A stretch of DNA of 64,000 nucleotides from Pseudomonadota bacterium. Its GTDB lineage: Bacteria; Desulfobacterota; Desulfobacteria; Desulfobacterales; JAHIVH01. Positions 1-64,000 of this stretch are shown here, one piece after another. Numbering within the stretch: the first letter of the stretch is position 1; every line of letters starts with the position of its first letter. Position numbers and translations under genes: made by a program. Below the pieces are notes generated by a model that saw only the letters and a program-made list of their open reading frames with translations, made no database searches and was not told the DNA's origin. The stretch lies in contig JAHIVH010000129.1 in the NCBI GenBank assembly GCA_018816735.1, positions 138,628-202,627 on the forward strand, in the 5' to 3' direction.

Positions 1-1610
1 TTGCACTGATCGATTACAATGTCACCTGGAAATCCGTTGAATCCGAAGCTATCATGAGAGTATCCCGGTTCACTTCAAACACCTGGCGGGCCATATCCTT
101 TTTTCTGGATAAACAGAAATCCGCGCTTGTATTTGCCGCACACGATAACACATACGAGGAACTTTCAAATCCCGAGCGTCTCTCAGAACTGCTTGAAAAT
201 TTGAGAAAAGGATTCGGAGATTATACGGATATCGGTGTCATTGATTCCACAGGTCGCCAGATTGCCTATGTGGGACCCTATCGTCTTGAAGGGAGGAGTT
301 ATGCAGATCAATCCTGGTTCCATGAGGTAACTGATAAGGGTGCTTATATCAGCGATGTGATTTTGGGGTATCGGAACGTGCCGCATCTTATGATTGCCAT
401 CAGGCACAGATCAGAGGACGGGTCTTTCTTTGTGTTACGGGCTACCCTCGAGCATCAGTTCAGCAATCTGCTTTCATCCATGGAAGCCGATATCAGGAAA
501 GATGTTTTTCTCATCAATAAAAAGGGGGTCGTGCAGACCCCTACCCGGTTTTTCGGAAATGTTTTTGAAACCATGCGAATGCCCGTTCCTCCCTATTGCG
601 AAAAAACAAGCGTGGTTAACTTCGATAATGTCAATGGCGAGCCCATGATAATCGGTTACCGTTACATTCCGGATATCCCTTTTATTCTGATCGTGGCTAT
701 GCCCAAAACAAAATTGATGGAGCCGTGGTATACTCCCCGCATGAATTTGATCGGATACCTGCTTGCAAGCATTACGATGATACTTTTATGGATTATCGGT
801 GTGACGTCCTATATGGTGAAAAAATTGAAAGTGACGGATAAACGGCGCATCCGTAATTTCCATATGGCGGAATATTCCAATAAATTGGCTTCAATCGGCC
901 GTCTTGCCGCAGGCGTTGCCCATGAGATCAATAATCCGCTGGCCGTCATTAATGAAAAGGCCGGTCTTGTCAAGGACATGTTTGAATTCAAGAACGAGTA
1001 TAAGGCTGACCCCAAACTGATCAAATCCATTGACAGTATTATTTCCTCGGTGGATCGCTGCAGCAGGATCACAAGAAGGCTTCTGGGATTTGCAAGGCAT
1101 CTGGATGTGAGCATCCAGATAGTCAATTTAAAGGAGCTTATCACCGAAGTCATGGGATTCCTGGAAAAGGAAGCCTTATATCGATCGATCGATGTTATGA
1201 TTGATATCCCGGATAATATTCCTCCGATAGAAAGTGACCGGGGCAAACTTCAGCAGATTTTCCTGAATATTCTGAATAATGCGTTTGCGGCCCTGAAGAA
1301 TGGCGGCAAACTCCGGATCAGTATAGTACTGAAACCCAATCGAGGCATCTCCATTGACCTGGAAGATAATGGTTGTGGCATCTCGCCTGATAATCTCAAG
1401 CGTATTTTCGAACCTTTTTTCTCCACAAAAACAAAGAGTGGCGGCACGGGCCTGGGCCTTGCGATTACTTATGGCCTGGTGCAGGAGATCGGAGGCACAA
1501 TTGAGGTCAGAAGTGAAATTGGCAAAGGCACATGTTTTACCATTGTATTGCCATTCAGGATTAAACCGGAAAAAAAGGCCGCGATCGAAAATAATGGCAG
1601 CAAGCCATAA
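1..1610 (+). CDS. Sensor histidine kinase (Cache-like sensor + HisKA + HATPase_c), probably truncated at the 5' end by the window edge
   Basis: The frame is open from nt 3 up to the first ATG at 54. The only TM-like segment (LIGYLLASITMILLWIIGV) follows a long extracytoplasmic-looking region, so TM1 and the true start probably lie upstream. H-box is AAGVAHEINNPL. ATPase boxes are NILNNAFAA, DNGCGI and GGTGLGLAI. Confidence 0.85.
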   Translation, partial: ALIDYNVTWKSVESEAIMRVSRFTSNTWRAISFFLDKQKSALVFAAHDNTYEELSNPERLSELLENLRKGFGDYTDIGVIDSTGRQIAYVGPYRLEGRSYADQSWFHEVTDKGAYISDVILGYRNVPHLMIAIRHRSEDGSFFVLRATLEHQFSNLLSSMEADIRKDVFLINKKGVVQTPTRFFGNVFETMRMPVPPYCEKTSVVNFDNVNGEPMIIGYRYIPDIPFILIVAMPKTKLMEPWYTPRMNLIGYLLASITMILLWIIGVTSYMVKKLKVTDKRRIRNFHMAEYSNKLASIGRLAAGVAHEINNPLAVINEKAGLVKDMFEFKNEYKADPKLIKSIDSIISSVDRCSRITRRLLGFARHLDVSIQIVNLKELITEVMGFLEKEALYRSIDVMIDIPDNIPPIESDRGKLQQIFLNILNNAFAALKNGGKLRISIVLKPNRGISIDLEDNGCGISPDNLKRIFEPFFSTKTKSGGTGLGLAITYGLVQEIGGTIEVRSEIGKGTCFTIVLPFRIKPEKKAAIENNGSKP

Positions 1611-1846
1611 AACGATGTTTTTAAAATCAATCGTCTGATATCGTCAGTCGTCATCTGCGAAAATCTGCACGCTGCGTATAGGTTAAATGAAAAATCAGGG
1701 TTTTCAAATTATTGATTTGCATTGCGAACGACTTTTGTGATACGCAACAAGGATACGGGAAATAACATAACATCTTACCTTAAGAATCGTCAGATGGTTA
1801 GGATATACCTGAGTCGGGGCTCCTTCCTTTAGCCAGGAGAGAGTCA

Positions 1847-3376
1847 TTGTCTGTTAATTTATTTTTTTGTGATGGGTTTATGAAACGAATACTTCTGGTT
1901 TATGCAGTTAATCATACCATTCAGAACCCTTTAGGTGGGGTTGCCCCCCCTTCGGGCCTGTCATGGATACAGAAATCCCTTTATGTAAAGGGGTTTGACT
2001 ATCGCACCTGTGACCTTTCCCTTGCCAGGGAAAAGGAAGATATTGAAGCGTTTATCAAACAAGCGGTCAATACATATCAACCAGATGCTGTGGGCATTTC
2101 CATTAGAAATATTGATACTTCCGTGAATCCGCCACGAACCTTTTTCCCATTTTTAAAGGACGTCGCACTTGCGATCCGTCGTGAAACAGATGTCCCCATG
2201 ATTCTGGGCGGTCCTGGATTTTCTCTGTATTCCAAAAAATGCATGGAGATTATGGCGGCGGATTATGGCATCGTGGGAGAAGGAGAAGCGTCGTTTCCTG
2301 AATTGTTGAATGCTATTTTTTCCGGTAATGAATTGAGTCCATCTGTCGCCGGTCTGATTTCAAAAAGAAACGGGGCGTTTCAGGAGATTCCCAGGGAAAT
2401 TTTTTTGGATTACACAACATTTGGGAAAGCCCGGCATGAGGGCATTGATTATGAATCTTATGAAAAAATCGGAGGCTATTATCCCATTCAGACAAAAAGA
2501 GGGTGCGCGTTTAATTGCATATATTGCGATTACCCCTATCTTGAGGGCCGGCAGTATCGCATGAGACAACCATCGGTGATTGTGGACGAGATCGAAGAAC
2601 TGACAGGAACCTATGCGTTGAATCATTTTTTCTTTACGGACAGTGTGTTTAATTTCCCATCAGAATTTTGTAAAAGCATTCTTGACGAAATTATAAAAAG
2701 AAAGTTGGCAATCAAGTGGACAGCATATGTGAACCCCAGAGATTTGACATTGGGTCTTGTTGAACGGTTCAAACAATCCGGATGTACACGCGTTGAGGTT
2801 ACCATAGACACACTGACACGCCCAACCCTTATATCCTATCAGAAAAATTTCAGCCAGGAAGAAATTATCAATGCCGATGCCTGCTTCAGGCAGTTTGATA
2901 TTCCCACCTATTACTGGATCAATCTCGGCGGGCCAGGTGAAACACAAGAAACCTTTGGGAGGAATCTGGCCCATCTTGGACGGCTGACCCACGTGACAAA
3001 GGGATGGATCGGTGTGGGGTTTGTTGTCCTTCCGGGCAGCCCCCTTTATGATCTGGCCGTTCAGGAAGGCCGTATTGAGCGAAATGGCATAAGAGAACCG
3101 TATTTATATATAAGCAAAAATCTGCCTGAAGACTATGCGGAACAGATTCAGATGTTTGCCATAGACCACCCGGAATGGTTTTCCGTTTATGATATGCTGG
3201 ACACCGATTACCGGCAGATGGCCATGAAAATCATCAATGAAAAAATCAGGGATCACTGGCCCATGCAGGCAGGCTATGGCGAAAAAAGGCGACAAAAATA
3301 CAGGCAGGGCGATCTGAAAATCATGTCTCACCAAGTGTATCTGGAAAAATTGCAGAAGAAACAAAGGAAAAAGTAG
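1847..3376 (+). CDS. B12-binding-domain radical SAM protein
   Basis: Radical-SAM cluster motif CAFNCIYCDYPY (CxxxCxxC), preceded by an N-terminal Rossmann-like region (ILLVYAV..., ILGGPGFS) typical of class B radical SAM enzymes. TTG at 1847 lies 6 nt after AGGAGA. An alternative in-frame ATG is at 1880. Confidence 0.8.
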   Translation: MSVNLFFCDGFMKRILLVYAVNHTIQNPLGGVAPPSGLSWIQKSLYVKGFDYRTCDLSLAREKEDIEAFIKQAVNTYQPDAVGISIRNIDTSVNPPRTFFPFLKDVALAIRRETDVPMILGGPGFSLYSKKCMEIMAADYGIVGEGEASFPELLNAIFSGNELSPSVAGLISKRNGAFQEIPREIFLDYTTFGKARHEGIDYESYEKIGGYYPIQTKRGCAFNCIYCDYPYLEGRQYRMRQPSVIVDEIEELTGTYALNHFFFTDSVFNFPSEFCKSILDEIIKRKLAIKWTAYVNPRDLTLGLVERFKQSGCTRVEVTIDTLTRPTLISYQKNFSQEEIINADACFRQFDIPTYYWINLGGPGETQETFGRNLAHLGRLTHVTKGWIGVGFVVLPGSPLYDLAVQEGRIERNGIREPYLYISKNLPEDYAEQIQMFAIDHPEWFSVYDMLDTDYRQMAMKIINEKIRDHWPMQAGYGEKRRQKYRQGDLKIMSHQVYLEKLQKKQRKK

Positions 3377-3381
3377 AGGGA

Positions 3382-4257
3382 TCAGTTTATTTCAAAATCG
3401 ATCACCTGGTTTCTGCCCCTTCGTTTCAGTTCGACAGAAAGTGAGCTCGATGAGTTCAACTGGTTATAGAATCCCATGGCATCATCTATGCTGCTGATTT
3501 TCCGGCCATCGATCCCGGTGATGATATCGCCATTTCTCAGGCCGAATCTTCTGAAAATGGAATTCCGGTTGATTCTGGAAACCTTGATTCCTTCTGCATG
3601 GGGATAAAAACGGACCTGTTTCATGAGGGTGTTCAGATCACCCATGGCGTTTTCTATTTCGGTTCGTTTGATCGTTCTTTTGGATCGAACAGGTGGTCGC
3701 GTTGACCGGTTTCTGCTATAGCGATTGTATGGACGTCTTCTGCTGTCGCTTTTGAATTCTTCCAGTTCAAGAATTTCATTTTCCCCTTCAAACTTCAGTA
3801 TGATTTTTTCATCGAGAATCTGAACGATCGTTGCTCCCTGAACCTGATCCCCTGTGGAATAAAGCATCTGGGTATTTCGGCTTTTGGGACCTTTTGTTTC
3901 TTCGATCACGGCAAATGGTTTCCGGGTGTTGCCGGTCACCGTCCCCCATAATTTTAAGTCAAGTTCAGTCAGCTCAAGCGATTCATCAACGATTTTTTTT
4001 TCCTTTTTTTCAGATGGCCCATCTGTTTTAAAAAGATCCCGCTTGATGATGGACTTGTAGTATGAAAACGGATGGAGTGTTTTTTTGCTTTTCGGGAGAA
4101 AGGCACTTTGCTCTGAACGGGTGGATGCCCCCGATATATTTGCTGATTCGATAAATGTATCGAACTTTGCATCGGCAATATTGTAAATCATGTCCACAAA
4201 TATATAGGACAAAAGCGTTATTAACAGCGTATTTATAATGATAAAGTTGGTCTTCAT
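3382..4257 (-). CDS. GspC-like membrane protein with a C-terminal PDZ domain (orphan; no other T2SS genes nearby)
   Basis: N-terminal TM helix (FIIINTLLITLLSYIFV). C-terminal PDZ-like segment (GIKVSRINRNSIFRRFGLRNGDIITGIDGRKISSIDDA). Size and layout resemble type II secretion protein C. Confidence 0.55.
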   Translation of the reverse strand: MKTNFIIINTLLITLLSYIFVDMIYNIADAKFDTFIESANISGASTRSEQSAFLPKSKKTLHPFSYYKSIIKRDLFKTDGPSEKKEKKIVDESLELTELDLKLWGTVTGNTRKPFAVIEETKGPKSRNTQMLYSTGDQVQGATIVQILDEKIILKFEGENEILELEEFKSDSRRRPYNRYSRNRSTRPPVRSKRTIKRTEIENAMGDLNTLMKQVRFYPHAEGIKVSRINRNSIFRRFGLRNGDIITGIDGRKISSIDDAMGFYNQLNSSSSLSVELKRRGRNQVIDFEIN

Positions 4258-4414
4258 TGATGCTTTTTCCCCTTAAATGGATATCACGGTCATCACCCTC
4301 TGAAGTGCAAATGTATCAGAGCCGGGTTAGGTTATGCATAGGGTGGATTATGTATAACGCATGTAAAAGGAGTGTATTTGCCATGCATTTGGCTGGCTTG
4401 AATTATTTTTTTGC

Positions 4415-4428
4415 ACTGACCGGTCAGT
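4415..4428. promoter_or_regulatory. Perfect 14-bp palindrome ACTGACCGGTCAGT, a candidate operator
   Basis: Read directly from the sequence. It lies 5 nt upstream of a -35-like TTGACT. A 12/14 match with similar flanks occurs at 14715-14728. Confidence 0.5.
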
Positions 4429-4433
4429 TTTTA

Positions 4434-4462
4434 TTGACTTTGTTTTTTTTCCTTTTTATAGT
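4434..4462 (+). promoter_or_regulatory. Sigma-70-type promoter candidate (TTGACT-17 nt-TATAGT)
   Basis: -35 at 4434-4439 and -10 at 4457-4462, with a counted 17-nt spacer. It sits about 55 nt upstream of the 4515 start codon. Confidence 0.5.
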
Positions 4463-4514
4463 TACGGTCATAAATGCCAAATCATGCAGACTGCATTGAC
4501 ACGGAGGAAACAAT

Positions 4515-5987
4515 ATGAACACAACCGGATATGCCATCAACACATACCCTGATACGAAAAAGATATATGACCAATTACATGCGCTGATTCGTCAGCCCAT
4601 GCGCACGTTGAAACCGTCTGCCATGGAACGGTATCTGTCGTATTTCAAGGCGCGTTGCCCGAAATCGAAACAAATGATCGATTCGGCCAGAAACGTCATT
4701 CCCGGAGGGGTTCAACACAATCTGGCATTTAACTATCCCCACCCGCTTGCCTTTGAACAAGCAAAAGGCGCTTATCTTTACGATATTGACGGCAATCGCT
4801 ACATTGATTTTCTGCAGGCCGGAGGCCCTACGGTTCTGGGGAGCAATCCTGACGCGGTGAGGGAAAAAATAATTCATCTTCTTGAGACCTGCGGCCCTGT
4901 GACCGGGCTTTTTCATGAGTATGAACTGAAACTGGCGAAATTCATTTGTGACCATTTTTCTTCAGTGGACCGGTTTCGAATGTTGGGGAGCGGCACGGAA
5001 AGCTGCATGGCTGCCATTCGTGTGGCCAGGCTTGCCACAGGTAAAAAATATATCATCAAAATGGGAGGGGCATACCACGGCTGGAGTGATCAGCTTTCTT
5101 ACGGCATGAGGATTCCGGGCACTGGATCTCTGGAATCCCATGGCATTCCAAAATCGTGTTTCAGATATACCCAGGAGGTCTATCCGAATGATATTGAGGC
5201 CCTCGAGAAAAAACTTTCCATGAACCGGTATCGTGGCGGAACGGCAGCGGTTATTCTGGAACCGGTGGGACCGGAGAGCGGCACCAGGCCGGTTGATTAC
5301 AATTACAATCAAAAGGCCCGTGAACTCTGTGACCGGTTTGGCGCGTTGCTGATTTTTGATGAAGTGGTCACGGCCTTCAGAGTAGGCATTGACGGTGCGC
5401 AAGGGTATTTCAAGGTGAAACCGGATTTGACGGTTTTCGGAAAAGTAGTGGCAGGCGGGTATCCTTCAGCAGGCGGACTTGGCGGTAAGGAGGAATACAT
5501 GGCCTTCCTTGCAGCAGGCGTTGGCGGGAAGAAATCCAAACAGGCCCACGTGGGCGGGACACTTGCCGCAAACCCGTTAAGTGCTGCAGCCGGATATTAT
5601 ACCTTGGTGGAAATAGAGAAAACAAACGCCTGCGAGAAGGCAGGGCGGGCCGGAGATCGTCTGACAAAAGGTCTTCAGGCAATTATGGGAAAATACGGGC
5701 TTCCGTTTGTGGTTTACAATCAGGGGTCAATTTGCCATCTGGAGACAGTGGGCACCATGCTGTTTGATATCAATCTGTTCAAACCCTGGCAGATTCCATC
5801 CCGTCTCAAGGAGATTCACGCCAGGAAGGATGTGATGACCCATATGGGTGCGGCTTACATGGCAGAAGGTATTGTCACCCTGGCCGGTAGCAGGCTGTAT
5901 ACCTCTTCTGCAGATACCGACGATATTATCGATGATGCGCTTTCGCGATTTGACCGGATTTTTTCTGAGATTGAGGGAGTGAATTGA
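4515..5987 (+). CDS. Class III PLP aminotransferase / glutamate-1-semialdehyde aminomutase-like enzyme with a ~60-aa N-terminal extension
   Basis: GSAM-like motifs: GSGTESCMAAIRVAR, LIFDEVVTAFR, and the PLP-lysine context DLTVFGKVVAGGYP. At 490 aa it is longer than typical HemL, so it is not called hemL. Confidence 0.85.
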   Translation: MNTTGYAINTYPDTKKIYDQLHALIRQPMRTLKPSAMERYLSYFKARCPKSKQMIDSARNVIPGGVQHNLAFNYPHPLAFEQAKGAYLYDIDGNRYIDFLQAGGPTVLGSNPDAVREKIIHLLETCGPVTGLFHEYELKLAKFICDHFSSVDRFRMLGSGTESCMAAIRVARLATGKKYIIKMGGAYHGWSDQLSYGMRIPGTGSLESHGIPKSCFRYTQEVYPNDIEALEKKLSMNRYRGGTAAVILEPVGPESGTRPVDYNYNQKARELCDRFGALLIFDEVVTAFRVGIDGAQGYFKVKPDLTVFGKVVAGGYPSAGGLGGKEEYMAFLAAGVGGKKSKQAHVGGTLAANPLSAAAGYYTLVEIEKTNACEKAGRAGDRLTKGLQAIMGKYGLPFVVYNQGSICHLETVGTMLFDINLFKPWQIPSRLKEIHARKDVMTHMGAAYMAEGIVTLAGSRLYTSSADTDDIIDDALSRFDRIFSEIEGVN

Positions 5988-6658
5988 TGGACCCGGTTGA
6001 AAACATCCGCATAACGGGTCTTTCAAACGCCCAAACAATCGTCTGGGACGCGGGGCTGCGACTTCATCGGGAAGGACTTGTGGCAAGAACCTGGGGGAAT
6101 ATCAGTTTCCGGGTGAATGAAAATCTGTTTGTCATCACCCCAAGCGGTATCGCCTATGAGCACTTGACACCCGAGAGAATTGTCCCTGTAAACTTAAGGG
6201 ATTTAACTTATCATGGCAAACTGAAACCCTCTTCGGAAAAAGGAATGCATGCGGCTATTTATCGGGATCGGCCTGAGATTAAGGCGATTATCCACACCCA
6301 TCAGCAGGCTGCTTCAAGTGTGTCAGCAGCCCGTATGGATATTGAAAATATACAGGGAGAAGATAGAATGATTTTGGGGCCGGTTGTAAAAACAACACCG
6401 TATGCACTTCCCGGAACAAAAAAGCTTGCCAAATCAGCGTTCATGGCCATCCGGGGAAGCAATGCCACCCTTCTTTCAAACCATGGGGCGATATGTATCG
6501 GAAAGAATATGGCGGAGGCGTTTCACGTGTGCATATCTCTTGAATCACTTTGCGAGCGTTTTGTGGCGGAAAAGGTCATGGCAGCCGCAGGCGTAAAAGA
6601 ATACGCGCCTGGCATGATCCATCGATTTTATCTTGAACACCATGCCCGAGGCCGATAA
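5987..6658 (+). CDS. Class II (metal-dependent) aldolase/adducin-family protein, fuculose-phosphate-aldolase-like
   Basis: Catalytic/zinc motifs are present: KPSSEKGMH, IIHTHQQAAS (HxH) and LLSNHGAICIG. The ATG at 5987 overlaps the upstream TGA (TGATG). Confidence 0.85.
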   Translation: MDPVENIRITGLSNAQTIVWDAGLRLHREGLVARTWGNISFRVNENLFVITPSGIAYEHLTPERIVPVNLRDLTYHGKLKPSSEKGMHAAIYRDRPEIKAIIHTHQQAASSVSAARMDIENIQGEDRMILGPVVKTTPYALPGTKKLAKSAFMAIRGSNATLLSNHGAICIGKNMAEAFHVCISLESLCERFVAEKVMAAAGVKEYAPGMIHRFYLEHHARGR

Positions 6659-7294
6659 ATGGAAAAAAGAGATATCAGAAAGGAAGTCGCCGACAATTAT
6701 GAAGTGCTTCTTTCAGCAGGTGTCATCAGAAAAGATGGCGGAAGTTTCAGCATGCAGTTTGAAGGGGAGCTGTATTTCCCGGATGGACAGACCGGCCCCT
6801 CTGATTTATATGGCAAAAGAATTGACGAAAAACTACCTGAACAGACACCAGCCTGGTGCAGGCTTCATCAATACTTGTACAGGCAACGGAAAGATATCCG
6901 TGTCCTTCTCACTTCACGGCTGTCTTACACCATGACTGCTGCCTGCGCCGGGCATGAAGTGCCGCCGCTTCTCGATGATTTCGCTCAGCTTGTGGGGGTG
7001 ACCGCCCGGGTTGTTTATGTGGAACCAACGGACCCGGTGTTTTTTAGAAAGATCCTGAAAGGGATGCGGAGACGAAATGCCGTATTGATTCCGCAGATGG
7101 GGGGGCTTTGTGCAGCCGCTTCCTTTGAAGATACGCTTGCCGTGTCCCAGGTGTTGGAAAAGGGATGCCGGGCCTATATCGACACGGCATTTTTGGGTGG
7201 CGGTTTTCGGATCAGCTGGATCGAATCCTGGCTCATGCGGCTTGTGTTCAAGTTTAAATATTCAAATTTGAAAAATAAGTTATCAGGCAGTTAA
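6659..7294 (+). CDS. Class II aldolase-like paralog lacking the metal-binding histidines (probable non-catalytic partner)
   Basis: It aligns by eye to the preceding aldolase. The HxH position reads LLTSRLSY, and the NHG position reads IPQMGGLC. Its start directly abuts the upstream stop. Confidence 0.6.
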   Translation: MEKRDIRKEVADNYEVLLSAGVIRKDGGSFSMQFEGELYFPDGQTGPSDLYGKRIDEKLPEQTPAWCRLHQYLYRQRKDIRVLLTSRLSYTMTAACAGHEVPPLLDDFAQLVGVTARVVYVEPTDPVFFRKILKGMRRRNAVLIPQMGGLCAAASFEDTLAVSQVLEKGCRAYIDTAFLGGGFRISWIESWLMRLVFKFKYSNLKNKLSGS

Positions 7295-7375
7295 AGTCGG
7301 TGAAAAATGGTGAAACCAAACTTGTTTAGAATTACTGTCTAAAGGTATTGAGAAGCAGGTTTCTTTGGGTGCCTT

Positions 7376-8329
7376 TTACTGCATGAAAAATGCGGTCATA
7401 TACTTAAAAGCCGTAAACAGGATGATTCCGGTGAGCATCCATTTGATCCCTTTTGCAGGGACGAATTTTTGGCACCGCGCGCCAAGATACATGCCAGCCA
7501 TGCCGCCTACGCCGAAAAGCGCTCCAAGTATCCAATCGGGTGCTACAGAAATATTGGGATAAAGGTGGGCGATAGCCTGATAGAAAATCACACCGGCGAC
7601 AGACGTGACAAATGTACCCATAAGCGCGGCCCCTGCAACAGTGTAGACGGGCAACTTGAAAAAGGTGACAAAAAAAGGTGCGATGATAGAGCCTCCCCCA
7701 ATGCCATAAATACCACCGATAATGCCCACGACGAAGCTTAGCGCGAAAACACTCCAGAAAGGTACATCAAACTGTTCATCATAAAATGTATATCCCAAAC
7801 GTCTCAGATTGAAATGTGTCACCCTGACCACCGGTAAAATATTTTTACCAGGCTTTTCTGAACCTGAGGAACTTGAACGGGTAAGACGGACCATTTCCTG
7901 AAAACGTTTTTCACTGTTCGTATTGCCCGTGTTTTTTTTCATCAAGTCCCGGATGAGTTTAATACCAATATACAGAAGAACAGACGCAGCGAAAAGTTTG
8001 AAATGTCTGGGGTTGGGAAGATATAACACGCGGATGAATGCACCAATAAGAACCCCAGGAAGGGTGCCTATGATCACAATCCATGTTAATGGCCATATCA
8101 TTCGTCCTTCTTTGAAATAGCGATAGACACCCGCAGGAATCGCAACGATATTAAAAAGTTGGTTGGTGGCACTTACCGAAGGATGTGTATACCCTAGAAA
8201 GGATATTTGAAAGGGTAGCAGTAGAAACGCCCCGGACACGCCGCCCATGGAGGTGAAAAAGGAGATGCCAAAAGCGATCAATGGTGGCAACCAGGGCTCG
8301 ATTTCAATACCCGCTGTATGAAACAACAT
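7376..8329 (-). CDS. TauE/SafE-family anion (sulfite/sulfonate-type) exporter
   Basis: Polytopic membrane protein with two Gly-rich repeat halves (GGVSGAFLLLPF and GGIYGIGGGSIIAPF) separated by a hydrophilic loop. Confidence 0.8.
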   Translation of the reverse strand: MLFHTAGIEIEPWLPPLIAFGISFFTSMGGVSGAFLLLPFQISFLGYTHPSVSATNQLFNIVAIPAGVYRYFKEGRMIWPLTWIVIIGTLPGVLIGAFIRVLYLPNPRHFKLFAASVLLYIGIKLIRDLMKKNTGNTNSEKRFQEMVRLTRSSSSGSEKPGKNILPVVRVTHFNLRRLGYTFYDEQFDVPFWSVFALSFVVGIIGGIYGIGGGSIIAPFFVTFFKLPVYTVAGAALMGTFVTSVAGVIFYQAIAHLYPNISVAPDWILGALFGVGGMAGMYLGARCQKFVPAKGIKWMLTGIILFTAFKYMTAFFMQ

Positions 8330-8384
8330 GGGAACCTCCGTTCAAAAATAGATTATCAGCATCACTTTTTTGATTGTATATAGG

Positions 8385-9473
8385 CTACGAAATAAAGACA
8401 ATTTGTTTTTCCGGTATTGCGAGTTTAATTTTTTTCCCCTGAAACAGATTATATTTCTTTTCAAGATATTTTGGCATCTTTATTTCAAAATCATATTCCA
8501 TAGGGCTGCCCGCTAATTTGGCATATATCATGAAATTCTCCGGAAGACGCAAAATGGACACAATCTCAACGTGGAAAAGATTATTTTTTAATGATCCCTT
8601 TAAAGGGAACCCATCCTTGATGATTTTAATATCTTGCGGCTTGATACATATTTTTACCGTTTGCCCTGATGGTATTTTCTTTGGGATCACCATACTGAAA
8701 TGGCCAAAATCAAGATTCATTGTTTCGTTGCAGGCCCCCACGATTCCAGAAAAAATATTGCGATAGGTCAAATACCGGGCGACTCCTTCACTCGCGGGCT
8801 GTTCAAATATAATTTGTTTTAAATCACTTTGATGCAGTTTGCCATTTAACAGAACCGATATTCTATCACCCATGCTGTATGCTTCTTCAAGATTGTGGGT
8901 AATATGAAAAGCAGTTATGCCTACCTCATTGATGATTGTTTTTAATTCGATCCAAAGGGTTCGTTTGGCTCCTTCGTCAATGGAGGAAAAGGGTTCATCG
9001 AGCAGTACGATATCCGGTTGTATGGCTAAAGCCCTGGCAAGAGCCACTTTCTGCTTTTCTCCACCTGACAGGTGGTGAACATTCCTCTTTCGGAGTTTTT
9101 GGATATCAAGGATGGAACAAAGTCTATCAACAATACGGTCCGGGTCTTTGACCTTATTATTTTTTCCGTGAAAACCGAACCGGATGTTCCCCTCTACATT
9201 TAAATGGGGGAAAAGGGAATAATTCTGTGGAACATAGCCCATACACCTACGTTCGGGAACTTCCTTTGTAATATCCTTATCCTTTAAGAAAATCGTTCCG
9301 GTGTTGACACTGTGAAAACCCAAGATACATTTCATTAAGGATGTTTTGCCACTCCCCGTGGGGCCAAGCAGGATATGGTACTCCCCCTTTTCACAAGAGA
9401 GGTTAATGTTTTGCAATGAAAATTTGCCCAACGACAGATTCAACGACTCAATTTTTAAATAGGAGGTTTTCAC
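8385..9473 (-). CDS. ABC transporter ATP-binding protein, molybdate/tungstate type, with a C-terminal TOBE-like extension
   Basis: Walker A GPTGSGKTS, signature LSGGEKQKVALARAL, Walker B IVLLDEPFSSID. A ~120-aa C-terminal extension is present. It overlaps the permease gene by 4 nt. Confidence 0.85.
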   Translation of the reverse strand: MKTSYLKIESLNLSLGKFSLQNINLSCEKGEYHILLGPTGSGKTSLMKCILGFHSVNTGTIFLKDKDITKEVPERRCMGYVPQNYSLFPHLNVEGNIRFGFHGKNNKVKDPDRIVDRLCSILDIQKLRKRNVHHLSGGEKQKVALARALAIQPDIVLLDEPFSSIDEGAKRTLWIELKTIINEVGITAFHITHNLEEAYSMGDRISVLLNGKLHQSDLKQIIFEQPASEGVARYLTYRNIFSGIVGACNETMNLDFGHFSMVIPKKIPSGQTVKICIKPQDIKIIKDGFPLKGSLKNNLFHVEIVSILRLPENFMIYAKLAGSPMEYDFEIKMPKYLEKKYNLFQGKKIKLAIPEKQIVFIS

Positions 9474-10246
9474 AATTTCCCGCCTTGAACAGATCTGACG
9501 AAAAACAGAATGGCCAGAGACATGACAACAAGGATGGTGATATAAATTAATGCACCCGTGATGTCGGCTGACTCAAAGCTTAAATAAATCGCAGTCGGTA
9601 TAGTTTCTGTCTTCATGGTAGTAGCCCCTGCCAGCGTTACTGTTGCGCCGAACTCACCGATAGCTCTTCCCCAGACCAATAAAAAAGATCCCATAAGACC
9701 CCTGCCAGCCATGGGTATCACGACCTTTTGAAAGGTCTGTATTTTATTGTAACCTAAAGTCCGGGCCAGGTTTTCATATTCGGGGTCGATCCCTTCAAAC
9801 GTGGTTCTCAGTAATCTTATGGACAGGCCGACGATAACAAAAAATTGTGCAACAACAATCCCTTTTACCTCAAAGACAATGGCACCGAAATGGTGTTCAA
9901 TCTGTTTTCCAACAGCGGTGTTGAAAAAAATGAGCAACATCGCGCCAAGGGCTATGGGCGAAAGCACAATGGGCAGGTCTAACAGCGTATCAATAAAAGC
10001 CTTGCCGAAAAAAGACTGCCGTGAAAACAAATACGCAACCGGGACAGAAGAAAGAATTGCAACAACAGATGAAATCGTGGCGGTTAACAGTGAAAGTTTG
10101 ATTGCAAACCAAATACGATCAAAATGAGGGAAGGACAATGCATTTGTGCCAGCGAGTTCAATAATCATGCTACCAAAAAGGCTGATAAACACGAATATGA
10201 GCAACACAGTCGCACCCCACATCAAGGTGTCAAAGGTGCGATTCAT
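9470..10246 (-). CDS. ABC transporter permease (ModB/WtpB-like)
   Basis: Six-TM permease with an EAA-type loop (YENLARTLGYNKIQTFQKVVIPMAGRGL). It abuts the binding-protein gene. Confidence 0.85.
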   Translation of the reverse strand: MNRTFDTLMWGATVLLIFVFISLFGSMIIELAGTNALSFPHFDRIWFAIKLSLLTATISSVVAILSSVPVAYLFSRQSFFGKAFIDTLLDLPIVLSPIALGAMLLIFFNTAVGKQIEHHFGAIVFEVKGIVVAQFFVIVGLSIRLLRTTFEGIDPEYENLARTLGYNKIQTFQKVVIPMAGRGLMGSFLLVWGRAIGEFGATVTLAGATTMKTETIPTAIYLSFESADITGALIYITILVVMSLAILFFVRSVQGGKL

Positions 10247-11113
10247 TTATTTTTTCCATAAATCTTTGATAATTTCGAAATATTTGTCGGGAAGGGTATA
10301 TAGACCACCGACAGCAGCCTCTGGCGCAAATTTTTTTGCATCTTCCAGAATACTCAAGTACCCGTATTTTTTATAAATGGATTTTCCTATCGGTGAAAGG
10401 GTATATTCAATGAAGGCCTTTGAAAGATTGACGTCCTTGGTATACACGGGAATTGATATCGGGATATATGAAATTCTAGGTATTTGTTTCGGATTGATAG
10501 CTACAAATTCCATGCGCTCCGGATTCCAGAAATGAAACACGCGCCAGCCGAGAATGGCATCAACCTTATTCAACGCTGCCAAATTCGCTGTTTTTGAACA
10601 GGAGCCCCCGAAGGTAACCACATTTTTTAAAACCGGTTCCAAGAGACTATTTTTTTCCAGTAGTTCTATACCGTATAAACCTAGGCACACCGTTTCCGGA
10701 TTCCCGATCCCCAAGCGAAGGCCTGGCCGGGTCAGATCCTCCAATGTATGGATATTTGCGGGATTACCCGCTGGCGTGATAATGGCTGGAACAAGGTAGG
10801 CAACGATTTGATCACTGTTTTCAATGATCAGTTTTTTCTTTTCGGCAATGATAATATAATCCGGTGACCCCGGCAAATAGATCTCACCCTTTTTCGATAA
10901 CTCGATTTGAGAAAGCAAGGTGCCCGATCCGCCGAAAATCATATTGACTTCGACATTCTTGTCTTCCTTGAATTTTGCGGCGATCTCCTCCATGGCCGGT
11001 TTATTGGCAGAGCCGCAAAATACTGTTATGGATTGCATCTCGGCAAACCCATTTTCCCACCCAATGCATACAATTAATAAGACCATTAATAAAACGATTC
11101 TGAACCTGTTCAT
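10247..11113 (-). CDS. Periplasmic molybdate/tungstate-binding protein (ModA/WtpA-like)
   Basis: Signal peptide, then ModA-like motifs (ITVFCGSANKPAMEEI, IFGGSGTLLSQIE, LPGSPDY). First gene of the ABC operon. Confidence 0.8.
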   Translation of the reverse strand: MNRFRIVLLMVLLIVCIGWENGFAEMQSITVFCGSANKPAMEEIAAKFKEDKNVEVNMIFGGSGTLLSQIELSKKGEIYLPGSPDYIIIAEKKKLIIENSDQIVAYLVPAIITPAGNPANIHTLEDLTRPGLRLGIGNPETVCLGLYGIELLEKNSLLEPVLKNVVTFGGSCSKTANLAALNKVDAILGWRVFHFWNPERMEFVAINPKQIPRISYIPISIPVYTKDVNLSKAFIEYTLSPIGKSIYKKYGYLSILEDAKKFAPEAAVGGLYTLPDKYFEIIKDLWKK

Positions 11114-11150
11114 TCTTTTTCTTTTTCCTTTTCATTCTATGAAGTTTTTT

Positions 11151-11202
11151 TGCACTCAATAATCACCCATCCTTAAAACACTTCCCGAGTTTCTGCACTC
11201 AA
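11151..11202 (-). promoter_or_regulatory. Two copies of the 9-mer TGCACTCAA (plus-strand reading), 43 bp apart, in the promoter region of the oxyanion ABC operon
   Basis: Copies at 11151-11159 and 11194-11202, both followed by xAA and preceded by a T-run. They lie between the regulator gene end (11252) and the binding-protein start (11113). Confidence 0.3.
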
Positions 11203-11251
11203 CAAATCGATTCAGCCCCAACCGCTATTGCCCGTTTTATTTTACCGTAAG

Positions 11252-12286
11252 CTACACCGTTTCTTCATCACCCGTTGTCCGGGTATCTATTCCTTTAAAA
11301 CGGGTTAAGTTTTTTCTATAGCTCACGCTGCGAATGACCTTACGCAAGCCCACGATGCGAGGATCTTTTTCCATGTATTTGGGGTAGCATAAATCAAATG
11401 TTTCCTGACTGACCTGAAGAAATTCAAGACCGGCCTGTTCGGCGGCCAGACGGTGGCAGACACCCGCGTCCACCCATCCCTGTCGCACGGCCATGGTGAC
11501 CTCCCAGTGATTTTGGGCTACATTCTTGATGGCCCTGTCGCTTGGCAGAACCTTGTCCTGGCACCTACGGGCTCCGGAACCTTGCTTGCGGCCAATCCAA
11601 CGAATGTGAGGAGAAACGGTTTTCCTAATCTCCGTCAAGCCTTCTCCGGGGCGTACGGCTATGCCTTCGTGCCAAACCGCACCCCTTAACAAACCAAATC
11701 CCTTGCCCAGAAGGTCGCAAACCACGGATGCATTACCCCCAGGTTCATCGATTTCCCGGAGGTGCGTGCCTGCCACATGCACCACTCCTTGTTTGAGCAA
11801 AGAAAGCGCTTCATTACTGGAGCGGTGAAAGGACAACACGCGCATACCAGTCTTTGCGCCTATCATGGCCGATAGGAGCCCCACCGCCGGATCGCAAGAG
11901 GCCATGATCAGTGTCATACTTGAGGCGTCTGACGAAAGCGGTTTTCGTGATCGGCCATCGAACCAACCGTCAGGCGGCAGAATGTTGTAAGGCAAAGGTT
12001 CTACCGGAAAAGCCAGAACTTTTTGGTCGAAAGAGGCTTCCCAGTATGCCGGAAAATCTTGGGTGGGATGCCATGCCCAAGCGATGGTGGCACCTTCCCC
12101 TTCTTCGGAGAACAATTCTTCAACCGTACAATCAAGTGCACGTGCTAATGCCAGCGCCGCATGCACTGATGGAACCAGCGCGCCGTTTTCGATGGCGGCA
12201 ATGCGGGAACGTGAAACATTTGAGCGACGGGCCAACTCTGCCTGTGTCCAATTTTTCTTATTGCGGAAAATACGTAAACGGGACAT
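11252..12286 (-). CDS. XRE-family HTH regulator fused to a periplasmic-binding-protein-like (PBP-like) sensor domain
   Basis: N-terminal HTH (WTQAELARRSNVSRSRIAAIENG) followed by a ~270-aa PBP-fold-like domain. Located immediately upstream of the molybdate/tungstate ABC operon. Confidence 0.7.
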   Translation of the reverse strand: MSRLRIFRNKKNWTQAELARRSNVSRSRIAAIENGALVPSVHAALALARALDCTVEELFSEEGEGATIAWAWHPTQDFPAYWEASFDQKVLAFPVEPLPYNILPPDGWFDGRSRKPLSSDASSMTLIMASCDPAVGLLSAMIGAKTGMRVLSFHRSSNEALSLLKQGVVHVAGTHLREIDEPGGNASVVCDLLGKGFGLLRGAVWHEGIAVRPGEGLTEIRKTVSPHIRWIGRKQGSGARRCQDKVLPSDRAIKNVAQNHWEVTMAVRQGWVDAGVCHRLAAEQAGLEFLQVSQETFDLCYPKYMEKDPRIVGLRKVIRSVSYRKNLTRFKGIDTRTTGDEETV

Positions 12287-12405
12287 GGTTATCCTCCTAT
12301 TTTGTCAGGATTTATTACACGGTGTCAGGAAGCTGTCAAGCCTTTTTGAGCTTTACGATGGATGCGATAATGATGGAATTGTGGATCGGAATTATTATGA
12401 CACTA

Positions 12406-13002
12406 TTAAAACTGCACTTTTACCGGGTTTAAAAGGCCCGTGGAGAGTATGGCAAATATCGTTTCAATGATTTCCTCCATGGAGTGATCATCGGTTTCAT
12501 TCACCTGATTGTTGCAGAGGGATTCGATGATTCCTATCAGAGCAGTGGCGGAGAGATGCTGGTTCAGGGGTTTTAAATAGCCTCGTTCCTGACCGGTTTG
12601 AAGAATGTTTGTCACAAAGTCTATGAATTGGTTCCGGATTTGTTTTATTTCCGTGAGTGTCTCCGGATCAAGGCCGCTTGACAGCTCGTTTACATAAATT
12701 TTGGTGACTTCGCTGTGCTTGAGGTAAAGCCTGATGCTGCTCGATAAAAGCAGCCGGAAGTGGTCCAGAAAGGGAAGATCCGATTCAAGTTCCTTGCTGA
12801 TGGTCTGCATGATTTTTTTCATGCCGTCTGTGACGGTAGCCGCAAAGAGTTTGGATTTGCTTGAATAGTTGTAATAAAGGGTGCCTTTGGCCACCTTGGC
12901 CACATTTGCAATCTCATCCATTTTTGCCTGATGAAATCCCTTTTCGGAGAAGATTTTCGTGGCAGCTTTCAGTATTTTCTGTTGTTTTGTAAGGTTCTGC
13001 AT
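12406..13002 (-). CDS. TetR/AcrR-family transcriptional regulator
   Basis: N-terminal TetR HTH (ILKAATKIFSEKGFHQAKMDEIANVAKVAKGTLYYNYSSK). About 200 aa. Confidence 0.85.
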   Translation of the reverse strand: MQNLTKQQKILKAATKIFSEKGFHQAKMDEIANVAKVAKGTLYYNYSSKSKLFAATVTDGMKKIMQTISKELESDLPFLDHFRLLLSSSIRLYLKHSEVTKIYVNELSSGLDPETLTEIKQIRNQFIDFVTNILQTGQERGYLKPLNQHLSATALIGIIESLCNNQVNETDDHSMEEIIETIFAILSTGLLNPVKVQF

Positions 13003-13048
13003 GGGACGGTATCCTACATCTTTTTTGATAAAAAGGGAAGGGTTTGAA

Positions 13049-14641
13049 TTACCTTTTGTTTAACGTGCGAAAGAGTGTTTTGTTTTTTTGATAAAGGGAT
13101 TTGAAAACATCAAAGTTACGATCGTAAACTGCCCGGTATTCCGGCTGGGGATGAAAACTGCTTCCCATGGGGATCAATTCTTTTGCACCTTTGAAGGTCG
13201 GGAGTATTTTTAACCCCACCCCGCAGACAATGGCGGCGCCGACCGTTCCGATATCCTGGGGATATTTAACCGTTCGGATTTTCCTGCCTGTCACATCTGC
13301 CATGATCTGGCACCAGACATCGGATTTGGCCCCACCACCTACGAAACAGATGCTTTTCTGAAATGGAATTTTCTTTTCCATGGCTTCCAGTATCCATCTT
13401 TTGTGATAGGAGACGCCTTCAAGCACTGCCCGGATCATCTGGCGTTTACCGGTGTTCATGCCGATGTTGAAGAATATGCCCCGTGCGTTTGCATCTTCTC
13501 TGGGCGCACGATTGCCATGGAGCCAGGGTGTAAAGATGAGATTGCCTGCGCCAGGCTCGGTTTCTGCCACCACCTGGTTCAGGAGTTTGTAAAGATCTTC
13601 CATCTGTTCTTCAGGGTCTTTTTTTCCCTGAAGATAGATGCCTATTTCGTCTAAAGCCAGATGGTCCCGGACCCATTTCAGGCACGCGCCGGATGTTTCC
13701 TGTTCACCCACATAATTGTATCTTCCGGGCACAGCACCCAGAATGGACGCCATGAAATTTTCAATATCGACCCATCGTTTGTTCACATTGGCAGCCACCC
13801 ACCCTGATGTTCCCACGTAAATATGGGTATCAAAAAGGTCCAGGCAACCCGATCCGATTGCGGCCATGGTCACATCGCCGCCCCCGCCAAATACCGGAAT
13901 ACCTGGAGAAAGACCTGTTTCAGATGCGGCATTTGCGCTGAGGGTGCCCACCACATCTGTGGCATGGACGACTTTTGGCAGATGATCCATATTCACACCG
14001 AATGTGTGGCAGAGACCGGGGTGCCATTTTTCCTTTCCGGGCCGGGTGTCGTAAATGAACGTGACATGGGCGGAATCACGGGTCATGCCGATTTTTCCGG
14101 TACACCTCAAAATCAGGTAATCTTTGACATCCAGCCATTTGTGGACTTTTTTGAAGATGGCGGGCTCGTTCTCGCGAACCCAATGGTATTTCCAGAGCGG
14201 ATCCTTGGGGGTGGCGGCAACACCTCCGGTTATTCGCAAGGCATTCAATGCTTTTATCAAATTCATGCCGCTGATTCTCAACAATCCATGGCAGAGATGG
14301 TCTTCCATCTGGCGTGTGGCCCGCCCGTCCATGTATATCATGGGATTCCTCAATGCATTTCCCTGACGGTCCACGAGTATTGACCCCTGCATCTGGCAGC
14401 AGAACGCCAGACCTTTGATTGCATCCGGTGCAAGGGATGCTTTTGCGAGCACTTCCCTGCTTGTGGTGCAAACCGCCTGCCACCAGTCATCTGCTTTTTG
14501 TTCAACGCCGCCGTCATCCGTAACATGAAGGGGATATTCGGCAAGTGCTGCACCCAAAAGATCCAGCGTTTTTCCGATACGGTAAAGGCAGGTTTTGCAC
14601 CCGGTGGTTCCCAGGTCATAGGTCAGTACGAACGTATCCAT
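13049..14641 (-). CDS. FGGY-family carbohydrate kinase (xylulokinase/ketose-kinase-like)
   Basis: FGGY N-terminal motif YDLGTTGCKTCLY and C-terminal motif FVGGGAKSDVWCQIMADVTG. I prefer the start at ATG 14641 (RBS AAGAGG 7 nt upstream), because a strong promoter-like element lies inside the longer 14707 ORF. Confidence 0.85.
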   Translation of the reverse strand: MDTFVLTYDLGTTGCKTCLYRIGKTLDLLGAALAEYPLHVTDDGGVEQKADDWWQAVCTTSREVLAKASLAPDAIKGLAFCCQMQGSILVDRQGNALRNPMIYMDGRATRQMEDHLCHGLLRISGMNLIKALNALRITGGVAATPKDPLWKYHWVRENEPAIFKKVHKWLDVKDYLILRCTGKIGMTRDSAHVTFIYDTRPGKEKWHPGLCHTFGVNMDHLPKVVHATDVVGTLSANAASETGLSPGIPVFGGGGDVTMAAIGSGCLDLFDTHIYVGTSGWVAANVNKRWVDIENFMASILGAVPGRYNYVGEQETSGACLKWVRDHLALDEIGIYLQGKKDPEEQMEDLYKLLNQVVAETEPGAGNLIFTPWLHGNRAPREDANARGIFFNIGMNTGKRQMIRAVLEGVSYHKRWILEAMEKKIPFQKSICFVGGGAKSDVWCQIMADVTGRKIRTVKYPQDIGTVGAAIVCGVGLKILPTFKGAKELIPMGSSFHPQPEYRAVYDRNFDVFKSLYQKNKTLFRTLNKR

Positions 14642-14677
14642 AAAGAGCCTCTTGGATGTTTGATTTTTTCTTGACCT

Positions 14678-14707
14678 ACTATAGGGGAGGCGGTATGGTT
14701 CTGTCAA
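14678..14707 (-). promoter_or_regulatory. Sigma-70-type promoter candidate (TTGACA-18 nt-TATAGT on the minus strand)
   Basis: Reverse complement of 14702-14707 is TTGACA, and of 14678-14683 is TATAGT, with a counted 18-nt spacer. It sits about 35 nt upstream of ATG 14641. Confidence 0.5.
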
Positions 14708-14714
14708 CTTTAAA

Positions 14715-14728
14715 ACCGACTGGTCAGT
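14715..14728. promoter_or_regulatory. Second copy (12/14) of the ACTGACCGGTCAGT palindrome
   Basis: Minus-strand reading is tttgaACTGACCAGTCGGTttt, followed after 7 nt by the -35 TTGACA. This is the same architecture as the 4415-4428 site. Confidence 0.45.
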
Positions 14729-14746
14729 TCAAATATACCGTGATGC

Positions 14747-16195
14747 CTACACAATAAAATTCTTCTCGGAAAATGTCTCCGGATCAGTATAGGTGATTTT
14801 TGTGAGATACGTATGGAGGTCAATATCTGCCTTGGCTGTATATTTTTTAAAGGTATAGGTCAGGACCACCTTGTTTTCCGGAGAAGGCTGGATGGCAAAG
14901 TCTCCTTTGAAGGCCGGATAAGTGTTCCTGAATTCCATCAACCGGATCAGTCTTTGCACAACCGGTTTTTTTACGGCGTCATCAATTTCATCCAGGGTAA
15001 AATTGTGCCGGTTGATATCTCTTCCGTTTCGGGTTTTCTCTACCAGATCGATATCGTTTTCCCCGGCCAGAAGACCGACATAGTAAACCTGGGGCACGCC
15101 AGGTGCAAAAAACTGGATGGTCCTTGCGGCAATATAGGAATTATCGTTACATTCCAGAGCCGAGTAGTAGGTGCAGTTCACCTGATAAATATCAAGGTTC
15201 TGATAGGCTTCGCTGGAATAAACCGGTTTGACGTTTGAGCCTTTTTCATAAAGCCCGTTTATGGTTTTTTCAATGTCTGACGCTGTCATGAGATCTTCAA
15301 CATCCACCACCCCTATGCCGTCATGGGTATCTAAAGTGGTCACCTGTTTTCTGGGGCATATCTGGAGCCAGTTTAAAAGAGCGGTATTGGTATGGTGATA
15401 CAATGTGTGAAGCACCAGCATGGGAAGGGCGAAGTCATAGACCCAGTACCCTTTTTCCGAAAGTTTTTTCTGATAGGTGTAGTGGCCGTGGACTTCCGGC
15501 AGAATCCGTGAGTCAAAAGGCGTCACAAAACCAGCTAACATTTCAAGAAGTTTCCAGACGTCAGGCTCGAGAAAAAAACAGTTGGTGCCCAGCTTGATGG
15601 TGGTATAGGCAAATGCATCCATCCGGATAAATTCCGGTTTTTTTCTTGAAAGGAAAATCAGAAAATCCCTGAACAGTTCCCGTGTCTTCGGGGATGTAAC
15701 ATCAAGGTCGATCTGTTCAAAGTCAAACGTGCACCAGAGGGTTTCAAGAGATCCGTCAGGACGTTGCACATCCTGAAAGGGCGGCCTAGGTTTCCGGGTG
15801 TATACTTTTTCAAGATCCTTTTTATCTATTTTTCCATCCGGGCTCAGTTTGTTGAAGCTCATAAATATATCCGCAAACTCGGAATCCTTTCCGTTTTCCA
15901 GATAATCGACGAAGTATTTGGATTGTCTTGAAATGTGGTTCACCATGAAATCGATCATAATATCATAGTCTTCCTGTATCATTTCAATGTCACGCCAGGT
16001 GCCGAATGCGGGGTCCACCTGATAATAGGTCATGGGGGCAAACCCCCTGTCTGCAGATGACGGGTAAAAGGGGAGAATATGGATGCCGCCCACTGCTTTC
16101 CTGAAATAGCGCCTCAATACGTAATGGAGTTCCTGAAGATTTTTACCCAGGCTATCCGGGTAGGTAATGACCTGAATTCTGTTTTTAAATGGCAT
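14747..16195 (-). CDS. GH13_18 sucrose-phosphorylase-family glycoside phosphorylase (donor specificity not determinable from sequence)
   Basis: Family motifs with the catalytic triad contexts intact: GGIHILPFYPSSADRGF, FIRMDAFAY (nucleophile Asp), LPEVHGH (acid/base Glu), LDTHDGIGV. Confidence 0.8.
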   Translation of the reverse strand: MPFKNRIQVITYPDSLGKNLQELHYVLRRYFRKAVGGIHILPFYPSSADRGFAPMTYYQVDPAFGTWRDIEMIQEDYDIMIDFMVNHISRQSKYFVDYLENGKDSEFADIFMSFNKLSPDGKIDKKDLEKVYTRKPRPPFQDVQRPDGSLETLWCTFDFEQIDLDVTSPKTRELFRDFLIFLSRKKPEFIRMDAFAYTTIKLGTNCFFLEPDVWKLLEMLAGFVTPFDSRILPEVHGHYTYQKKLSEKGYWVYDFALPMLVLHTLYHHTNTALLNWLQICPRKQVTTLDTHDGIGVVDVEDLMTASDIEKTINGLYEKGSNVKPVYSSEAYQNLDIYQVNCTYYSALECNDNSYIAARTIQFFAPGVPQVYYVGLLAGENDIDLVEKTRNGRDINRHNFTLDEIDDAVKKPVVQRLIRLMEFRNTYPAFKGDFAIQPSPENKVVLTYTFKKYTAKADIDLHTYLTKITYTDPETFSEKNFIV

Positions 16196-16216
16196 ATACG
16201 TTCCTGTGTGCTTAGG

Positions 16217-18424
16217 TTAGTCATTTATTTTTTTTGCTTTTTCGATGAACTGATAGTGGGAAATCCCTTCAAGAATGCCTCCTGCGCAGGGTTCATCTGC
16301 AAAATAGATATTTCTTGCACCTTTAAGGGGCTCAAGCTCATGACTGTAGTTTCCCACCACTACCCCCATGGGTTCACCTCTCAGCATTTCATCGTCGTTC
16401 CCGGAATCGCCGCAGACCAGAAAATTGCCGATGGGAATTTCCCATTTGTAGCTCAAATACCGGATGGCCTTTCCTTTGGACGCTCTATGGGGGAGAATGT
16501 CCAAAAACTGGTCATGGGAATATATCAGCGTATATCTGCAGCTGTTTTTGCTCAGAAGGTCATGGATAGTTGCCACACGGTCTTTGGAAGGGGGCATGTA
16601 ATAGCTTATCTTGTATTTTTTTTGGGTGTCATCTTCCTGATATTCGAGGAAATCAAGCTGATCAAGCAGTTCCTTTATTTTCTCCCTTTCCCATTTTTTT
16701 GAAATGTGCGATTCCCATCCTCTTGAGAACTGGAGTTGTTCCCCATAGTGGAGTTCCGAGCCCACCGATGAAATGATGAGATCCGGCAAGTCGATGTTGT
16801 GTTTTTTGAGGATCGCCACAGCAGATTCCACGGTTCTTCCGGTGGCCACGCCGAATCCGATTGTCTCTTTGTTTTCTTTCAGCAACCGGATCAGCTTTTT
16901 CAGTTTTGTATTGTCTTCTCCGATCAGTGTATTGTCGATATCTGTGACCAGGAAAGAATTGAGTTTGATGATGCGTCTGCCGATCATGTCAGACGGTTTG
17001 GCTGGTGTCAGATCAGATGCAGTGGATTTTTTCACAATCGGTTTCAGATCGTTGAGGTATTTTTTCACATGACTCTCCCAGGTGTATTTTTTGCGTATGT
17101 TCATCACACCATTTTTGGAGTAGGTCTTCCACAGATCGGCATCAGCGATGATTTTTTTTATGGCATGGCTGATTTGCCGGGTATCTGTGGGATCGACCAG
17201 AATGCCGCACTGACAGTTTTTAATAATGTCTTTGGGACCGCCATCCCGGGTGGCCACAACCGGAATGCCTGTGGCTGCGGCTTCGATAAGGGTCAGGCCA
17301 AATGGTTCCGTGAGCGCGACATTGACAAATACGCCTTTTTTTTCACCGGTAATGCGATACAGCTCAGGCACTTCATACTGAAAATCATGCTTCTTGGGAA
17401 TCGCCATTTTTCCGTAAAGGTCGTATTTGTCCATCAGAAGCAGCATGCGGGTCAAGACATCCTTTTCATTGTCGTCCTTCCGGGAGATGTCTTTCCTTAT
17501 GCCGGCAAAAATCGCCAGATTGGCCATGGACTGGAGTTCCTTGTCCTCACCATAGGCGCTCACCAGACCGCTGATGTTCTTTTTTTTATCCGGCCGGCAC
17601 AGGGTGAGGATAACCGGTTTATCCGGATTCATGAAAAAACGGTTCAGCTCTTCCAAAAGGGATGCATGGGCGTATAACTGATGCTCATTTAGTTCCGGTT
17701 CTGAGATTTTGCCGTAGTAATAGGGGTAGAACTTTTCAAGATCAAGGCCCGGAGGGATGACCTGGAAACGGGGAAGCCCGTTTAGGTGATAGGTTCCATA
17801 CTGCTGTTTGATTTCCTGGTTGGTGCTTGTGACAACCAGATCTGCTTTTTTAAGAATATCTTCTTCTGTTTGTATTCTGTAATTGATTTTGTATTTTTTT
17901 TCGATCTCGGTTTCATCAAGACCGTCATTTAACAGTTTCTGTTTTTTGGGCCTTCCCAGAGAGTGGCCCGTAAATATAAAGGGCGTGCCGAAAAATTCCG
18001 CCAGCTGACCTGCCACATATCCGCCATCCGCGTAATGCCCGTGAACGATATCCGGGATACACGCTTCGGTTTTTATGAATTTAATGGTCTTGTCGATGTA
18101 TTCGTCCAGGTGGGGCCACAGACGTTCTTTGCGGATGTATTTTTTACCCCCGCACTGGATTCTTATAATCCTGAATTTGTCATTGACGGTTTCAATTTCT
18201 TTTGCATAATCGGTAGAAACGGTTTTATCGGAAATCAGCCGTGTAAACAGATCCACGCGTTTGACTGTTTTTCCCCGGCTCAAGGCCCTTCCCAGTTCGA
18301 CCACATAATGGATCTGGCCGCCTGTGTCTGCATTTTTCCCCAGTTCCATGTTCTCTGAACGTAACAGGCCATGAATACTGAACATTTGAATATAGAGCGG
18401 TCTAGTCATCCGGTTTTTCTCCAT
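16217..18424 (-). CDS. Sucrose-phosphate synthase (GT4) fused to an SPP-type HAD phosphatase domain
   Basis: N-terminal half has SPS-like GT4 motifs (GGQIHYVVELGRAL, EPFGLTLIEAAATGIPVVAT). C-terminal half has all HAD motifs (TDIDNTL, VATGRT, GDSGNDDEML). I chose an internal start (ATG 18424 or 18409), since the longer ORF would overlap the upstream kinase gene by over 200 nt. Confidence 0.85.
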   Translation of the reverse strand: MEKNRMTRPLYIQMFSIHGLLRSENMELGKNADTGGQIHYVVELGRALSRGKTVKRVDLFTRLISDKTVSTDYAKEIETVNDKFRIIRIQCGGKKYIRKERLWPHLDEYIDKTIKFIKTEACIPDIVHGHYADGGYVAGQLAEFFGTPFIFTGHSLGRPKKQKLLNDGLDETEIEKKYKINYRIQTEEDILKKADLVVTSTNQEIKQQYGTYHLNGLPRFQVIPPGLDLEKFYPYYYGKISEPELNEHQLYAHASLLEELNRFFMNPDKPVILTLCRPDKKKNISGLVSAYGEDKELQSMANLAIFAGIRKDISRKDDNEKDVLTRMLLLMDKYDLYGKMAIPKKHDFQYEVPELYRITGEKKGVFVNVALTEPFGLTLIEAAATGIPVVATRDGGPKDIIKNCQCGILVDPTDTRQISHAIKKIIADADLWKTYSKNGVMNIRKKYTWESHVKKYLNDLKPIVKKSTASDLTPAKPSDMIGRRIIKLNSFLVTDIDNTLIGEDNTKLKKLIRLLKENKETIGFGVATGRTVESAVAILKKHNIDLPDLIISSVGSELHYGEQLQFSRGWESHISKKWEREKIKELLDQLDFLEYQEDDTQKKYKISYYMPPSKDRVATIHDLLSKNSCRYTLIYSHDQFLDILPHRASKGKAIRYLSYKWEIPIGNFLVCGDSGNDDEMLRGEPMGVVVGNYSHELEPLKGARNIYFADEPCAGGILEGISHYQFIEKAKKIND

Positions 18425-19316
18425 TGCCAAAAAGCGGCCGGAACACCTGATAGAATGAATCCTCCTCGGGGACGGCACCTCTGATTTTACATATTTCTTT
18501 GGCAAAATCCGTGGCCACGGACATGATTTTATCCGGCTTCCATTTTTTAAGGTATCCAACGGCCAGAACTGCGGAAAAACCATCTCCCGCACCCACGGTA
18601 TCCGCGATTTCAAAATTGGAGTCAAAACACAAGACTGTGTAGTGCTTTCCGTTTTTTATAATTTCACTGCCATCTGCACCCTTGGTCACAGCCACCATTT
18701 CAATATCATATGTTTTCATCATGTTTTTGATGAATGCGTCGTTCTTCCCGGTGAATCCGTTCATTTCCTTGATGATATTGAGTTCATCAAGATTCAGTTT
18801 CAATATATCCGCATGCGTGAGGCAGGAAGAAACAAGTGTTTTGTCAAAGCATCCTTTTCTCAGATTGATATCGCACATGCATTTGGTCTGTTTGTCTTTT
18901 TTCCTGATAAAGTCTGAGAAAAGAGAAGATGCTTTTTTCGTACGTTGAAAAACAGACCCAAAATAGACGAGATCGACCGGCACCTTTCCGGCCAGTAAAA
19001 GTGTTTTGGAGAGTTTGATGTGATCAAAGGCGGCATCCGGGAGAATTTCAAAATCCGGTACACCTTTTTCATCAAGGTTGACAATTACGCTGCCGGTTTT
19101 ATAATTCGGATCGATCTGGACGTCCGAAGGATAAAATCCTTCCTGCTTTAGATAGGATATGATGTCTTCGCCATCCGGGTCGAATCCCACTCTTGAAATA
19201 AACCGGACAGGGAATCCCAGCTTTTTCAAATGAAATGCAAAATTAAAAGGAGCCCCGCCCATGCGTTTGTGAGTGGGAAACATGTCGAAAAGGATTTCGC
19301 CGATGGAAACAATCAT
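18402..19316 (-). CDS. PfkB-family sugar kinase (fructokinase-like)
   Basis: Motifs GGAPFNFAFHLKKLG and DTVGAGDGFSAVLAVG. Its stop overlaps the SPS start region. Confidence 0.8.
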   Translation of the reverse strand: MIVSIGEILFDMFPTHKRMGGAPFNFAFHLKKLGFPVRFISRVGFDPDGEDIISYLKQEGFYPSDVQIDPNYKTGSVIVNLDEKGVPDFEILPDAAFDHIKLSKTLLLAGKVPVDLVYFGSVFQRTKKASSLFSDFIRKKDKQTKCMCDINLRKGCFDKTLVSSCLTHADILKLNLDELNIIKEMNGFTGKNDAFIKNMMKTYDIEMVAVTKGADGSEIIKNGKHYTVLCFDSNFEIADTVGAGDGFSAVLAVGYLKKWKPDKIMSVATDFAKEICKIRGAVPEEDSFYQVFRPLFGNGEKPDD

Positions 19317-19352
19317 ATGGTGTCTTTCAAAAAAACGTGAATATTGTCCGGT

Positions 19353-20486
19353 TTATGTTTTGATCTGTATTATTTTTCGTCCCGGTTGATTCGGAAAACC
19401 TTCAAGAGACGACATGGTTTTCCTGTCTCGTTTAAATACAGGATCACTCTGGATATAAAGGAGAATCAGGTTGGCTGTGGCGATGAGAGACGAAATGTGT
19501 GTCCGTTCATAACCATGTGAGCCGTCCACACCAAATCCCACAAGCGCTGTTCGTGTGTCATTTCCTGCTTCTATGGCAGATGCTGAATCCGAACGATAAA
19601 ACCTGAAGATGTCCTTTCTGTAATCGATTTTATATTTTTTACATAAATCTACAAGTTTGCGGTTTAAATGATAATCATAGGGCCCGGTCTGGTCCATCAT
19701 GCCTATGGTTACGCTGAATTCAGTGGAATTCTGGCCGGGTGCTACAGGCGCATGATCCAGAACGATCATTTCATTTACATCTTCATATAACACAGATGAC
19801 GCACCAGATCCAACCTCTTCGAATATAGTGAATAAAAAATGACAGTCAACAGGTATTTCAATTTCATGTTGCCTGATCGCTTTGATAATGGAAAGGAGAA
19901 TGGCTACACCGGCCTTGTCGTCCAGATGCCTTGCGTTGATAAACACGTTATCTGTAATTTCAGGCATCGTGTCAAAGGAAATAAAATCCCCGATATCAAA
20001 TCCTTTTTTTAACAAATGGGTTTTATTCGGACATATTTCATCAACCCTGATTTCCAGGGATTTCCAGCTTGTTTCCTGGGTATCGATTTCTGAATCAAAC
20101 ACATGGCCCGAGGCCTTTAGCGGCAAAACTGTTCCCCTGTACGGTGACTTCTCCGTGAAGATGGTCACCCTGGACCCTTCGGCAAATCGGCTGGACCATG
20201 TTCCGATAGGTACAATGGCCAGGCGACCGTTTTCCTTTAACTCAGATACCATGGCGCCAATGGTGTCCAGGTGCACGGTAATGGCCCTGTCAAATGCGTT
20301 TGTGACCCCTTTGAGGCTTGCCCGGATGGCACCTCTCCGGGTGACGTTAAAATCAATTTTCAATTTTTTAAGTTCTTTGCCCACATAGTGGACGATCTGA
20401 TCGGAATATCCCGATGGACTGTGAATGTTCAGGAGGGATAGGAGTATGCTTGTGAGATAGTCATTGTCAATTTTTGCGTTTTCCAT
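19353..20486 (-). CDS. M42-family peptidase of the NAGGN osmoprotectant system
   Basis: M42 glutamyl-aminopeptidase-like length and motifs (HLDTIGAMV, ARHLDDKAGVA, FTIFEEVGSGA). It follows asnO-ngg, the known three-gene arrangement. Confidence 0.8.
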   Translation of the reverse strand: MENAKIDNDYLTSILLSLLNIHSPSGYSDQIVHYVGKELKKLKIDFNVTRRGAIRASLKGVTNAFDRAITVHLDTIGAMVSELKENGRLAIVPIGTWSSRFAEGSRVTIFTEKSPYRGTVLPLKASGHVFDSEIDTQETSWKSLEIRVDEICPNKTHLLKKGFDIGDFISFDTMPEITDNVFINARHLDDKAGVAILLSIIKAIRQHEIEIPVDCHFLFTIFEEVGSGASSVLYEDVNEMIVLDHAPVAPGQNSTEFSVTIGMMDQTGPYDYHLNRKLVDLCKKYKIDYRKDIFRFYRSDSASAIEAGNDTRTALVGFGVDGSHGYERTHISSLIATANLILLYIQSDPVFKRDRKTMSSLEGFPNQPGRKIIQIKT

Positions 20487-20546
20487 GAGCCTCCCAATTT
20501 TTTTTGAGATCGATTTATCTGGTTAAATATATTTGGTGTCGGTTTG

Positions 20547-22346
20547 TTATTTGCGAATCGTGTGAGGGAATAAAAGATCGACAAATTTTTCAGCAGTAGG
20601 CTGCGGCTCATGATTTGCCAACCCCGGTCTTTCATTTGCCTCAATAATCACATAATGATCTTTTGTCATATCCGGAACGCAAAAATCGAGTCCCGTCACC
20701 GGGATATTCAGTAAGGTGGCCGCTTTTTCTGCAGCTTTGACCAGTTCTTTATTCAAATTTCCTGTCACATCATGGATCGTGCCACCTGTATGTAAATTGG
20801 CGGTTTTTCTGACCGGTAATTTTTTACCAGAAGGAAGCACACTATTTAAATTGTATCCTTGAGAAGCGATGCACCGTTTGGTTTCATCATCAAAAGGAAC
20901 CTTGCTTTCACCGGCTGTGGCTGCCATGCGTCTCCTATTGTACTTTTCCAAAAGTTTTTTGACCGTATGTGTTCCTGTTCCAACGATTTCAGGCGGTTTT
21001 CTTATGGCTGCTGCAACGACTTTGTAATCAATGACAATCACCCTTAAATCAAGGCCTTCCACATATTCCTCGATAATCACGTCGTTGCAGAAGTGTTTTG
21101 CCAGTGATATTGCGTGTTTAAGATCTTTTTCTTTTTTTATGTCCACACTGATGCCATTTCCCTGTTCTCCCCTTGCAGGTTTGACCACAACCCGTCCTAA
21201 CCGTTCAAGGGCCTCTAAATTGACATTGAAATCTGTATCTGAGGCCATGAGTTGTCGGGGAACGCTTAATTCCCCTTTTTTGAGTACACTATTTGTTATC
21301 CGTTTGTCATCGCACCTTGACATGGCCACAGCTGATGTTAATTCAGACAATGATTCCCGACAGATGATGGACCTGCCGCCATGATCCAGCTTGAAATAGC
21401 CATTTTCTTCATCGATAATGTCAATACTGATCCCTCTTTTCCTTGCTTCCTCGATAATAATTCCGGCATATGGGTTCATGTTGTCTTCAGGCAGCTGGGT
21501 CACAAAAAGGGGTTCATTGATCGGATTTTTCCGTTTGATCGCGTACACCGGAATTCGTTGAAATCCCAGCTTTTCATAGAGTTTCATGGCTTCATCATTG
21601 TCGTGCATGACCGATAAATCCACATAACTCCGGCTTTTGGTGAAATAATGTTCCACCAGATGACGGACCAGTGCTTCACCCATTCCCGGCAATTCCCCTT
21701 GTGCGTCCACGGCAAGGCACCAGAGGCTTGCCCCATTTTCTGGATCATTAAAGGCTTCCACATGATCAATACCTGTAACTGTTCCGGTGATCCGGCCTTC
21801 ATATTGGGTTTCACATGTCAGATAGGTTTTGAGCTTTGTCGCTTTTTCATCCAGGAGGAATTCCGGTGCACACTGCATCATATGTCTTTGGGCGTAGATC
21901 CGGTTGATTTCATTTGCGTCTTTTAATGAATTGATCCGCCGGATTGTGTAACCGCCTGTGGAAGGTCGGTTAACCTGCTTGTAGTCGTGCTGCCAGAGGC
22001 GATAGGTGTGCGAAGGGTCAAGAAAAATATTATCCGGTCTCATGGACAGGAGTACATGAACATCTCTGATATAAATGGCGATATCCCGTTTCTGGTTTTC
22101 CTCTTCTAAAATTGTTGAAAGAAGCGTTTGATTTGTTTGAAATGTATGACCAAAAATGATTCTTCCCCATCCCATGTCCACTGTGGCGTCCGGTTTTATT
22201 TGGCTGAATTCCGCCTTTGGAAGGGGCCGCCAGTTCCTTAAGGTTGGACTTCTGATCAGATTTCTCGTATTTTTGAGACGCATTGTTTTTTTCATAACGG
22301 GTTTACCTCTTTTGGGGGATTGAATCGGTCTATGGTGCGTTTGCAT
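20547..22346 (-). CDS. ngg: N-acetylglutaminylglutamine synthetase (GNAT acetyltransferase + ATP-grasp ligase)
   Basis: GNAT region (LWCLAVDAQGELPGMGEALVRHLVEHY...KLYEKLGFQR) followed by an ATP-grasp region (VVKPARGEQGNGISV, NLHTGGT, IIEANERPGL). Position between asnO and the M42 peptidase. The true start may be the internal MKKTMRL. Confidence 0.8.
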   Translation of the reverse strand: MQTHHRPIQSPKRGKPVMKKTMRLKNTRNLIRSPTLRNWRPLPKAEFSQIKPDATVDMGWGRIIFGHTFQTNQTLLSTILEEENQKRDIAIYIRDVHVLLSMRPDNIFLDPSHTYRLWQHDYKQVNRPSTGGYTIRRINSLKDANEINRIYAQRHMMQCAPEFLLDEKATKLKTYLTCETQYEGRITGTVTGIDHVEAFNDPENGASLWCLAVDAQGELPGMGEALVRHLVEHYFTKSRSYVDLSVMHDNDEAMKLYEKLGFQRIPVYAIKRKNPINEPLFVTQLPEDNMNPYAGIIIEEARKRGISIDIIDEENGYFKLDHGGRSIICRESLSELTSAVAMSRCDDKRITNSVLKKGELSVPRQLMASDTDFNVNLEALERLGRVVVKPARGEQGNGISVDIKKEKDLKHAISLAKHFCNDVIIEEYVEGLDLRVIVIDYKVVAAAIRKPPEIVGTGTHTVKKLLEKYNRRRMAATAGESKVPFDDETKRCIASQGYNLNSVLPSGKKLPVRKTANLHTGGTIHDVTGNLNKELVKAAEKAATLLNIPVTGLDFCVPDMTKDHYVIIEANERPGLANHEPQPTAEKFVDLLFPHTIRK

Positions 22347-22370
22347 GACGTTTTCTCATATGAAAAAAAA

Positions 22371-24158
22371 TCAGGAAATGGCGTTGACCGACAGCCAGTA
22401 TTCAAGAACGGCCATCTGCCATAACCGGGCGCCTCTGAGAGGCGTGATATGGTCATCGGGATTTTTGATGACCGCTTCAACATACTTGGGAGAAAAAAGG
22501 CCTCTTTTCTTGACTGTGTCATCTGTGAGGATTTCCTTTACAAAATCAAAATAGCGGCCTCTGAAATACTTCAGCACAGGTACGGGAAAATACCCTTTGG
22601 GTCGGTCTATCACCGCTTCCGGGATAACATGCCTTGCAATTTCCTTTAAAATATATTTGCCGCCATGAGAAACCTTGTATTCTGAAGGAATTCGGGCTGC
22701 CAGTTCAACGAGTTCGTGATCCAGAAAAGGTACTCTGGCCTCCAACCCCCATGCCATGGTCATATTATCCACGCGTTTTACAGGATCATCCACGAGCATG
22801 ATCCGGGTATCCATATCAAGCACTTTATCGATAGGTCTTTTGGGTGCGCCCGGTTGGTTGAAATAATCGGAAACAAAGGCGGCACTGAAATCCTGATCCA
22901 GATAGTCAGGCGTTATGGTCTTTTTGTACGCATCAAACGTGCAGTCAAAAAAGTATTTCTGATAATCCGCAAAAACATTTTCGCTGACCATCATCGGGGG
23001 ATGCCAGTGATACCCGCCAAATACTTCATCTGCGCCCTGGCCGCTCTGAACCACCTTTACCACTTTTGAAACCGATTGACTCAAGAGATAAAAACCGATG
23101 CAATCATGACTGGACATCGGTTCGCTCATAGCCCGGATGCAGGCGTCCATGTTGGAGAGAAGAAGTGTCGATCCGATATTGATTTTATGATGAACTGTGT
23201 CAAAGTGTTCGGCAATGAGATCGGAATACCGGAATTCATTGCCGTTTTCATCGTCCACGCTCTCAAACCCAATGGAAAATGTATTCAGCTTTTCGCTGTC
23301 TATGCCCGCATCCTTTAGCAGACCCACAATGAGACTGCTGTCCAGGCCGCCCGATAAGAGCACGCCAACCGGTACATCGGCCGTGAGCCTTTTTTGTATG
23401 GATTCCTTTAGGGCATGTTTCAGACAATATGCCCAGTCTTCAAATGAATAGGTCTGTTCTTCCGGGTGCTTTTTAAAATCAAGATCCCAGAATTTTGACA
23501 GTTCATATGATCCATCCGGGTTGATAGTCAATGTATGGGCTGGCGGGAGTTTCCGCACCGATTTGAGAATCGTGAACGGCGAAGGGATGACAGAATGAAA
23601 TGTCAGATAATAGTGGAGGGAAACCGGATCAATGTCATGGCTGATATCGTTTCCGGAAAGAAGTGAAGGCAGAGAAGATGAAAAACGAAAGTTTCGGGCT
23701 GTTTTAACGTAGTATAGGGGTTTGATACCCAGTCTGTCTCTTCCGATCACCACTCTTTTCGTATCCCGTTCCAGAATCGCAAAGGCAAACATGCCGTTAA
23801 ACCGCCTCACACAATCTTTGCCCCAGGCATGATAGGCTTTTAATATGACCTCAGTATCCCCTTTTGAAAAAAAAGTGTATCCCATGCCTGAGAGTTCATC
23901 CCGAAGTTCTTTGTAATTGTACACAGCACCATTATACACGATGGTTAACCCCAGATGGGCGTCTGTCATCGGCTGCTCGGCACAGTCCGAGAGATCGATG
24001 ATTTTTAGCCTTCTATGGCCCAAGGCAACATTGTCCTGGATTTTCATGCCGGATGCATCCGGGCCTCTTGAGGCCATTTTATCGACCATTTGTTGAAGGG
24101 ATGGGAGAGAAAGAGAATCGGTTCCGTTAAATGAAATTTCTCCACAAATACCGCACAT
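22371..24158 (-). CDS. asnO: Asparagine-synthase-like glutamine amidotransferase (NAGGN amidotransferase)
   Basis: N-terminal MCGI nucleophile Cys. Asn-synthase PP-loop SGGLDSS. First gene of the asnO-ngg-peptidase set. Confidence 0.85.
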   Translation of the reverse strand: MCGICGEISFNGTDSLSLPSLQQMVDKMASRGPDASGMKIQDNVALGHRRLKIIDLSDCAEQPMTDAHLGLTIVYNGAVYNYKELRDELSGMGYTFFSKGDTEVILKAYHAWGKDCVRRFNGMFAFAILERDTKRVVIGRDRLGIKPLYYVKTARNFRFSSSLPSLLSGNDISHDIDPVSLHYYLTFHSVIPSPFTILKSVRKLPPAHTLTINPDGSYELSKFWDLDFKKHPEEQTYSFEDWAYCLKHALKESIQKRLTADVPVGVLLSGGLDSSLIVGLLKDAGIDSEKLNTFSIGFESVDDENGNEFRYSDLIAEHFDTVHHKINIGSTLLLSNMDACIRAMSEPMSSHDCIGFYLLSQSVSKVVKVVQSGQGADEVFGGYHWHPPMMVSENVFADYQKYFFDCTFDAYKKTITPDYLDQDFSAAFVSDYFNQPGAPKRPIDKVLDMDTRIMLVDDPVKRVDNMTMAWGLEARVPFLDHELVELAARIPSEYKVSHGGKYILKEIARHVIPEAVIDRPKGYFPVPVLKYFRGRYFDFVKEILTDDTVKKRGLFSPKYVEAVIKNPDDHITPLRGARLWQMAVLEYWLSVNAIS

Positions 24159-24344
24159 ATAAAAATAGTCCTCCTTATGTTTTATTTTAAATGATATCCA
24201 AACCTGTCATGAATGCGAATATCCAATCAATTTACAAAAAGAATGATAAATGTTATATACGCAGTATTATGTATATTGGCCTGTATGATAGGGTATATCG
24301 TCCGCATGCTTTTATGAGTTACAGATTAGGAACAGAGAGCAGCC

Positions 24345-25001
24345 ATGAATAAAACATATCGCGTGGTGATTGCCGAAGACCAGACGATTGTCAGGAAAGG
24401 TCTTCGGTCGCTACTGGATGCCGATGAGATGATTGAGGTTGTGGGAGAGGCCGAAGATGGACTCGAGGCGATTCGGATCGTGGGAAAAGCGAAGCCGGAT
24501 CTTGTGCTTATTGACCTTGCCATGCCCCGGATGAACGGGATCGCCGCGATGAACGAAATTGTAAGGCTTTATCCGAAAACAAGGATACTGGCGCTTACCG
24601 TCCACGATTCAGAGGAGTACATCCTTGCGGTGTTCAAGGCCGGTGCAGATGGGTATTGCCTGAAAAGTGACAGCCACACAGATCTTTTCGCTGCCATGAA
24701 GAGTATTTTTAACGGAAAAAAATATTTGAGCCCATCCATATCGGATAAAGTCGTTAAAGGGTATCTGGACGGCAGGAAAATTATCGCCGAAGAAACCGAA
24801 TGGTCGCCGCTTACCCCGCGTGAACGGGACGTGTTGCAGCTGATTGCGGAAGGGTATAAAAGCAAAGAGATCGGTGATCTGTTATGCATCAGCCCCAAAA
24901 CGGTGGACAAACATCGATCCAACATGATGAGAAAACTCGACCTCCATAGTGCACCGGAATTGACGGCCTATGCCTTAAGACGGGGGATCGTTGCCAGATA
25001 A
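24345..25001 (+). CDS. NarL/LuxR-family response regulator
   Basis: Receiver domain (VVIAEDQ, LVLIDLAMPRMNG) plus LuxR HTH (LTPRERDVLQLIAEGYKSKEIGDLLCISPKTVDKHRSNMMRKL). Confidence 0.9.
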   Translation: MNKTYRVVIAEDQTIVRKGLRSLLDADEMIEVVGEAEDGLEAIRIVGKAKPDLVLIDLAMPRMNGIAAMNEIVRLYPKTRILALTVHDSEEYILAVFKAGADGYCLKSDSHTDLFAAMKSIFNGKKYLSPSISDKVVKGYLDGRKIIAEETEWSPLTPRERDVLQLIAEGYKSKEIGDLLCISPKTVDKHRSNMMRKLDLHSAPELTAYALRRGIVAR

Positions 25002-25005
25002 CCCC

Positions 25006-26184
25006 CTATGCTATCGGCCATGACGCCTCAATGGCCGTGCCTTTTCCCGGTTTTGTAATTAACCGGAAGCGGCCGTTGAAGAGTTCTGTCCGCTCCATCA
25101 TGCTTGAAATCCCCATGCCTGTTGCCGGATGTTTGAATGAACGGATATCTGCCTCAAAGCCAATACCATTATCGACGATGCCAAGTTCGATATGGGATTT
25201 CTTTTTTTTCAGATAAATTTTGACAGATGTGGCCTGACTGTGCCTGCATGCATTGGTTATCGCTTCCTGAGCCACTCTGAATATCAGGATTTTGATCGAT
25301 TCAGGGATGAGGGTTTCATCTACGTTTAGAATCGATGAAAACGTGATATGCGAATAGAGCATTTGAAATTCTCTTGATATATCCCTGATGGCCGCCAAAA
25401 TACCCAGATCGTCCAGAACGGACGGCCTCAAGTGTCTTGAAATCCGCTGGGTTTCATCAATGGTTACCTTGACCAGGTGAATGAGGTTTTCAAGCGCTAC
25501 GCTCCGTTTTTTGTCGGGTGGTCTTAAGGAAGTGACCATTTCTTCAAGGCCGTATTTGATGCCGGTCAATTTGCCGCACAAGCTGTCATGGATTTCCTGG
25601 GAGATGCGTTTTCTTTCATTTTCCTGGGCATCGATCAACCTGGCGGAAAGCACACGAAGTCTGTTTTCCGCTGTTTTCCTCCGGGTGATATCCGTGACTG
25701 AAATAAGGAGGCCGTTTTTTTCTCCTTCACTGTTGCAGATGAGGGAACTGGATATCAATCCCCAGAAATAGCTGCCATCCTTGCATTTAAAGGGGAGTTC
25801 AATGTTGTGAAGAATAGATGGCCTGGTTTTAAAATCATCAAATATTTTCCGGTATTCATTCATAATATCAGACGGCCAGTAGATAAATGGCCATGTGGTT
25901 TCAAGAAGTTCATCTTTTTTCCATCCGGTCATTCGCGAAAAAACGTCATTTACATAGATCTGTTTCCCATCCAGATCAAAACCGATGATACCGCAGGGAA
26001 TGGCTTCCTCGATCGATTTCCGGAAAACATGCTCAACTGCCAATGCCTGGGATATGATATTTTGGTCGTTGATTTCTTCTTCGAAGATTTCAAGTGCAAT
26101 TTCAGGCACTGCTTTTTTTTTACCTTTTGAATTTCTAAGCGTTTTCTTTAATGCGCGGACGGATTTTTCTTTGTTTTCATGCAT
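25006..26184 (-). CDS. PAS-domain sensor histidine kinase (HisKA_3/NarX-type)
   Basis: PAS region (GIIGFDLDGKQIYVNDVFSRMTGW), H-box QEIHDSLCGKL, ATPase boxes TNACRHS and DNGIGF. Convergent with the adjacent response regulator. Confidence 0.85.
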   Translation of the reverse strand: MHENKEKSVRALKKTLRNSKGKKKAVPEIALEIFEEEINDQNIISQALAVEHVFRKSIEEAIPCGIIGFDLDGKQIYVNDVFSRMTGWKKDELLETTWPFIYWPSDIMNEYRKIFDDFKTRPSILHNIELPFKCKDGSYFWGLISSSLICNSEGEKNGLLISVTDITRRKTAENRLRVLSARLIDAQENERKRISQEIHDSLCGKLTGIKYGLEEMVTSLRPPDKKRSVALENLIHLVKVTIDETQRISRHLRPSVLDDLGILAAIRDISREFQMLYSHITFSSILNVDETLIPESIKILIFRVAQEAITNACRHSQATSVKIYLKKKKSHIELGIVDNGIGFEADIRSFKHPATGMGISSMMERTELFNGRFRLITKPGKGTAIEASWPIA

Positions 26185-26242
26185 GGGCTGTTTTATCTGT
26201 TCAATTCATTCCCGAATCATGTCCGATTCAGATTTCACATTT

Positions 26243-27025
26243 TTAATGAGCCGCAAGAAAATCCCTGACGATTCGGTTGTAGACATCCGGTTTTTCCATA
26301 TTGACGATATGGCCTGTGTCCGGGATTTCAACCAATTTGCCTTTGGGAATTCTTTGTGTGTAATCCTTTTTATGGCCAAGCGGCGAATAGTCGTTTTCCG
26401 AATGGACCACAAGGACAGGGCAGTTGATCAGGGAAAGGCGATCCATGACCGTCCAGTTTTTAAGGGCAGCCAGTGATGCCAGATACGGTTTTTTTTCATT
26501 TTCAGCCCACCGGTCCTCGAGAAGCGTCCTCAGGGCCTTCTGATCGGGCTTTTTAAATACATTTGACGCAATGACTCTGCCCATTTTTCTCATGCCAAAG
26601 AGTTTTACGGTGAGCACACGGGCGTAATACATTTTTTTCTGGGCAAATGTTTGAACCGGCATGGCGGCGCTCATGTTTGTAATCACTGCGGTCCTGACCA
26701 TGCCCGGGTAATCGATTGAAAGATGAAAGGCCGTTGCCGCACCCATGGAAAGGCCAATCACATGAACCGGTTTGTCACATCTTTTTTGAATCAGCTCGGC
26801 CACATCATCGGCAAACATGGAAATAGAATACGGCCCTTTTGGCTTTCCGGTCCGGCCGTGTCCCCTCAGGTCAGTCGTTATCACCTGATAATTTTTCCTG
26901 AATTCAGCCACCTGGTCTTCCCAGTCTCTCGTACTGGAGCCAAGGCCGTGAATGAACAGAACCGGGTCACCTTCTCCGGCGATTTCATAATAGGATGAAA
27001 TGCCATGAATGGTCATGAACGGCAT
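26243..27025 (-). CDS. Alpha/beta-fold hydrolase
   Basis: HGLGSS oxyanion region, nucleophile elbow GLSMGA, C-terminal DTGH. Confidence 0.8.
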   Translation of the reverse strand: MPFMTIHGISSYYEIAGEGDPVLFIHGLGSSTRDWEDQVAEFRKNYQVITTDLRGHGRTGKPKGPYSISMFADDVAELIQKRCDKPVHVIGLSMGAATAFHLSIDYPGMVRTAVITNMSAAMPVQTFAQKKMYYARVLTVKLFGMRKMGRVIASNVFKKPDQKALRTLLEDRWAENEKKPYLASLAALKNWTVMDRLSLINCPVLVVHSENDYSPLGHKKDYTQRIPKGKLVEIPDTGHIVNMEKPDVYNRIVRDFLAAH

Positions 27026-27190
27026 CGCGTGATTCCTTTTTTTAAAAGGTGAAAATCATCAAACATCTCATTTTAGAAAAAGCCGTACGGAATTTCAATT
27101 TAAAAATCAAAAAAGAACGTACACCAAAATAGAATTCTCTGATATAGATTGGGGCAGACGTTTGGCGCTTAAAATCATTTTAATGACCTG

Positions 27191-28258
27191 ATGAGGACCT
27201 TCATGAGAGTGACATGCCGGAAATGTAAAAAAATCTACGACATTCCTGACAGCAGGCTTCCTAAAGGCAAAAAAATCGCTTTCCCTTGCAAGGAGTGCGA
27301 AACCCTGGTTGAGGTCGATCTGCGGCCTTATCTGGAGCGATATGGGGATGCTGCAGAAAATAATCAAACAGACACGATGGGGGAAACAGTGGCCGGGCCA
27401 GTTGAAAAAGAAAAAAAGAAACTGGCCGGTGATTCTCTGAAGAAGGTCATTTTGAGTAAAATCAATAAACTGCCTGCCATGTCCGAGGTGGTTGTCAAAT
27501 CCATGAAAATTATCAAACAACCGGATGCCAGCTTTAAAGAGATCAGTGAAGTCCTTGAAACCGATCAGGCGATTACTATCGGTGTGTTGAAGGTGGCCAA
27601 TTCAGCCTATTATGGTCAGATGGGGAACATCGCATCTGTTCATAATGCCGCCATTGTGCTGGGTTTGCAGACGCTTGTTGAGTTGATTTCAATTGTGGGG
27701 GCATCAAAGCTTTTGAAAACGAATCTGAAAGGGTATGGTCTGAAGGCGGACTACATATGGAAACACTCCCTGGCAACGGCTTTTGCCGCAAAAATTCTCT
27801 CTAAGCGAAAAGACGACATTGATGAGCATGATGCATTTACTGCCGGATTGATTCACGATGTGGGTAAGATGGTTCTGGACCGCTATGTGGATGAAAGAAA
27901 AGAAGAATTCGATGACTATTTTTCTACCCATCAAAGAATGATGTATCATGCTGAAAAACGGTTCCTGGGGTTTGACCATGCGGAGATTGCCTCAGATTTG
28001 TTGCGGGTATGGAATATCCCTCAGGACATCCGGGATGGGGCCAAGTTCCATCATGAACCGTCAAAACTTAAAAAAGGTATGGCCTACATTGTTCACGTTG
28101 CCGATTTGATTGCCAAAAGAACCAATGTCGAACCGAAAAATGAAAATGCTATCATGGAAACAGACCGAATGGCCTTCACGTTCCTGGATCTGGATGAATC
28201 GGATATTGCCTATATCATCGAAGACGTCGAAAATGCGGTGGCAAATATTATGGCATAA
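27191..28258 (+). CDS. HDOD-domain signalling protein with an N-terminal zinc-ribbon
   Basis: CRKCKKIYDIP...CKECETLV (two CxxC pairs), then an HDOD-like core (LPAMSEVVVKSMKII, GLIHDVGKMVL, HHEP). Confidence 0.8.
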   Translation: MRTFMRVTCRKCKKIYDIPDSRLPKGKKIAFPCKECETLVEVDLRPYLERYGDAAENNQTDTMGETVAGPVEKEKKKLAGDSLKKVILSKINKLPAMSEVVVKSMKIIKQPDASFKEISEVLETDQAITIGVLKVANSAYYGQMGNIASVHNAAIVLGLQTLVELISIVGASKLLKTNLKGYGLKADYIWKHSLATAFAAKILSKRKDDIDEHDAFTAGLIHDVGKMVLDRYVDERKEEFDDYFSTHQRMMYHAEKRFLGFDHAEIASDLLRVWNIPQDIRDGAKFHHEPSKLKKGMAYIVHVADLIAKRTNVEPKNENAIMETDRMAFTFLDLDESDIAYIIEDVENAVANIMA

Positions 28259-28412
28259 TGATTTGCGTGATTATCGGCTTGGTATGTGCCCAAACCATTC
28301 AGAAAAGATAAAAACCTTCTCCTTTCAAACTATCCAGTTCCAAATAAAATTTAAAAAATCAGAAAAAGTGAATTCTTCCATAATGTGAATTCATTTGCCC
28401 AGGATTATATAA

Positions 28413-28869
28413 CCAATTGCTCAAATAATGATTCAAGTTTATTTTTCAGTGACTCATGGCGGATTTTTCAATATTAATGTCTGGGCCACTGATAGCGGCG
28501 ATCCGGAAATCAATTTGTTGTTCAATGACGGTGTTCTTTCAATGGATGACTTTATTGAAAACGATGATGATGGTGGCGCTGGTTTAAAACAGCTATATTG
28601 GAAGAAATCTGGGTATAGGCGATTATCTGCTGCGGGTCAGCGAGTTTGATTTTGGTGCTTTTGACGGATCAGACCCAATCATTCTGGCAGGTTTTGAAGA
28701 TTCCGTAGAGGGTGATTTTTTCTTTAACTATAGCATCGCATCCCAGTGTGGAACGGTCGTACCAGGTTCAGACGAACATCAGCCGGTTCCCGAACCTGCA
28801 ACCATGATGCTCATGGGATTGGGCCTCATCGGCCTTGCAGGTGTGGGCAGAAAGAAAATAAAAAAATAA
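28413..28869 (+). pseudogene. Decayed PPC-like / PEP-CTERM protein gene (frameshifted, with no signal peptide left)
   Basis: The frame-0 ORF ends ...NDDDGGAGLKQL. Removing one A from the A4 run at 28586-28589 joins it to ...GLNSYIGRNLGIGDYLLRVSEF...PVPEPATMMLMGLGLIGLAGVGRKKIKK*, a textbook PEP-CTERM anchor. An upstream in-frame stop lies at 28410-28412. Confidence 0.55.
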
Positions 28870-28894
28870 TTCACGGTTTTCTATATCTTATCTG

Positions 28895-28930
28895 AAAAAA
28901 GGCAGGGCTATAATGGCTCTGCCTTTTTTT
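28895..28930. terminator. Bidirectional intrinsic terminator hairpin
   Basis: AAAAAA-GGCAGGGC-loop-GCTCTGCC-TTTTTTT, located between two convergent genes. Confidence 0.6.
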
Positions 28931-29574
28931 CAGGTATCTTCCAATCGGAACACGACCGGTACATTGACCCACATGTCAATTTTTTTGTCTCCTTTTCTGC
29001 CAGGCTCGAATGCCCAGTTCTTCACGGCTTTTTGGGCGGCACTGTCCAGCATATCGTAGCCGCTTGAATTTATAATTTTTATTTCCATGGCCTGGCCACG
29101 TTTATCCACCAGAACCCGAAGCAGCACTTGCCCGGAATAGCCTCGCCTTATAGCCATGGCCGGGTATTTGGGTGGTGGATTGATTTTATAAAGCGGTGTT
29201 GCTTCATTGACTGCTTCCACATTCGCCATATCCTTCCCTGCTTCAGGCAGCACATCCGGCTCTTCCTCTTGTATTTTTTCAGCAGGTTCAGAAGGTTCTT
29301 CCGGTTCGGATATTGCAGGAGGTTTTTCAGGGGAAGGAAGAACCGGTTTTTTTGCATGTGTGGGTTTTGGTTTCTGTTTGATAGGGTTTTTTTTTTCAGG
29401 TTGGGTGACAGATGGTCTGACCGGCATCTTTTTTTTCTGTTGAAAGAGCGTCATGGTGACCATCCTGATTTGGGGGGGATGTTCTTTTTCCGTATTTTTC
29501 AGGTGTATTTTACAGGTAAAAAAGAACGCGTGAACCAGGATGGCCAGAATCAAAGCTGCCAATAACCGTTTCAT
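28930..29574 (-). CDS. tonB: Energy transducer TonB
   Basis: N-terminal TM anchor, Pro/Lys/Glu-rich spacer (PKPTHAKKPVLPSPEKPPAISEPEEP), and a TonB C-terminal domain (YPAMAIRRGYSGQVLLRVLVDKRG...VPVVFRL). Confidence 0.85.
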   Translation of the reverse strand: MKRLLAALILAILVHAFFFTCKIHLKNTEKEHPPQIRMVTMTLFQQKKKMPVRPSVTQPEKKNPIKQKPKPTHAKKPVLPSPEKPPAISEPEEPSEPAEKIQEEEPDVLPEAGKDMANVEAVNEATPLYKINPPPKYPAMAIRRGYSGQVLLRVLVDKRGQAMEIKIINSSGYDMLDSAAQKAVKNWAFEPGRKGDKKIDMWVNVPVVFRLEDT

Positions 29575-29576
29575 TT

Positions 29577-29981
29577 TCAGTTTTCTTTCTCCGCCTGCAT
29601 GGAAACTCTTTCGATACCTGCCAGTTTGATCTGGTCCAGAACGGAAAAAAGTTGTTGATAGGGAAGACGGTTATCTGCAAAGAGAAGAACGCCCGGTTTT
29701 TCCTGACCTGTCATTTTCTGCTTCAGATAGCTTCCCAGTTCTTCAACCGGAATGGGGGTTTTGTCGACAGATACGGCTCCTGCCGAATCAATGGAAATCG
29801 AGAGAAGAAGGTTCTTATCCACTTCTGCTGTGGAAGATACCGGAAGATTAATCGGTAATCCTCTGTGAACAGCCATGGAAAGCATGGCGTAGATAAAAAA
29901 AACAAGAAGCAGAAAGACAATATCAATCAAAGGCAGCATTTCAATTCTTGCTTTTCGGTCAATATCAAGGCGGAGTTTCAC
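29577..29981 (-). CDS. exbD: ExbD/TolR biopolymer transport protein
   Basis: IEMLPLIDIVFLLLVFF, with the conserved TM aspartate. 134 aa. Confidence 0.85.
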   Translation of the reverse strand: MKLRLDIDRKARIEMLPLIDIVFLLLVFFIYAMLSMAVHRGLPINLPVSSTAEVDKNLLLSISIDSAGAVSVDKTPIPVEELGSYLKQKMTGQEKPGVLLFADNRLPYQQLFSVLDQIKLAGIERVSMQAEKEN

Positions 29982-30612
29982 GGTTCCCCTCCTTTAGGGT
30001 TTGTTTTGAAGGACTCAAAAGCCTTTCATAGACAATTTCAAGACTTGTGGCGTATTTTTCGATATTCAATGCAGCTCTTTCAATCCGTGAATTAAAATAG
30101 TTATAGGGAAAAACAGTGATTATGGCGATCCCAAGCCCGGATGCCGTCGTAATCAGGGCTTGGGCTATACCGCCTGTGACAGCAACCGGATCACCGATCC
30201 CTGCTTGCCCCAGCATGTCAAATGATGAGATGATTCCCAGAACCGTTCCAAAAATTCCCAGAAGAGGGGATACCGTTATCATGGTGTCAAGGATGCCCAT
30301 ATATTGTCTCATGTTTCTTATTTCTTCTGCGCCAGCCTGTTCCATGGCCTTTACGAGGGAGTATTCCCGGTGGACAATTCCGGTGACCAGCACTTTGATG
30401 ACATAGTTTTTTGATCCGGTTACTTTTTTTCGAACACTTTCCCAATCACCCTTTTCACAGAGATCGAGCATTTCATGAATGAGATCTTTATTTTTTCTCA
30501 TGCCAACGGCAACCCAGAAAAATGCTCTTTCAATGATAACCGTAAGCGATATCACCGAACAGAGCAACAGCGGGTACATTACCGGCCCACCGTTTTTAAA
30601 TATTTCAATCAT
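29965..30612 (-). CDS. exbB: MotA/TolQ/ExbB proton-channel protein
   Basis: Three-TM layout with the conserved C-terminal half (LGIFGTVLGIISSF, GGIAQALITTASGLGIAI). Confidence 0.85.
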   Translation of the reverse strand: MIEIFKNGGPVMYPLLLCSVISLTVIIERAFFWVAVGMRKNKDLIHEMLDLCEKGDWESVRKKVTGSKNYVIKVLVTGIVHREYSLVKAMEQAGAEEIRNMRQYMGILDTMITVSPLLGIFGTVLGIISSFDMLGQAGIGDPVAVTGGIAQALITTASGLGIAIITVFPYNYFNSRIERAALNIEKYATSLEIVYERLLSPSKQTLKEGNRETPP

Positions 30613-30626
30613 CTGTTTTTACCCTA

Positions 30627-31937
30627 TTAAAATAACGTTTTGAAAAATGAAAACCCGGCTGTTTGAATAAAGCATAACCTGTCGGAATTACTTCCGTCAT
30701 CATCATCTTCTTCGGTAGCTGTGCTTATCGTGCCACAGAAGACGATGTCTCCCGGATTGAATTGGGTTTCTATGACTTCGTCTATTGTATTTGAAGACGG
30801 ATCATAGATGATGATGGACGGTTCATCCAGGCCACCTGCTGTTCCGCTATTCACCCAGAGCATGTCATTCTCATCCGCATAAATTCCATTTGACATGCCT
30901 GAGATATCGAGATTTTGAAGACCGGTCACTTCTCCTGTCACGCTGCCTGTTGATGGATTGAATTCATAAACCGTGCAGTCTCCCCAGGCGTGATAAGACA
31001 CAAAATAGCTTTTGGCGGCAGAAACAATGGCCATGCCGAAAATTCTTCCCCCGTAAAGAGCGGTTCCGTCACCTGCCGTATCGTCATCCACAAGTTTTGT
31101 CACTTCATACGTATCTGGATTCAATGACACGATACCGCCTGCGAGATCGCCATCTGTACCGGAGCCCTGGATGTAAATCATATTATTTTCAGGAAGATAT
31201 TGAATTTCTCCGGTGTTTTTAATGGTGGAAGGGATGCCTTTCATCCCCCCTTCTCCTTTGCCGGTGTCGATTTCCGTATCCGTATCCGTGTCTATGACGG
31301 CAATATAGGATGTGTTATATACATAATTGCCCCAACCGCCTGAAAAATCGATCCGTTGAATATTGACAAACAACTTGCCGTCTACAATGGTTCCCTTGTG
31401 CATTTCCGGTACACCGTCATTGTCTGCATAAGCACTGAAGTCGATTTCACCGGTTTTGAATTCAGCTTGTGTGGTTGCGGAAGGGTTGACAATCCATGCT
31501 TTGGTGGAACCGTATCGTAACAGATAGGCTTTTTGTTCGGATAAAAAAATGAGGTCATGGGGGTTTGCTGCTGCAATATCTTCTCCCTGACAGGAATACT
31601 GATAAATCATCGTCTCCGGGTTCTTCACATCATATTTGGTAATGCTGTTAAAATCCATACGCTCTATTCTGTAAAAGTAATCGCCATAGGCAACCAGTAT
31701 AAAATCCGTATTGAGAATGGAATTGACCAAATTATTGGCCGACCGTTTCCCATCAACTTTTTCCACAGATATGATGGAGAGTGCGGCAGACGTCCATGCC
31801 GGATCAATGGTTCCCACCACAGCCGTCTGGCTGGCAAATGCCTTTAGGGGAAGAATAAGCATAACCGTCAAAATCATACCGGGTAAAAAGTGTTTAATTT
31901 GCCTTGAACATGGTTTAAATAAAAGTGTCATCTTCAA
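30627..31937 (-). CDS. Secreted protein of unknown function (possibly beta-propeller-like), encoded inside the cobalamin-riboswitch operon
   Basis: Signal peptide (MILTVMLILPLKAFA/SQT). Beta-rich, Gly/Asp/Thr-rich sequence with an acidic run (TEEDDDDGSNSD) and a hydrophobic aromatic C-terminus (CFIQTAGFSFFKTLF). I recognise no family motif. Confidence 0.6.
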   Translation of the reverse strand: MKMTLLFKPCSRQIKHFLPGMILTVMLILPLKAFASQTAVVGTIDPAWTSAALSIISVEKVDGKRSANNLVNSILNTDFILVAYGDYFYRIERMDFNSITKYDVKNPETMIYQYSCQGEDIAAANPHDLIFLSEQKAYLLRYGSTKAWIVNPSATTQAEFKTGEIDFSAYADNDGVPEMHKGTIVDGKLFVNIQRIDFSGGWGNYVYNTSYIAVIDTDTDTEIDTGKGEGGMKGIPSTIKNTGEIQYLPENNMIYIQGSGTDGDLAGGIVSLNPDTYEVTKLVDDDTAGDGTALYGGRIFGMAIVSAAKSYFVSYHAWGDCTVYEFNPSTGSVTGEVTGLQNLDISGMSNGIYADENDMLWVNSGTAGGLDEPSIIIYDPSSNTIDEVIETQFNPGDIVFCGTISTATEEDDDDGSNSDRLCFIQTAGFSFFKTLF

Positions 31938-31951
31938 ATCTCCTTTTTAAA

Positions 31952-34030
31952 TTAAAATGTATATTTTGCCGTTACCGAAAATGATCTACCCGGCAACGGA
32001 TATTTATAAAATTCCTCATAAATGTCATCGAACAGGTTTTTCCCTTCAAGAGTTACCAGTAAGTCATTAAAAAGAATGGAAACGCCTGCGTTCAACTCTT
32101 TTTTATCTTCGGCTTTTCCTGCCGGTAAGTTTGGAATGTCATAGTACATATCCTGTTGAAGAATATACTCGGAAAAGAGTTTCAATCCGTTGTATCTGAA
32201 TTCGATCTTGCCCAGAAACGATTTTTTAAACCGGCCGGGAAGTTCTTTACCATTATGAGCCGATTGGTTGCTTTCATTGTTCGTGTCCTGCAGCGTCGTA
32301 TTCGCGGTCAGATAAAAATGATTCAGGAGTTGTATGTTTATGGCTGACTCAATACCATGGACAGTTGATGTGGCAATATTCTTAGGCTGTGCATTGCCGC
32401 CCGAATCGTAAACCATGACGATGAGGTCATCCACCTTGCTCGAGAAGAATGCCGTGCTGAGCCTGAAATCATTTAGAATCAGTCTTTTGCCGAATGATTG
32501 ATGAATATCCGCACCAATATCAAAATTGGTTCCTTTTTCAGCGTCAATATCAATATCACCTTTAAAATATCCCCGGTCTCCGAAAAGTTCGAAAAAAGAC
32601 GGCTCCCGAATATATCTGGCGGCATTTGTTTTTAACGTCAGCCATGTGTTTACGGCATATTTGAACCCGATCTGGGGGGTCACATATTCTTTTTTCACAT
32701 GGGATGTTTCAGGGAGGCCGATCGCTTCTGTGCCGCTTTCCCGGTGATCGTCAAATACGGTGTAGTTAACAGCAGGCGTGATCATTACCCGGTCATCAAG
32801 CAACATGAGGCTGTATTGAAGTGCGGTGACAAAACTGTTTCTGTGGCTCTGGTTGATATCTGTTGACTCAGAGGTATTCTTGTTGTCTGCATCAAATTCT
32901 TCCCGGCTGACTTCAATACGGGCATTTAAAATTCCATAGGCGGTAATCGATTCCAGAAAAAAATCACCTGAATATCGTCTATTAAGATAAATAACATCTA
33001 TAGGCGCATGGGAGGCGTTGCCGAATTCATCGGAGTAGGCCTCTTCTTTCCAGGAATATTCAAAGCCGGTCCGGGTATTAAGCTGAAAATCGGTTAGATT
33101 GTTTTTGATCAGACTGATGGAGCTGATATTTCGTTTTGTATCGAGCCTTATATTCGAGTCTTTTGTGTTGCTGCGGTCAGGCAGATCCTGATCTTTTTCA
33201 AACCACTGATTCATGAGATCAATACGCGAATCAGAAGAAAAATCATAACCGAGTTTGGCAAGGATGTTGTGCTGGTTGACGGCCGCATGGTTCCTTTTTT
33301 GCCAGTAATCATCCTCAGGTACCTCGCGTGTATTATTAGGGTTTAGATAATCAAAATCGTTGTCCGAGCCCGAATAATCCGCTGAAACCAGATAATCAAA
33401 GGGGCCGGGTTTGTGACTGATAAGGCCTGCGAGTTTGACTGTATTGAATGACCCGTAACCGGCCGTGATCGATTTCTGCATTTCTTTTCCGGCGCGAAGG
33501 GTTTTAATGTTCACCACGCCGCCAATAGAGGACCTATTGAAATTGATCGGTGCCATGCCCTTGTAGATTTCCACAGATTCCACATCGGAAAGGGAGATAT
33601 TGCTTAAATCCACACCCCCTCCTGAGGCTTCGTTCAACAGGATGCCATCAAGATAAACCATGACCTGTTCGCTGGATGATCCTCTCAGAGAAACAGACGA
33701 ATAACTGCCAAAGCCTCCGGTTTGAGTCACCTGAATACCTGCTTCTTTTTCGATGACATTTGCGAGGGTTTCCATTTTTCCGTCAAATTCATCATGAGTA
33801 ATTGTGGCGGAAAATGCGGTCGTCTGTTCCGGATCAACGTCTCCTGTCTGAAAGTTTTCTTCCGCCTTTTTGGCAGACACGATAACGGGTGCCATTGTGA
33901 CCGGACTTTCATCAGATGCGATTGCCCTGTTCAGGTGGCTTAAAAATTCCGGCACCAGGAAAAGAGCGATGAAAACAAGCAAAATGCGTTTAACAAAAAT
34001 CATGGTCAATTCATGTCTCCCATTCATCAT
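31952..34030 (-). CDS. TonB-dependent outer-membrane receptor (BtuB-like by context)
   Basis: TonB box TMAPVIVSA, plug motifs (GFGSYSSVSLRGSSSEQVMVYLDGILLN, IEIYKG), terminal ...SVTAKYTF. The true start may be the internal MIFVKR. Confidence 0.85.
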   Translation of the reverse strand: MMNGRHELTMIFVKRILLVFIALFLVPEFLSHLNRAIASDESPVTMAPVIVSAKKAEENFQTGDVDPEQTTAFSATITHDEFDGKMETLANVIEKEAGIQVTQTGGFGSYSSVSLRGSSSEQVMVYLDGILLNEASGGGVDLSNISLSDVESVEIYKGMAPINFNRSSIGGVVNIKTLRAGKEMQKSITAGYGSFNTVKLAGLISHKPGPFDYLVSADYSGSDNDFDYLNPNNTREVPEDDYWQKRNHAAVNQHNILAKLGYDFSSDSRIDLMNQWFEKDQDLPDRSNTKDSNIRLDTKRNISSISLIKNNLTDFQLNTRTGFEYSWKEEAYSDEFGNASHAPIDVIYLNRRYSGDFFLESITAYGILNARIEVSREEFDADNKNTSESTDINQSHRNSFVTALQYSLMLLDDRVMITPAVNYTVFDDHRESGTEAIGLPETSHVKKEYVTPQIGFKYAVNTWLTLKTNAARYIREPSFFELFGDRGYFKGDIDIDAEKGTNFDIGADIHQSFGKRLILNDFRLSTAFFSSKVDDLIVMVYDSGGNAQPKNIATSTVHGIESAINIQLLNHFYLTANTTLQDTNNESNQSAHNGKELPGRFKKSFLGKIEFRYNGLKLFSEYILQQDMYYDIPNLPAGKAEDKKELNAGVSILFNDLLVTLEGKNLFDDIYEEFYKYPLPGRSFSVTAKYTF

Positions 34031-34061
34031 TAAATAAAAAAGGGATATTCCCTGTATTTAA

Positions 34062-34886
34062 TTAAATCCCAGGAATATCCTTTACTTTGAGAATCGTTCC
34101 CCTTTTTCCCGGAACAAGTGTCACTCTGGGAAAATCGCCCATAGGACTTTGATCGATAATGAGTTCGCATCCATATGTTTTTTTAAGGATGCTTTCTGTC
34201 AGAACGTCTCGGGGTGATCCCATTTTTACAATCGTTCCATTTTTTAACAGGAGAAGATCATCGCCATACATGGATGCCAGATTCAGATCATGCGATACCA
34301 TGACAATGGTCAACCCTTTTTCTTTTTTCAGTTTTTCCATCAGGCTCATGACATTGATCTGATGGGCCAGATCAAGGGAAGCAGTCGGTTCGTCAAGAAG
34401 AATAATATCCGGTTCCTGGCAGATGGCCCTTGCAATAAATACCCGCTGGCGTTCTCCCCCGCTTAATTGATTGAGTTTTTTTTGGGAATGATGGGCAATG
34501 CCTGTGAATTGCATGGCTTTTTCAGCAATATCCCGATCTTTTTCCCCGTGAACCCCTAACACACCCAGATACGGGGTCCGTCCCATCAATACAAGCTCCG
34601 TGACCGTGAAAGGAAAGTCAGTTGGAATGGTTTGAGGCACGAATGCCATTTGACGGGCCAGTTCTTTTCTGGCATGTCGTCTGATTGACCGGCCGAAAAG
34701 CTTTAATTTGCCTTTTTTAAATTTTTCAACACCGGATAGCATTTTCATCAGTGTGGTTTTTCCGGAGCCATTGGGCCCGATGATGACAAAAAACCGGCCC
34801 TTTTCTATTGAAAAGGAGATGTCCGCCAGGACGATCTCTTTTTTGTATGAAAAATATATGTTTTTAACATCAATCGCAGGCGTCAT
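34062..34886 (-). CDS. ABC transporter ATP-binding protein (BtuD/FepC class)
   Basis: Walker A GPNGSGKTT, signature LSGGERQRVFIARAI, Walker B IILLDEPTASLD. 4-nt overlap with the permease gene. Confidence 0.85.
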   Translation of the reverse strand: MTPAIDVKNIYFSYKKEIVLADISFSIEKGRFFVIIGPNGSGKTTLMKMLSGVEKFKKGKLKLFGRSIRRHARKELARQMAFVPQTIPTDFPFTVTELVLMGRTPYLGVLGVHGEKDRDIAEKAMQFTGIAHHSQKKLNQLSGGERQRVFIARAICQEPDIILLDEPTASLDLAHQINVMSLMEKLKKEKGLTIVMVSHDLNLASMYGDDLLLLKNGTIVKMGSPRDVLTESILKKTYGCELIIDQSPMGDFPRVTLVPGKRGTILKVKDIPGI

Positions 34887-35896
34887 GAGGCAGTCTTTTT
34901 TAATAGTATAATAAACAGGGGTGCGCCAATCAGTGCTGTGATCACGCCTGCGGGCATTTCTCCCTGGGCAGGAAGCACTCTTGCAAGAAGGTCACAAAAA
35001 ACCATATAGGCACCTCCACCCAGTAAACATGCCGGTACCAGTATCCTGTGATCAGGTCCTAAGATCATCCTTAATAAATGGGGAATAACGAGGCCCACAA
35101 AACCGATCAGGCCACAATGGCTGACCGTGGCGCTTATCATGAATGTCGTTGTGGTAAGAAGAATCAGGGTGACCCGCTTGATATGAATTCCCATGGTGAG
35201 GGCCAGTTCATCTCCCAGCAGAAGGATATTCATGATATTTGAATACCTGAAAATGACAACAAAGCATGGCAAAAGCAATATTGAAAGGATGCCCACCTGA
35301 TGAAGATCAGAGGAGGACAGGTCGCCCATCAACCAGAACATGATATTATGCAGCCGGGCATCCTGGGTCAGGGAAATCAAAAACATGATGACGGCAGAAC
35401 AGAATGCATTGACCATCACACCGGATAAAAGCAGGGCATCTTTGATCAGAATGGATTTACCGGAGGCCATTAAAAGGATCAGGAGAAGGGTGGTGATGCT
35501 TCCTGAAAAGGCGGTCAGGTTGACACCGGGAAATCGGGACAGACCCAGGAGTATGCCAATAATAGCACCAATGGCGGCCCCGCCTGAAATACCTAAAATA
35601 TAAGGCTCTGCAAGCGGATTTTTTAAAAGCGCCTGAAACACAAGTCCGCCTGAAGACAGGGCCGCACCCACGAGGGCTGCCACAAGAACGCGCGGTAACC
35701 GGATTTTCCAGATAATGGACGCCAGCATGGCGTCATCCGCGTTGGACGGGTTTAAAGATCGCCAGATGGCGGAAAAACCACCACCCGTGGAGCCTTCTGA
35801 CAATCCCAGAACCATGGCAAAGAAGAGCAACAAAAGCAAAATAAACGAAACCGTGAAGATGCGTTTGATAAGGGCTGAGGTTAAATTTGCGTTCAT
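34883..35896 (-). CDS. FecCD/BtuC-family ABC permease
   Basis: Polytopic membrane protein with FecCD motifs (LPRVLVAALVGAALSSGGLVFQALLKNPLAEPYILGISGGA). Confidence 0.85.
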   Translation of the reverse strand: MNANLTSALIKRIFTVSFILLLLLFFAMVLGLSEGSTGGGFSAIWRSLNPSNADDAMLASIIWKIRLPRVLVAALVGAALSSGGLVFQALLKNPLAEPYILGISGGAAIGAIIGILLGLSRFPGVNLTAFSGSITTLLLILLMASGKSILIKDALLLSGVMVNAFCSAVIMFLISLTQDARLHNIMFWLMGDLSSSDLHQVGILSILLLPCFVVIFRYSNIMNILLLGDELALTMGIHIKRVTLILLTTTTFMISATVSHCGLIGFVGLVIPHLLRMILGPDHRILVPACLLGGGAYMVFCDLLARVLPAQGEMPAGVITALIGAPLFIILLKKTAS

Positions 35897-35901
35897 GTCA
35901 T

Positions 35902-36837
35902 TTACTCGTAAGGGGTAAACAGCTCAGGATGAATCAGCCTGGCAATCAGTTCAAGTCCATCCACCAGCCGGGGCGTGGCCCGATCCAGAATATCTGAATC
36001 CGCAATAAGGATACGGTCATTTTTAACAGCCGGAAGATCGGACCAGGTCGACCATTCTTTTTTTGCCTGATCAAAAGTCTTCTCTCTTTCCATGGAGGTG
36101 ATAATGATAATTTCCGGTGACAATGAAAGTACCTGTTCTTTTGAATACCTGGGGTAGGGGATAGGCCCTTCTGAAAGGTTTTTGCCACCGGCAAGAACAA
36201 TCAATTCATGAAGAAAGGTCTGGGTTCCCACAGAGACAATGGGAGAAATGCCTATTTGAAGGAAAACCTTTGGTATATGCGTGGCTTTGGAAATGTTTTC
36301 TTTGACACGGTTGATTCTTGCCTGCATGTCTGCCACGATTTTTTTTGCCTCAATTTCCGCGTTAAGCAGATTTCCGATTTCAATGAGGGCTGTCATCACC
36401 GACTCTAGATTGTTGGGGTCCACCGCATACACAGGGATGCCAAGACCGTCAAGTTTATCGACAGCGGATTTGGGATTGCCATCCTTCACAGCGATGCACA
36501 GATCCGGGTTGAGTACGACAATTTTTTCCACATCAAGATGAATATATGATCCCACAGAGGCAATCTGTCTGGCTGCTTTCGGGTAATTGCTGAATTGGGT
36601 GACCCCTTTTAAAAGCGACCCTCTGCCAATGGCAAAAACGATTTCCGTAATACTGGGTGCCAGGGACACGATTCGTTTTGGATGATCTGGAACAATGACA
36701 GTACGTTCCAATTGGTCTGTTACCGTTTTTGCCTGTACATTCAATGTGTTCACAGGCAGCAGCATCATGGCGCAAAAATACAAAAATATGCGTCTCAGGC
36801 TGAGATATCGATATTGTCGAATGATTCCTGTTGCCAT
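35902..36837 (-). CDS. Periplasmic binding protein (BtuF/FhuD class)
   Basis: KRIVSLAPSITEIVFAIG motif. I chose the start at ATG 36837, which is preceded by GAGGAGAG. The longer ORF (to 36873) would run into the riboswitch terminator. Confidence 0.8.
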   Translation of the reverse strand: MATGIIRQYRYLSLRRIFLYFCAMMLLPVNTLNVQAKTVTDQLERTVIVPDHPKRIVSLAPSITEIVFAIGRGSLLKGVTQFSNYPKAARQIASVGSYIHLDVEKIVVLNPDLCIAVKDGNPKSAVDKLDGLGIPVYAVDPNNLESVMTALIEIGNLLNAEIEAKKIVADMQARINRVKENISKATHIPKVFLQIGISPIVSVGTQTFLHELIVLAGGKNLSEGPIPYPRYSKEQVLSLSPEIIIITSMEREKTFDQAKKEWSTWSDLPAVKNDRILIADSDILDRATPRLVDGLELIARLIHPELFTPYE

Positions 36838-36852
36838 TTCCGGACTCTCCTC

Positions 36853-36890
36853 AAAAAAAAATCCCCGAACCAAAACTCATGGCCGGGGAT
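36853..36890 (-). terminator. Intrinsic terminator-like hairpin forming the riboswitch expression platform
   Basis: Minus strand reads TCCCCGGCC-atgagttt-GGTTCGGGGA followed by T9, directly upstream of the RBS of the first operon gene. Confidence 0.5.
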
Positions 36891-36894
36891 AGAT

Positions 36895-37085
36895 GTGTCC
36901 CATTGTCGTGCCCCTGTCCACGGAGGTTTCTATTATCAGGCAGGTTTTCTGACTCCCGGATCATCCTACTTGCTGCGCCTTCCCGTCAGAATTGTTTCCT
37001 GACAGTGGCCAGATGGCAGCTTTCGTCCCCGATCACAGCGGCGGGCCCGTCCCGGTTTTTCACCGGGTTCCCTTTTTAATCCGTT
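36895..37085 (-). promoter_or_regulatory. Cobalamin (AdoCbl) riboswitch
   Basis: The minus strand carries the consensus blocks AAAAGGGAACCCGGTGAAAAACCGGGAC, GCCGCTGT, GCCACTG and GGGAAGGC, plus the B12 box GAGTCAGAAAACCTGCC (36939-36955). Confidence 0.85.
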
Positions 37086-37937
37086 TTTTTCCGGATCAAG
37101 CTCAGTGCGAGCACCTGAATATTATCCGTATCATTAAATGAAAATGGAATTACAAGTCAAGGAAAATCTCAGAAGTCAGCAGTTCACATTAAACGCGGTG
37201 ATGTGTGATTCAGATGACAAATAAATCGTATGGATTATCCTACACAGTATTAAGCAGGTTCCTCTGCCGGGAAATATCACTTTTATAAAAATTCGGATAT
37301 ACCAGAGGCCTTGGACTTAATATCTGGGCTCACAATAATGCCATGTTGGCATTGAGGCATATATCGGATTTTTTTAGCGAATGTATGAAATACCCTTCGG
37401 CATTTCAGGCACTTGAAAACCGGTCGCTGGATGATTTGGGACAAGGGTGCATGGAAGAACAGGTGTATGGATAATCCTTCATTTATTTGCCATATTGCCA
37501 GATTGATGCAGATTATTAAAGATAAATAGTTAATAAAAACAATATAATAAAAGTAATATATCGTATGTGGCACAGGCTTTGATAACAGAGTCTGTAAATG
37601 TGGACAATCTATGCAGAAGATTGAAGGCATGAGGGCAGTCACGCACAGGAAACGAATCGAAAAAAAGGGATAAAAGGAATGAAAGCAGGTTTTTTGCACA
37701 ATCAGGCAAGGTGTATAAAAATAGTTACAGGTAAGATGGCCAATTTGCTAAAAACCATACTTCCTGCCTGGATTTCAAAATCATTTTATCTCATTAAAAA
37801 AATGACTGTGGTGAATCGTTGTTATGTAAATGTGGGCCGGTATCTGCACAAGAGCAGGATAAACAGTCATTTAACCAGGATACACGCGATTCATTATCAG
37901 AACAGATGACGTGATCTGTTTTTATTCATACTGCCTT

Positions 37938-37953
37938 TGGCATGTGGTGTGCA
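37938..37953 (+). promoter_or_regulatory. Sigma-54-type promoter candidate TGGCAT-N5-GTGCA
   Basis: GG (37939-37940) and GC (37951-37952) are separated by exactly 10 nt. About 90 nt upstream of the 38042 start codon (RBS AGGAGGA). Confidence 0.45.
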
Positions 37954-38041
37954 TTTTCGGCTTTTGGGAATTAGAAGTGTGCAGGAGAATTGGGAGAAAC
38001 GAATATTTTTTTAAGGGCTTTTAAGGATAAGGAGGAAAAAA

Positions 38042-38677
38042 ATGTTTTCATTATTTCAAAGCGGCGGTTCATTCATGTATGTGATTTTATGCGTCTCTAT
38101 TATTGCGCTGGCCCTTTTTGCAGAAAGAGCCACCTTTCTCTACTTCAAAATGAAAATGAATATTGAGGGCCCGTTTCAGAAAATAGTGAATGCTTTGGAG
38201 AAAATGAACTACAGGGGCGCCATTGAGGAATGCACCCGAATCGAGTCGCATCCCATGGGCAGAATCCTGAAGGCAGGTCTTTTAAAGGCCGATAAACGGG
38301 ACAAGGATATCGAGCGGGTACTGGAAGAGAAGATTTTACAGGAAATTCCTTTAGTCAAGGCACGAATCAATCTTCTGACCATGTTCGCCAATATCTCAAC
38401 TCTTCTTGGTCTTCTGGGAACCATTATCGGTCTGATCAGTGCATTTCAAGGCGTAAGCAGTGCCAATGCCGCCATGAAACAGGAAATCCTCGCTAACGGT
38501 ATTTCCGTGGCCATGCTGACCACGGCATTTGGTCTTATTGTGGCCATCCCCTGCCTGGCAGGTTATTATATACTGAATAACCGGGGTGAATATCTTATCG
38601 ATCAGTTCGAGGAAAAAGCATTGTCCCTATTTAACACATTGTCCTCCATAAAAAGAGATAAGGAAGCATCATGCTAG
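38042..38677 (+). CDS. MotA/TolQ/ExbB-family proton channel (AglR-like by context)
   Basis: Three-TM layout with the conserved C-terminal half (LGLLGTIIGLISAF, NGISVAMLTTAFGLIVAIP). Confidence 0.85.
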   Translation: MFSLFQSGGSFMYVILCVSIIALALFAERATFLYFKMKMNIEGPFQKIVNALEKMNYRGAIEECTRIESHPMGRILKAGLLKADKRDKDIERVLEEKILQEIPLVKARINLLTMFANISTLLGLLGTIIGLISAFQGVSSANAAMKQEILANGISVAMLTTAFGLIVAIPCLAGYYILNNRGEYLIDQFEEKALSLFNTLSSIKRDKEASC

Positions 38678-39183
38678 GAAGAGGCCGAAAAAGAAGAAAA
38701 AGTGAAGATGACGTGGAACTGGATATGGTCCCCATCATGAATATGTTTCTGGTATTGATCCCGTTTCTATTGATGTCGGCCAGTTTTTTTCACTTAAAAG
38801 CCATCAACACATCTGTTCCTGTTCTTTCAAATGGTGAAAATAATGATGCCATAAAACCGGATGACACAGTCAAGCTCACATTGATCGTTGAAATAAAAAA
38901 GGACGGTATCCACCTTTCGGCATCATCAGACAATGCGGAAGAAAATATTTTGGCAGGTATAGAAAAAACGTTCAGAATTACAGGGAAAAATGATTATCCC
39001 TTTGACGAATTCAGCACCTGTTTGAGGGATATAAAGGCAAGATATCCGAAAAGCGATACGGTGATCATTATTCCGGAGAAGAGTGTGATTTATGAAACCA
39101 TTATTCAAACCATGGATGTGGCACGATACTCAAAGGAAAGCCCCATGTTTCCGAAAGTCGTGTTGTCCGGGAAAGTAGGATAG
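38671..39183 (+). CDS. ExbD/TolR-like protein, a variant with Asn in place of the conserved TM Asp
   Basis: The TM segment LDMVPIMNMFLVLIPFLL aligns with PLIDIVF of the canonical ExbD in this window. The Asn codon AAT is at 38740-38742. 7-nt overlap with the upstream gene. Confidence 0.75.
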   Translation: MLGRGRKRRKSEDDVELDMVPIMNMFLVLIPFLLMSASFFHLKAINTSVPVLSNGENNDAIKPDDTVKLTLIVEIKKDGIHLSASSDNAEENILAGIEKTFRITGKNDYPFDEFSTCLRDIKARYPKSDTVIIIPEKSVIYETIIQTMDVARYSKESPMFPKVVLSGKVG

Positions 39184-39195
39184 GAGAACGTGTAA

Positions 39196-39681
39196 ATGGC
39201 ACTTGGCAAAAGAAGAAGACAAAAAGGTGCATTTATTCCGCCCAAACTTCAGATTACGTCCATGATGGATATGTTTACCATCATATTGATTTTTCTCCTG
39301 TTTTCATTTTCAGATAAACAGGAAACCCTTTCCCTTGATAATGACCTGCAATTGCCCACATCCAATGCCAAGCTCGATTATAATGATTCGATAAAACTCG
39401 TGCTCACCAAAACACAGCTGCAAATCGATGATAAAGTTGTTGCCAAAATCAGGGATGGTCAGGTTCAGGGGTTGAATCCAAATGATCTCAAGGCATCTGA
39501 GCTTTACAAACAACTGGAATCAAGAAAAAAGAACGATGACAGGACGCGTGAAGATGAAGAAAAGGACACCATTCTGTTTCTTTGCGATAAAAGACTTTCG
39601 TTTGATACGATAAACAGCATTGTAAAAACAGCGGGAATGGCAGGATATCCCAACTTCCAATTTGGCGTATTAAAAAAGTAA
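39196..39681 (+). CDS. ExbD/TolR-like protein (conserved TM Asp retained)
   Basis: LQITSMMDMFTIILIFLLF. 161 aa. Confidence 0.8.
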   Translation: MALGKRRRQKGAFIPPKLQITSMMDMFTIILIFLLFSFSDKQETLSLDNDLQLPTSNAKLDYNDSIKLVLTKTQLQIDDKVVAKIRDGQVQGLNPNDLKASELYKQLESRKKNDDRTREDEEKDTILFLCDKRLSFDTINSIVKTAGMAGYPNFQFGVLKK

Positions 39682-39688
39682 CGGGAAA

Positions 39689-40024
39689 ATGATGAAGAAC
39701 ATGACAGTGACAATGAAAAGAATGATTCAGTCAGGCATCCTGTTTATGCTGATGATGGCTGTATGCGTGACAACATCTTATGCTGCTGAAAAACAGCAGC
39801 AAGGCGCGAACCAGCGGCTTGAAAACCGGATAGATTTCGGAAACTCCTATATCCTGGGGCAGAGCATCAAGTCCGGCGCAGTATACCTTTTGCAGCGAAA
39901 AAAGTCTGATATCAACAGCATGCTTCATGTCAGGGAAAATTATCGAAAAGAGATATTGGAAGATTTTACGGTCAATGATTTAAGCATGGACGATAAAAAA
40001 GGGAATTCCAAAAAAGAAAAGTAA
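39689..40024 (+). CDS. Small secreted protein (position analogous to GltF/NfsF)
   Basis: Signal peptide (ILFMLMMAVCVTTSYA/AEK). 111 aa, no recognised motif. Called mainly on tight operon spacing. Confidence 0.5.
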   Translation: MMKNMTVTMKRMIQSGILFMLMMAVCVTTSYAAEKQQQGANQRLENRIDFGNSYILGQSIKSGAVYLLQRKKSDINSMLHVRENYRKEILEDFTVNDLSMDDKKGNSKKEK

Positions 40025-40077
40025 GATTTCCGTCCTTGGAAGGGCAACTTAATTACGAGACGAAAAGGGATAGCACC

Positions 40078-42675
40078 ATGTCAGTAAATGCGTTTAACAT
40101 CAATCAGCAAGACGAATTTAACGATAAAGATGCATCACTTCCGATTCCATCTGGTCGTGAGTCTTCAACCCAGAACCGTTTCGTTGTTCAATTTTTTATT
40201 TTTTATGGCGAAAATTTTCTGGGTTGGGATTGTTTTTACAAAAAGAAAATTGTTATTGGAAGTGACGACACAGCGGATCTGATTCTGGTTGGTGAACACA
40301 TCGAACCGATTCATGCGGTTGTCTATTTTAAAGGAGACCAGGTTATTGTCTCCGATAAATCCAGTAACACGGGCCTGGTCGTCAACAATCGTTCTGTCAA
40401 AACGATCATTCTCGGCAATTACGATTATATCGATATTGGCCCCTATACGCTTAAAATCAAGGTCAAGCAAAACCAGAATCCGGTTTCAGAGGCCCTCAAA
40501 ACAGATTCGTCCACTGTAAAACAGGGACATGGCGGAGATTCATCGTCTGTTTCAGAAAAAAGTACCGTAAATAGCCAGGCATCGTCCATCAATACCCAAA
40601 AGCCCAAAAAAGCCATTTATTATCCGTTAAAGAAAAATAGCCCGCTGGAGATTTTACCTGCATCAAACACCGAAAAAATTGTTTCTGAACCAGAAGAAAA
40701 CAAACCGTCGGCAATCGCTGCAAAGAACGAAACATCCTATCGGCTTGTCTGTCAGGGTGAGATCGCCCCTGATAAAGATCCTGTGGAAGTGATCGAAAAC
40801 CTGGCCGTGATGATGAAGAAAGAAAAAGACGAGGTCGAGAAGCTGGTTTCAGGTTCCAGGGTTATTCTTAAAAAAGATATCGATATGGCTGCCGCTGAAA
40901 GACTTCGGAAAACATTTGAGCGATTGGGCCTTATCGTTAATATTGAAAAGACGGGCACCGCAGTTGAGAATCAGGAAATAGCGAAACCGGCGGTCCGGGA
41001 AGAGCAGGTTGAAAGGCCTGTGGAAGAGATCCCCGATCAACAGGAACTATCGAAACCGACACAAGATAATCAGAAAGAAACACAAAAGGAAGAAAAACAA
41101 CCGTCCGTATTTGAGGCTGTACCCCAACCTGAGCCTGAAATGGAAAAAGATCCATTTCAAACCATGTCTTTTCAATACGATGACGACGATGACGATGACG
41201 ACGAACCCGATACAGTCGCGGATTTTTTACTGAGAGAAAGAATTCTTGATTCAGGTATAAAATCATCTTCTTCCAAATCATCCGGTCAACCTCTTGTTGA
41301 AGTCATGAAATACCGTTCAGATACGGTTATGGATATCACTTATTTAAATGTAAATGAAAAATACGTCATTCAACATGGAAAAGACAAATTCTGTCTGGCC
41401 CGCCATCAGAAAAAAAACGGCGGCCTGTTTTATTTTGATGAGGAGATAGAAGGTATCGTTCAGTATGACGCCTCCCAACAGAAAGAAATAAATTCCCTCC
41501 GGTCTGACGACCGCATTCATAAAAAAGGAAAGGGAGTTTACAGGGAATCCCTTCCGAAAAATGGTGTCGTCATTCTGACCGATGATGTGTTTACCTATCA
41601 TATCAGGATGGTAGACGGTATCGAACTTCCGGAGGTTCACATTGCTTCCGGAAAGAGTATCGGCTTTCATAAATTTCTGGCCAAGTCGTCTGTATTCCAT
41701 GTGGTCATGATCCTGCTTCTGTCTCTTATTTACGCACTGAGCCAGAAACCTATAGTAAAACCGCCTGAAACCTATTTCGTCAACATGGATATGGATACGC
41801 TGGCTGAAATAAATAGGGTCTTGAAACCGCCTGTCAAACCTCAACCAGAAGTGATGGATCTGGCAGAAGAGCCCCCAAAAACAGTTGAAAAAAAGCCGGT
41901 TCCCAAACCTGATGCCCCTCAAAAAAATGTGGCAAAAGCACCTGCCAGGCAAATCAGCAAAAAGGGGAAGGGCACTGTTTCAAGATCACCTAAAGCCGGT
42001 GGCGGATTTGGAGATGGCAACGTGGCAAACCGGAATATCAATGAAGCCGGTCTTTTGGGGATTCTGGGAACAGCCATGGATGCCGCCGCTCCCAGTCAGG
42101 CGCTTGCTGCCGTCACCAATCTCGATGCCGTGTCGTCTTCATCATCCCAAAATGCCAATTTCAAGGTGGGTGGAATCGTAGGGAAGCTTGGCACATCCAG
42201 GATCGAGTTGACCTCACCCGGAGATATAGGCGGAGGAACCAAAGGGGATAGACAGGTCTTGAGAAGCTACGGCGCCGGCGGAGAAGGAACCGTTGCGGCC
42301 CTTGAAAAAGGAACAACCGGTCAGAAACAGGTCATGGGTCTTGTCAAGGCCAATCTGACCAAAACAGTTACCATACAGGGCGGGATGAGCAGAGAAGCGG
42401 TAAAACGGGTGATTGACGAACATCTGGACGAAATCAGTTACTGTTATGAAACCGCCCTTATTTCCAATCCGTCGATAATGGGCAGAGTCGTATTTGAATG
42501 GAAAATTCTCGCATCAGGACGTGTCGGTGAAGTGACGATCAAGTCCTCTTCGATCAATTCAAACGAGATTCATTCATGCATTAAATCTTCAATCAAAACC
42601 TGGCAATTTCCCAAACCCACAGGAAGCGAGGTTGTCGTATCATATCCGTTTATTTTCGATATTGTCGGATTCTAA
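40078..42675 (+). CDS. FHA-like / single-TM / Pro-rich / AgmX-PglI-type (TonB_C-like) C-terminal domain protein (GltG/GltJ-like)
   Basis: FHA-like block IVIGSDDTADLILVGEHIEPIHAVVYFKGDQVIVSDKSSNTGLVVNNRSV. Long E/K/P/Q-rich region with the run DDDDDDDDEPD. TM helix FHVVMILLLSLIYAL. Pro-rich spacer. C-terminal GGMSREAVKRVIDEHLDEISYCYETAL...VVVSYPFIFD. ATG 40078 is preferred over the TTG at 40036. Confidence 0.8.
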   Translation: MSVNAFNINQQDEFNDKDASLPIPSGRESSTQNRFVVQFFIFYGENFLGWDCFYKKKIVIGSDDTADLILVGEHIEPIHAVVYFKGDQVIVSDKSSNTGLVVNNRSVKTIILGNYDYIDIGPYTLKIKVKQNQNPVSEALKTDSSTVKQGHGGDSSSVSEKSTVNSQASSINTQKPKKAIYYPLKKNSPLEILPASNTEKIVSEPEENKPSAIAAKNETSYRLVCQGEIAPDKDPVEVIENLAVMMKKEKDEVEKLVSGSRVILKKDIDMAAAERLRKTFERLGLIVNIEKTGTAVENQEIAKPAVREEQVERPVEEIPDQQELSKPTQDNQKETQKEEKQPSVFEAVPQPEPEMEKDPFQTMSFQYDDDDDDDDEPDTVADFLLRERILDSGIKSSSSKSSGQPLVEVMKYRSDTVMDITYLNVNEKYVIQHGKDKFCLARHQKKNGGLFYFDEEIEGIVQYDASQQKEINSLRSDDRIHKKGKGVYRESLPKNGVVILTDDVFTYHIRMVDGIELPEVHIASGKSIGFHKFLAKSSVFHVVMILLLSLIYALSQKPIVKPPETYFVNMDMDTLAEINRVLKPPVKPQPEVMDLAEEPPKTVEKKPVPKPDAPQKNVAKAPARQISKKGKGTVSRSPKAGGGFGDGNVANRNINEAGLLGILGTAMDAAAPSQALAAVTNLDAVSSSSSQNANFKVGGIVGKLGTSRIELTSPGDIGGGTKGDRQVLRSYGAGGEGTVAALEKGTTGQKQVMGLVKANLTKTVTIQGGMSREAVKRVIDEHLDEISYCYETALISNPSIMGRVVFEWKILASGRVGEVTIKSSSINSNEIHSCIKSSIKTWQFPKPTGSEVVVSYPFIFDIVGF

Positions 42676-42688
42676 GGAGCCACTATTT

Positions 42689-43417
42689 ATGAAAAACATT
42701 TTGTCATTTGTCATTGCCATCATGCTTGTTTTTTCCATGACAGGTCCGTTTTTACAGACTGCATCCGGTAAAGAAGCGGAACCGGTTTTGGTCATCCAAA
42801 ACCGGGTGTTTCACAAAAATCATGAACTTTCGCTGTCTTTCGGGTATGTTGCGGATGATGATTTTTTTAATGTATACCCGGTTGGCATCAGTTATACCTT
42901 CAATTTTTCGGATCATATCGCCTGGGAAGTGGCAAGAGCGCAATTCAATCTGACCCGGGAGAAAGATCTGAAAGGCAATCTTGAAAATGAATTCGGCGCC
43001 ACCCCTTCTGAATTCACCGAACCGATTTATTCCATTCATTCCAGTTTTGTTTTAAAACCGTTTTACGGAAAGGAATCGATTTATAACAAGCGCGTCATCA
43101 ACCATGAAACCTATTTCCTTCTGGGCGCGGGTATCGCCAATTTTGAACGGAAAAAAAGCTATGGAGATCCGGACACGGAAAATGCAATCTCCATCGGTGT
43201 GGGTGTTGGCAAGAAGTATTATATCAATAAGCACCTCTGTGTGAATTTTGAACTTCGGGACTATGTCAACCTGAAAGAAGACAATACCCAGAACACCATA
43301 TTCTTTGGCATGAGCCTGGGGTTGCGGTTCAATCTTCTGCCGCGGAAAACAGATAGCGACAAAACCATCGAGACATTGAACGACTACCTGAAAATGGGGG
43401 ATTCAAATGCTTTATAA
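42689..43417 (+). CDS. Outer-membrane beta-barrel protein (GltH/GltK-like position)
   Basis: Signal peptide (MKNILSFVIAIMLVFSMTGPFLQTASG). Alternating hydrophobic beta-strand pattern (HELSLSFGYV, VGISYTFNF, CVNFELRDYV, FFGMSLGLRFNL). The start at ATG 42689 follows GGAG. Confidence 0.6.
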   Translation: MKNILSFVIAIMLVFSMTGPFLQTASGKEAEPVLVIQNRVFHKNHELSLSFGYVADDDFFNVYPVGISYTFNFSDHIAWEVARAQFNLTREKDLKGNLENEFGATPSEFTEPIYSIHSSFVLKPFYGKESIYNKRVINHETYFLLGAGIANFERKKSYGDPDTENAISIGVGVGKKYYINKHLCVNFELRDYVNLKEDNTQNTIFFGMSLGLRFNLLPRKTDSDKTIETLNDYLKMGDSNAL

Positions 43418-44927
43418 CAGGCGTTTAGCGGGTTTCCTGGGGATATTCATTCTGATGCTGTCGGTCTTGGCAGGGCCTTACCAGAGCGACGTGTATGCCG
43501 TTTCTTCCAAAAACGAATCTGATAAGAAAGATCCAAAGGTCCAACCTGTCGTTGCAAATGAATATGATCGCAAGGATTTTGAAAAAGGCTATCATTACTT
43601 TGAAAAGGAAGATTATGAAGCGGCGGCGCCTTATTTTTATCGGTTTGTAAAAAATCATACAGCCGATGATGAAGACTATGAATGGGCGGAATTTTTTCTG
43701 GCCATCTCTCTTGCAAAAACCGGCTTTTCCCATGCATCGGTGGATATCCTTTCTATGCTGGTCACCCGGAAGCCCAATCAGAAAATTGTCACGTATGCCC
43801 TGGAAGTATTTGAAACGATAGTGAGGACAAAACCGTTTGACAGGGAACTGGTGATCAATCAGGCCATATGTGATCAGGATTATGGTTTTGTAGATGGCAG
43901 ACTCTCCAATTTTATTCATTACTATCAGGGCGTCTATGACTGGCAGCATGGATTTTTCGAGTGGGGAGACGGTCATTTCAGGAATATTTCAAAAGAGTCG
44001 TATTACTATTACAAATACCTGTACCAGAAGGCCAAACAGGAACTTCACAATGATAAAATCGATGAGGCTATCGCCACGTTAAAAACCATTATGGTGAGAG
44101 ATGTCAAGGAAACGGATCTGAAGGATGATGTGCGGAAAATGCTGGCAAGACTTCTTTATGAAAAAGAAGATTTCAAGGCAGCCAATCGACTGTATCAGGA
44201 CATTGAACAGAATATTCTGGATCAGTCCCAGAATCTCATGGAACTCGCATGGGTTCAATACAGACAGGGAAATCCGGAAAAAGCCATGGGGCTTTTATAT
44301 GCATTTGAGGCGCCTTCTTTTAAAAACAGTTTTACACCGGAGTACTTCATATTGAAATCGTTTATCTATAAGGATGTCTGCCACTACCAGCGTGCTTTGG
44401 ATGTGGTCGAGGATTTCAGGGCACGCTACGGGGATGCCCTTACCCATATCTATAACAGGAAAGAACCGATCACCAATGAAGCGTTGATACTCGTCCTTTT
44501 AGGTAAAAAACAGATCAACGATACGTTCAAATTCCTGAATCTTTTGACCAGGGAAAAAGAGAAGGTGAAGGGTATCAAGGACAGCGTGTTTCAATTCTAT
44601 ATGAACAGGCTCTATGATCTCAAAATAAGGGAAAGTGCGGAAACGCTAAGAAATCAGATTCAGGAGTCTTACGAAGAAATGGCCAATGAGCTTTTGAAAT
44701 ATGAGGAAGAAGCCTACCTGATGGCATATGAGATCGGTCTTGACATGTATCAGCGGGTTACGGATCACCATTATGCAGGTGAAGAAAACAAGGAACAAAA
44801 ATCTGACAAGGGAATCGTGGTATATCCGTTCCAGGGAGAATTCTGGAATGACGAATTATCAGATTATCATGTGAGTCTGCCGGATAAATGCAACCAAATG
44901 GAAGAATGGGATATCTTTTTCAAATGA
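43407..44927 (+). CDS. Exported TPR-repeat protein (GltE/NfsE-like size and position)
   Basis: Signal peptide, then repeated TPR-like A/Y/L patterns (FEKGYHYFEKEDYEAAAPYFYRF, YEKEDFKAANRLYQDI, YRQGNPEKAMGLL). Overlaps the upstream gene by 11 nt. Confidence 0.7.
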   Translation: MLYNRRLAGFLGIFILMLSVLAGPYQSDVYAVSSKNESDKKDPKVQPVVANEYDRKDFEKGYHYFEKEDYEAAAPYFYRFVKNHTADDEDYEWAEFFLAISLAKTGFSHASVDILSMLVTRKPNQKIVTYALEVFETIVRTKPFDRELVINQAICDQDYGFVDGRLSNFIHYYQGVYDWQHGFFEWGDGHFRNISKESYYYYKYLYQKAKQELHNDKIDEAIATLKTIMVRDVKETDLKDDVRKMLARLLYEKEDFKAANRLYQDIEQNILDQSQNLMELAWVQYRQGNPEKAMGLLYAFEAPSFKNSFTPEYFILKSFIYKDVCHYQRALDVVEDFRARYGDALTHIYNRKEPITNEALILVLLGKKQINDTFKFLNLLTREKEKVKGIKDSVFQFYMNRLYDLKIRESAETLRNQIQESYEEMANELLKYEEEAYLMAYEIGLDMYQRVTDHHYAGEENKEQKSDKGIVVYPFQGEFWNDELSDYHVSLPDKCNQMEEWDIFFK

Positions 44928-47900
44928 AAAAAGGTCATATGTTAAAAAAAATAATCGGTGTATGTCTTTTTGTACTGCTGCTTTCAGAATGGTCGGGTAT
45001 GGTCCTTGCCGCTGTTGATCAGTACGGGTATCAGCAGACGAATCAGGATGAGGAACGGAAAAAATATATCGCCAAACTACTGGAGGACAGACAAAAAGTT
45101 GAAATGGCGATTTTAAACACCCGTTCCCTTATCGATAAATCAAGGAACAGGCCCTATCTGCCGGAGCTTTACTTAAGACTTGCAGAACTCCACATTGAAA
45201 AATCGAGAATCGCTTTCTTTGTAAGAAAAAACCAGAGAGACGGTGAAAGCTCTTCCCTCGATCAGTTTGAATCAAATACCCTGAAAAACAGGGCGCTTGA
45301 GATTTATCAGCGAATTCTGGACGATTTCCCTGATTTTCAGGATCAGGATAAAGTGCATTTTTTCATGGCCCATGAATTCAGGGAGCTCAATAAAACCGAT
45401 GAGATGATCGCCCATTACCGGGAAATTATACGTAAATACCCCAATAGTTCATATGTGCCGGAATCCTATCTTCTTCTGGGAGATTACTTCATGGGCAAAG
45501 GCGATGTGGACATGGCCAAACGTCATTATGAAAAGGTCATCGATTACCCGTTCAGCCAGGCTGTGGTTATTGCACGGTATAAACTGGCCTGGTGTCATAT
45601 CAACAATGCGGATTATAAAAGTGCCATTCATCTGTTCGAAGATGCCGTGAGTCAGTCGGAAAATCTGAAAAATATCGATATTGATACATACAGGCGCGTG
45701 GATGTCAAACAGGAAGCCCTGATCGACATGGCCTATTGTTATACCGAATGTTACAAAGACAGCACCCCTGAAGAGGCACTTACTTACTTCCAGAAATATA
45801 GCTGGTCCAGACAGGTCTATGTGGTCGTTCTCGAAAAGCTTGCCTACAGATATCTTTTAAAGAAAAAATGGCATCATGCAGCCCTGGTTTACAGACAGCT
45901 TTCTATTTTGCAGCAGGATGCAGACAAGCTGCTTGATTATTCGAAAAATATTTTTGAATGCGTCCAGGCCATGGGAAAATTCGATGATGTGGATCAGGAT
46001 ATGGCCATTATCGTAAAAGCGTTGAAAAAACAGAAATACGCTGCTGACGTCACGGATGAAGTCAAAGCGAAAAACGTCAAGGATTATGAGTTGTATGCAA
46101 GAGATCTGGCCACCCACCTGCATCAGAAAGCGAGGAAAGACAAATCCGCAGATGACTTCAGGCGTGCGGCAGACGCTTATAAAACCTATCTCGAATTTTT
46201 TAACGAAAGTCCTGTGAAACAGGAAATGAACGTGAATTATTCAGAAGCACTCTTTTCCTCCAAAGATTACCTTCATGCAGGAAAGCAGTATGAAAAACTC
46301 GCACTTGCATCTGAAAAAGATCCGAAAAACAGAAAAGAAAATTTATACAGTTCGGTCATATCCTATTATACCGCCATTAAAAACAAGGATAACCTGGATT
46401 CATATGAACTGGCATTTGCCAGAGGCGGACTGAAAGAAACAGGGAAATCGTATGCCAAGGAGTTCCCCACGTCCCGCTATGTGGAGGATGTGTTATTCAA
46501 TGTGGCATGGATTTCCTACGATGCCGGCAACTATGACGACGCGATCAAAGATTTTTCAGAATTTGTGAATAAATATCCGGGCGGCAAACCGGCGAGTGCG
46601 GCGGTTCATCTGATTCTGGATGCCTATCATCTGAAGGAGGATCATGAAGGATTGATTGCCTATGGCCGGAAAGTATTGGCCGACAACCGTATAAGGGATT
46701 CGAAACTCAAACAGGATGTGGTCCAGATCGTCAAGGCCACGGAATCCAAAGTGGTATCCAATCTCACCATCGCAGCCATGGATGACTGGGAAAAAGGGAA
46801 ATCCGAGCTGCTGGACCTGGCCGAAGACAGCACGACATCCGGCATGGGTGAGCAGGCGTTGAATGCGCTTATTATTTCCGCAAAAGACAAAGACGATCTT
46901 CAGGCGCTTTTTACCGGCGGCAACACATTCATCAAGAAATATCCGAAGTCGGACAAGCTTGAAAGCACCATGAATGCAATGATCGATTCATCCCTTAAAA
47001 TCAATCAATACAGAATGGTGGCTTCCTACCTGGAATCCTTTGCCGAAAAATTTCCCAAAAACAAGGTGGCACAAGATTTTCTCAATCAGGCTGGTCAGAT
47101 CAGAAAAAATCTGGGCCAGAATGAGCTTTCCAACAGAAATTACATCAGAATCCTGAATACCTATTCTATGAACGACGGTGTTGCCGATGAGGTTGTCTTC
47201 AACATGGCTGATAATTACATCGCGCTCAACAAGGATGACGGGGCCATCAGTGTGATGGAGGGCAACTTAAAGAAGTTGTCGGAAACCGGAAAAGTTAGAG
47301 CAGAAGCCATGATCGCCGGTTTATATCTGAAAAAAGGCCAGGAGAAAAATGCACTGAAGTACAGAAAAATGGCCTATAGCGACTATTCCGGAAAGACGGC
47401 TGGAAAAGATCCTGCCCTTGATGAGGCTTTTGCCGAAATGGCATTTCATGCGGTGCAAAGAAATTACAACGACTACTCAGCCCTTCAGTTGAAAGGGAAA
47501 ATAGACAATACGGTTGTGGCCCGGAAAGCCAAACTTTTGGAGGATCTGGAAAAAGGGTATCAATCCATCATGGGGTACCCGTCTCCGGTATGGGTGCTTT
47601 CAGCCTGTTATTATGCTGCCCGGATCAATCATGAATTCGCCCGTTTCCTGATTGAATCGCCATTGCCTGAACTGTCCGCCGACCAGAAGGAAAACTATCT
47701 TAAGATCATTCAGCAGAAAGCGGATGGTTATTCAAAAAAAGGGGATCAATATCTGGATACGTTCGTCAAACAGGCCAAGAAACTTGAAATTTGTGATTCC
47801 AAAGTGGCAGGGCTTGTTGATTTGTCATCAGGAAAGGTGACCCAAAAAGGTCGTATGCAATCGTTTAACGGCAGCGAAGAACGGGTTTCGGTCGCCCAGA

Positions 47901-48355
47901 ACAGCCTGAAAGATGAGGATACAAAGATCCTTCATGAAAAATTGATGAAACATTCCAATGATGCCGGTCTTCTTTTATCTCTGTCATCTGCGTTCATCAA
48001 CAAGGGAGATTATCGTCTTGGCCTCTTAATCGCCCAGAATGCCCTGTCCGGGATAAAAACCGGAAAGAGTGAGGTCAAGGCAGATTTGTACAATAATATT
48101 GGCGTGGCTTATCTCTTCATGGGGCAGGACGAGCTTGCAAAAGACGCATTTAAATCATCATTGGAAAATTCCGGAAAAAATATCGGCGCCCAGGTGAATC
48201 TGGCAGGCCTTTATTCGTATTATGGACATGAAAGACGTGCCTATTCGATCTATGACACACTTCCGGGTACAAAGCTGATCGAAGAAACCGGTCAGATCAT
48301 TCACCCAAAAGCAAAAGAACTCTACATGGCCCAGCGTGGCGGGAAAAGGAAATAA
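44924..48355 (+). CDS. Large exported TPR-repeat protein (GltD/NfsD-like size and position)
   Basis: Signal peptide (LKKIIGVCLFVLLLSEWSGMVLA), then more than 15 TPR-like units (for example LLGDYFMGKGDVDMAKRHYEKVI, KLAWCHINNADYKSAIHLFEDAV, NIGVAYLFMGQDELAKDAFKSSL). ATGA start/stop overlap at 44924. Confidence 0.75.
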   Translation: MKKGHMLKKIIGVCLFVLLLSEWSGMVLAAVDQYGYQQTNQDEERKKYIAKLLEDRQKVEMAILNTRSLIDKSRNRPYLPELYLRLAELHIEKSRIAFFVRKNQRDGESSSLDQFESNTLKNRALEIYQRILDDFPDFQDQDKVHFFMAHEFRELNKTDEMIAHYREIIRKYPNSSYVPESYLLLGDYFMGKGDVDMAKRHYEKVIDYPFSQAVVIARYKLAWCHINNADYKSAIHLFEDAVSQSENLKNIDIDTYRRVDVKQEALIDMAYCYTECYKDSTPEEALTYFQKYSWSRQVYVVVLEKLAYRYLLKKKWHHAALVYRQLSILQQDADKLLDYSKNIFECVQAMGKFDDVDQDMAIIVKALKKQKYAADVTDEVKAKNVKDYELYARDLATHLHQKARKDKSADDFRRAADAYKTYLEFFNESPVKQEMNVNYSEALFSSKDYLHAGKQYEKLALASEKDPKNRKENLYSSVISYYTAIKNKDNLDSYELAFARGGLKETGKSYAKEFPTSRYVEDVLFNVAWISYDAGNYDDAIKDFSEFVNKYPGGKPASAAVHLILDAYHLKEDHEGLIAYGRKVLADNRIRDSKLKQDVVQIVKATESKVVSNLTIAAMDDWEKGKSELLDLAEDSTTSGMGEQALNALIISAKDKDDLQALFTGGNTFIKKYPKSDKLESTMNAMIDSSLKINQYRMVASYLESFAEKFPKNKVAQDFLNQAGQIRKNLGQNELSNRNYIRILNTYSMNDGVADEVVFNMADNYIALNKDDGAISVMEGNLKKLSETGKVRAEAMIAGLYLKKGQEKNALKYRKMAYSDYSGKTAGKDPALDEAFAEMAFHAVQRNYNDYSALQLKGKIDNTVVARKAKLLEDLEKGYQSIMGYPSPVWVLSACYYAARINHEFARFLIESPLPELSADQKENYLKIIQQKADGYSKKGDQYLDTFVKQAKKLEICDSKVAGLVDLSSGKVTQKGRMQSFNGSEERVSVAQNSLKDEDTKILHEKLMKHSNDAGLLLSLSSAFINKGDYRLGLLIAQNALSGIKTGKSEVKADLYNNIGVAYLFMGQDELAKDAFKSSLENSGKNIGAQVNLAGLYSYYGHERRAYSIYDTLPGTKLIEETGQIIHPKAKELYMAQRGGKRK

Positions 48356-48358
48356 ACC

Positions 48359-49699
48359 ATGTTCTTTATGAAACATATTTTAATCGGTTTTGTCATTTTC
48401 TTCATCGGGTGTGGTGGCGGCGGTTCCGGTAACAGCGGTGATGACAGCTCAAACAATGACAATGACACAACCTCACAGGAATGGGTCTGGGAGAAAGCAA
48501 AGATCACAGAAATAGACGGTGGCGGCATGCTGACACCTAACATCATTGCATCCAAAGGAAATGCCCATGATGTGCACATTGTCTATTTTGAAGATGATAC
48601 GGCAAATGGATATGCCATAAATCACCTGATCGTAGATGACAGCGCGTTTACAGTATCTGCCGAAGATAAAATTCTCTCGGTTGACAATTGCAGAACATTG
48701 GGCGTTTCAGGTGCTGCATCAGGCACGCCTGTTGTGGCTTATCAGGGGGGTGAAATAAGGGAATGCGGTTCCGAACAGCAGTCTGATGCCATGATAAGCA
48801 TTTGGAGTGGCAACGCCTGGACCGAATATACAGCAGGAATCGGATATGTGGAAAGAAATCCCGTGTTTCAGGATGGCCTGGCCGGGAAAACCGTGGCAAC
48901 AGCCATGGATTCGAAAGGAGATATCCATGTCTGCTATCAGTTCTTTTATGAAGGATGCGATGCCATGAATTTTAATTTTCCGGACCTCCTTTATGTAAAA
49001 AAAGATGGCGCGAATCTTTCCGCAGCGAGTGCTGAAGAAGTCGTTACCGGAAATGTCTATAATCCCAACGGTACGGCAAGCGAGCAGAACAGAATCGGGG
49101 ATCGGGTGGCTATCATGGTGGATGAAAACGACGCGCCTGTTATTTTTTACGATGCCGATCTTTCACCTGTCATGCCGGACCCGGATGAGAAAGGGCTTCG
49201 GGTGTCACGAAAAACAGGGGACCGTTTTGAGCATGCCTGGATCGAAACCGGCATTAAGGTCGCCTATTTGAGCTGTGCCATGGATAAGGACGGAAACCCT
49301 GCGGTGGCCTACTATATAGAAGATGAATATGAAGATACAACCGGAACTCACGAGAAATGTCTGAAATTCGCCATATTGAAAAATGACCAATGGACGGTTC
49401 AGATGGTGGATGAAAGCGTTCTCTGCGGCAATTACTGCTCGCTATCCTTTGATCAGAATGGAAATCCATGGATTGCCTATTATGCGGAAGGCAATCACAG
49501 CGGCAGTATTTCCATGAAGGATCTGAAAGTCGCGTATGATGATGGTACGGCCTGGAAGAAAGAAGTTGTTTCAGAAACAGGAGATATCGGCAGTTTCAAT
49601 ACCCTGTGGTTTGATACGGATAATATGGCACGGATTTGTTCCTATGAAAAAGTCGGGAAGGCAATTTATATGTTTGTTCAGCGTGAAGGAGGACAGTGA
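48359..49699 (+). CDS. Lipoprotein with seven internal D-x-x-G-x-P-x-[IV]-A-Y-type repeats (probable 7-bladed beta-propeller)
   Basis: Lipobox FFIGC followed by GGGGSGNSGDD. Repeats: KGNAHDVHIVYFED, ASGTPVVAYQGG, DSKGDIHVCYQF, DENDAPVIFYDA, DKDGNPAVAYYIED, DQNGNPWIAYYAEG, DTDNMARICSYE. Confidence 0.65.
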   Translation: MFFMKHILIGFVIFFIGCGGGGSGNSGDDSSNNDNDTTSQEWVWEKAKITEIDGGGMLTPNIIASKGNAHDVHIVYFEDDTANGYAINHLIVDDSAFTVSAEDKILSVDNCRTLGVSGAASGTPVVAYQGGEIRECGSEQQSDAMISIWSGNAWTEYTAGIGYVERNPVFQDGLAGKTVATAMDSKGDIHVCYQFFYEGCDAMNFNFPDLLYVKKDGANLSAASAEEVVTGNVYNPNGTASEQNRIGDRVAIMVDENDAPVIFYDADLSPVMPDPDEKGLRVSRKTGDRFEHAWIETGIKVAYLSCAMDKDGNPAVAYYIEDEYEDTTGTHEKCLKFAILKNDQWTVQMVDESVLCGNYCSLSFDQNGNPWIAYYAEGNHSGSISMKDLKVAYDDGTAWKKEVVSETGDIGSFNTLWFDTDNMARICSYEKVGKAIYMFVQREGGQ

Positions 49700-50493
49700 T
49701 GAAAACAGTTAGATTATTAATAACAGGTATACTTTCGTTTTTGCTGTTCAATATCCATGCAACAGCGGATATCGATCCCAATGCATGGTTTGACGAATGC
49801 CCGGACGCCAATTGCGGTGCACCGCCTGCAGGTGGTGTGGGCGGTGGTGGCGCAGGGGGCGGTCCCATTGTCGTCAGTTATGATTTGGGACCGTTATGGT
49901 CCCTTGAGGAAGATGCAGACGCAGATGGTGTACTGGATACCCGGGATAATTGTCCCTATCTTGAAAACGACCAGGAAAACTATGATGGGGATGACTACGG
50001 GGATGCCTGCGATAACTGTCCGGCGGTTGTCAATAATGATCAGGAGGACACGGACGGTGATGGCACGGGCGATGCCTGCGATGGCGATATAGATGGGGAC
50101 GGCCTTTCAAACAGCCAGGATAACTGTTCTCTTGTATCAAATCCCCTTCAGACAGATACGGACGGCGATGGCATAGGGGACCTTTGTGACGACGATGATG
50201 ATAATGACGGCATCCCGGATACAGTGGATAACTGCAGCAAGGAACCGAATCTTGATCAGGCGAATGCGGATTTTTATATGACAGGCGATACCCTGGGCGA
50301 TGCCTGTGACGACGACTGGGATAATGACGGGTTTACAGATGATGTCGATCTCTGTCCACGGTCACATTCGGATCTGAATTCAGATACAGATGGCGACGGC
50401 ATAGGAGATGTGTGTGATAATTGTCCGAGGATTTCAAATTCGGATCAGGCGGATTCAGACCAGGACGGAAAAGGAGATGCTTGTGATGGCTAA
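49696..50493 (+). CDS. Secreted thrombospondin type-3 (TSP3) calcium-binding repeat protein
   Basis: Signal peptide and a Gly run (GGVGGGGAGGG), then about ten DxDxDGxxDxCD(N)CP loops (for example DTDGDGTGDACD, DTDGDGIGDLCD, DSDQDGKGDACD). The start overlaps the upstream stop. Confidence 0.8.
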   Translation: MMKTVRLLITGILSFLLFNIHATADIDPNAWFDECPDANCGAPPAGGVGGGGAGGGPIVVSYDLGPLWSLEEDADADGVLDTRDNCPYLENDQENYDGDDYGDACDNCPAVVNNDQEDTDGDGTGDACDGDIDGDGLSNSQDNCSLVSNPLQTDTDGDGIGDLCDDDDDNDGIPDTVDNCSKEPNLDQANADFYMTGDTLGDACDDDWDNDGFTDDVDLCPRSHSDLNSDTDGDGIGDVCDNCPRISNSDQADSDQDGKGDACDG

Positions 50494-52087
50494 GGGTAAG
50501 AACACCTATCTTATGATTTTTTTATCGTTCCTGTTGATGGTTGGCTGCACCAGCAGTCCGCCTCTTGAACGGACCCAGGAAAGACGGCAGGTGACGCTGT
50601 CCGGCTCGTTTCTGACCGAAAGCCCGGATGAAATCAATTTTCCGGTCAAAGTCCTTTTTGCCATCGACTGCTCGTTAAGCATGGGCGATGAAGAAGTCGG
50701 CGTTGTGGCCGGTTCGGATCCCTATTTTTTAAGAATCGAAGCGGTCAGAAATTTTATCAATGAATACAACAGCAATGAAAACACGTCCTTTGAAGTGATG
50801 CTGTGGAGCAATACGGTGTTTGAAACCACCCATGGATTTACCAAAGACCCGGCTGTTCTCGATAATATCCTTACGGATGTTCAAAATGATACAACCACGG
50901 ACTACCTGGGAACCCTTGATGAAATGTTTGTGGATATCCGAAACGATATTCTGGATTCAAATGAAGAGAACCGTGTCAGATCAAAATACGTCGTGGTGTT
51001 TCTGAGCGACGGTGTATCAAACGCCCAGGGCATGATTCAGGATGACGCCGATATCTGGAACAGCGTGGAAGATATCAATGACATGGTTGCGGAATATGGT
51101 GTGGGGTCGTTTAATTTTCATACATTCCTCCTCCTTGGAAATTTCGGAGCAGATGCAAGCGGTCAGGCTGCACTGGCCCATGCGGAAAATACCCTTCAGG
51201 GCATGGCAGAAAGGGGAGATGGCCAGTTCAGACTGTTTGAAAATGCGGAAGCAATTGATTTTATCAATATTGTGGATATGCGGCTTACCGTGGAATACGA
51301 TGTTAAATTTATGGTGGCCTATAATTTCAATGTGCGCCCGGGAATCGATCTGATCTACGTGGACAGCGATGGGGATGGCCTTTCAGATGAAGAAGAAGAA
51401 ATGTATGGCACGGATCCGACCCTTAAAGATTCGGATGCTGACGGGTTTTCGGACTTTTTTGAAATCAAGCTAAGCTCACCCGGACATGTTCTTGATCCCC
51501 TTGACCCGGCTGACAGCAATTGCGATGCAGGCGTCACAGGAATCGATTCGGACAGTGATGGATTGTCGGACTGCGAGGAGTATGTCAAGGGCACAAACAG
51601 GCTCAATCCGGACTCGGATTCCGATGGCATCCCTGATGGCATCGAGTTTCTGACAGGAACCAATCCCCTGGAGGAACAGCAGGCAGTGGATACCGATTTT
51701 GATGGTCTGCTCGATTGGCTAGAAGTTCAGCGGCATTCCAATGTCTCCTCCAATGATGAGATCATCCGGGAACGGTACAGCTATAACTACGACATCAGGG
51801 ATGGTGGACTGGTGGAGATTGATCAGGGAACGGAAATGGCGTCTTTCGTACGTCAGTATGAATTTGATATCTCAAACATCGATGTCATGGAAACACTCGG
51901 GTATACAATGGCAAATGGTGAAGCGTGGCTTGAAGGTGATAATTTGATCCGCTTTTATCTGGCGGAAGTACCGGAAGATACGCCTGACCATGCACCGGTT
52001 TTCAGAGTGGCGGAAGTGATTGTAAACATCAATGATGATGATAAGCATATTGTGTTGTCGCCTGCGGATTTCAAACTTATACAATAG
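50486..52087 (+). CDS. Lipoprotein with a VWA-like domain (DxSxS MIDAS) followed by TSP3 repeats (CglD-like architecture)
   Basis: Lipobox LLMVGC. VLFAIDCSLSMGDEE (DxSxS) and VVVFLSDGVSN. Five TSP3-type loops (DSDGDGLSDEEE, DSDADGFSD, DSDSDGLSD, DSDSDGIPD, DTDFDGLLD). ATG 50486 lies 10 nt after AAGGAG and overlaps the upstream gene by 8 nt. Confidence 0.75.
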   Translation: MAKGKNTYLMIFLSFLLMVGCTSSPPLERTQERRQVTLSGSFLTESPDEINFPVKVLFAIDCSLSMGDEEVGVVAGSDPYFLRIEAVRNFINEYNSNENTSFEVMLWSNTVFETTHGFTKDPAVLDNILTDVQNDTTTDYLGTLDEMFVDIRNDILDSNEENRVRSKYVVVFLSDGVSNAQGMIQDDADIWNSVEDINDMVAEYGVGSFNFHTFLLLGNFGADASGQAALAHAENTLQGMAERGDGQFRLFENAEAIDFINIVDMRLTVEYDVKFMVAYNFNVRPGIDLIYVDSDGDGLSDEEEEMYGTDPTLKDSDADGFSDFFEIKLSSPGHVLDPLDPADSNCDAGVTGIDSDSDGLSDCEEYVKGTNRLNPDSDSDGIPDGIEFLTGTNPLEEQQAVDTDFDGLLDWLEVQRHSNVSSNDEIIRERYSYNYDIRDGGLVEIDQGTEMASFVRQYEFDISNIDVMETLGYTMANGEAWLEGDNLIRFYLAEVPEDTPDHAPVFRVAEVIVNINDDDKHIVLSPADFKLIQ

Positions 52088-52128
52088 GCGTTTTGAAACA
52101 CGGGACTTGGGAGTAAAGGAGAAACGTT

Positions 52129-54396
52129 ATGAAAAAAATACACTATCTAATTCCGGTATTCATGTTGCTGTTGGCTTCATGCGGCGGCCTGGGCAGTTCG
52201 TCTGATGATTCGGATACGGCGGAATTGTCTTTGAACAAGAAAGTCAAGGGAACGATTTCAAAAGAAGGGGAAGTGGACTGGTACCGCTTTCGGGCGGTTG
52301 ACGCCAATGCACTTCTGCAGGTCAAGTGCACCAGTGAAACCTTAAGGCCGGAAGTCGATCTTTTGGTGGGCGTATATCAGGAAGACACCAATGGAAACAA
52401 GGTGCTCATATATGCCGATCACGCGCCGGACGGAGGCATGTCCCCGGCTGACCTTACCCTTCATGCCTATATTGATGTTCCCAAGGATATTTATATCTCC
52501 GTCCGGGATCTGATGGATGATGATTTCTCGGATAATCCCTATTATATTTCCGTTGATATGGAAGCTTCTGCCGAGGAAAATGACAGTTTTACAACAGCAA
52601 CCACCCTGGCCGTGGATGACGGTATGGGGGCCTCGGACAACATCGGCCGAGTGGGGGATATCGACTGCTACCAGTTTACATCAACTGGCGGTGTTTATGA
52701 TGTCAACGTGGAATTCACCCCATTTGCAGGCACGAGTGTCCAGTTGTCCGTAGATTTATATGACAGCGAAGGAAATATCGTGGGTTCCCAGACCAGCGCC
52801 ACCAGGAAAAGCTATCATCTGATTCACTTTCTTCCTGCCGGCCTGTATTTCGTTCATATCGATGACTATGGCATGAATGATTTTGACACGGCATCCACCT
52901 ATACGGTTTTCGTAAATACCGTAACTGCCGATGAAGCAAATGAGAATGATTCCTCATCTCAGGCGGAAACCGTGAATATGTCTTCCTGGAATACGGATGT
53001 GACGATCACAGGTACCATCGCCTATGCGGAAGACAAGGATTACTACCTGCTTTCACTTCCATCACCCCTTGACGGTTTCAGGGTGCTTGAACTGAGTTTT
53101 TTTGCGGCATCATCGTTTGAATACAACATCCATCTGTTGGATCAAAACCTGAATACTGTATTTTCCCAGACATATAAAGGGGGATCAACCCTTTTCCATA
53201 CCCTATTGAAACTGGAATCCGGCAACGCATATCTGGTTATAGAGCCTGTGACCGGCACAACCGGTTTTGAATCGTCTTCTTATACGGCCACCCTTCAGGT
53301 ACAGAATATCGTGGATGATGCAGACACGACGCCAAATGAAAACGATACGATTGATACGGCAGATACGCTGACGCCTTCAAGCAATCCGGCATCTGCCACA
53401 TCCGGAAAAATTTCCTACAGAGGTGATGCAGACTGGTATTCATTAACCATTGCCGCTCATGCCTCGCCGCAGATTCTGGAAGTGTTTGTAAACGCCCCCT
53501 TATCTTCAGTGGCTTACGCCTTAACCGTTATCGGCGATTCTGTGAATGAAAAAATATACAACAGTCATCCGGAAACCATCCCCACGCAACTGAAAACATC
53601 ATTCCTGGTGTCTGCCAATGATGAATCAGCTGTGTATTCTTTCCGCGTGGGCGATTTTCAGGATGATGACGGCGATGATGCAGCTTATACCATCCGTGTT
53701 GATTTGAAGGATATTCCCCCCACGCTGCCAGCGGTGGCGCAAACAGCATCCCCATATGGCGCAACCGTCGCCTATTATAATGAAGTAAATGATACTGGCG
53801 GAAACGAAGTTACCCTTGAATACAATCCGGTTACGAAGAAAACCTTTAATGCCGATACCACCCGCCTTGATTTTGCCAATGCAACAGTGGAACAGAACAC
53901 GCCTGCAGATGGTCAAACCCGACTCACATTCCCATGGATCGGCGGCTATATCGATTATCAGGGAGATCAGGACTGGTTCATGATCGATTTCCAGCCGCTT
54001 GACAGCTCAAGCACCTGGTATTACGAACTGTCAGTGGAATTTTATGCGCCTTCGACGGATGTGGAATATGTGTGGAAATTCTATCCGGACAGAAACGACA
54101 ATGATGTGATGGCCGAGCAGTCAAGCGGTTATGACGGATTTATCGCAAGTGCAGGTGACACGGGTATTTCAGAGGCCGCCTTTGATATCACCACGCCCGC
54201 ACAGGGCGACAGCGATTTCTGGGTGGGCCGCTCATGGCAGGGCCAGGCCTTTTTCAGCATCAGTGATTTCAACTATCTCTATGACGAAACAGAGGCGGAC
54301 AACACCGTTCCAGACGACGACTGGGGCGGATACGGCCAGGCGCCATATTATTTCAGATTAACCCTTATCTATCATCCAGGCGTTTCAAACCCCTGA
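52129..54396 (+). CDS. Lipoprotein with five PPC-like (pre-peptidase C-terminal type) modules
   Basis: Lipobox LLLASC. Recurrent G-x-I-x(3-4)-D-x-D-W/Y-Y motif: GTISKEGEVDWYRF, GRVGDIDCYQF, GTIAYAEDKDYYLL, GKISYRGDADWYSL, GGYIDYQGDQDWFMI. Confidence 0.65.
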   Translation: MKKIHYLIPVFMLLLASCGGLGSSSDDSDTAELSLNKKVKGTISKEGEVDWYRFRAVDANALLQVKCTSETLRPEVDLLVGVYQEDTNGNKVLIYADHAPDGGMSPADLTLHAYIDVPKDIYISVRDLMDDDFSDNPYYISVDMEASAEENDSFTTATTLAVDDGMGASDNIGRVGDIDCYQFTSTGGVYDVNVEFTPFAGTSVQLSVDLYDSEGNIVGSQTSATRKSYHLIHFLPAGLYFVHIDDYGMNDFDTASTYTVFVNTVTADEANENDSSSQAETVNMSSWNTDVTITGTIAYAEDKDYYLLSLPSPLDGFRVLELSFFAASSFEYNIHLLDQNLNTVFSQTYKGGSTLFHTLLKLESGNAYLVIEPVTGTTGFESSSYTATLQVQNIVDDADTTPNENDTIDTADTLTPSSNPASATSGKISYRGDADWYSLTIAAHASPQILEVFVNAPLSSVAYALTVIGDSVNEKIYNSHPETIPTQLKTSFLVSANDESAVYSFRVGDFQDDDGDDAAYTIRVDLKDIPPTLPAVAQTASPYGATVAYYNEVNDTGGNEVTLEYNPVTKKTFNADTTRLDFANATVEQNTPADGQTRLTFPWIGGYIDYQGDQDWFMIDFQPLDSSSTWYYELSVEFYAPSTDVEYVWKFYPDRNDNDVMAEQSSGYDGFIASAGDTGISEAAFDITTPAQGDSDFWVGRSWQGQAFFSISDFNYLYDETEADNTVPDDDWGGYGQAPYYFRLTLIYHPGVSNP

Positions 54397-54528
54397 AAAA
54401 AATCCGGCAAGCGCCAATCAGGCGTTTGCCGGACGTTTTGCAAACATTTGATTTACATACACACAAATATCGTGATAAGGGTTTTTGACCTATTGAAAAA
54501 CACTGCGGCTTAAAAGTGATGACATTGA

Positions 54529-55230
54529 ATGGAAGATAATACCTATACGATCCGATATCATTTCCTTTTTAAAAACGGAAAAGAAAATACATTTGATGTG
54601 AAGATCGATTCATCAACCATGTTGAATCTTTTACCCCAACCTGAAAACAAACCGTTCTGGACGGAGCTCGATTACCATCAATGCGAGTGCTGCCCCCTTG
54701 ACAAGGCACAGGTTTCCCATTGCCCTATTGCGCTTAATATAATGGGGCTTATCGAGGCATTCAAAAATGTCATGTCATCAGAAAAATGCCAGGTATCCTG
54801 CATCACACCTGAAAGAACCTATTCCAAAGAAGTCGATATCCAGAATGGGCTCTTTTCAATTTTCGGCATCATCAATGCCACCAGCAGTTGCCCGATCATG
54901 AGCTTTTTTAAACCCATGGCGAAGTTTCATCTGCCCTTCTCCACCATTGAAGAGACCAAGGTAAGGGTCATATCATTTTATCTTCTGTCCCAATATTTCA
55001 AACAGGAAAAAAGCGATACAATAGACATCCAGCTTGAACAACTGGAATCCTTTTATTCCAAAGTAGAACTGCTCGATGCGGGGATCCTAAACAGAATCCG
55101 GGGAATTTCTGACAGTGATGCAGATAAAAATGCCGTTATTATCCTGAATTCCATAGCGCAATTAATCTCAATGGAAATTGATGAACAACTCCAATCGATA
55201 GAAGATATTTTTAAAACAAGTGGATTTTAA
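54529..55230 (+). CDS. Cytoplasmic hypothetical protein with a C-x-C-C-x9-C cysteine cluster
   Basis: No signal peptide. DYHQCECCPLDKAQVSHCP cluster. Last ORF before the terminator, 132 nt after the preceding gene. Confidence 0.5.
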   Translation: MEDNTYTIRYHFLFKNGKENTFDVKIDSSTMLNLLPQPENKPFWTELDYHQCECCPLDKAQVSHCPIALNIMGLIEAFKNVMSSEKCQVSCITPERTYSKEVDIQNGLFSIFGIINATSSCPIMSFFKPMAKFHLPFSTIEETKVRVISFYLLSQYFKQEKSDTIDIQLEQLESFYSKVELLDAGILNRIRGISDSDADKNAVIILNSIAQLISMEIDEQLQSIEDIFKTSGF

Positions 55231-55297
55231 AATTTATCATTTGTTCGGTTTTTACGGGAAGAGGATGATAAGCGTTTTCGTTTGCTTAAGCTAAAGA

Positions 55298-55338
55298 ATA
55301 AAAAAGGCAGAGCAAAATACAGCTCTGCCTTTTTTTTG
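55298..55338. terminator. Bidirectional intrinsic terminator hairpin
   Basis: AAAAAA-GGCAGAGC-8 nt loop-GCTCTGCC-TTTTTTTT, located between convergent genes. Confidence 0.65.
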
Positions 55339-55390
55339 TATAAGAGTATATCAAAACATCTTAGGGCGCCTTGATTTCAATTGCCTTACA

Positions 55391-56902
55391 TCATTTTTTG
55401 CATGTGTAATCTTTATCCTTGCAAGTCAATGTCCACCAATTGTTATCACATGAAGATTCGACGGGGCAGGTCACGAATGCAGAATCTTCATCTGTTACCT
55501 GCATTGATCCAATTCCCGCTTCAACTACAGCAACATTTTCAATATCGCATGGAATACGTTGTTCCTCACAAACCTCTTCCCACTCACAAACGAGTTTCCA
55601 AACGCAGAAACCACACCAGAGTTGCACTTTTTTCCATGTATACACCTTTTTTTGTTCACATACAGTTTCATAACAGGTATCGTCGTCGCATGGTGATTCT
55701 TGTAAAAGAGCCTCAAACCCCTGTGTTTCTTTTGTAATAATTCGTTCTTCCCCTACATCCAGAGTCCCGATATTAATACCGTCAATACCGAGTTTTTCAT
55801 CGGTGATGATAACGTCCTCCAACGCCACATCGCCACAATTGGTGACAACGAATCTATATTCAACGCTGTCTTTAACCTCAAGAGCCTCTTTTGCTGTATC
55901 TGCGTCAATCCATTGTACCTCAGGTTTACATATATAATTGTCATAGGAACATTTGTTTAAATCAGAAACGCAAGACGTTTTGCAATAGTCCAACTGAGAT
56001 TTCACCGTACAATAGGAACTGCATTTTTGTTCTTTTTTCACCTGCTTTTTGATTTCAATACACGGTTCTGCTTCCACACAATCTGAGATAAATATGCCGG
56101 ATAGGTGTGAATTGTTATTTAATAGAAATCGCTCAGGGCATAAATCATCGCCATCTAAAAGCCTTTTAGTTTCAATTCTTATACTTGTTTCTCCAGTCAA
56201 CCCACTAATGTCAAAAACCACGTACTTGCCTTGAGAAAAATTGTCAATCTGTCCTTCTTGCACGACGGTTTTTTTAGATTCAATATCGGTCACAATTACT
56301 TTCAATGATTCAGTTCGGCATACGTTTTCTGCTTCGAGAAAATAATATGCGATTTTTAAAGAGCCAGTAAAATTGATTTTTATTTCAGCAACAAGTGGTT
56401 CAATAATACCATGTTCTTCAAAGTCCCCGCTATCCCATGTGGTTGCCTTAAAAGGCGCTTCAGGAGGAACTTTATCAAGTAGACATGGGATATATTGCGC
56501 TCCTCCGGGCTTTGGTGGCTGGCCTGGACTAGTTAACCACCAGGCTAAAACATAGATATCTTCGGTTTCTCGAAAAATTCTAAAATCAATATCGCTTTTG
56601 GCCGGCACTGGATCAAAAAGAAATCCTCCCATGCAAGTGTTATCGTCGTAATTATCGGGATACATACTGTACCATCCCGGTCCTGTTTTTTCTTCATCTG
56701 GAGGTAAAAGCTGTGTGTTTGGCAATACATAAAAACAGTCTCCGTATATACCGCGCCAGTCACCCCCAGTTTCTTCATCAATAGTCGGATCACTTACTGA
56801 GATTCCGGCAATCGACGCACTTGAAATCAGCAAAATTGAAAATACAGTGATCGTTAAAACAAAATAAAACTTTGGCTTCTTCAAAAAATTGTTATCCATC
56901 AT
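55391..56902 (-). CDS. Secreted cysteine-rich protein with a DUF11-like repeat domain
   Basis: Signal peptide (FYFVLTITVFSILLISSASIAG). DUF11-like segment YRFVVTNCGDVALEDVIITDEKLG. Roughly 35 Cys residues concentrated in the C-terminal half (for example CSSYCTVKSQLDYCKTSCVSDLNKCSYDNYIC). Confidence 0.6.
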   Translation of the reverse strand: MMDNNFLKKPKFYFVLTITVFSILLISSASIAGISVSDPTIDEETGGDWRGIYGDCFYVLPNTQLLPPDEEKTGPGWYSMYPDNYDDNTCMGGFLFDPVPAKSDIDFRIFRETEDIYVLAWWLTSPGQPPKPGGAQYIPCLLDKVPPEAPFKATTWDSGDFEEHGIIEPLVAEIKINFTGSLKIAYYFLEAENVCRTESLKVIVTDIESKKTVVQEGQIDNFSQGKYVVFDISGLTGETSIRIETKRLLDGDDLCPERFLLNNNSHLSGIFISDCVEAEPCIEIKKQVKKEQKCSSYCTVKSQLDYCKTSCVSDLNKCSYDNYICKPEVQWIDADTAKEALEVKDSVEYRFVVTNCGDVALEDVIITDEKLGIDGINIGTLDVGEERIITKETQGFEALLQESPCDDDTCYETVCEQKKVYTWKKVQLWCGFCVWKLVCEWEEVCEEQRIPCDIENVAVVEAGIGSMQVTDEDSAFVTCPVESSCDNNWWTLTCKDKDYTCKK

Positions 56903-57831
56903 TTCTCTCCTTTTGTTTTTGAATTATAAATCTTAGTTATTCATTCCCTTAGACGAACTTCAATTTATATATACATAGCCCCATCAACATCTGAATTGCC
57001 ATGCAATGGAGCTTGTTTTTTTTTAGGGCTATTTTTTTAAATGAGAAGTTCTGTGTTTATAGAAAGGTAAGGCATGAGCAATTTTTGTGCCATATGAATT
57101 TAATATTGAAAAGGACGTTTTTTAAATGGGTTATAAGAAATGGTTAATTTTTGAAAACGGATATTGTGTAATTCGTTTCATTATACATATGTAATATACT
57201 TCCTAAAAATAATCAGATACTGTAATTGACCTTAATAAAAGAATAAAGAGTTACGTCCTAAAACTTCTAAAGACGATTAATTTTGTTATTGAATTTTGAG
57301 TTTTTTTCCTATTTAAGGTATAAATTCCTGATTAAAAAATGGATGAATTTCTGGATTTTTAATGGCGAAAATGCTTATGCAAAGTCTAAAATTGTGAATT
57401 TTAGGTTATATAAAACTATATAGTTATTTTCACAATTATATTTAAGACTATTTATATTTTTTAAAAAAAGATTATTTTTTAAAATACTTACATAGTATAT
57501 TTTGTTGTTTTGAAATTTGGTCTCTTCTTTGCATAAAGTCTTCGCTATTAAATTCATTTTACAATTCGAGTGGCATGCAATTTTCAACAGGATACTTATG
57601 TAACTGAGAGAGCGGAGCTATATCTTTCAAGGCCTATTTACTTTTTTTATTACATGGACATTTCCTTAATTTTTATGATAATAGGCGATGTCATCTTTTA
57701 ACCTGCCCAACACGCCAAGCTGTGAGCAAATCAATCCTTTTTTTGCTAATAAGCACACACAAAAGAATTATTATTATCTCAATGATTAACCTATAAACAT
57801 TTGTTGGTTTGCGACAGAGTAGAGGTGAAAT

Positions 57832-58596
57832 ATGAAAGTTGTCATCCTTGCTGGGGGCTTTGGAACACGTATTTCTGAAGAAACCCAAATGAAACCCAAA
57901 CCTATGGTGGAAATTGGTGGTAAACCCATATTATGGCATATCATGAAGATTTATTCATCATATGGGCTAAACGATTTTATTATTTGTTGCGGATACAAGG
58001 GCTATGTCATAAAGGAATATTTCGCAAACTATTACCTTCATAATTCAGACATTACATTTGACATGGCAAAACAAATGACGGAGATCCATCAAAATGGCAC
58101 TGAACCTTGGCGCGTGACTTTAGTTGACACCGGCCAAAATTCAGGGACAGGTGGCAGACTGCGAAAGGTCCGCCACTATCTCGGTGATGAAGATTTTTGT
58201 TTTACCTACGGGGATGGTGTGTGTGATGTTAATATATCTGAATTGATCCAATTTCATCGCTCAAAGAATAAGTTAGCGACGGTTACGGCAATATTGCCTC
58301 CTTCTAGCAAAGGCGTTTTAAATTTCGATGATAGGAGTGTTCGTTCATTTGAAGAAAAACCCGAACAGAGCTGGATAAATGGAGGTTTTTTTGTGCTTTC
58401 GCCAAAAGTGATTGATTATATCGAAACAGATGAAACCATGTGGGAGCATGCCCCGATGAAACATCTTGTTAGCAAAAATGAATTGGCAGCTTTTCCGCAT
58501 AAAGGATTCTGGCACTGTATGGATACGCTGCGCGATAAACAAAATTTGGAAAGGCTGTGGGCGTCAAGCAAAATTCCGTGGAAAGTGTGGCGTTAA
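57832..58596 (+). CDS. rfbF: Glucose-1-phosphate cytidylyltransferase
   Basis: MKVVILAGGFGTRISEETQMKPKPMVEIGGKPILWHIM... matches the RfbF N-terminus. 254 aa. Confidence 0.9.
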   Translation: MKVVILAGGFGTRISEETQMKPKPMVEIGGKPILWHIMKIYSSYGLNDFIICCGYKGYVIKEYFANYYLHNSDITFDMAKQMTEIHQNGTEPWRVTLVDTGQNSGTGGRLRKVRHYLGDEDFCFTYGDGVCDVNISELIQFHRSKNKLATVTAILPPSSKGVLNFDDRSVRSFEEKPEQSWINGGFFVLSPKVIDYIETDETMWEHAPMKHLVSKNELAAFPHKGFWHCMDTLRDKQNLERLWASSKIPWKVWR

Positions 58597-58659
58597 AATA
58601 TAAGTGATTAGGGTATTTTATAAATGTTTAATTAATATTAGGATATAGGAATTATTCAT

Positions 58660-59682
58660 ATGAAAGTATTAGTGACGGGGACTAGCGGGTATATCGGCGT
58701 ATTATTGGCACCAATTTTACTTGATCATGGTTTTGACGTTGTTGGTTTGGATACCGGATACTATCAGGATGGATGGCTTGTAAATAGTATCAAAAAGTTT
58801 CCGGCCTGGATAAGTAAAGACATTAGAAATATTACAACAGAGGACTTGCTTGGTTTTGATGCCGTTGTCCATCTTGCTGAACTTTCAAACGATCCTTTAG
58901 GGCAGCATAATCCGAAAATAACCTTTGATATCAATCACAAAGGGACTGTTGAATTAGCTAAAAAGTGCATTGAAGCTGGCGTATCGAGGTTCGTTTATAC
59001 TTCATCTTGCAGTGTATATGGGTTAGGATCAAATGAGTTTAAGACAGAAGAATCAACAACCAATCCTCAGACAGCCTATGCCAAATGCAAGGTCAATGTC
59101 GAACAGGATTTGGGTAAAATGGCAGATGATAATTTCTGCCCGACATTTTTACGCAACGGTACTGCCTATGGACCATCACCAAGAATGCGGTTTGATATTG
59201 TGCTAAACAATTTAGCCGGTCTTGCCTGGACAATAAAAGAGATAAAAATGACAAGCGACGGTACACCATGGCGTCCTCTTGTACATGTCCTCGACATTTG
59301 TGAGGCAATTGTCTGCACCTTGAAAGCACCCAAGGAGATCGTTAATAATCAAATCTTTAATGTTGGGGACTCTAAAGCAAACTACCAAGTTAAGGAGATT
59401 GCTCAGATTGTCGCAGATGTATTCCCTGATTGCACATTGTCTTTTGGACAAAGCGATCCTGACAATCGCAGTTATAGGGTTTCTTTTGACAAAATCAATA
59501 CACAACTACCAGGGTTTAAATGTAGACAAGACCCCGTATCTGGTGCAAATCAGCTGCGCGAGGTATTCGAACGAATCAACATGCCCGCAGACATTTTCAA
59601 TTTTAGGGCGTTCACTCGGCTAAAACAGCTTGAATATCTTATTAAAACCAAACAAATAGACGAAAAGTTTTTTTGGGTTTAA
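58660..59682 (+). CDS. NAD-dependent epimerase/dehydratase (extended SDR)
   Basis: VTGTSGYIG Rossmann motif and YAKCK (YxxxK) catalytic motif. Confidence 0.8.
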   Translation: MKVLVTGTSGYIGVLLAPILLDHGFDVVGLDTGYYQDGWLVNSIKKFPAWISKDIRNITTEDLLGFDAVVHLAELSNDPLGQHNPKITFDINHKGTVELAKKCIEAGVSRFVYTSSCSVYGLGSNEFKTEESTTNPQTAYAKCKVNVEQDLGKMADDNFCPTFLRNGTAYGPSPRMRFDIVLNNLAGLAWTIKEIKMTSDGTPWRPLVHVLDICEAIVCTLKAPKEIVNNQIFNVGDSKANYQVKEIAQIVADVFPDCTLSFGQSDPDNRSYRVSFDKINTQLPGFKCRQDPVSGANQLREVFERINMPADIFNFRAFTRLKQLEYLIKTKQIDEKFFWV

Positions 59683-59721
59683 ACAGGATTTGTATTTACG
59701 ATTAAATCAGGGAAAATAATA

Positions 59722-60954
59722 ATGGAAACACTTTGCCGATTTTGTGGCGCAAAACTGAAACACACATTTGTCGACTTAGGCGTGTCGCCTCTGGCAAATT
59801 CATATTTAAAAATTGATCAAATGAACCAGATGGAGCCTTTTTATCCTCTCCATGCTTATGCTTGTGAAGAATGTTTTTTAGTACAACTGGAAAAGTTCGA
59901 GACGCCAGACCACATTTTTAGTGATTACGCCTATTTTTCATCTTTTTCTGACAGCTGGTTGCAACACGCAAAAACATATGTAGAAATGATGATAGACCGT
60001 TTTGGTTTTAACAAAAAAAGTCAAGTAATAGAAATCGCAAGTAATGACGGTTATTTACTGCAATATTTCATAGAAAAAGGTGTCCCGGTCATGGGCATTG
60101 AGCCTGCTGCCAATGTCGCAGAAACCGCAATTGCAAAAGGCATTTCAACGCTGATAAAATTCTTCGGAAAAAAGACAGCCTTGGAGCTTGTGGCTGATGG
60201 CACCCAAGCCGATTTAATTATTGGCAATAATGTGCTGGCTCATGTACCTGATCTAAATGATTTCGTTGGAGGGCTGAAGGTGCTTCTCAAACCTCAAGGC
60301 ATCATTACGATGGAGTTTCCGCATCTGATGCGTTTGATAGATGAGAATCAGTTTGATACCATTTACCATGAGCATTTTTCATACTTCTCTTTTTTAACGG
60401 TGGAAAAAGTTTTTGCAAAACATGGTCTTGTGCTCTTTGATGTCCAGGAAGTGCCAACACATGGCGGATCGCTTAGAATTTATGCACGTCATGAGGATGA
60501 TTTGTCCAAATCAACTGAAAAACGGATTGGTGAATTACGTTCTAGAGAAAAGGACAAAAGATTTGATAGTATCGATTACTATTTGTCATTTTCTGAAAAG
60601 GTGACAGAAACCAAACGAAAGCTATTAGAGTTTCTGATTACGGCCAAAGGGCAGGGCAGATCTGTTGTCGGATACGGGGCTCCGGCAAAAGGCAACACAC
60701 TGCTGAATTATTGTGGCATTCGATCAGATTTTTTAGATTACACAGTCGACCGCAGTCCACATAAACAGCAGCATGTCTTACCTGGTACACGTATCCCCAT
60801 CTATCCTCCTGATAAAATCAGAGAAACCAGGCCGGACTACTTATTGATATTACCCTGGAATTTAAAAACAGAAATTATGGAACAAATGGCCCATGTGCGA
60901 GAATGGGGGTGCCAGTTCGTGACACCTATTCCTGAGTTAACGATTCATGCATAA
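59722..60954 (+). CDS. SAM-dependent NDP-hexose C-methyltransferase-like enzyme
   Basis: N-terminal Zn-ribbon (CRFCGAKL...CEECFLVQL), class I MTase core (VIEIASNDGYLL), and a C-terminal C-methyltransferase-type domain (GYGAPAKGNTLLNY). Confidence 0.8.
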   Translation: METLCRFCGAKLKHTFVDLGVSPLANSYLKIDQMNQMEPFYPLHAYACEECFLVQLEKFETPDHIFSDYAYFSSFSDSWLQHAKTYVEMMIDRFGFNKKSQVIEIASNDGYLLQYFIEKGVPVMGIEPAANVAETAIAKGISTLIKFFGKKTALELVADGTQADLIIGNNVLAHVPDLNDFVGGLKVLLKPQGIITMEFPHLMRLIDENQFDTIYHEHFSYFSFLTVEKVFAKHGLVLFDVQEVPTHGGSLRIYARHEDDLSKSTEKRIGELRSREKDKRFDSIDYYLSFSEKVTETKRKLLEFLITAKGQGRSVVGYGAPAKGNTLLNYCGIRSDFLDYTVDRSPHKQQHVLPGTRIPIYPPDKIRETRPDYLLILPWNLKTEIMEQMAHVREWGCQFVTPIPELTIHA

Positions 60955-61053
60955 TTTAGCAAACGTTCAATGTGGACCTGAGGTAAATATCGTTCAGAAC
61001 ATCCATTCCATCAAGAAAGATTCGATCTTGTTTGCAGGAGAAAATATAAAAAC

Positions 61054-62358
61054 ATGAGAAATATTGCCATACTGGGAGCAGGAATGGCTGGCCTCGGTGC
61101 TGCCCACCATTTGTTTTCTGAAAAAATATCATCAGTTGTTTACGAAAAACATTCCTATCATGGTGGTCATGCCACATCATTTAAATTTGAAAATAGTTAT
61201 ATTTTTGATGATGGGCCACATGTCTCATTTACTCAAAATGAACGTTTGCAAAAATTGTTTGTTGAGAGTGTGAACGATAAATATGAAGTTATTCATACTC
61301 AAGTAAATAATTATTGGAAAGGACAATGGATCAAGCATCCGGCCCAATGCAATTTATATGGGTTGCCAAAAGAACTGGTGGTTAAGATTTTAAAAGATTT
61401 TATTGATGCGCAATACAAGGATCATGGCCTGATAAATAACTATGCAGACTGGCTAATTGCAGCCTTCGGCAAAACATTTGCCGAAACGTACCCCATGGAG
61501 TACGGGTTGAAATACCACACCACAACGGCGGACAACATGAATACCAGTTGGCTGGGGCCAAGACTTTACCGACCCAATTTGGAAGAAGTGTTAAATGGCG
61601 CGTTGTCATCCGAAACGCCCGATGTCCATTATGTTGACTATTTTCGATATCCTTCTCATAATGGGTTTGCATCTTACCTGGATATTTTTCTAAAACAGGC
61701 CGATCTTAAATTAAACCATGAATTGATAAAACTCGATCCTAAAAAGAGGATGCTTTATTTCGGTAATGGTACAACCCGAAGTTATGATGCAGTGATTTCC
61801 TCTATACCTCTTCCTGAAATTGTGCCCATAATTGACGGTGCGCCGGATGATGTCCTGGCGGCAGCAGAAAAGCTGGCTTGCACAACATGTGTGGTCGTAA
61901 ATGTTGTGATTGACAGAGAAGATATTTCTAACGCTCACTGGTCCTATTTCTATGATCGGGACATTTTCTTCACACGTTTAAGCTTTCCTCATATGCTTTC
62001 ACCAAACAATGTGCCAAAAGGCACTGGCAGTATTCAGGCTGAAGCCTATTATTCAAAAAAGTATCGACCACTTGATCGTTCACCCGAAGATTGCATTCAC
62101 CCCATCATACGGGATTTAAAAAAATGTAATCTTATCCGCGAGGATGATCAGATTCTGTTTACAAATACCTGGGTGATCCCATACGCGAACGTCATTTTTG
62201 ATCTTGATGAAGCAGAAGCACGTGAAACAGTGCAGGGCTATTTAAGTGATATCGGTATTCATTATTGCGGCCGCTATGGTGAATGGAAATATATCTGGAC
62301 GGATCAGTCCTTTTTAAGCGGTGAAATGGCCGCTCAGTCAGTATTGGATGAACGTTAA
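61054..62358 (+). CDS. FAD/NAD(P)-binding oxidoreductase (amine-oxidase/protoporphyrinogen-oxidase-like fold)
   Basis: N-terminal dinucleotide motif IAILGAGMAGLGAA. 434 aa. Confidence 0.7.
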   Translation: MRNIAILGAGMAGLGAAHHLFSEKISSVVYEKHSYHGGHATSFKFENSYIFDDGPHVSFTQNERLQKLFVESVNDKYEVIHTQVNNYWKGQWIKHPAQCNLYGLPKELVVKILKDFIDAQYKDHGLINNYADWLIAAFGKTFAETYPMEYGLKYHTTTADNMNTSWLGPRLYRPNLEEVLNGALSSETPDVHYVDYFRYPSHNGFASYLDIFLKQADLKLNHELIKLDPKKRMLYFGNGTTRSYDAVISSIPLPEIVPIIDGAPDDVLAAAEKLACTTCVVVNVVIDREDISNAHWSYFYDRDIFFTRLSFPHMLSPNNVPKGTGSIQAEAYYSKKYRPLDRSPEDCIHPIIRDLKKCNLIREDDQILFTNTWVIPYANVIFDLDEAEARETVQGYLSDIGIHYCGRYGEWKYIWTDQSFLSGEMAAQSVLDER

Positions 62359-62424
62359 AAAATAATGTAACGTTATTTCAGCAAATCTCAATAGCGTGAC
62401 AATGAACCTGAGGAAGAACAGAAT

Positions 62425-62955
62425 ATGAAATTTATAGAAACACCGCTTCGCGACGCCTATATCATCGAATTGGAACCTCTTTCAGATGAAAGAGGTTTTT
62501 TTGCCAGGAGCTGGTGTCAAAAGGAGATGTTGGATAAAGGGTTGAATACCGATATGGTACAATGCAATGTCTCCTATAATAAACTGGCAGGTACGTTGAG
62601 AGGTATGCATTATCAGGATTCACCCCATGAGGAAATCAAGCTTGTACGATGCACAAACGGATCAATTTATGATGTAATTATCGATCTGCGGCCTGATTCA
62701 CCGACTTTTAAAAAATGGTTTGGTGTGCAACTCTCCAGGCAAAATTTGAAAATGCTTTATATTCCCAAATTATTCGCCCATGGGTTTTTGACTTTAGAGG
62801 ATGATACCGAAGTTTTTTATCAAATGTCTGAATTTTATTATCCGGAATGTGCAAAAGGCATCAGATGGAATGACACCCTTTTTAATATAGAGTGGCCGGA
62901 AGACGTTTGTACGATTTCAGATAAGGATCAAACTTATCAGGATTTTGTTATATGA
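62425..62955 (+). CDS. dTDP-4-dehydrorhamnose 3,5-epimerase-family (RmlC-like cupin) enzyme
   Basis: RGFFARSW, GTLRGMHYQ, KLVRCTNGSIYDVIIDLR. 176 aa. Confidence 0.85.
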   Translation: MKFIETPLRDAYIIELEPLSDERGFFARSWCQKEMLDKGLNTDMVQCNVSYNKLAGTLRGMHYQDSPHEEIKLVRCTNGSIYDVIIDLRPDSPTFKKWFGVQLSRQNLKMLYIPKLFAHGFLTLEDDTEVFYQMSEFYYPECAKGIRWNDTLFNIEWPEDVCTISDKDQTYQDFVI

Positions 62956-63863
62956 AAAAATTTTTTGTTACAGGTGCAACCGGATTTATCGGAAGTCATT
63001 GTATAGAAAGTCTAAGCATGAGATCCGATATAGAGGTTCATGCACTGACCATTGATGATATCAGCCAAGATTCTTTAAATGTCCAGTGGCATAAGGCCGA
63101 CTTGATGGACACGAAAAGCATGCATGATTTATTAAATGACATTCAACCCACACATCTCCTTCACTTTGCGTGGTATGCTGCTCCGGGGAAATATTGGACG
63201 TCTATAGAAAATCTTGCCATGGTCCAGGCCAGTTTGGCATTGTTAAAGACTTTTGCAGAAGTTGGCGGTAAAAGATGCGTTATGGCAGGATCATGTGCTG
63301 AATATGACTGGCACTATGGATATTGTTCTGAAAGAATTACACCAACGGTACCAGGTAGCTTATACGGCACATGCAAATCCGCAATGCAGAAAATATTAGA
63401 GTCTTTCAGTCTCCAAACAGGGGTGAGTAGTGCCTGGGGAAGAATTTTTTATCTTTATGGTCCCAGAGAGCATCCAAGCCGTTTGGTACCTTCTGTCATA
63501 TGTTCTCTTCTCAAAGATAAACCCGCTAAATGCTCTCATGGGGAACAAATCCGAGATTTTCTCTATGTGAAAGACGTGGCTGATGCGTTCATTGCTCTCT
63601 TGGAGAGTGATGTCAGGGGATCAGTAAACATTTGTTCCGGGATACCCATTAGGTTGTCTGAAATTATAATGAATATTGCGGAAGTATTTGATAAACAGGA
63701 TTTTGTTCAACTCGGTGCCATACCTGTTTCACCTGATGAGCCTGGTCTGATAGTTGGGAATAACGGTAGATTGTTCAAGGAAGTTGGCTGGAAACCAAAG
63801 TACATGATGGAACAAGGGATTAGCGAGACCATTACCTGGTGGAAAAAACATCTTGATGTGTAA
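62952..63863 (+). CDS. NAD-dependent epimerase/dehydratase (SDR; probable 4-keto reductase of the sugar pathway)
   Basis: VTGATGFIGSH and YGTCK (YxxxK). ATGA overlap with the upstream gene. Confidence 0.8.
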   Translation: MKKFFVTGATGFIGSHCIESLSMRSDIEVHALTIDDISQDSLNVQWHKADLMDTKSMHDLLNDIQPTHLLHFAWYAAPGKYWTSIENLAMVQASLALLKTFAEVGGKRCVMAGSCAEYDWHYGYCSERITPTVPGSLYGTCKSAMQKILESFSLQTGVSSAWGRIFYLYGPREHPSRLVPSVICSLLKDKPAKCSHGEQIRDFLYVKDVADAFIALLESDVRGSVNICSGIPIRLSEIIMNIAEVFDKQDFVQLGAIPVSPDEPGLIVGNNGRLFKEVGWKPKYMMEQGISETITWWKKHLDV

Positions 63864-63918
63864 GAAATTTGATCTACGACAGTAATGGTAACCAATAAAT
63901 CTATGGAATTTTTAAGGA

Positions 63919-64000
63919 ATGTTAATATTGAATTCGAATCGTGTTAGTATTATCCAACCCGCTTCCAAGTGGCAAGGCCTGAATTTAAAGGAGTTAAAGG
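63919..64000 (+). CDS. Possible 5' end of an ABC-2-type polysaccharide export permease (Wzm-like), truncated by the window
   Basis: MLILNSNRVSIIQPASKWQGLNLKELK... resembles the conserved N-terminus of Wzm/KpsM-type permeases. Only 27 codons are visible and RBS spacing is poor. Confidence 0.3.
   Translation, partial: MLILNSNRVSIIQPASKWQGLNLKELK

Follow-up and report, generated by a model that had tools for sequence, protein, structure and literature searches.

A GltG-like protein with a degenerate FHA domain and an L7/L12-like domain, encoded in a conserved 12-gene cluster of Desulfobacterota and Nitrospirota

Results

A Glt-like gene cluster

Within the window (the whole 64-kb stretch of DNA that was analyzed) we identified a cluster of 12 genes encoding a TolQ protein, two TolR proteins, a small exported protein, a predicted transducer, an outer-membrane (OM) barrel, TPR proteins, and VWA/TSP3 proteins (Table 1). 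The TolQ/ExbB-like protein and the two TolR/ExbD-like proteins presumably form a proton motor, and their genes are collinear in all related loci. The gene for the 111-aa exported protein also has a conserved position among these loci. Downstream of the transducer gene are genes for an OM beta-barrel (an OMP_myx_plus match), a 506-aa TPR protein (GltC-like), a 1155-aa TPR protein, and a 446-aa unknown protein, followed by genes for a TSP3-repeat protein, a VWA+TSP3 protein (CglD/MtsD-like), and a 755-aa unknown protein. Against the GltC model the TPR proteins of the cluster reach 98 bits, below the cutoff of 450, and no family match to GltI-, GltJ-, GltH-, or GltK-type genes was found in the cluster. 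The gene order is kept in about 20 loci from Desulfobacterota and Nitrospirota. Desulfosudis oleivorans is an example of a cultured carrier. A promoter and terminator scan returned counts equal to those of shuffled controls. Just upstream, on the opposite strand, lie genes for a TonB-dependent receptor (31952-34030, -), a FecCD-type ABC importer, and another ExbB-like protein.

Table 1. Features of the transducer gene, its product, and the surrounding cluster (positions in the window; residues of the 865-aa protein)
Feature	Position	Strand	Evidence
Predicted GltG-like transducer gene, 865 aa	40078..42675	+	ORF list; identical NCBI MAG protein
FHA1, residues 33-132, degenerate phosphothreonine site	40174..40473	+	Pfam, pLDDT, Foldseek
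MID domain, residues 218-293, L7/L12 C-terminal-like	40729..40956	+	pLDDT, profile, Pfam
Acidic run D368-D378 and amphipathic helix 380-392 (ADFLLRERIL)	41179..41253	+	Conservation, model
Juxtamembrane all-beta domain, residues 405-515	41290..41622	+	pLDDT 87-96, Foldseek
Transmembrane helix 537-555, S537-x3-H541-x6-L548 motif	41686..41742	+	Hydropathy, model, conservation
Post-helix motif P563-D571 (PETYFVNMD), candidate "motor box" strand	41764..41790	+	Conservation
Pro/Lys-rich periplasmic spacer, residues 556-640	41743..41997	+	Composition
Conserved Gly-rich segment, residues 641-766	41998..42375	+	Invariant columns, pLDDT
AgmX/PglI C-terminal domain, residues 767-865	42376..42672	+	NF033768, PDB profile search
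TolQ/ExbB-like gene	38042-38677	+	Pfam MotA_ExbB 100 bits
TolR/ExbD-like genes, two	38671-39183, 39196-39681	+	ExbD 52 and 43 bits
Small exported protein, 111 aa, weakly CglF-like	39689..40024	+	NF033764 29 bits, below cutoff
Seven downstream cluster genes	42689..54396	+	Family matches, conserved order

The transducer gene lies in an open reading frame (40036-42675, +) with an in-frame ATG at 40078, preceded by AAGGGA. This start yields a protein of 865 aa and is also used in an identical NCBI MAG protein annotated as "AgmX/PglI C-terminal domain-containing protein." The initial annotation had called the protein giant, a label we drop: family members span about 650 to 1000 aa and this one falls inside that range. 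A full-length homologue search returned just 5 matches and was dominated by low-complexity words, and searches with the C-terminal part or a linker-free alignment returned largely fragments. The usable family set came from an exhaustive representative search (245 representatives at E < 1e-30).

Domain architecture of the 865-aa protein

The AF2 model contains four confident domains and one helix. From the N terminus, the order is FHA1, the L7/L12-like MID domain, an acidic run with a short helix, a juxtamembrane beta domain, and the membrane helix; beyond it follow a Pro/Lys-rich spacer, a conserved Gly-rich segment, and the AgmX/PglI C-terminal domain.

An FHA-like block had been recognized at the N terminus in the initial annotation, to be checked by profile search and structure prediction, and both bear it out. 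Residues 58-121 score 37.2 bits against Pfam FHA (PF00498; gathering threshold 20.7), the best Pfam match being Yop-YscD_cpl (PF16697) at 40.8 bits. The domain is modeled with the FHA fold at a pLDDT of 81-97, and the top Foldseek matches of the model are FHA domains (E 2e-7, TM to target of about 0.8).

The region after FHA1 had been described as long and of low complexity, which does not hold for residues 218-293: these form a confidently folded L7/L12-like domain (pLDDT about 95) with the order beta-alpha-alpha-beta-alpha-beta. A profile of the MID family matched 13 L7/L12 sequences in the PDB, the best at E 1.1e-4. MID was found in 30 of the 147 family representatives, half of which (15/30) match PF00542. 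The fold order is common to MID and the C-terminal domain of bL12 (L7/L12), as is the C-terminal motif K..(x)..A..L...LE.aGA.vE. Unlike bL12, MID is embedded in a membrane protein, and the bL12 helix residues that contact translational GTPases are apparently not conserved in it, judging from an alignment read by eye.

Eight consecutive Asp residues, already picked out from the sequence, occupy D368-D375 and are followed by E-P-D; their codons are a mixture of GAT and GAC. In 123 of 136 relatives such an acidic run, with at least 6 D/E per 8 residues, precedes the beta domain at a constant spacing and is followed by an FSLL-type motif. The AF2 model has helix 380-392 at low confidence.

The second globular region expected after the poly-Asp tract corresponds to the juxtamembrane beta domain, which was found in 136 of 147 relatives. 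Foldseek finds weak matches for it (E 0.12-0.8), and the top ones include FHA-fold proteins. At the sequence level, neither a Pfam scan of this domain in 37 members nor a comparison of its profile with PDB sequences gave anything significant, and an hhalign comparison with FHA1 gave a probability of 6.6%.

Membrane topology and motor-coupling motifs

Hydropathy analysis revealed a single hydrophobic segment, in agreement with the one transmembrane helix first read from the sequence; the model has a helix at residues 530-554. No signal-like hydrophobic segment was detected at the N terminus. The 536 residues preceding the helix are acidic and include the FHA domain, and Lys is richer on the N-terminal flank of the helix. 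From the domain types and the Cys pair C789/C834, we infer that these 536 residues are cytoplasmic. The initial annotation had also placed the N-terminal region in the cytoplasm, and the single helix, the missing N-terminal segment, the Lys-rich flank, and the C-terminal Cys pair all agree with it.

The SHLS motif and the motor box are features of TonB and TolA (PMC12204202): the former is a motor-binding Ser-x3-His motif of the membrane helix, the latter a conserved strand within the disordered region that comes next. S537-x3-H541 is a Ser-x3-His motif of the TonB/TolA type: among 136 relatives, 117 have the Ser and 127 the His. At the fourth SHLS position the protein has Tyr, and 41 relatives have Ser at the next residue. 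Following the helix by 9-17 residues is an E-x-[RH]-F-[VA]-x-[VIL]-D motif, a candidate motor-box strand, for which the AF2 model shows no strand. The position of F567 is F/W and that of V568 V/A in 122 of 127 sequences each, and that of D571 is D/E in 93 of 127.

Periplasmic segments and the C-terminal domain

A periplasm-spanning Pro-rich rod had been proposed to follow the helix. The Pro-rich stretch is present, but it is short, at about 85 residues (556-640), and is for the most part disordered or of low confidence in the AF2 model; the Gly-rich segment comes next. This segment consists of about 125 nearly invariant residues and is disordered when modeled alone (pLDDT < 50). It probably binds the large TPR protein of the cluster, by analogy with M. 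xanthus GltG, residues 428-543 of which wrap GltD in the published model.

The AgmX/PglI-type C terminus of the initial annotation is well supported: NF033768 matches residues 771-860 at 113.4 bits (cutoff 40). Within this domain, C789 and C834 are invariant, which fits a periplasmic location. The suggested likeness to TonB_C stands at the profile level, with TonB C-terminal domains in the PDB matched at E 2e-4 to 2e-2, but not at the thresholds of the family models (Pfam TonB_C PF03544, 14.5 bits, gathering 24.6; TIGR01352 TonB, 16.4 bits, cutoff 27.1). The domain thus appears TonB_C-like by distant homology only.

Loss of the phosphothreonine site in FHA1

Canonical phosphothreonine-binding FHA domains carry an Arg in the beta3-beta4 loop, a Ser in the beta4-beta5 loop, and an Asn in the beta6-beta7 loop (bioRxiv 10.1101/2020.09.22.308627). 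FHA1 has S62, E76, and T98 at these three positions. In an alignment to GarA and 112 family members, G61 and H79 are retained, whereas Arg is replaced by S62, Ser by E76, and Arg by P77. These are the changes from GR to GS and from SR-x-H to EPIH that had been noted from the sequence; the replacement of Asn by T98 is a further loss. The ligand residues are lost in all 15 relatives with FHA1 from Desulfobacterota, Nitrospirota, and unclassified genome loci, and in 91 of 112 family representatives. The remaining 21 have the complete R-S-H-N set; all are distant matches. Among close relatives the lost site varies (S/K/G/Q at position 62, A/E/Q at 76), a pattern suggestive of relaxed selection there.

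FHA domains of SctD in which the Arg and Ser are missing are regarded as phospho-independent (bioRxiv 10.1101/2020.09.22.308627). As is thought for SctD, FHA1 probably needs no phosphothreonine to bind its partner. We found neither a Hanks-kinase motif nor a small-GTPase motif in the 64-kb window with a crude regex scan.

It is improbable that FHA1 still reads phosphorylation, either through a non-canonical pocket for a phosphorylated partner or with the acidic run in cis as a phosphomimetic ligand. The conservation of G61, H79, and the FHA framework, and the complete site in 21 distant family members, make an unusual phosphopeptide mode conceivable. Yet both phosphate-contacting residues, the Arg and the Ser, are gone (S62 and E76), T98 replaces the Asn, and the replacements at positions 62 and 76 differ even among close relatives. 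The acidic run, conserved in those 123 of 136 relatives, could be a cis ligand; however, it occurs also in relatives with a canonical FHA1 and is therefore no substitute for the lost site.

Comparison with known systems

GltG is a protein of the Myxococcus gliding motor and forms a TonB/TolA-style rod from the inner-membrane proton motor to outer-envelope proteins. The layout of M. xanthus GltG is an N-terminal FHA domain, a second FHA domain before the helix, and a TonB_C-like end (PMC11761067). The 865-aa protein has the same order of parts, from FHA to TonB_C-like end, as this protein of the Agl-Glt gliding machine (PglI, MXAN_4867). Both have a disordered linker, a beta domain abutting the single helix, a Pro-rich spacer, and a segment that is disordered alone ahead of the AgmX/PglI end. 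We regard the juxtamembrane beta domain, which is weakly FHA-like, as the counterpart of the "central FHA" of GltG. In M. xanthus, too, the GltG gene is accompanied by genes for TolQ/TolR-type motor proteins and for TPR proteins. Such linkage, with TPR genes of the GltC/D/E type, belongs to the Glt "core complex" as defined (PMC3169522), and in the present cluster TolQ/TolR-type motor genes and TPR genes do occur together.

The differences from GltG are also clear. The protein is longer (865 vs. 640 aa), contains the extra L7/L12-like domain, and has lost the FHA1 ligand residues. The hosts of its clade belong to Desulfobacterota and Nitrospirota and are not known to glide, in contrast to the gliding M. 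xanthus. The GltG equivalog model NF033760 scores 114.7 bits, with the best stretch confined to residues 695-861, against a cutoff of 650, and the protein is therefore no equivalog of Myxococcus GltG; none of ten family members reached the cutoff of this model. Overall, the kind of protein is already known, and this branch differs by lost phosphothreonine-binding residues and an added small domain.

Shared with GltJ (AgmX) of M. xanthus are the single helix, an extended disordered part in the periplasm, and the family of the C-terminal domain. GltJ begins with a zinc-ribbon and a GYF domain and lacks FHA, the opposite of the protein described here. The GltJ model NF033761 gave 40.4 bits (cutoff 450), matching the C-terminal domain only, and Pfam detected no ZnR or GYF domain in the 865-aa protein. 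The protein is GltG-like and not GltJ-like.

Like TonB and TolA, the protein combines a Ser-x3-His helix motif, a Pro-rich spacer, a conserved post-helix stretch (a candidate strand here), and a C-terminal domain that is homologous at the profile level, and all are encoded in operons with ExbB/TolQ and ExbD/TolR homologues. Unlike TonB and TolA, it has 536 cytoplasmic residues with three folded domains ahead of the helix, its cluster has two different TolR paralogues, and its partner is probably a TPR protein, versus the TonB box or TolB.

The likeness to SctD (YscD/PrgH/MxiG/PscD) is confined to the FHA module. As here, the SctD FHA fold faces the cytoplasm in an inner-membrane protein that crosses the membrane once, and it is without the phosphothreonine-binding Arg and Ser, and both PscD and CT664 are among the Foldseek matches of FHA1. 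Unlike SctD of type III secretion, the protein has no ring-forming periplasmic domain, and no secretion-system genes occur here.

Discussion

Proposed role in a Glt-like envelope machine

We predict, with a probability of roughly 75%, that the 865-aa protein is a TonB/TolA-type force transducer of a Glt-like envelope machine and the counterpart of GltG. A force-transducing link had been suggested by the initial annotation, and several observations favor it: the operon with TolQ and two TolR genes, the S537-x3-H541 motif, the post-helix motif, and a published two-hybrid result in which M. xanthus GltG binds the TolQ homologue AglR (PMC3169522). The published M. xanthus model has GltG touching periplasmic GltD and not reaching the outer membrane directly.

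For every protein-protein contact, the mechanism that we propose draws on M. xanthus models or on TonB/TolA. Through Ser537 and His541 the membrane helix would dock at the rim of a pentamer of the TolQ-like protein, which a TolR1/TolR2 pair would plug, and the conserved post-helix strand would touch the TolR-like periplasmic domains. The Pro/Lys spacer may span part of the periplasm, and the Gly-rich segment and TonB_C-like end would clamp the large periplasmic TPR protein. Via this protein the transducer may connect to products of the downstream genes, namely the OM barrel and the VWA/TSP3 proteins. With the helix docked on the motor and the TPR protein clamped, proton flow would pull on or rearrange an outer-envelope complex. 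On the cytoplasmic side, the juxtamembrane beta domain with the acidic run and short helix would sit beneath the motor, while the distal FHA1 and L7/L12-like MID could serve as docking modules for cytoplasmic partners.

The protein could instead be the TolA equivalent of a divergent Tol-Pal-like system that serves OM stability or cell division, not adhesion or motility. TolQ models give the best scores for the motor gene, the 1155-aa TPR protein reaches 81 bits against YbgF/CpoB (cutoff 90), and Luciano et al. considered the core complex alone unlikely to power motility in non-gliding bacteria (PMC3169522). We nevertheless consider such a role improbable: the cluster has no TolB-like or Pal-like family match, it does encode the OMP_myx_plus barrel, a GltC-like TPR protein, and CglD/MtsD-like VWA/TSP3 proteins, and TolA has no counterpart of the 536-aa cytoplasmic region. 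Although the C-terminal profile matches TonB C-terminal domains and the uptake genes and another ExbB-like gene lie just upstream, we reject as very improbable an ordinary TonB paralogue that energizes TonB-dependent receptors such as the product of 31952-34030 (-), given that the uptake genes are on the other strand and form a separate operon, PF03544 and TIGR01352 stay below threshold versus 113.4 bits for AgmX/PglI, the helix starts at residue 537 and not at the N terminus, and the arrangement with barrel and TPR genes is kept in more than one phylum.

Wider reading

What the Glt "core complex" does in bacteria other than gliding myxobacteria has been a standing question since 2011, and a well-conserved 12-gene version of Glt is present in sulfate reducers and Nitrospirota. 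The features for TolQR coupling are retained (the Ser/His helix motif, the candidate post-helix strand, and the TonB_C-like end), and the cytoplasmic input appears rewired, the phosphothreonine site having been lost and an L7/L12-like domain gained. Such a GltG-like variant refines current models and does not overturn them.

More speculatively, and on balance unlikely as a whole, the cluster might be a distinct phospho-independent relative of Glt in which the cytoplasmic arm is a docking platform built from the pseudo-FHA, the L7/L12-like domain, the acidic run with its FSLL-type helix, and the beta domain. The acidic-run/helix module would then act as the switch by which a cytoplasmic partner has the motor engaged or released, and that partner would be recruited via the L7/L12-like domain, replacing the GltI/GltJ/MglA system of Myxococcus. 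We did not find a description of the acidic-run/helix module in the cited GltG literature. Conserved throughout the GltG family, the module offers a concrete target for mutation in M. xanthus GltG itself.

A probable transducer gene and its cluster

A single long ORF (40036-42675, + strand) occupies the region; the ATG at 40078 is preceded by the ribosome-binding-like AAGGGA, and its position is shared with close homologues. The resulting 865-aa product has the same sequence as a MAG protein listed at NCBI as "AgmX/PglI C-terminal domain-containing protein"; its GltG/PglI architecture is already known, and the database name derives from the C-terminal domain. Hydropathy analysis of this product identified no signal-like segment at the N-terminus and only one membrane-spanning segment (residues 537-555), as the initial annotation had claimed. 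Its most likely role is that of GltG-type transducer in an envelope machine encoded by the surrounding cluster.

The transducer gene lies fifth in a compact cluster of twelve genes, and all related loci share their order to the extent that the contigs cover them. Collinear loci occur in Desulfobacterales (Desulfocicer, Desulfosudis oleivorans, Desulfobacterium), Desulfomonilia, and Nitrospirota/Thermodesulfovibrionia. A "core complex" of gltD, E, G, C and aglR, Q, S is already known outside myxobacteria, with its function left open (Luciano et al., PMC3169522); the cluster matches and extends that set. No GltI-like protein was recognized among the 12 genes. Genes 9 and 12 lack Pfam or NCBIfam matches and are syntenic in Desulfobacterota and Nitrospirota (36-71% identity). 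The TSP3-repeat and VWA+TSP3 proteins are among the most conserved of the cluster (60-78% identity across phyla) and the transducer is among the least. The whole cluster could possibly serve Tol-Pal-like envelope maintenance, but it includes adhesin-type genes and lacks TolB and Pal.

Features of the cluster, the adjoining operon, and the transducer (apart from the acidic run and its helix, protein elements are those modeled confidently by AF2)
Feature	Position	Strand	Description
Uptake operon	29965-37002	-	ExbB-like, TonB-dependent receptor, ABC ATPase, FecCD permease, periplasmic binding protein
Cluster	38042-54396	+	12 genes
Gene 1		+	TolQ-like
Genes 2, 3	38671-39183, 39196-39681	+	TolR/ExbD-like paralogues
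Gene 4		+	small exported protein
Gene 5	40078-42675	+	transducer
Gene 6		+	OMP_myx_plus barrel
Gene 7		+	506-aa GltC-like TPR protein
Gene 8		+	1155-aa TPR protein
Gene 9	48359-49699	+	446-aa protein
Gene 10	within 49696-52087	+	TSP3-repeat protein, MtsC-like (215 bits)
Gene 11	within 49696-52087	+	VWA+TSP3 protein resembling CglD/MtsD
Gene 12	52129-54396	+	755-aa protein
FHA1	residues 33-132		all beta
L7/L12-like domain	residues 218-293		beta-alpha-alpha-beta-alpha-beta
Acidic run and FSLL-type helix	41179-41253		
Juxtamembrane domain	residues 405-515		all beta
Membrane-region helix	residues 530-554		helix
C-terminal domain	residues 767-862		alpha/beta

Predicted cytoplasmic domains

The proposed N-terminal FHA domain (FHA1) is borne out by Pfam FHA (residues 58-121, 37.2 bits versus a gathering threshold of 20.7); the related family Yop-YscD_cpl also matches (40.8 bits). 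In Foldseek searches with the whole AF2 model, which was built from 32 sequences and has linkers of pLDDT < 50 between its confident elements, FHA domains rank first (GarA, OdhI, Rv0020c, CT664, PscD; from E 2e-7). Alignment to GarA and 112 family members upheld the claim that the phosphothreonine-binding residues are replaced: the canonical Gly and His persist (G61, H79), and the Arg, Ser, second Arg, and Asn are S62, E76, P77, and T98. The full Arg-Ser-His-Asn set occurs in only 21 of the 112 representatives, all among the distant matches (~30% identity), within which the four residues are 100% conserved; framework residues are common to both groups. At the recovered loci of Desulfobacterota, Nitrospirota, and unclassified MAGs, the site is degenerate in every FHA1-bearing relative. 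Because the replacing residues differ from relative to relative, the pocket appears to be under relaxed constraint rather than newly specific, and for the same reason a non-canonical phospho-reader is possible but disfavored. We infer that FHA1 is phospho-independent. The known pseudo-FHA domain of the type III secretion protein SctD is a precedent, likewise without Arg and Ser and thought to bind its partner phosphate-free (bioRxiv 10.1101/2020.09.22.308627).

What had been annotated as a low-complexity stretch contains a real domain, given that the family profile of residues 218-293 matches 13 different ribosomal L7/L12 sequences in PDB (best E 1.1e-4) and half of the members in that profile touch PF00542. 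This domain is present in 30/147 family representatives. Some relatives, namely at locus L011 (a Thermodesulfobacteriota MAG) and in protein P0084, have two tandem copies ~60 residues apart.

The eight-Asp tract is not peculiar to this transducer: in 123/136 GltG-like representatives, an acidic run (six or more of eight residues) lies ~35-41 residues N-terminal to the juxtamembrane domain. An FSLL-type amphipathic helix follows the run in these relatives, and the motif also occurs where FHA1 is canonical. Across relatives P0002-P0216 its distance to the juxtamembrane domain is fixed. The structural study of the Glt machinery (PMC11761067) makes no mention of it.

Sequence and profile comparisons identified no relative of the juxtamembrane domain. 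Modeled alone, it has weak Foldseek matches (E 0.12-0.8), among which FHA-fold proteins recur (spliceosome chain X, CT664, TIFA, APLF); spliceosome chain X also matches FHA1. This weak FHA-likeness parallels the "central FHA" described for the GltG protein of Myxococcus xanthus, which was itself detected at a Foldseek E of ~1e-2 (PMC11761067).

Membrane helix, predicted periplasmic part, and proposed working

The helix carries an S537-x3-H541-x6-L548 motif (Ser in 117/136 relatives, His in 127/136) with the spacing of SHLS, the motif that attaches TonB and TolA to their motors (PMC12204202). Also conserved, 9-17 residues past the helix, is the motif E-x-[RH]-F-[VA]-x-[VIL]-D, which is positioned like their "motor box" strand (PMC12204202); as the AF2 model predicts no strand there, it stays a candidate. 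In the GltG papers (PMC11761067, PMC3169522) we found neither these motifs nor the family-wide acidic-run/helix motif, the inserted L7/L12-like domain, or clade-wide loss of the phosphothreonine site.

At what we take, from the motif, to be the proton-binding Asp site of TolR/ExbD in the membrane, Asn (PIMNMF, N24) occurs in the first TolR/ExbD-like paralogue and Asp (SMMDMF, D25) in the second. This split is invariant across related loci examined (18 Asn, 19 Asp), pointing to a plug formed by a heterodimer in which only one residue can be protonated.

A Pro-rich rod had been proposed to span the periplasm; a Pro/Lys-rich stretch exists, but is limited to residues 556-640. The Gly-rich segment that follows (641-766) hardly varies between close homologues and is disordered in isolation; its GltG counterpart (428-543) wraps around GltD in the model published for M. 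xanthus. The C-terminus is of AgmX/PglI type, as annotated (NCBIfam, residues 771-860, 113 bits versus a cutoff of 40). Its proposed likeness to TonB_C holds at the profile level, where TonB C-terminal domains of several species are found (E 2e-4 to 2e-2), but Pfam TonB_C is sub-threshold (14.5 bits). Matches to the GltG (114.7 bits, cutoff 650) and GltJ (40 bits, cutoff 450) equivalog models of NCBIfam are confined to the C-terminal part. The two cysteines of this domain, invariant in 151 sequences, fit a periplasmic disulfide. The adjoining, unrelated uptake operon makes an ordinary TonB for nutrient uptake tempting, a reading ruled out by strand, thresholds, and conserved gene order.

Beyond the observed domain identities, motifs, and synteny, we infer the contacts of the GltG-type transducer and the output of the machine. 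The membrane helix would dock on the TolQ-like pentamer via Ser/His, and the strand after it would meet the TolR-like pair. The periplasmic part may clamp the big TPR protein, providing a link to the barrel and VWA/TSP3 proteins. The juxtamembrane domain, acidic run, and amphipathic helix would lie beneath the motor; for GltG of M. xanthus, the juxtamembrane domain is modeled as covering three AglR subunits (PMC11761067). FHA1 and the L7/L12-like domain may dock cytoplasmic partners, the predicted FHA1 partner in Myxococcus being GltI (PMC11761067).

Some metagenome relatives (among P0064, P0065, P0045, and P0053) consist of FHA1 and the juxtamembrane domain only (293-298 aa, without the helix), and others of only the C-terminal 140-200 aa, though their contigs are as long as 340 kb; split genes, frameshifts, or mis-called starts may be the cause.

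Follow-up and report, generated by a model that had tools for sequence, protein, structure and literature searches.

The Glt/Nfs 'core complex' of Luciano et al. (2011), a set of aglRQS and gltCDEG genes of unknown function, is clustered in Gammaproteobacteria, Geobacter and Fibrobacter. In Myxococcus xanthus, an outer-membrane platform of GltABHK/GltC holds CglB, a VWA lipoprotein (PMC9946355; PMC11761067), and cglD, encoding a β-integrin-like gliding lipoprotein with a COMP-like module, has never been found in clusters for gliding-apparatus components (10.1101/2023.10.19.562135). MtsC is MXAN_1334 (PMC12475490), and MXAN_1327–1331 are Glt paralogs (Luciano 2011, Table S3).

The window, i.e., the stretch of 64,000 nucleotides analysed here, encodes a TSP3 protein (gene 1) followed by a VWA lipoprotein (gene 2). 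An earlier note, made from the sequence alone, described CglB correctly as a VWA adhesin and CglD as a TSP3/COMP-like plus VWA protein (PMC9946355; 10.1101/2023.10.19.562135), and took the two gene products for their equivalents. According to the present analysis, they are rather probably an Mts-type envelope adhesion pair of a self-contained Glt/Nfs-like core-complex motor operon, with cohesion and not gliding as the output.

The operon and its accessory block

The pair is part of a 12-gene Glt/Nfs-like operon at 38042–54396, where no intergenic gap exceeds 41 nt (Table 1). As in the core complex of Luciano et al., an aglRQS plus gltCDEG-type set is present in one cluster. Beyond that set, the operon carries GltF-like and OMP_myx_plus β-barrel genes, placed in that paper only in Myxococcales and Bdellovibrionales, and a four-gene accessory block, where the paper has only one unnamed additional gene. 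The small GltF/CglF-like gene recurs at its position in related loci, and the position homologous to that of the β-barrel is held in the M. xanthus paralog cluster by MXAN_1329, which is paired with a G2-cluster glt gene (Luciano Table S3). The large TPR protein has 1138 aa in the public gene call; an ORF start at 44888 would be possible.

Table 1. Coordinates of the operon genes and of features within gene 1 and gene 2.
Feature	Positions	Strand	Evidence or remark
TolQ/ExbB/MotA-family proton channel (AglR-like), first operon gene	38042..38677	+	Pfam MotA_ExbB 100.1 bits; NCBIfam TolQ E 2.4e-20, under equivalog cut-off
ExbD/TolR-like protein 1 (AglQ/S-like)	38671..39183	+	Pfam ExbD 52.1 bits
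ExbD/TolR-like protein 2	39196..39681	+	Pfam ExbD 42.7 bits
Small exported protein, weakly GltF/CglF-like	39689..40024	+	NCBIfam gliding_CglF E 6.5e-7, 29 bits (cut-off 90, not reached)
GltG/GltJ-like: FHA, membrane segment, AgmX/PglI (TonB-like) C-terminal domain	40036..42675	+	Pfam FHA 37.1 bits; myxo_SS_tail 113.3 (cut-off 40); GltG 114.5 (cut-off 650, not reached)
Outer-membrane β-barrel, OMP_myx_plus domain	42689..43417	+	TIGR04565 90.2 bits, cut-off 60; start from public gene call
GltC-like TPR protein	43407..44927	+	NCBIfam gliding_GltC E 6e-28, 97.9 bits (cut-off 450, not reached)
Large TPR protein, GltD/E-like	44939..48355	+	many TPR Pfam families; YbgF, BamD-like NCBIfam matches
β-Propeller lipoprotein Lip446, first gene of accessory block	48359..49699	+	FIGC lipobox, predicted structure
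Gene 1, TSP3 Ca2+-binding protein, Sec-exported	49699..50493	+	profile, PDB and motif matches
Gene 1 signal peptide	49699-49767		read from sequence
Gene 1 TSP3 units	49912-50490		
Gene 2, lipoprotein, VWA/MIDAS, five TSP3_bac, C-terminal β-sandwich, MtsD-related family	50486..52087	+	
Gene 2 lipobox Cys21 codon	50546..50548	+	invariant in 38 close and 23 divergent homologues
Gene 2 MIDAS DxSxS (D61-C-S63-L-S65, DCSLS, residues 61-65)	50666..50680	+	invariant alignment columns
Gene 2 further MIDAS residues	T138 50897-50899; D175 51008-51010		
Gene 2 TSP3 repeats, five (DxDxDGxxDxxE), residues 293-413	51362..51724	+	Pfam TSP3_bac, motifs, invariant Asp columns
Gene 2 C-terminal β-sandwich, residues 425-533	51758..52084	+	AlphaFold2 strands 434-532
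Lipoprotein Lip755, final gene of conserved block	52129..54396	+	LASC lipobox; five internal repeats marked G[DE]xD[WYC][YF]
Hairpin, 14-bp stem, U/A runs both sides, likely bidirectional terminator closing the region	55300..55335	.	consensus scan only; overall hairpin counts not above shuffles

The conserved accessory block consists of the β-propeller lipoprotein, the TSP3 protein, the VWA lipoprotein and the repeat lipoprotein. Lip755, with repeat motifs at residues 47, 176, 301, 432 and 612, gave no match in Pfam or PDB searches. The start of gene 2 at 50486 overlaps the end of gene 1 by 8 nt, and therefore both proteins are probably made in fixed proportion. The translational coupling that had been claimed for the pair within the motor operon is supported by overlapping stop and start codons in a Glt-like TolQR/TPR operon.

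For Lip446, an AlphaFold2 model was obtained (pLDDT 87.7, pTM 0.86), with Photorhabdus PLL/PHL lectins, BT3686, sialidases and polysaccharide lyases as the best Foldseek matches of the predicted fold. Such lectin/glycosidase-like neighbours would fit glycan handling as well as adhesion. In a Nfs-like glycan or matrix module, the four-gene block would bind and organise a surface polysaccharide or matrix polymer transported by the motor, with VWA and TSP3 clamping the polymer in a Ca2+-dependent manner instead of serving cell-cell adhesion, modelled on Agl-Nfs with its spore-coat polymer. The sugar-binding lectins, glycoside hydrolases, sialidases and polysaccharide lyases among the modelled propeller's neighbours would agree with such a module, as would the nucleotide-sugar genes further on in the window (57832–60954) and the movement of a carbohydrate polymer by Nfs, the sister of Glt, described in PMC3858216. 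However, a convergent gene and a terminator-like hairpin lie between the block and the sugar genes, DUF6901, the one downstream gene searched, had no match outside the contig of the window, and the named homologues carry cohesion annotations, making a polymer-handling module unlikely in our estimation. The two proposals overlap, as adhesion to matrix polysaccharide would be adhesion too.

Domain structure of gene 1 and gene 2

Gene 1 ends at 50493, as in the earlier note. For its start, ATG 49699 is more likely than the GTG at 49696 given there, overlapping the TGA stop of the upstream gene by 1 nt and agreeing with the 264 aa of the public gene call. GGAGGA at 49688–49693 lies upstream of the start candidates. 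Pfam TSP_3 scored 145.8 bits (E 2.7e-43, cut-off 25), and phmmer against PDB aligned gene 1 with the type-3 repeat wire of thrombospondin-2 (2rhp, E 3e-57) and COMP (3fby, E 1.7e-52), a likeness in the range of E 1e-52 to 1e-57. The motif count revealed 5 C-type units (DxDxDGxGDxCD), 4–5 N-type units (DxDGxxDxxDxC) and 1 degenerate unit, conforming with the about ten units claimed. With 14 Cys, 23% Asp and a putative N-terminal export signal, gene 1 is predicted to be a short MtsC-like form, i.e., a disulphide-rich thrombospondin/COMP-type Ca2+-binding 'wire'. It ends with the last repeat, lacking a sorting tag or anchor; periplasmic retention would be possible, which counts against a surface adhesion module.

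For gene 2, profiles, structural model and alignment agreed with the claim of a lipoprotein with a VWA-like domain, an intact DCSLS MIDAS and five TSP3 loops at 50486–52087. Pfam TSP3_bac reached 45.9 bits, and the motif scan placed the repeat starts at residues 293, 315, 354, 376 and 402. The Pfam VWA score was marginal (25.5 bits vs. a gathering score of 23.8). In the Foldseek comparison of the AlphaFold2 model (pLDDT 80.5) with PDB, the best 50 matches listed were all VWA-containing proteins (best E ~1e-7), including TFIIH p44, complement C2a, Mfa5, ITIH1, LapA vWFA, PilB and GBS104. At the level of the predicted structure, the VWA fold of the N-terminal region was confirmed.

D61, S63, S65, T138, D175 and the lipobox Cys21, which follows a predicted lipoprotein export signal, are invariant across 38 homologues (56–100% identity). 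In the divergent alignment, D61, S63, S65 and D175 are invariant and T138 is nearly so, the MIDAS and lipobox Cys being kept down to ~30% identity. The MIDAS is of the integrin type, as in integrin I-domains. Unlike eukaryotic thrombospondin/COMP, the two bacterial proteins are small and separate, and they lack EGF domains, coiled coils and a lectin-like C-terminal domain.

Relation to MtsC/MtsD and to the gliding adhesins

MtsC and MtsD (NF047638, NF047639) were the top named NCBIfam families for the pair. MtsC scored 215 bits on gene 1 (equivalog cut-off 350), residues 11–190 aligning with profile positions 8–185, which takes in the TSP_3 repeats and an N-terminal segment with the shared motif ECxxxxCGAP...GG. 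MtsD scored 114.7 bits on gene 2 (equivalog cut-off 800), with an alignment extending to residue 498, inside the C-terminal domain. Both scores are under the equivalog cut-offs and function is therefore not simply transferable. Like MtsD, gene 2 combines VWA, TSP3_bac and a C-terminal domain, and the MtsD model matched 26/26 divergent members of its family.

The GltF/GltG/OMP/OMP/GltC/TPR genes of a Myxococcota MAG locus (L074) have as divergently oriented neighbours a bona fide MtsC (523.8 bits, cut-off 350), an MtsD-like gene of full length and a second paralog with VWA, in agreement with MXAN_1334 adjoining MXAN_1327–1331. The second paralog is closer to gene 2 than the MtsD-like gene is (229 vs. 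152 bits), and gene 2 belongs to one family with MtsD and the paralog downstream of it. Judged by these comparisons, the nearest Myxococcus relatives of the pair are MtsC/MtsD of a cell-cell cohesion locus, not CglD/CglB. As in the mts locus, the TSP3 gene precedes the VWA gene and both are physically linked to a Glt-paralog cluster. In contrast to the tagged Myxococcota forms of 433–452 aa, gene 1 has ~264 aa without MYXO-CTERM; a single VWA gene replaces two in tandem; and the genes are overlapping and co-oriented in the operon, whereas mts is divergent from the core. The window operon also has its own TolQ/ExbD motor and a β-propeller lipoprotein, no homologue of Lip446 being found in the Myxococcota loci examined.

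If the pair were the counterpart of CglD and CglB, the operon would be a focal-adhesion gliding machine with its substratum adhesins in cis. The vocabulary is indeed common: CglB, an outer-membrane lipoprotein held by a β-barrel/GltC platform, has a lipobox Cys ~20 residues in and a VWA with DxSxS...T...D MIDAS, and CglD, likewise a lipoprotein working with a Glt-type motor, has a VWA with MIDAS together with Ca2+-binding repeats of the TSP3 type. The operon furthermore holds GltG-, GltC- and GltF-like genes and an OMP_myx_plus-type β-barrel, and the CglD model matched gene 2 at E 2.1e-14. However, gliding is, to our knowledge, not documented in the carrier lineages (Desulfobacterota, Thermodesulfovibrionia). 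CglD was rejected as the identity of gene 2, scoring 52 bits (cut-off 400) on profile positions 205–326 of 1124, i.e., TSP3 repeats with the VWA part unaligned, and no family named CglB was detectable in NCBIfam at E ≤ 10. CglD (1130 aa, 46 Cys) has N-terminal repeats, a C-terminal VWA and EGF-like domains, and CglB (17 Cys) an extra β-jellyroll/propeller domain and no TSP3 repeats, whereas the VWA of gene 2 is N-terminal and the protein has only 4 Cys; unlike the pair, cglD lies outside gliding-apparatus clusters and cglB apart from glt. MtsC/MtsD gave far better scores and are syntenic, MtsC of M. xanthus does not belong to the A-motility proteins, and gliding is normal in a mutant with an insertion in MXAN_1327 (Luciano Fig. 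S5). A gliding role is, on balance, highly improbable. The location of the Myxococcus equivalents away from the glt core, as given in the earlier note, holds for cglD (preprint) but not for the true equivalents, mts adjoining a Glt-type core; likewise, the suggested ancestral link of this motor family to Ca/metal-dependent adhesins is supported, though via Mts instead of the gliding adhesins.

Linkage to the motor core and possible function

Synteny was compared in 79 loci from the best 80 of 440 relatives, a sample biased towards closer relatives. Among 55 species-representative loci with 9 kb or more of upstream sequence, a core was present within 10 kb of the pair in 51, so that homologues are non-randomly distributed relative to TolQR/TPR cores. 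The order GltG-OMP-GltC-TPR-Lip446-TSP3-VWA-Lip755 of the window recurred in 44 of the 55 loci; the core was downstream in 2, divergent in 5 and not within 10 kb in 4. Lip446 was present in all 44 canonical loci and Lip755 in 43. TSP3 stop and VWA start overlapped in 55/68 loci, with start codons assigned by a simple rule. The linkage of pair and core is conserved across many bacterial phyla, which suggests adhesion as the function of the so far unexplained Glt-related motor. Occurrence of the pair without a nearby core in Ca. Magnetomorum (L003) and at L038, L068, L080 and L081 counts against a motor-linked adhesion module.

The function considered most likely is adhesion at the outer membrane, by a module that depends on Ca2+/metal and that the TolQR-type motor would drive or position. 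Domain content, fold, motifs and export signals are established here, as are operon structure, synteny and family relationships; an outer-membrane or surface location, complex formation, motor coupling and an adhesive function are what we infer. The four-gene block would assemble at the outer membrane on a platform of OMP β-barrel and GltC-like TPR protein, which the large TPR protein and the FHA/TonB-like GltG-type protein would connect to the TolQ/ExbD proton-driven motor. The VWA MIDAS may bind an acidic ligand on a neighbouring cell, in a matrix component or in the Asp-rich TSP3 partner, with Ca2+ rigidifying the TSP3 parts, and the motor would position, expose or load the adhesive module. 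As reported for Myxococcus mts, the outcome would be cohesion (cell-cell or cell-matrix) rather than gliding.

Alternatively, the TSP3 protein and the VWA lipoprotein could be Ca2+-dependent spacers or assembly factors at the inner leaflet or in the periplasm, with no outside ligand. In this lineage, gene 1 has a Sec signal only; lipoproteins by default face the periplasm, and TSP3 repeats of bacteria occur commonly in the periplasmic linkers of proteins of the OmpA type. We consider such a role improbable, since relatives in Myxococcota, L066, L068 and L073 carry C-terminal Cys, transmembrane and basic tags, and the invariant, intact MIDAS points to ligand binding. In Myxococcota, a MYXO-CTERM-type tag sorts proteins to the cell surface (PMC11980579), and CglB provides the precedent of a surface-exposed VWA lipoprotein of the Glt machine (PMC9946355).

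The overlapping TSP3 and VWA genes

A gene for an exported Ca2+-wire protein (gene 1) and a gene for a MIDAS lipoprotein (gene 2) overlap inside an operon encoding TolQR, GltG, TPR and beta-barrel proteins, and this arrangement is kept across phyla.

Gene 1 encodes a member of the thrombospondin type-3 (TSP3) repeat proteins (Pfam TSP_3, PF02412: 145.8 bits, E = 2.7e-43, cut-off 25), with phmmer matches in the PDB to thrombospondin-2 (TSP-2; E = 3e-57) and COMP (E = 1.7e-52). Asp makes up 23% of the protein, which contains 14 Cys. The motif count revealed five C-type, four to five N-type and one degenerate type-3 motif, bearing out the earlier estimate of about ten units. The likely start is ATG 49699, with GGAGGA six bases upstream and a 1-base overlap with the preceding stop; in the public annotation, the protein has 264 aa. 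The N-terminus was read as a Sec signal with a predicted signal peptidase I site between MKTVRLLITGILSFLLFNIHA and TA. The protein ends with its last repeat (…GKGDACDG), without an anchor, and a MYXO-CTERM sorting tag was looked for at this C-terminus and not found. Purely periplasmic scaffolding by the pair would be a rival to the cohesive role which we propose.

The ATG of gene 2 (50486) overlaps the gene 1 stop by 8 nt, with AAGGAG 9 nt upstream. A start at 50408 was rejected: it would extend the overlap with gene 1 to 86 nt, and most aligned homologues begin at the equivalent of 50486. A lipoprotein signal is predicted, MAKGKNTYLMIFLSFLLMVG being followed by an invariant Cys. The N-terminal signals as read favour export over the cytoplasmic location by which the earlier note would have judged its reading wrong.

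The match of gene 2 to Pfam VWA was marginal (25.5 bits, threshold 23.8), and that to TSP3_bac was clear. In an AlphaFold2 model built from 38 homologues (pLDDT 80.5), the predicted fold matched VWA-containing proteins of the PDB in Foldseek, some of them pilus-tip or surface adhesins (best E about 1e-7), so that profile and structure comparison both uphold the VWA assignment made previously. The lipobox Cys21 and residues D61, S63, S65, T138 and D175 are invariant in the 38 homologues (56-100% identity) and are still present in relatives with as little as about 30% identity; the residue pattern conforms with a putative DxSxS … T … D metal site (MIDAS). There are five DxDxDGxxDxxE loops, which begin at residues 293, 315, 354, 376 and 402, and residues 425-533 are modelled as a beta-sandwich.

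When the representative library was searched, giant TSP3-repeat proteins dominated, and only about 25 of the 150 matches listed were full-length relatives. A Bat-type VWA/TPR aerotolerance operon was rejected, the PRK13685 match being weak and confined to 2 of 26 relatives. An 890-aa protein (P0137), considered as a possible fusion, has Asp-rich repeats N-terminal to its VWA part and no convincing MtsC homology, and was not counted as evidence. The gene 2 protein is identical to one from a MAG labelled 'Proteobacteria bacterium' at NCBI; the nearest named relatives come from Desulfobacterales, Desulfomonilia, Desulfocicer and Desulfosudis.

The operon and its surroundings

The operon comprises 12 co-oriented genes, with every gap at 41 nt or less and several overlaps.

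Features of the operon, in gene order, and of its flanks
Feature	Position	Strand
Periplasmic-binding-protein-like gene	35902-36873	-
Cobalamin riboswitch	36922-37133	-
Whole operon	38042-54396	+
TolQ/ExbB-family channel		+
ExbD/TolR, two genes		+
Small protein, weakly GltF/CglF-like	39689-40024	+
FHA + AgmX/PglI-C-terminal protein (GltG/J-like)	40036-42675	+
OMP_myx_plus beta-barrel	42689-43417	+
GltC-like TPR protein		+
TPR protein, ~1140 aa		+
446-aa lipoprotein (Lip446)	48359-49699	+
Gene 1, TSP3 protein	49699-50493	+
Gene 2, VWA lipoprotein	50486-52087	+
755-aa lipoprotein (Lip755)	52129-54396	+
DUF6901 gene, then convergent DUF7507/CLIPPER_2 repeat protein	54529-56902	- (repeat protein)
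14-bp hairpin	55300-55335	
Low-GC stretch	56000-58000	
Nucleotide-sugar gene cluster	57832-60954	

Clustered TolQ-like, two TolR-like, GltG-like (TonB-like C-terminus), GltC-like and large TPR genes, the set that defines the Glt/Nfs-like core complex (Group B of Luciano 2011), are all present. As all individual Glt equivalog cut-offs were missed, these genes are homologues, not orthologues, of gliding proteins. Many bacteria carry a Glt-like core complex, to which no role outside Myxococcus has been assigned (Luciano 2011). The 'Group A' genes for GltF and the OMP_myx_plus beta-barrel were described as confined to Myxococcales and Bdellovibrionales (Luciano 2011); genes of both types are found in this Desulfobacterota operon and in gammaproteobacterial loci such as L063 and L067. 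Between its FHA domain and TonB-like C-terminus, the GltG-like protein is of low complexity over a long middle part, in which eight consecutive Asp (…YDDDDDDDDEPD…) and segments rich in Pro and Lys occur.

The lipoprotein Lip446, without a Pfam family, is modelled as a beta-propeller (pLDDT 87.7, pTM 0.86), for which the nearest structures by Foldseek were Photorhabdus fucose-binding lectins, BT3686, sialidases and polysaccharide lyases, glycosidases being among them. Such predicted likenesses touch on a second rival to cohesion, namely a glycan-handling, Nfs-like role. Lip446 may correspond to the 'additional gene', left unnamed, that Luciano 2011 mentions for core complexes. Lip755 contains five internal repeats, each with G[DE]xD[WYC][YF], and no match was found in Pfam or the PDB; in the public gene call, its start is set 11 codons further on, and the signal peptide is lost.

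The cobalamin riboswitch (Rfam RF00174, 108 bits) is located 5' of a minus-strand operon, whose first gene is periplasmic-binding-protein-like, and forms the 5' boundary of the intergenic region ahead of the TolQ gene. Promoter and terminator scans performed no better than on shuffles, and only the hairpin between the DUF6901 gene and the convergent repeat-protein gene was notable. Among related loci, the DUF6901 gene (245 bits), 3' of Lip755, was seen only in the window's own contig. Ahead of the nucleotide-sugar gene cluster, GC falls to 33.5%.

Related loci in other genomes

A locus scan with one genome per species, using the closer alignment set (A4) as query, yielded 79 loci, which lean towards closer relatives and were annotated with the window's proteins; arrangements were counted only where at least 9 kb lay upstream, as it did in 55 loci. 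The window order (GltG-OMP-GltC-TPR-Lip446-TSP3-VWA-Lip755) was found in 44 of these, from Desulfobacterota, Thermodesulfovibrionia and Gammaproteobacteria (including Alteromonadaceae Bs31, Saccharospirillaceae and Pseudomonadales), and Lip755 was kept 3' of the VWA gene in 43 of the 44. In two loci (L066, L073), the block is placed ahead of TolQ-ExbD-ExbD-GltF-GltG-OMP-GltC; the core is divergent in five (L063 and four Myxococcota loci) and absent within 10 kb in four. In 55 of 68 loci, the VWA gene starts within the end of the TSP3 gene, the overlap being 8-29 nt; starts were here assigned by a simple rule. The TSP3/VWA pair really is part of a four-gene block with Lip446 and Lip755.

In the multicellular magnetotactic Ca. 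Magnetomorum (L003, L084), the pair stands alone and the Lip446 propeller homologue is encoded elsewhere, so the block is dispersed there. Taken with the arrangement counts, this makes the linkage between pair and core strong, but not obligatory. The propeller homologue of Ca. Magnetomorum adjoins a small VWA_2 protein.

Several gene orders differ in detail. A gammaproteobacterial locus (L055, 10001-13500) has two tandem VWA paralogs 3' of the TSP3 gene; L063 and L067 lack a TSP3 gene, and their single VWA gene points away from the TolQ…TPR operon in divergent orientation. The entire cluster is present in an Alteraurantiacibacter sp. MAG (L060), where most genes are split into several ORF fragments, which suggests a frameshift-rich assembly or decay; the alphaproteobacterial label may result from mis-binning.

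Mts, CglD and CglB, and a proposed cohesive role

With the MtsC equivalog (NF047638), gene 1 scored 215 bits (E = 1.7e-63), below the 350-bit cut-off; profile positions 8-185 match residues 11-190, and the homology thus reaches past the repeats into the N-terminal non-repeat segment. Gene 2 scored 114.7 bits (E = 3.3e-33) with the MtsD equivalog (NF047639), below the 800-bit cut-off, and its best stretch was partial, pairing residues 227-498 with positions 323-592 of the 651-position profile. The MtsD model was matched by all 26 divergent full-length relatives. With both scores below the equivalog cut-offs, the Mts function cannot simply be carried over to the pair.

In M. xanthus, MtsC is MXAN_1334, beside MXAN_1327-1331, which are paralogs of GltD, GltC, a G2-cluster beta-barrel gene (MXAN_2539), GltG and GltF (Luciano 2011); an MXAN_1327 insertion mutant glided normally (Luciano 2011). 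Secondary citations and the NCBIfam names assign Mts a role in cell-cell cohesion. In the Myxococcota loci, TPR, GltC, two OMP, GltG and GltF genes run in one direction, followed in the other by TSP3, two VWA genes and a weak Lip755-like gene. The TSP3 gene of L074 encodes a bona fide MtsC (523.8 bits, cut-off 350). It is followed by a gene that aligns with MtsD over its full length and then by a second VWA paralog, which is closer to gene 2 than the MtsD-like gene is. A TSP3 gene followed by a VWA gene beside a Glt-paralog cluster, as at the mtsC/mtsD locus, was found in the window operon, L070, L072, L074 and L077.

The earlier note had read the pair as CglD/CglB-like, and true gliding adhesins are a third rival to cohesion. 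Gene 2 reached 52.3 bits with the CglD equivalog (NF033765, cut-off 400), through its repeats alone. CglD is described as Cys-rich, with N-terminal COMP-like repeats, EGF-like domains and a C-terminal beta-I-like VWA, whereas the VWA of gene 2 is N-terminal and the protein has 4 Cys. Among the NCBIfam families listed at E ≤ 10, none bore the name CglB, though a CglB model may not be part of that library. The CglB type (a lipoprotein with VWA/MIDAS, an extra beta domain and many disulphides) shares lipobox and MIDAS with gene 2 and does not describe it as a whole: in gene 2, the VWA directly follows the lipobox, Cys are only four and TSP3 repeats are added. Gene clusters encoding parts of the gliding apparatus never included cglD, whose link with the gliding machinery was suggested to be late (CglD preprint, 10.1101/2023.10.19.562135).

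Our preferred reading is a cohesive one. By analogy with Mts and with CglB, which in M. xanthus sits on a GltABHK/GltC platform (PMC9946355; PMC11761067), the block would assemble on the barrel/GltC-like platform. The MIDAS of gene 2 would bind an acidic ligand, possibly the TSP3 partner, whose repeats would be stiffened by Ca2+, and the motor would position or expose this adhesive module, leading to cohesion. The overlapping pair, in a four-gene lipoprotein block within a core operon, gives a testable hypothesis: cohesion would depend on Ca2+ and the MIDAS, and a TolQR-type motor would power or position it.

It is conceivable, although on balance we lean somewhat against it, that the ancestral Glt/Nfs 'core complex' was a proton-driven adhesion machine with an integrin/thrombospondin-like VWA and TSP3 pair as native outer-membrane cargo, Mts being its direct descendant and CglB/CglD later, unlinked recruits. 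If so, the 'motor plus integrin-like adhesin' logic of bacterial focal adhesions would be older than gliding and common among anaerobes that do not glide (Desulfobacterota, Thermodesulfovibrionia) and among marine Gammaproteobacteria. The link between integrin-like proteins and Glt-type machines appears to be old, via the Mts lineage, which revises the view that such proteins joined these machines only late, within Cystobacterineae (10.1101/2023.10.19.562135). None of the domains, the Mts names or the core complex is new; in the literature searched, neither the pair nor the four-gene block was found described as a conserved component of such operons. The finding also connects the poorly studied Myxococcus mts cohesion locus with its adjoining Glt-paralog cluster.

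The TSP3 proteins of the related loci differ between groups. The motif DECPxxxCGAPPxGG…PIVVSYDLGP is common to the non-Myxococcota orthologues, and Myxococcota forms have only a related core, …GECSGGLCG[AT]P…. Myxococcota homologues of gene 1 end in Cys, a hydrophobic stretch and RRRR, their MtsC forms being 433-452 aa long with a Cys, transmembrane and Arg tail; the form in the window is short and carries no tag. In L066, L068 and L073 (TSP3 genes at about 8746-9900), from Thermodesulfobacteriota and unclassified MAGs, the MtsC-like protein also ends in Cys, a hydrophobic stretch and basic residues, a MYXO-CTERM-like sorting tag outside Myxococcota.
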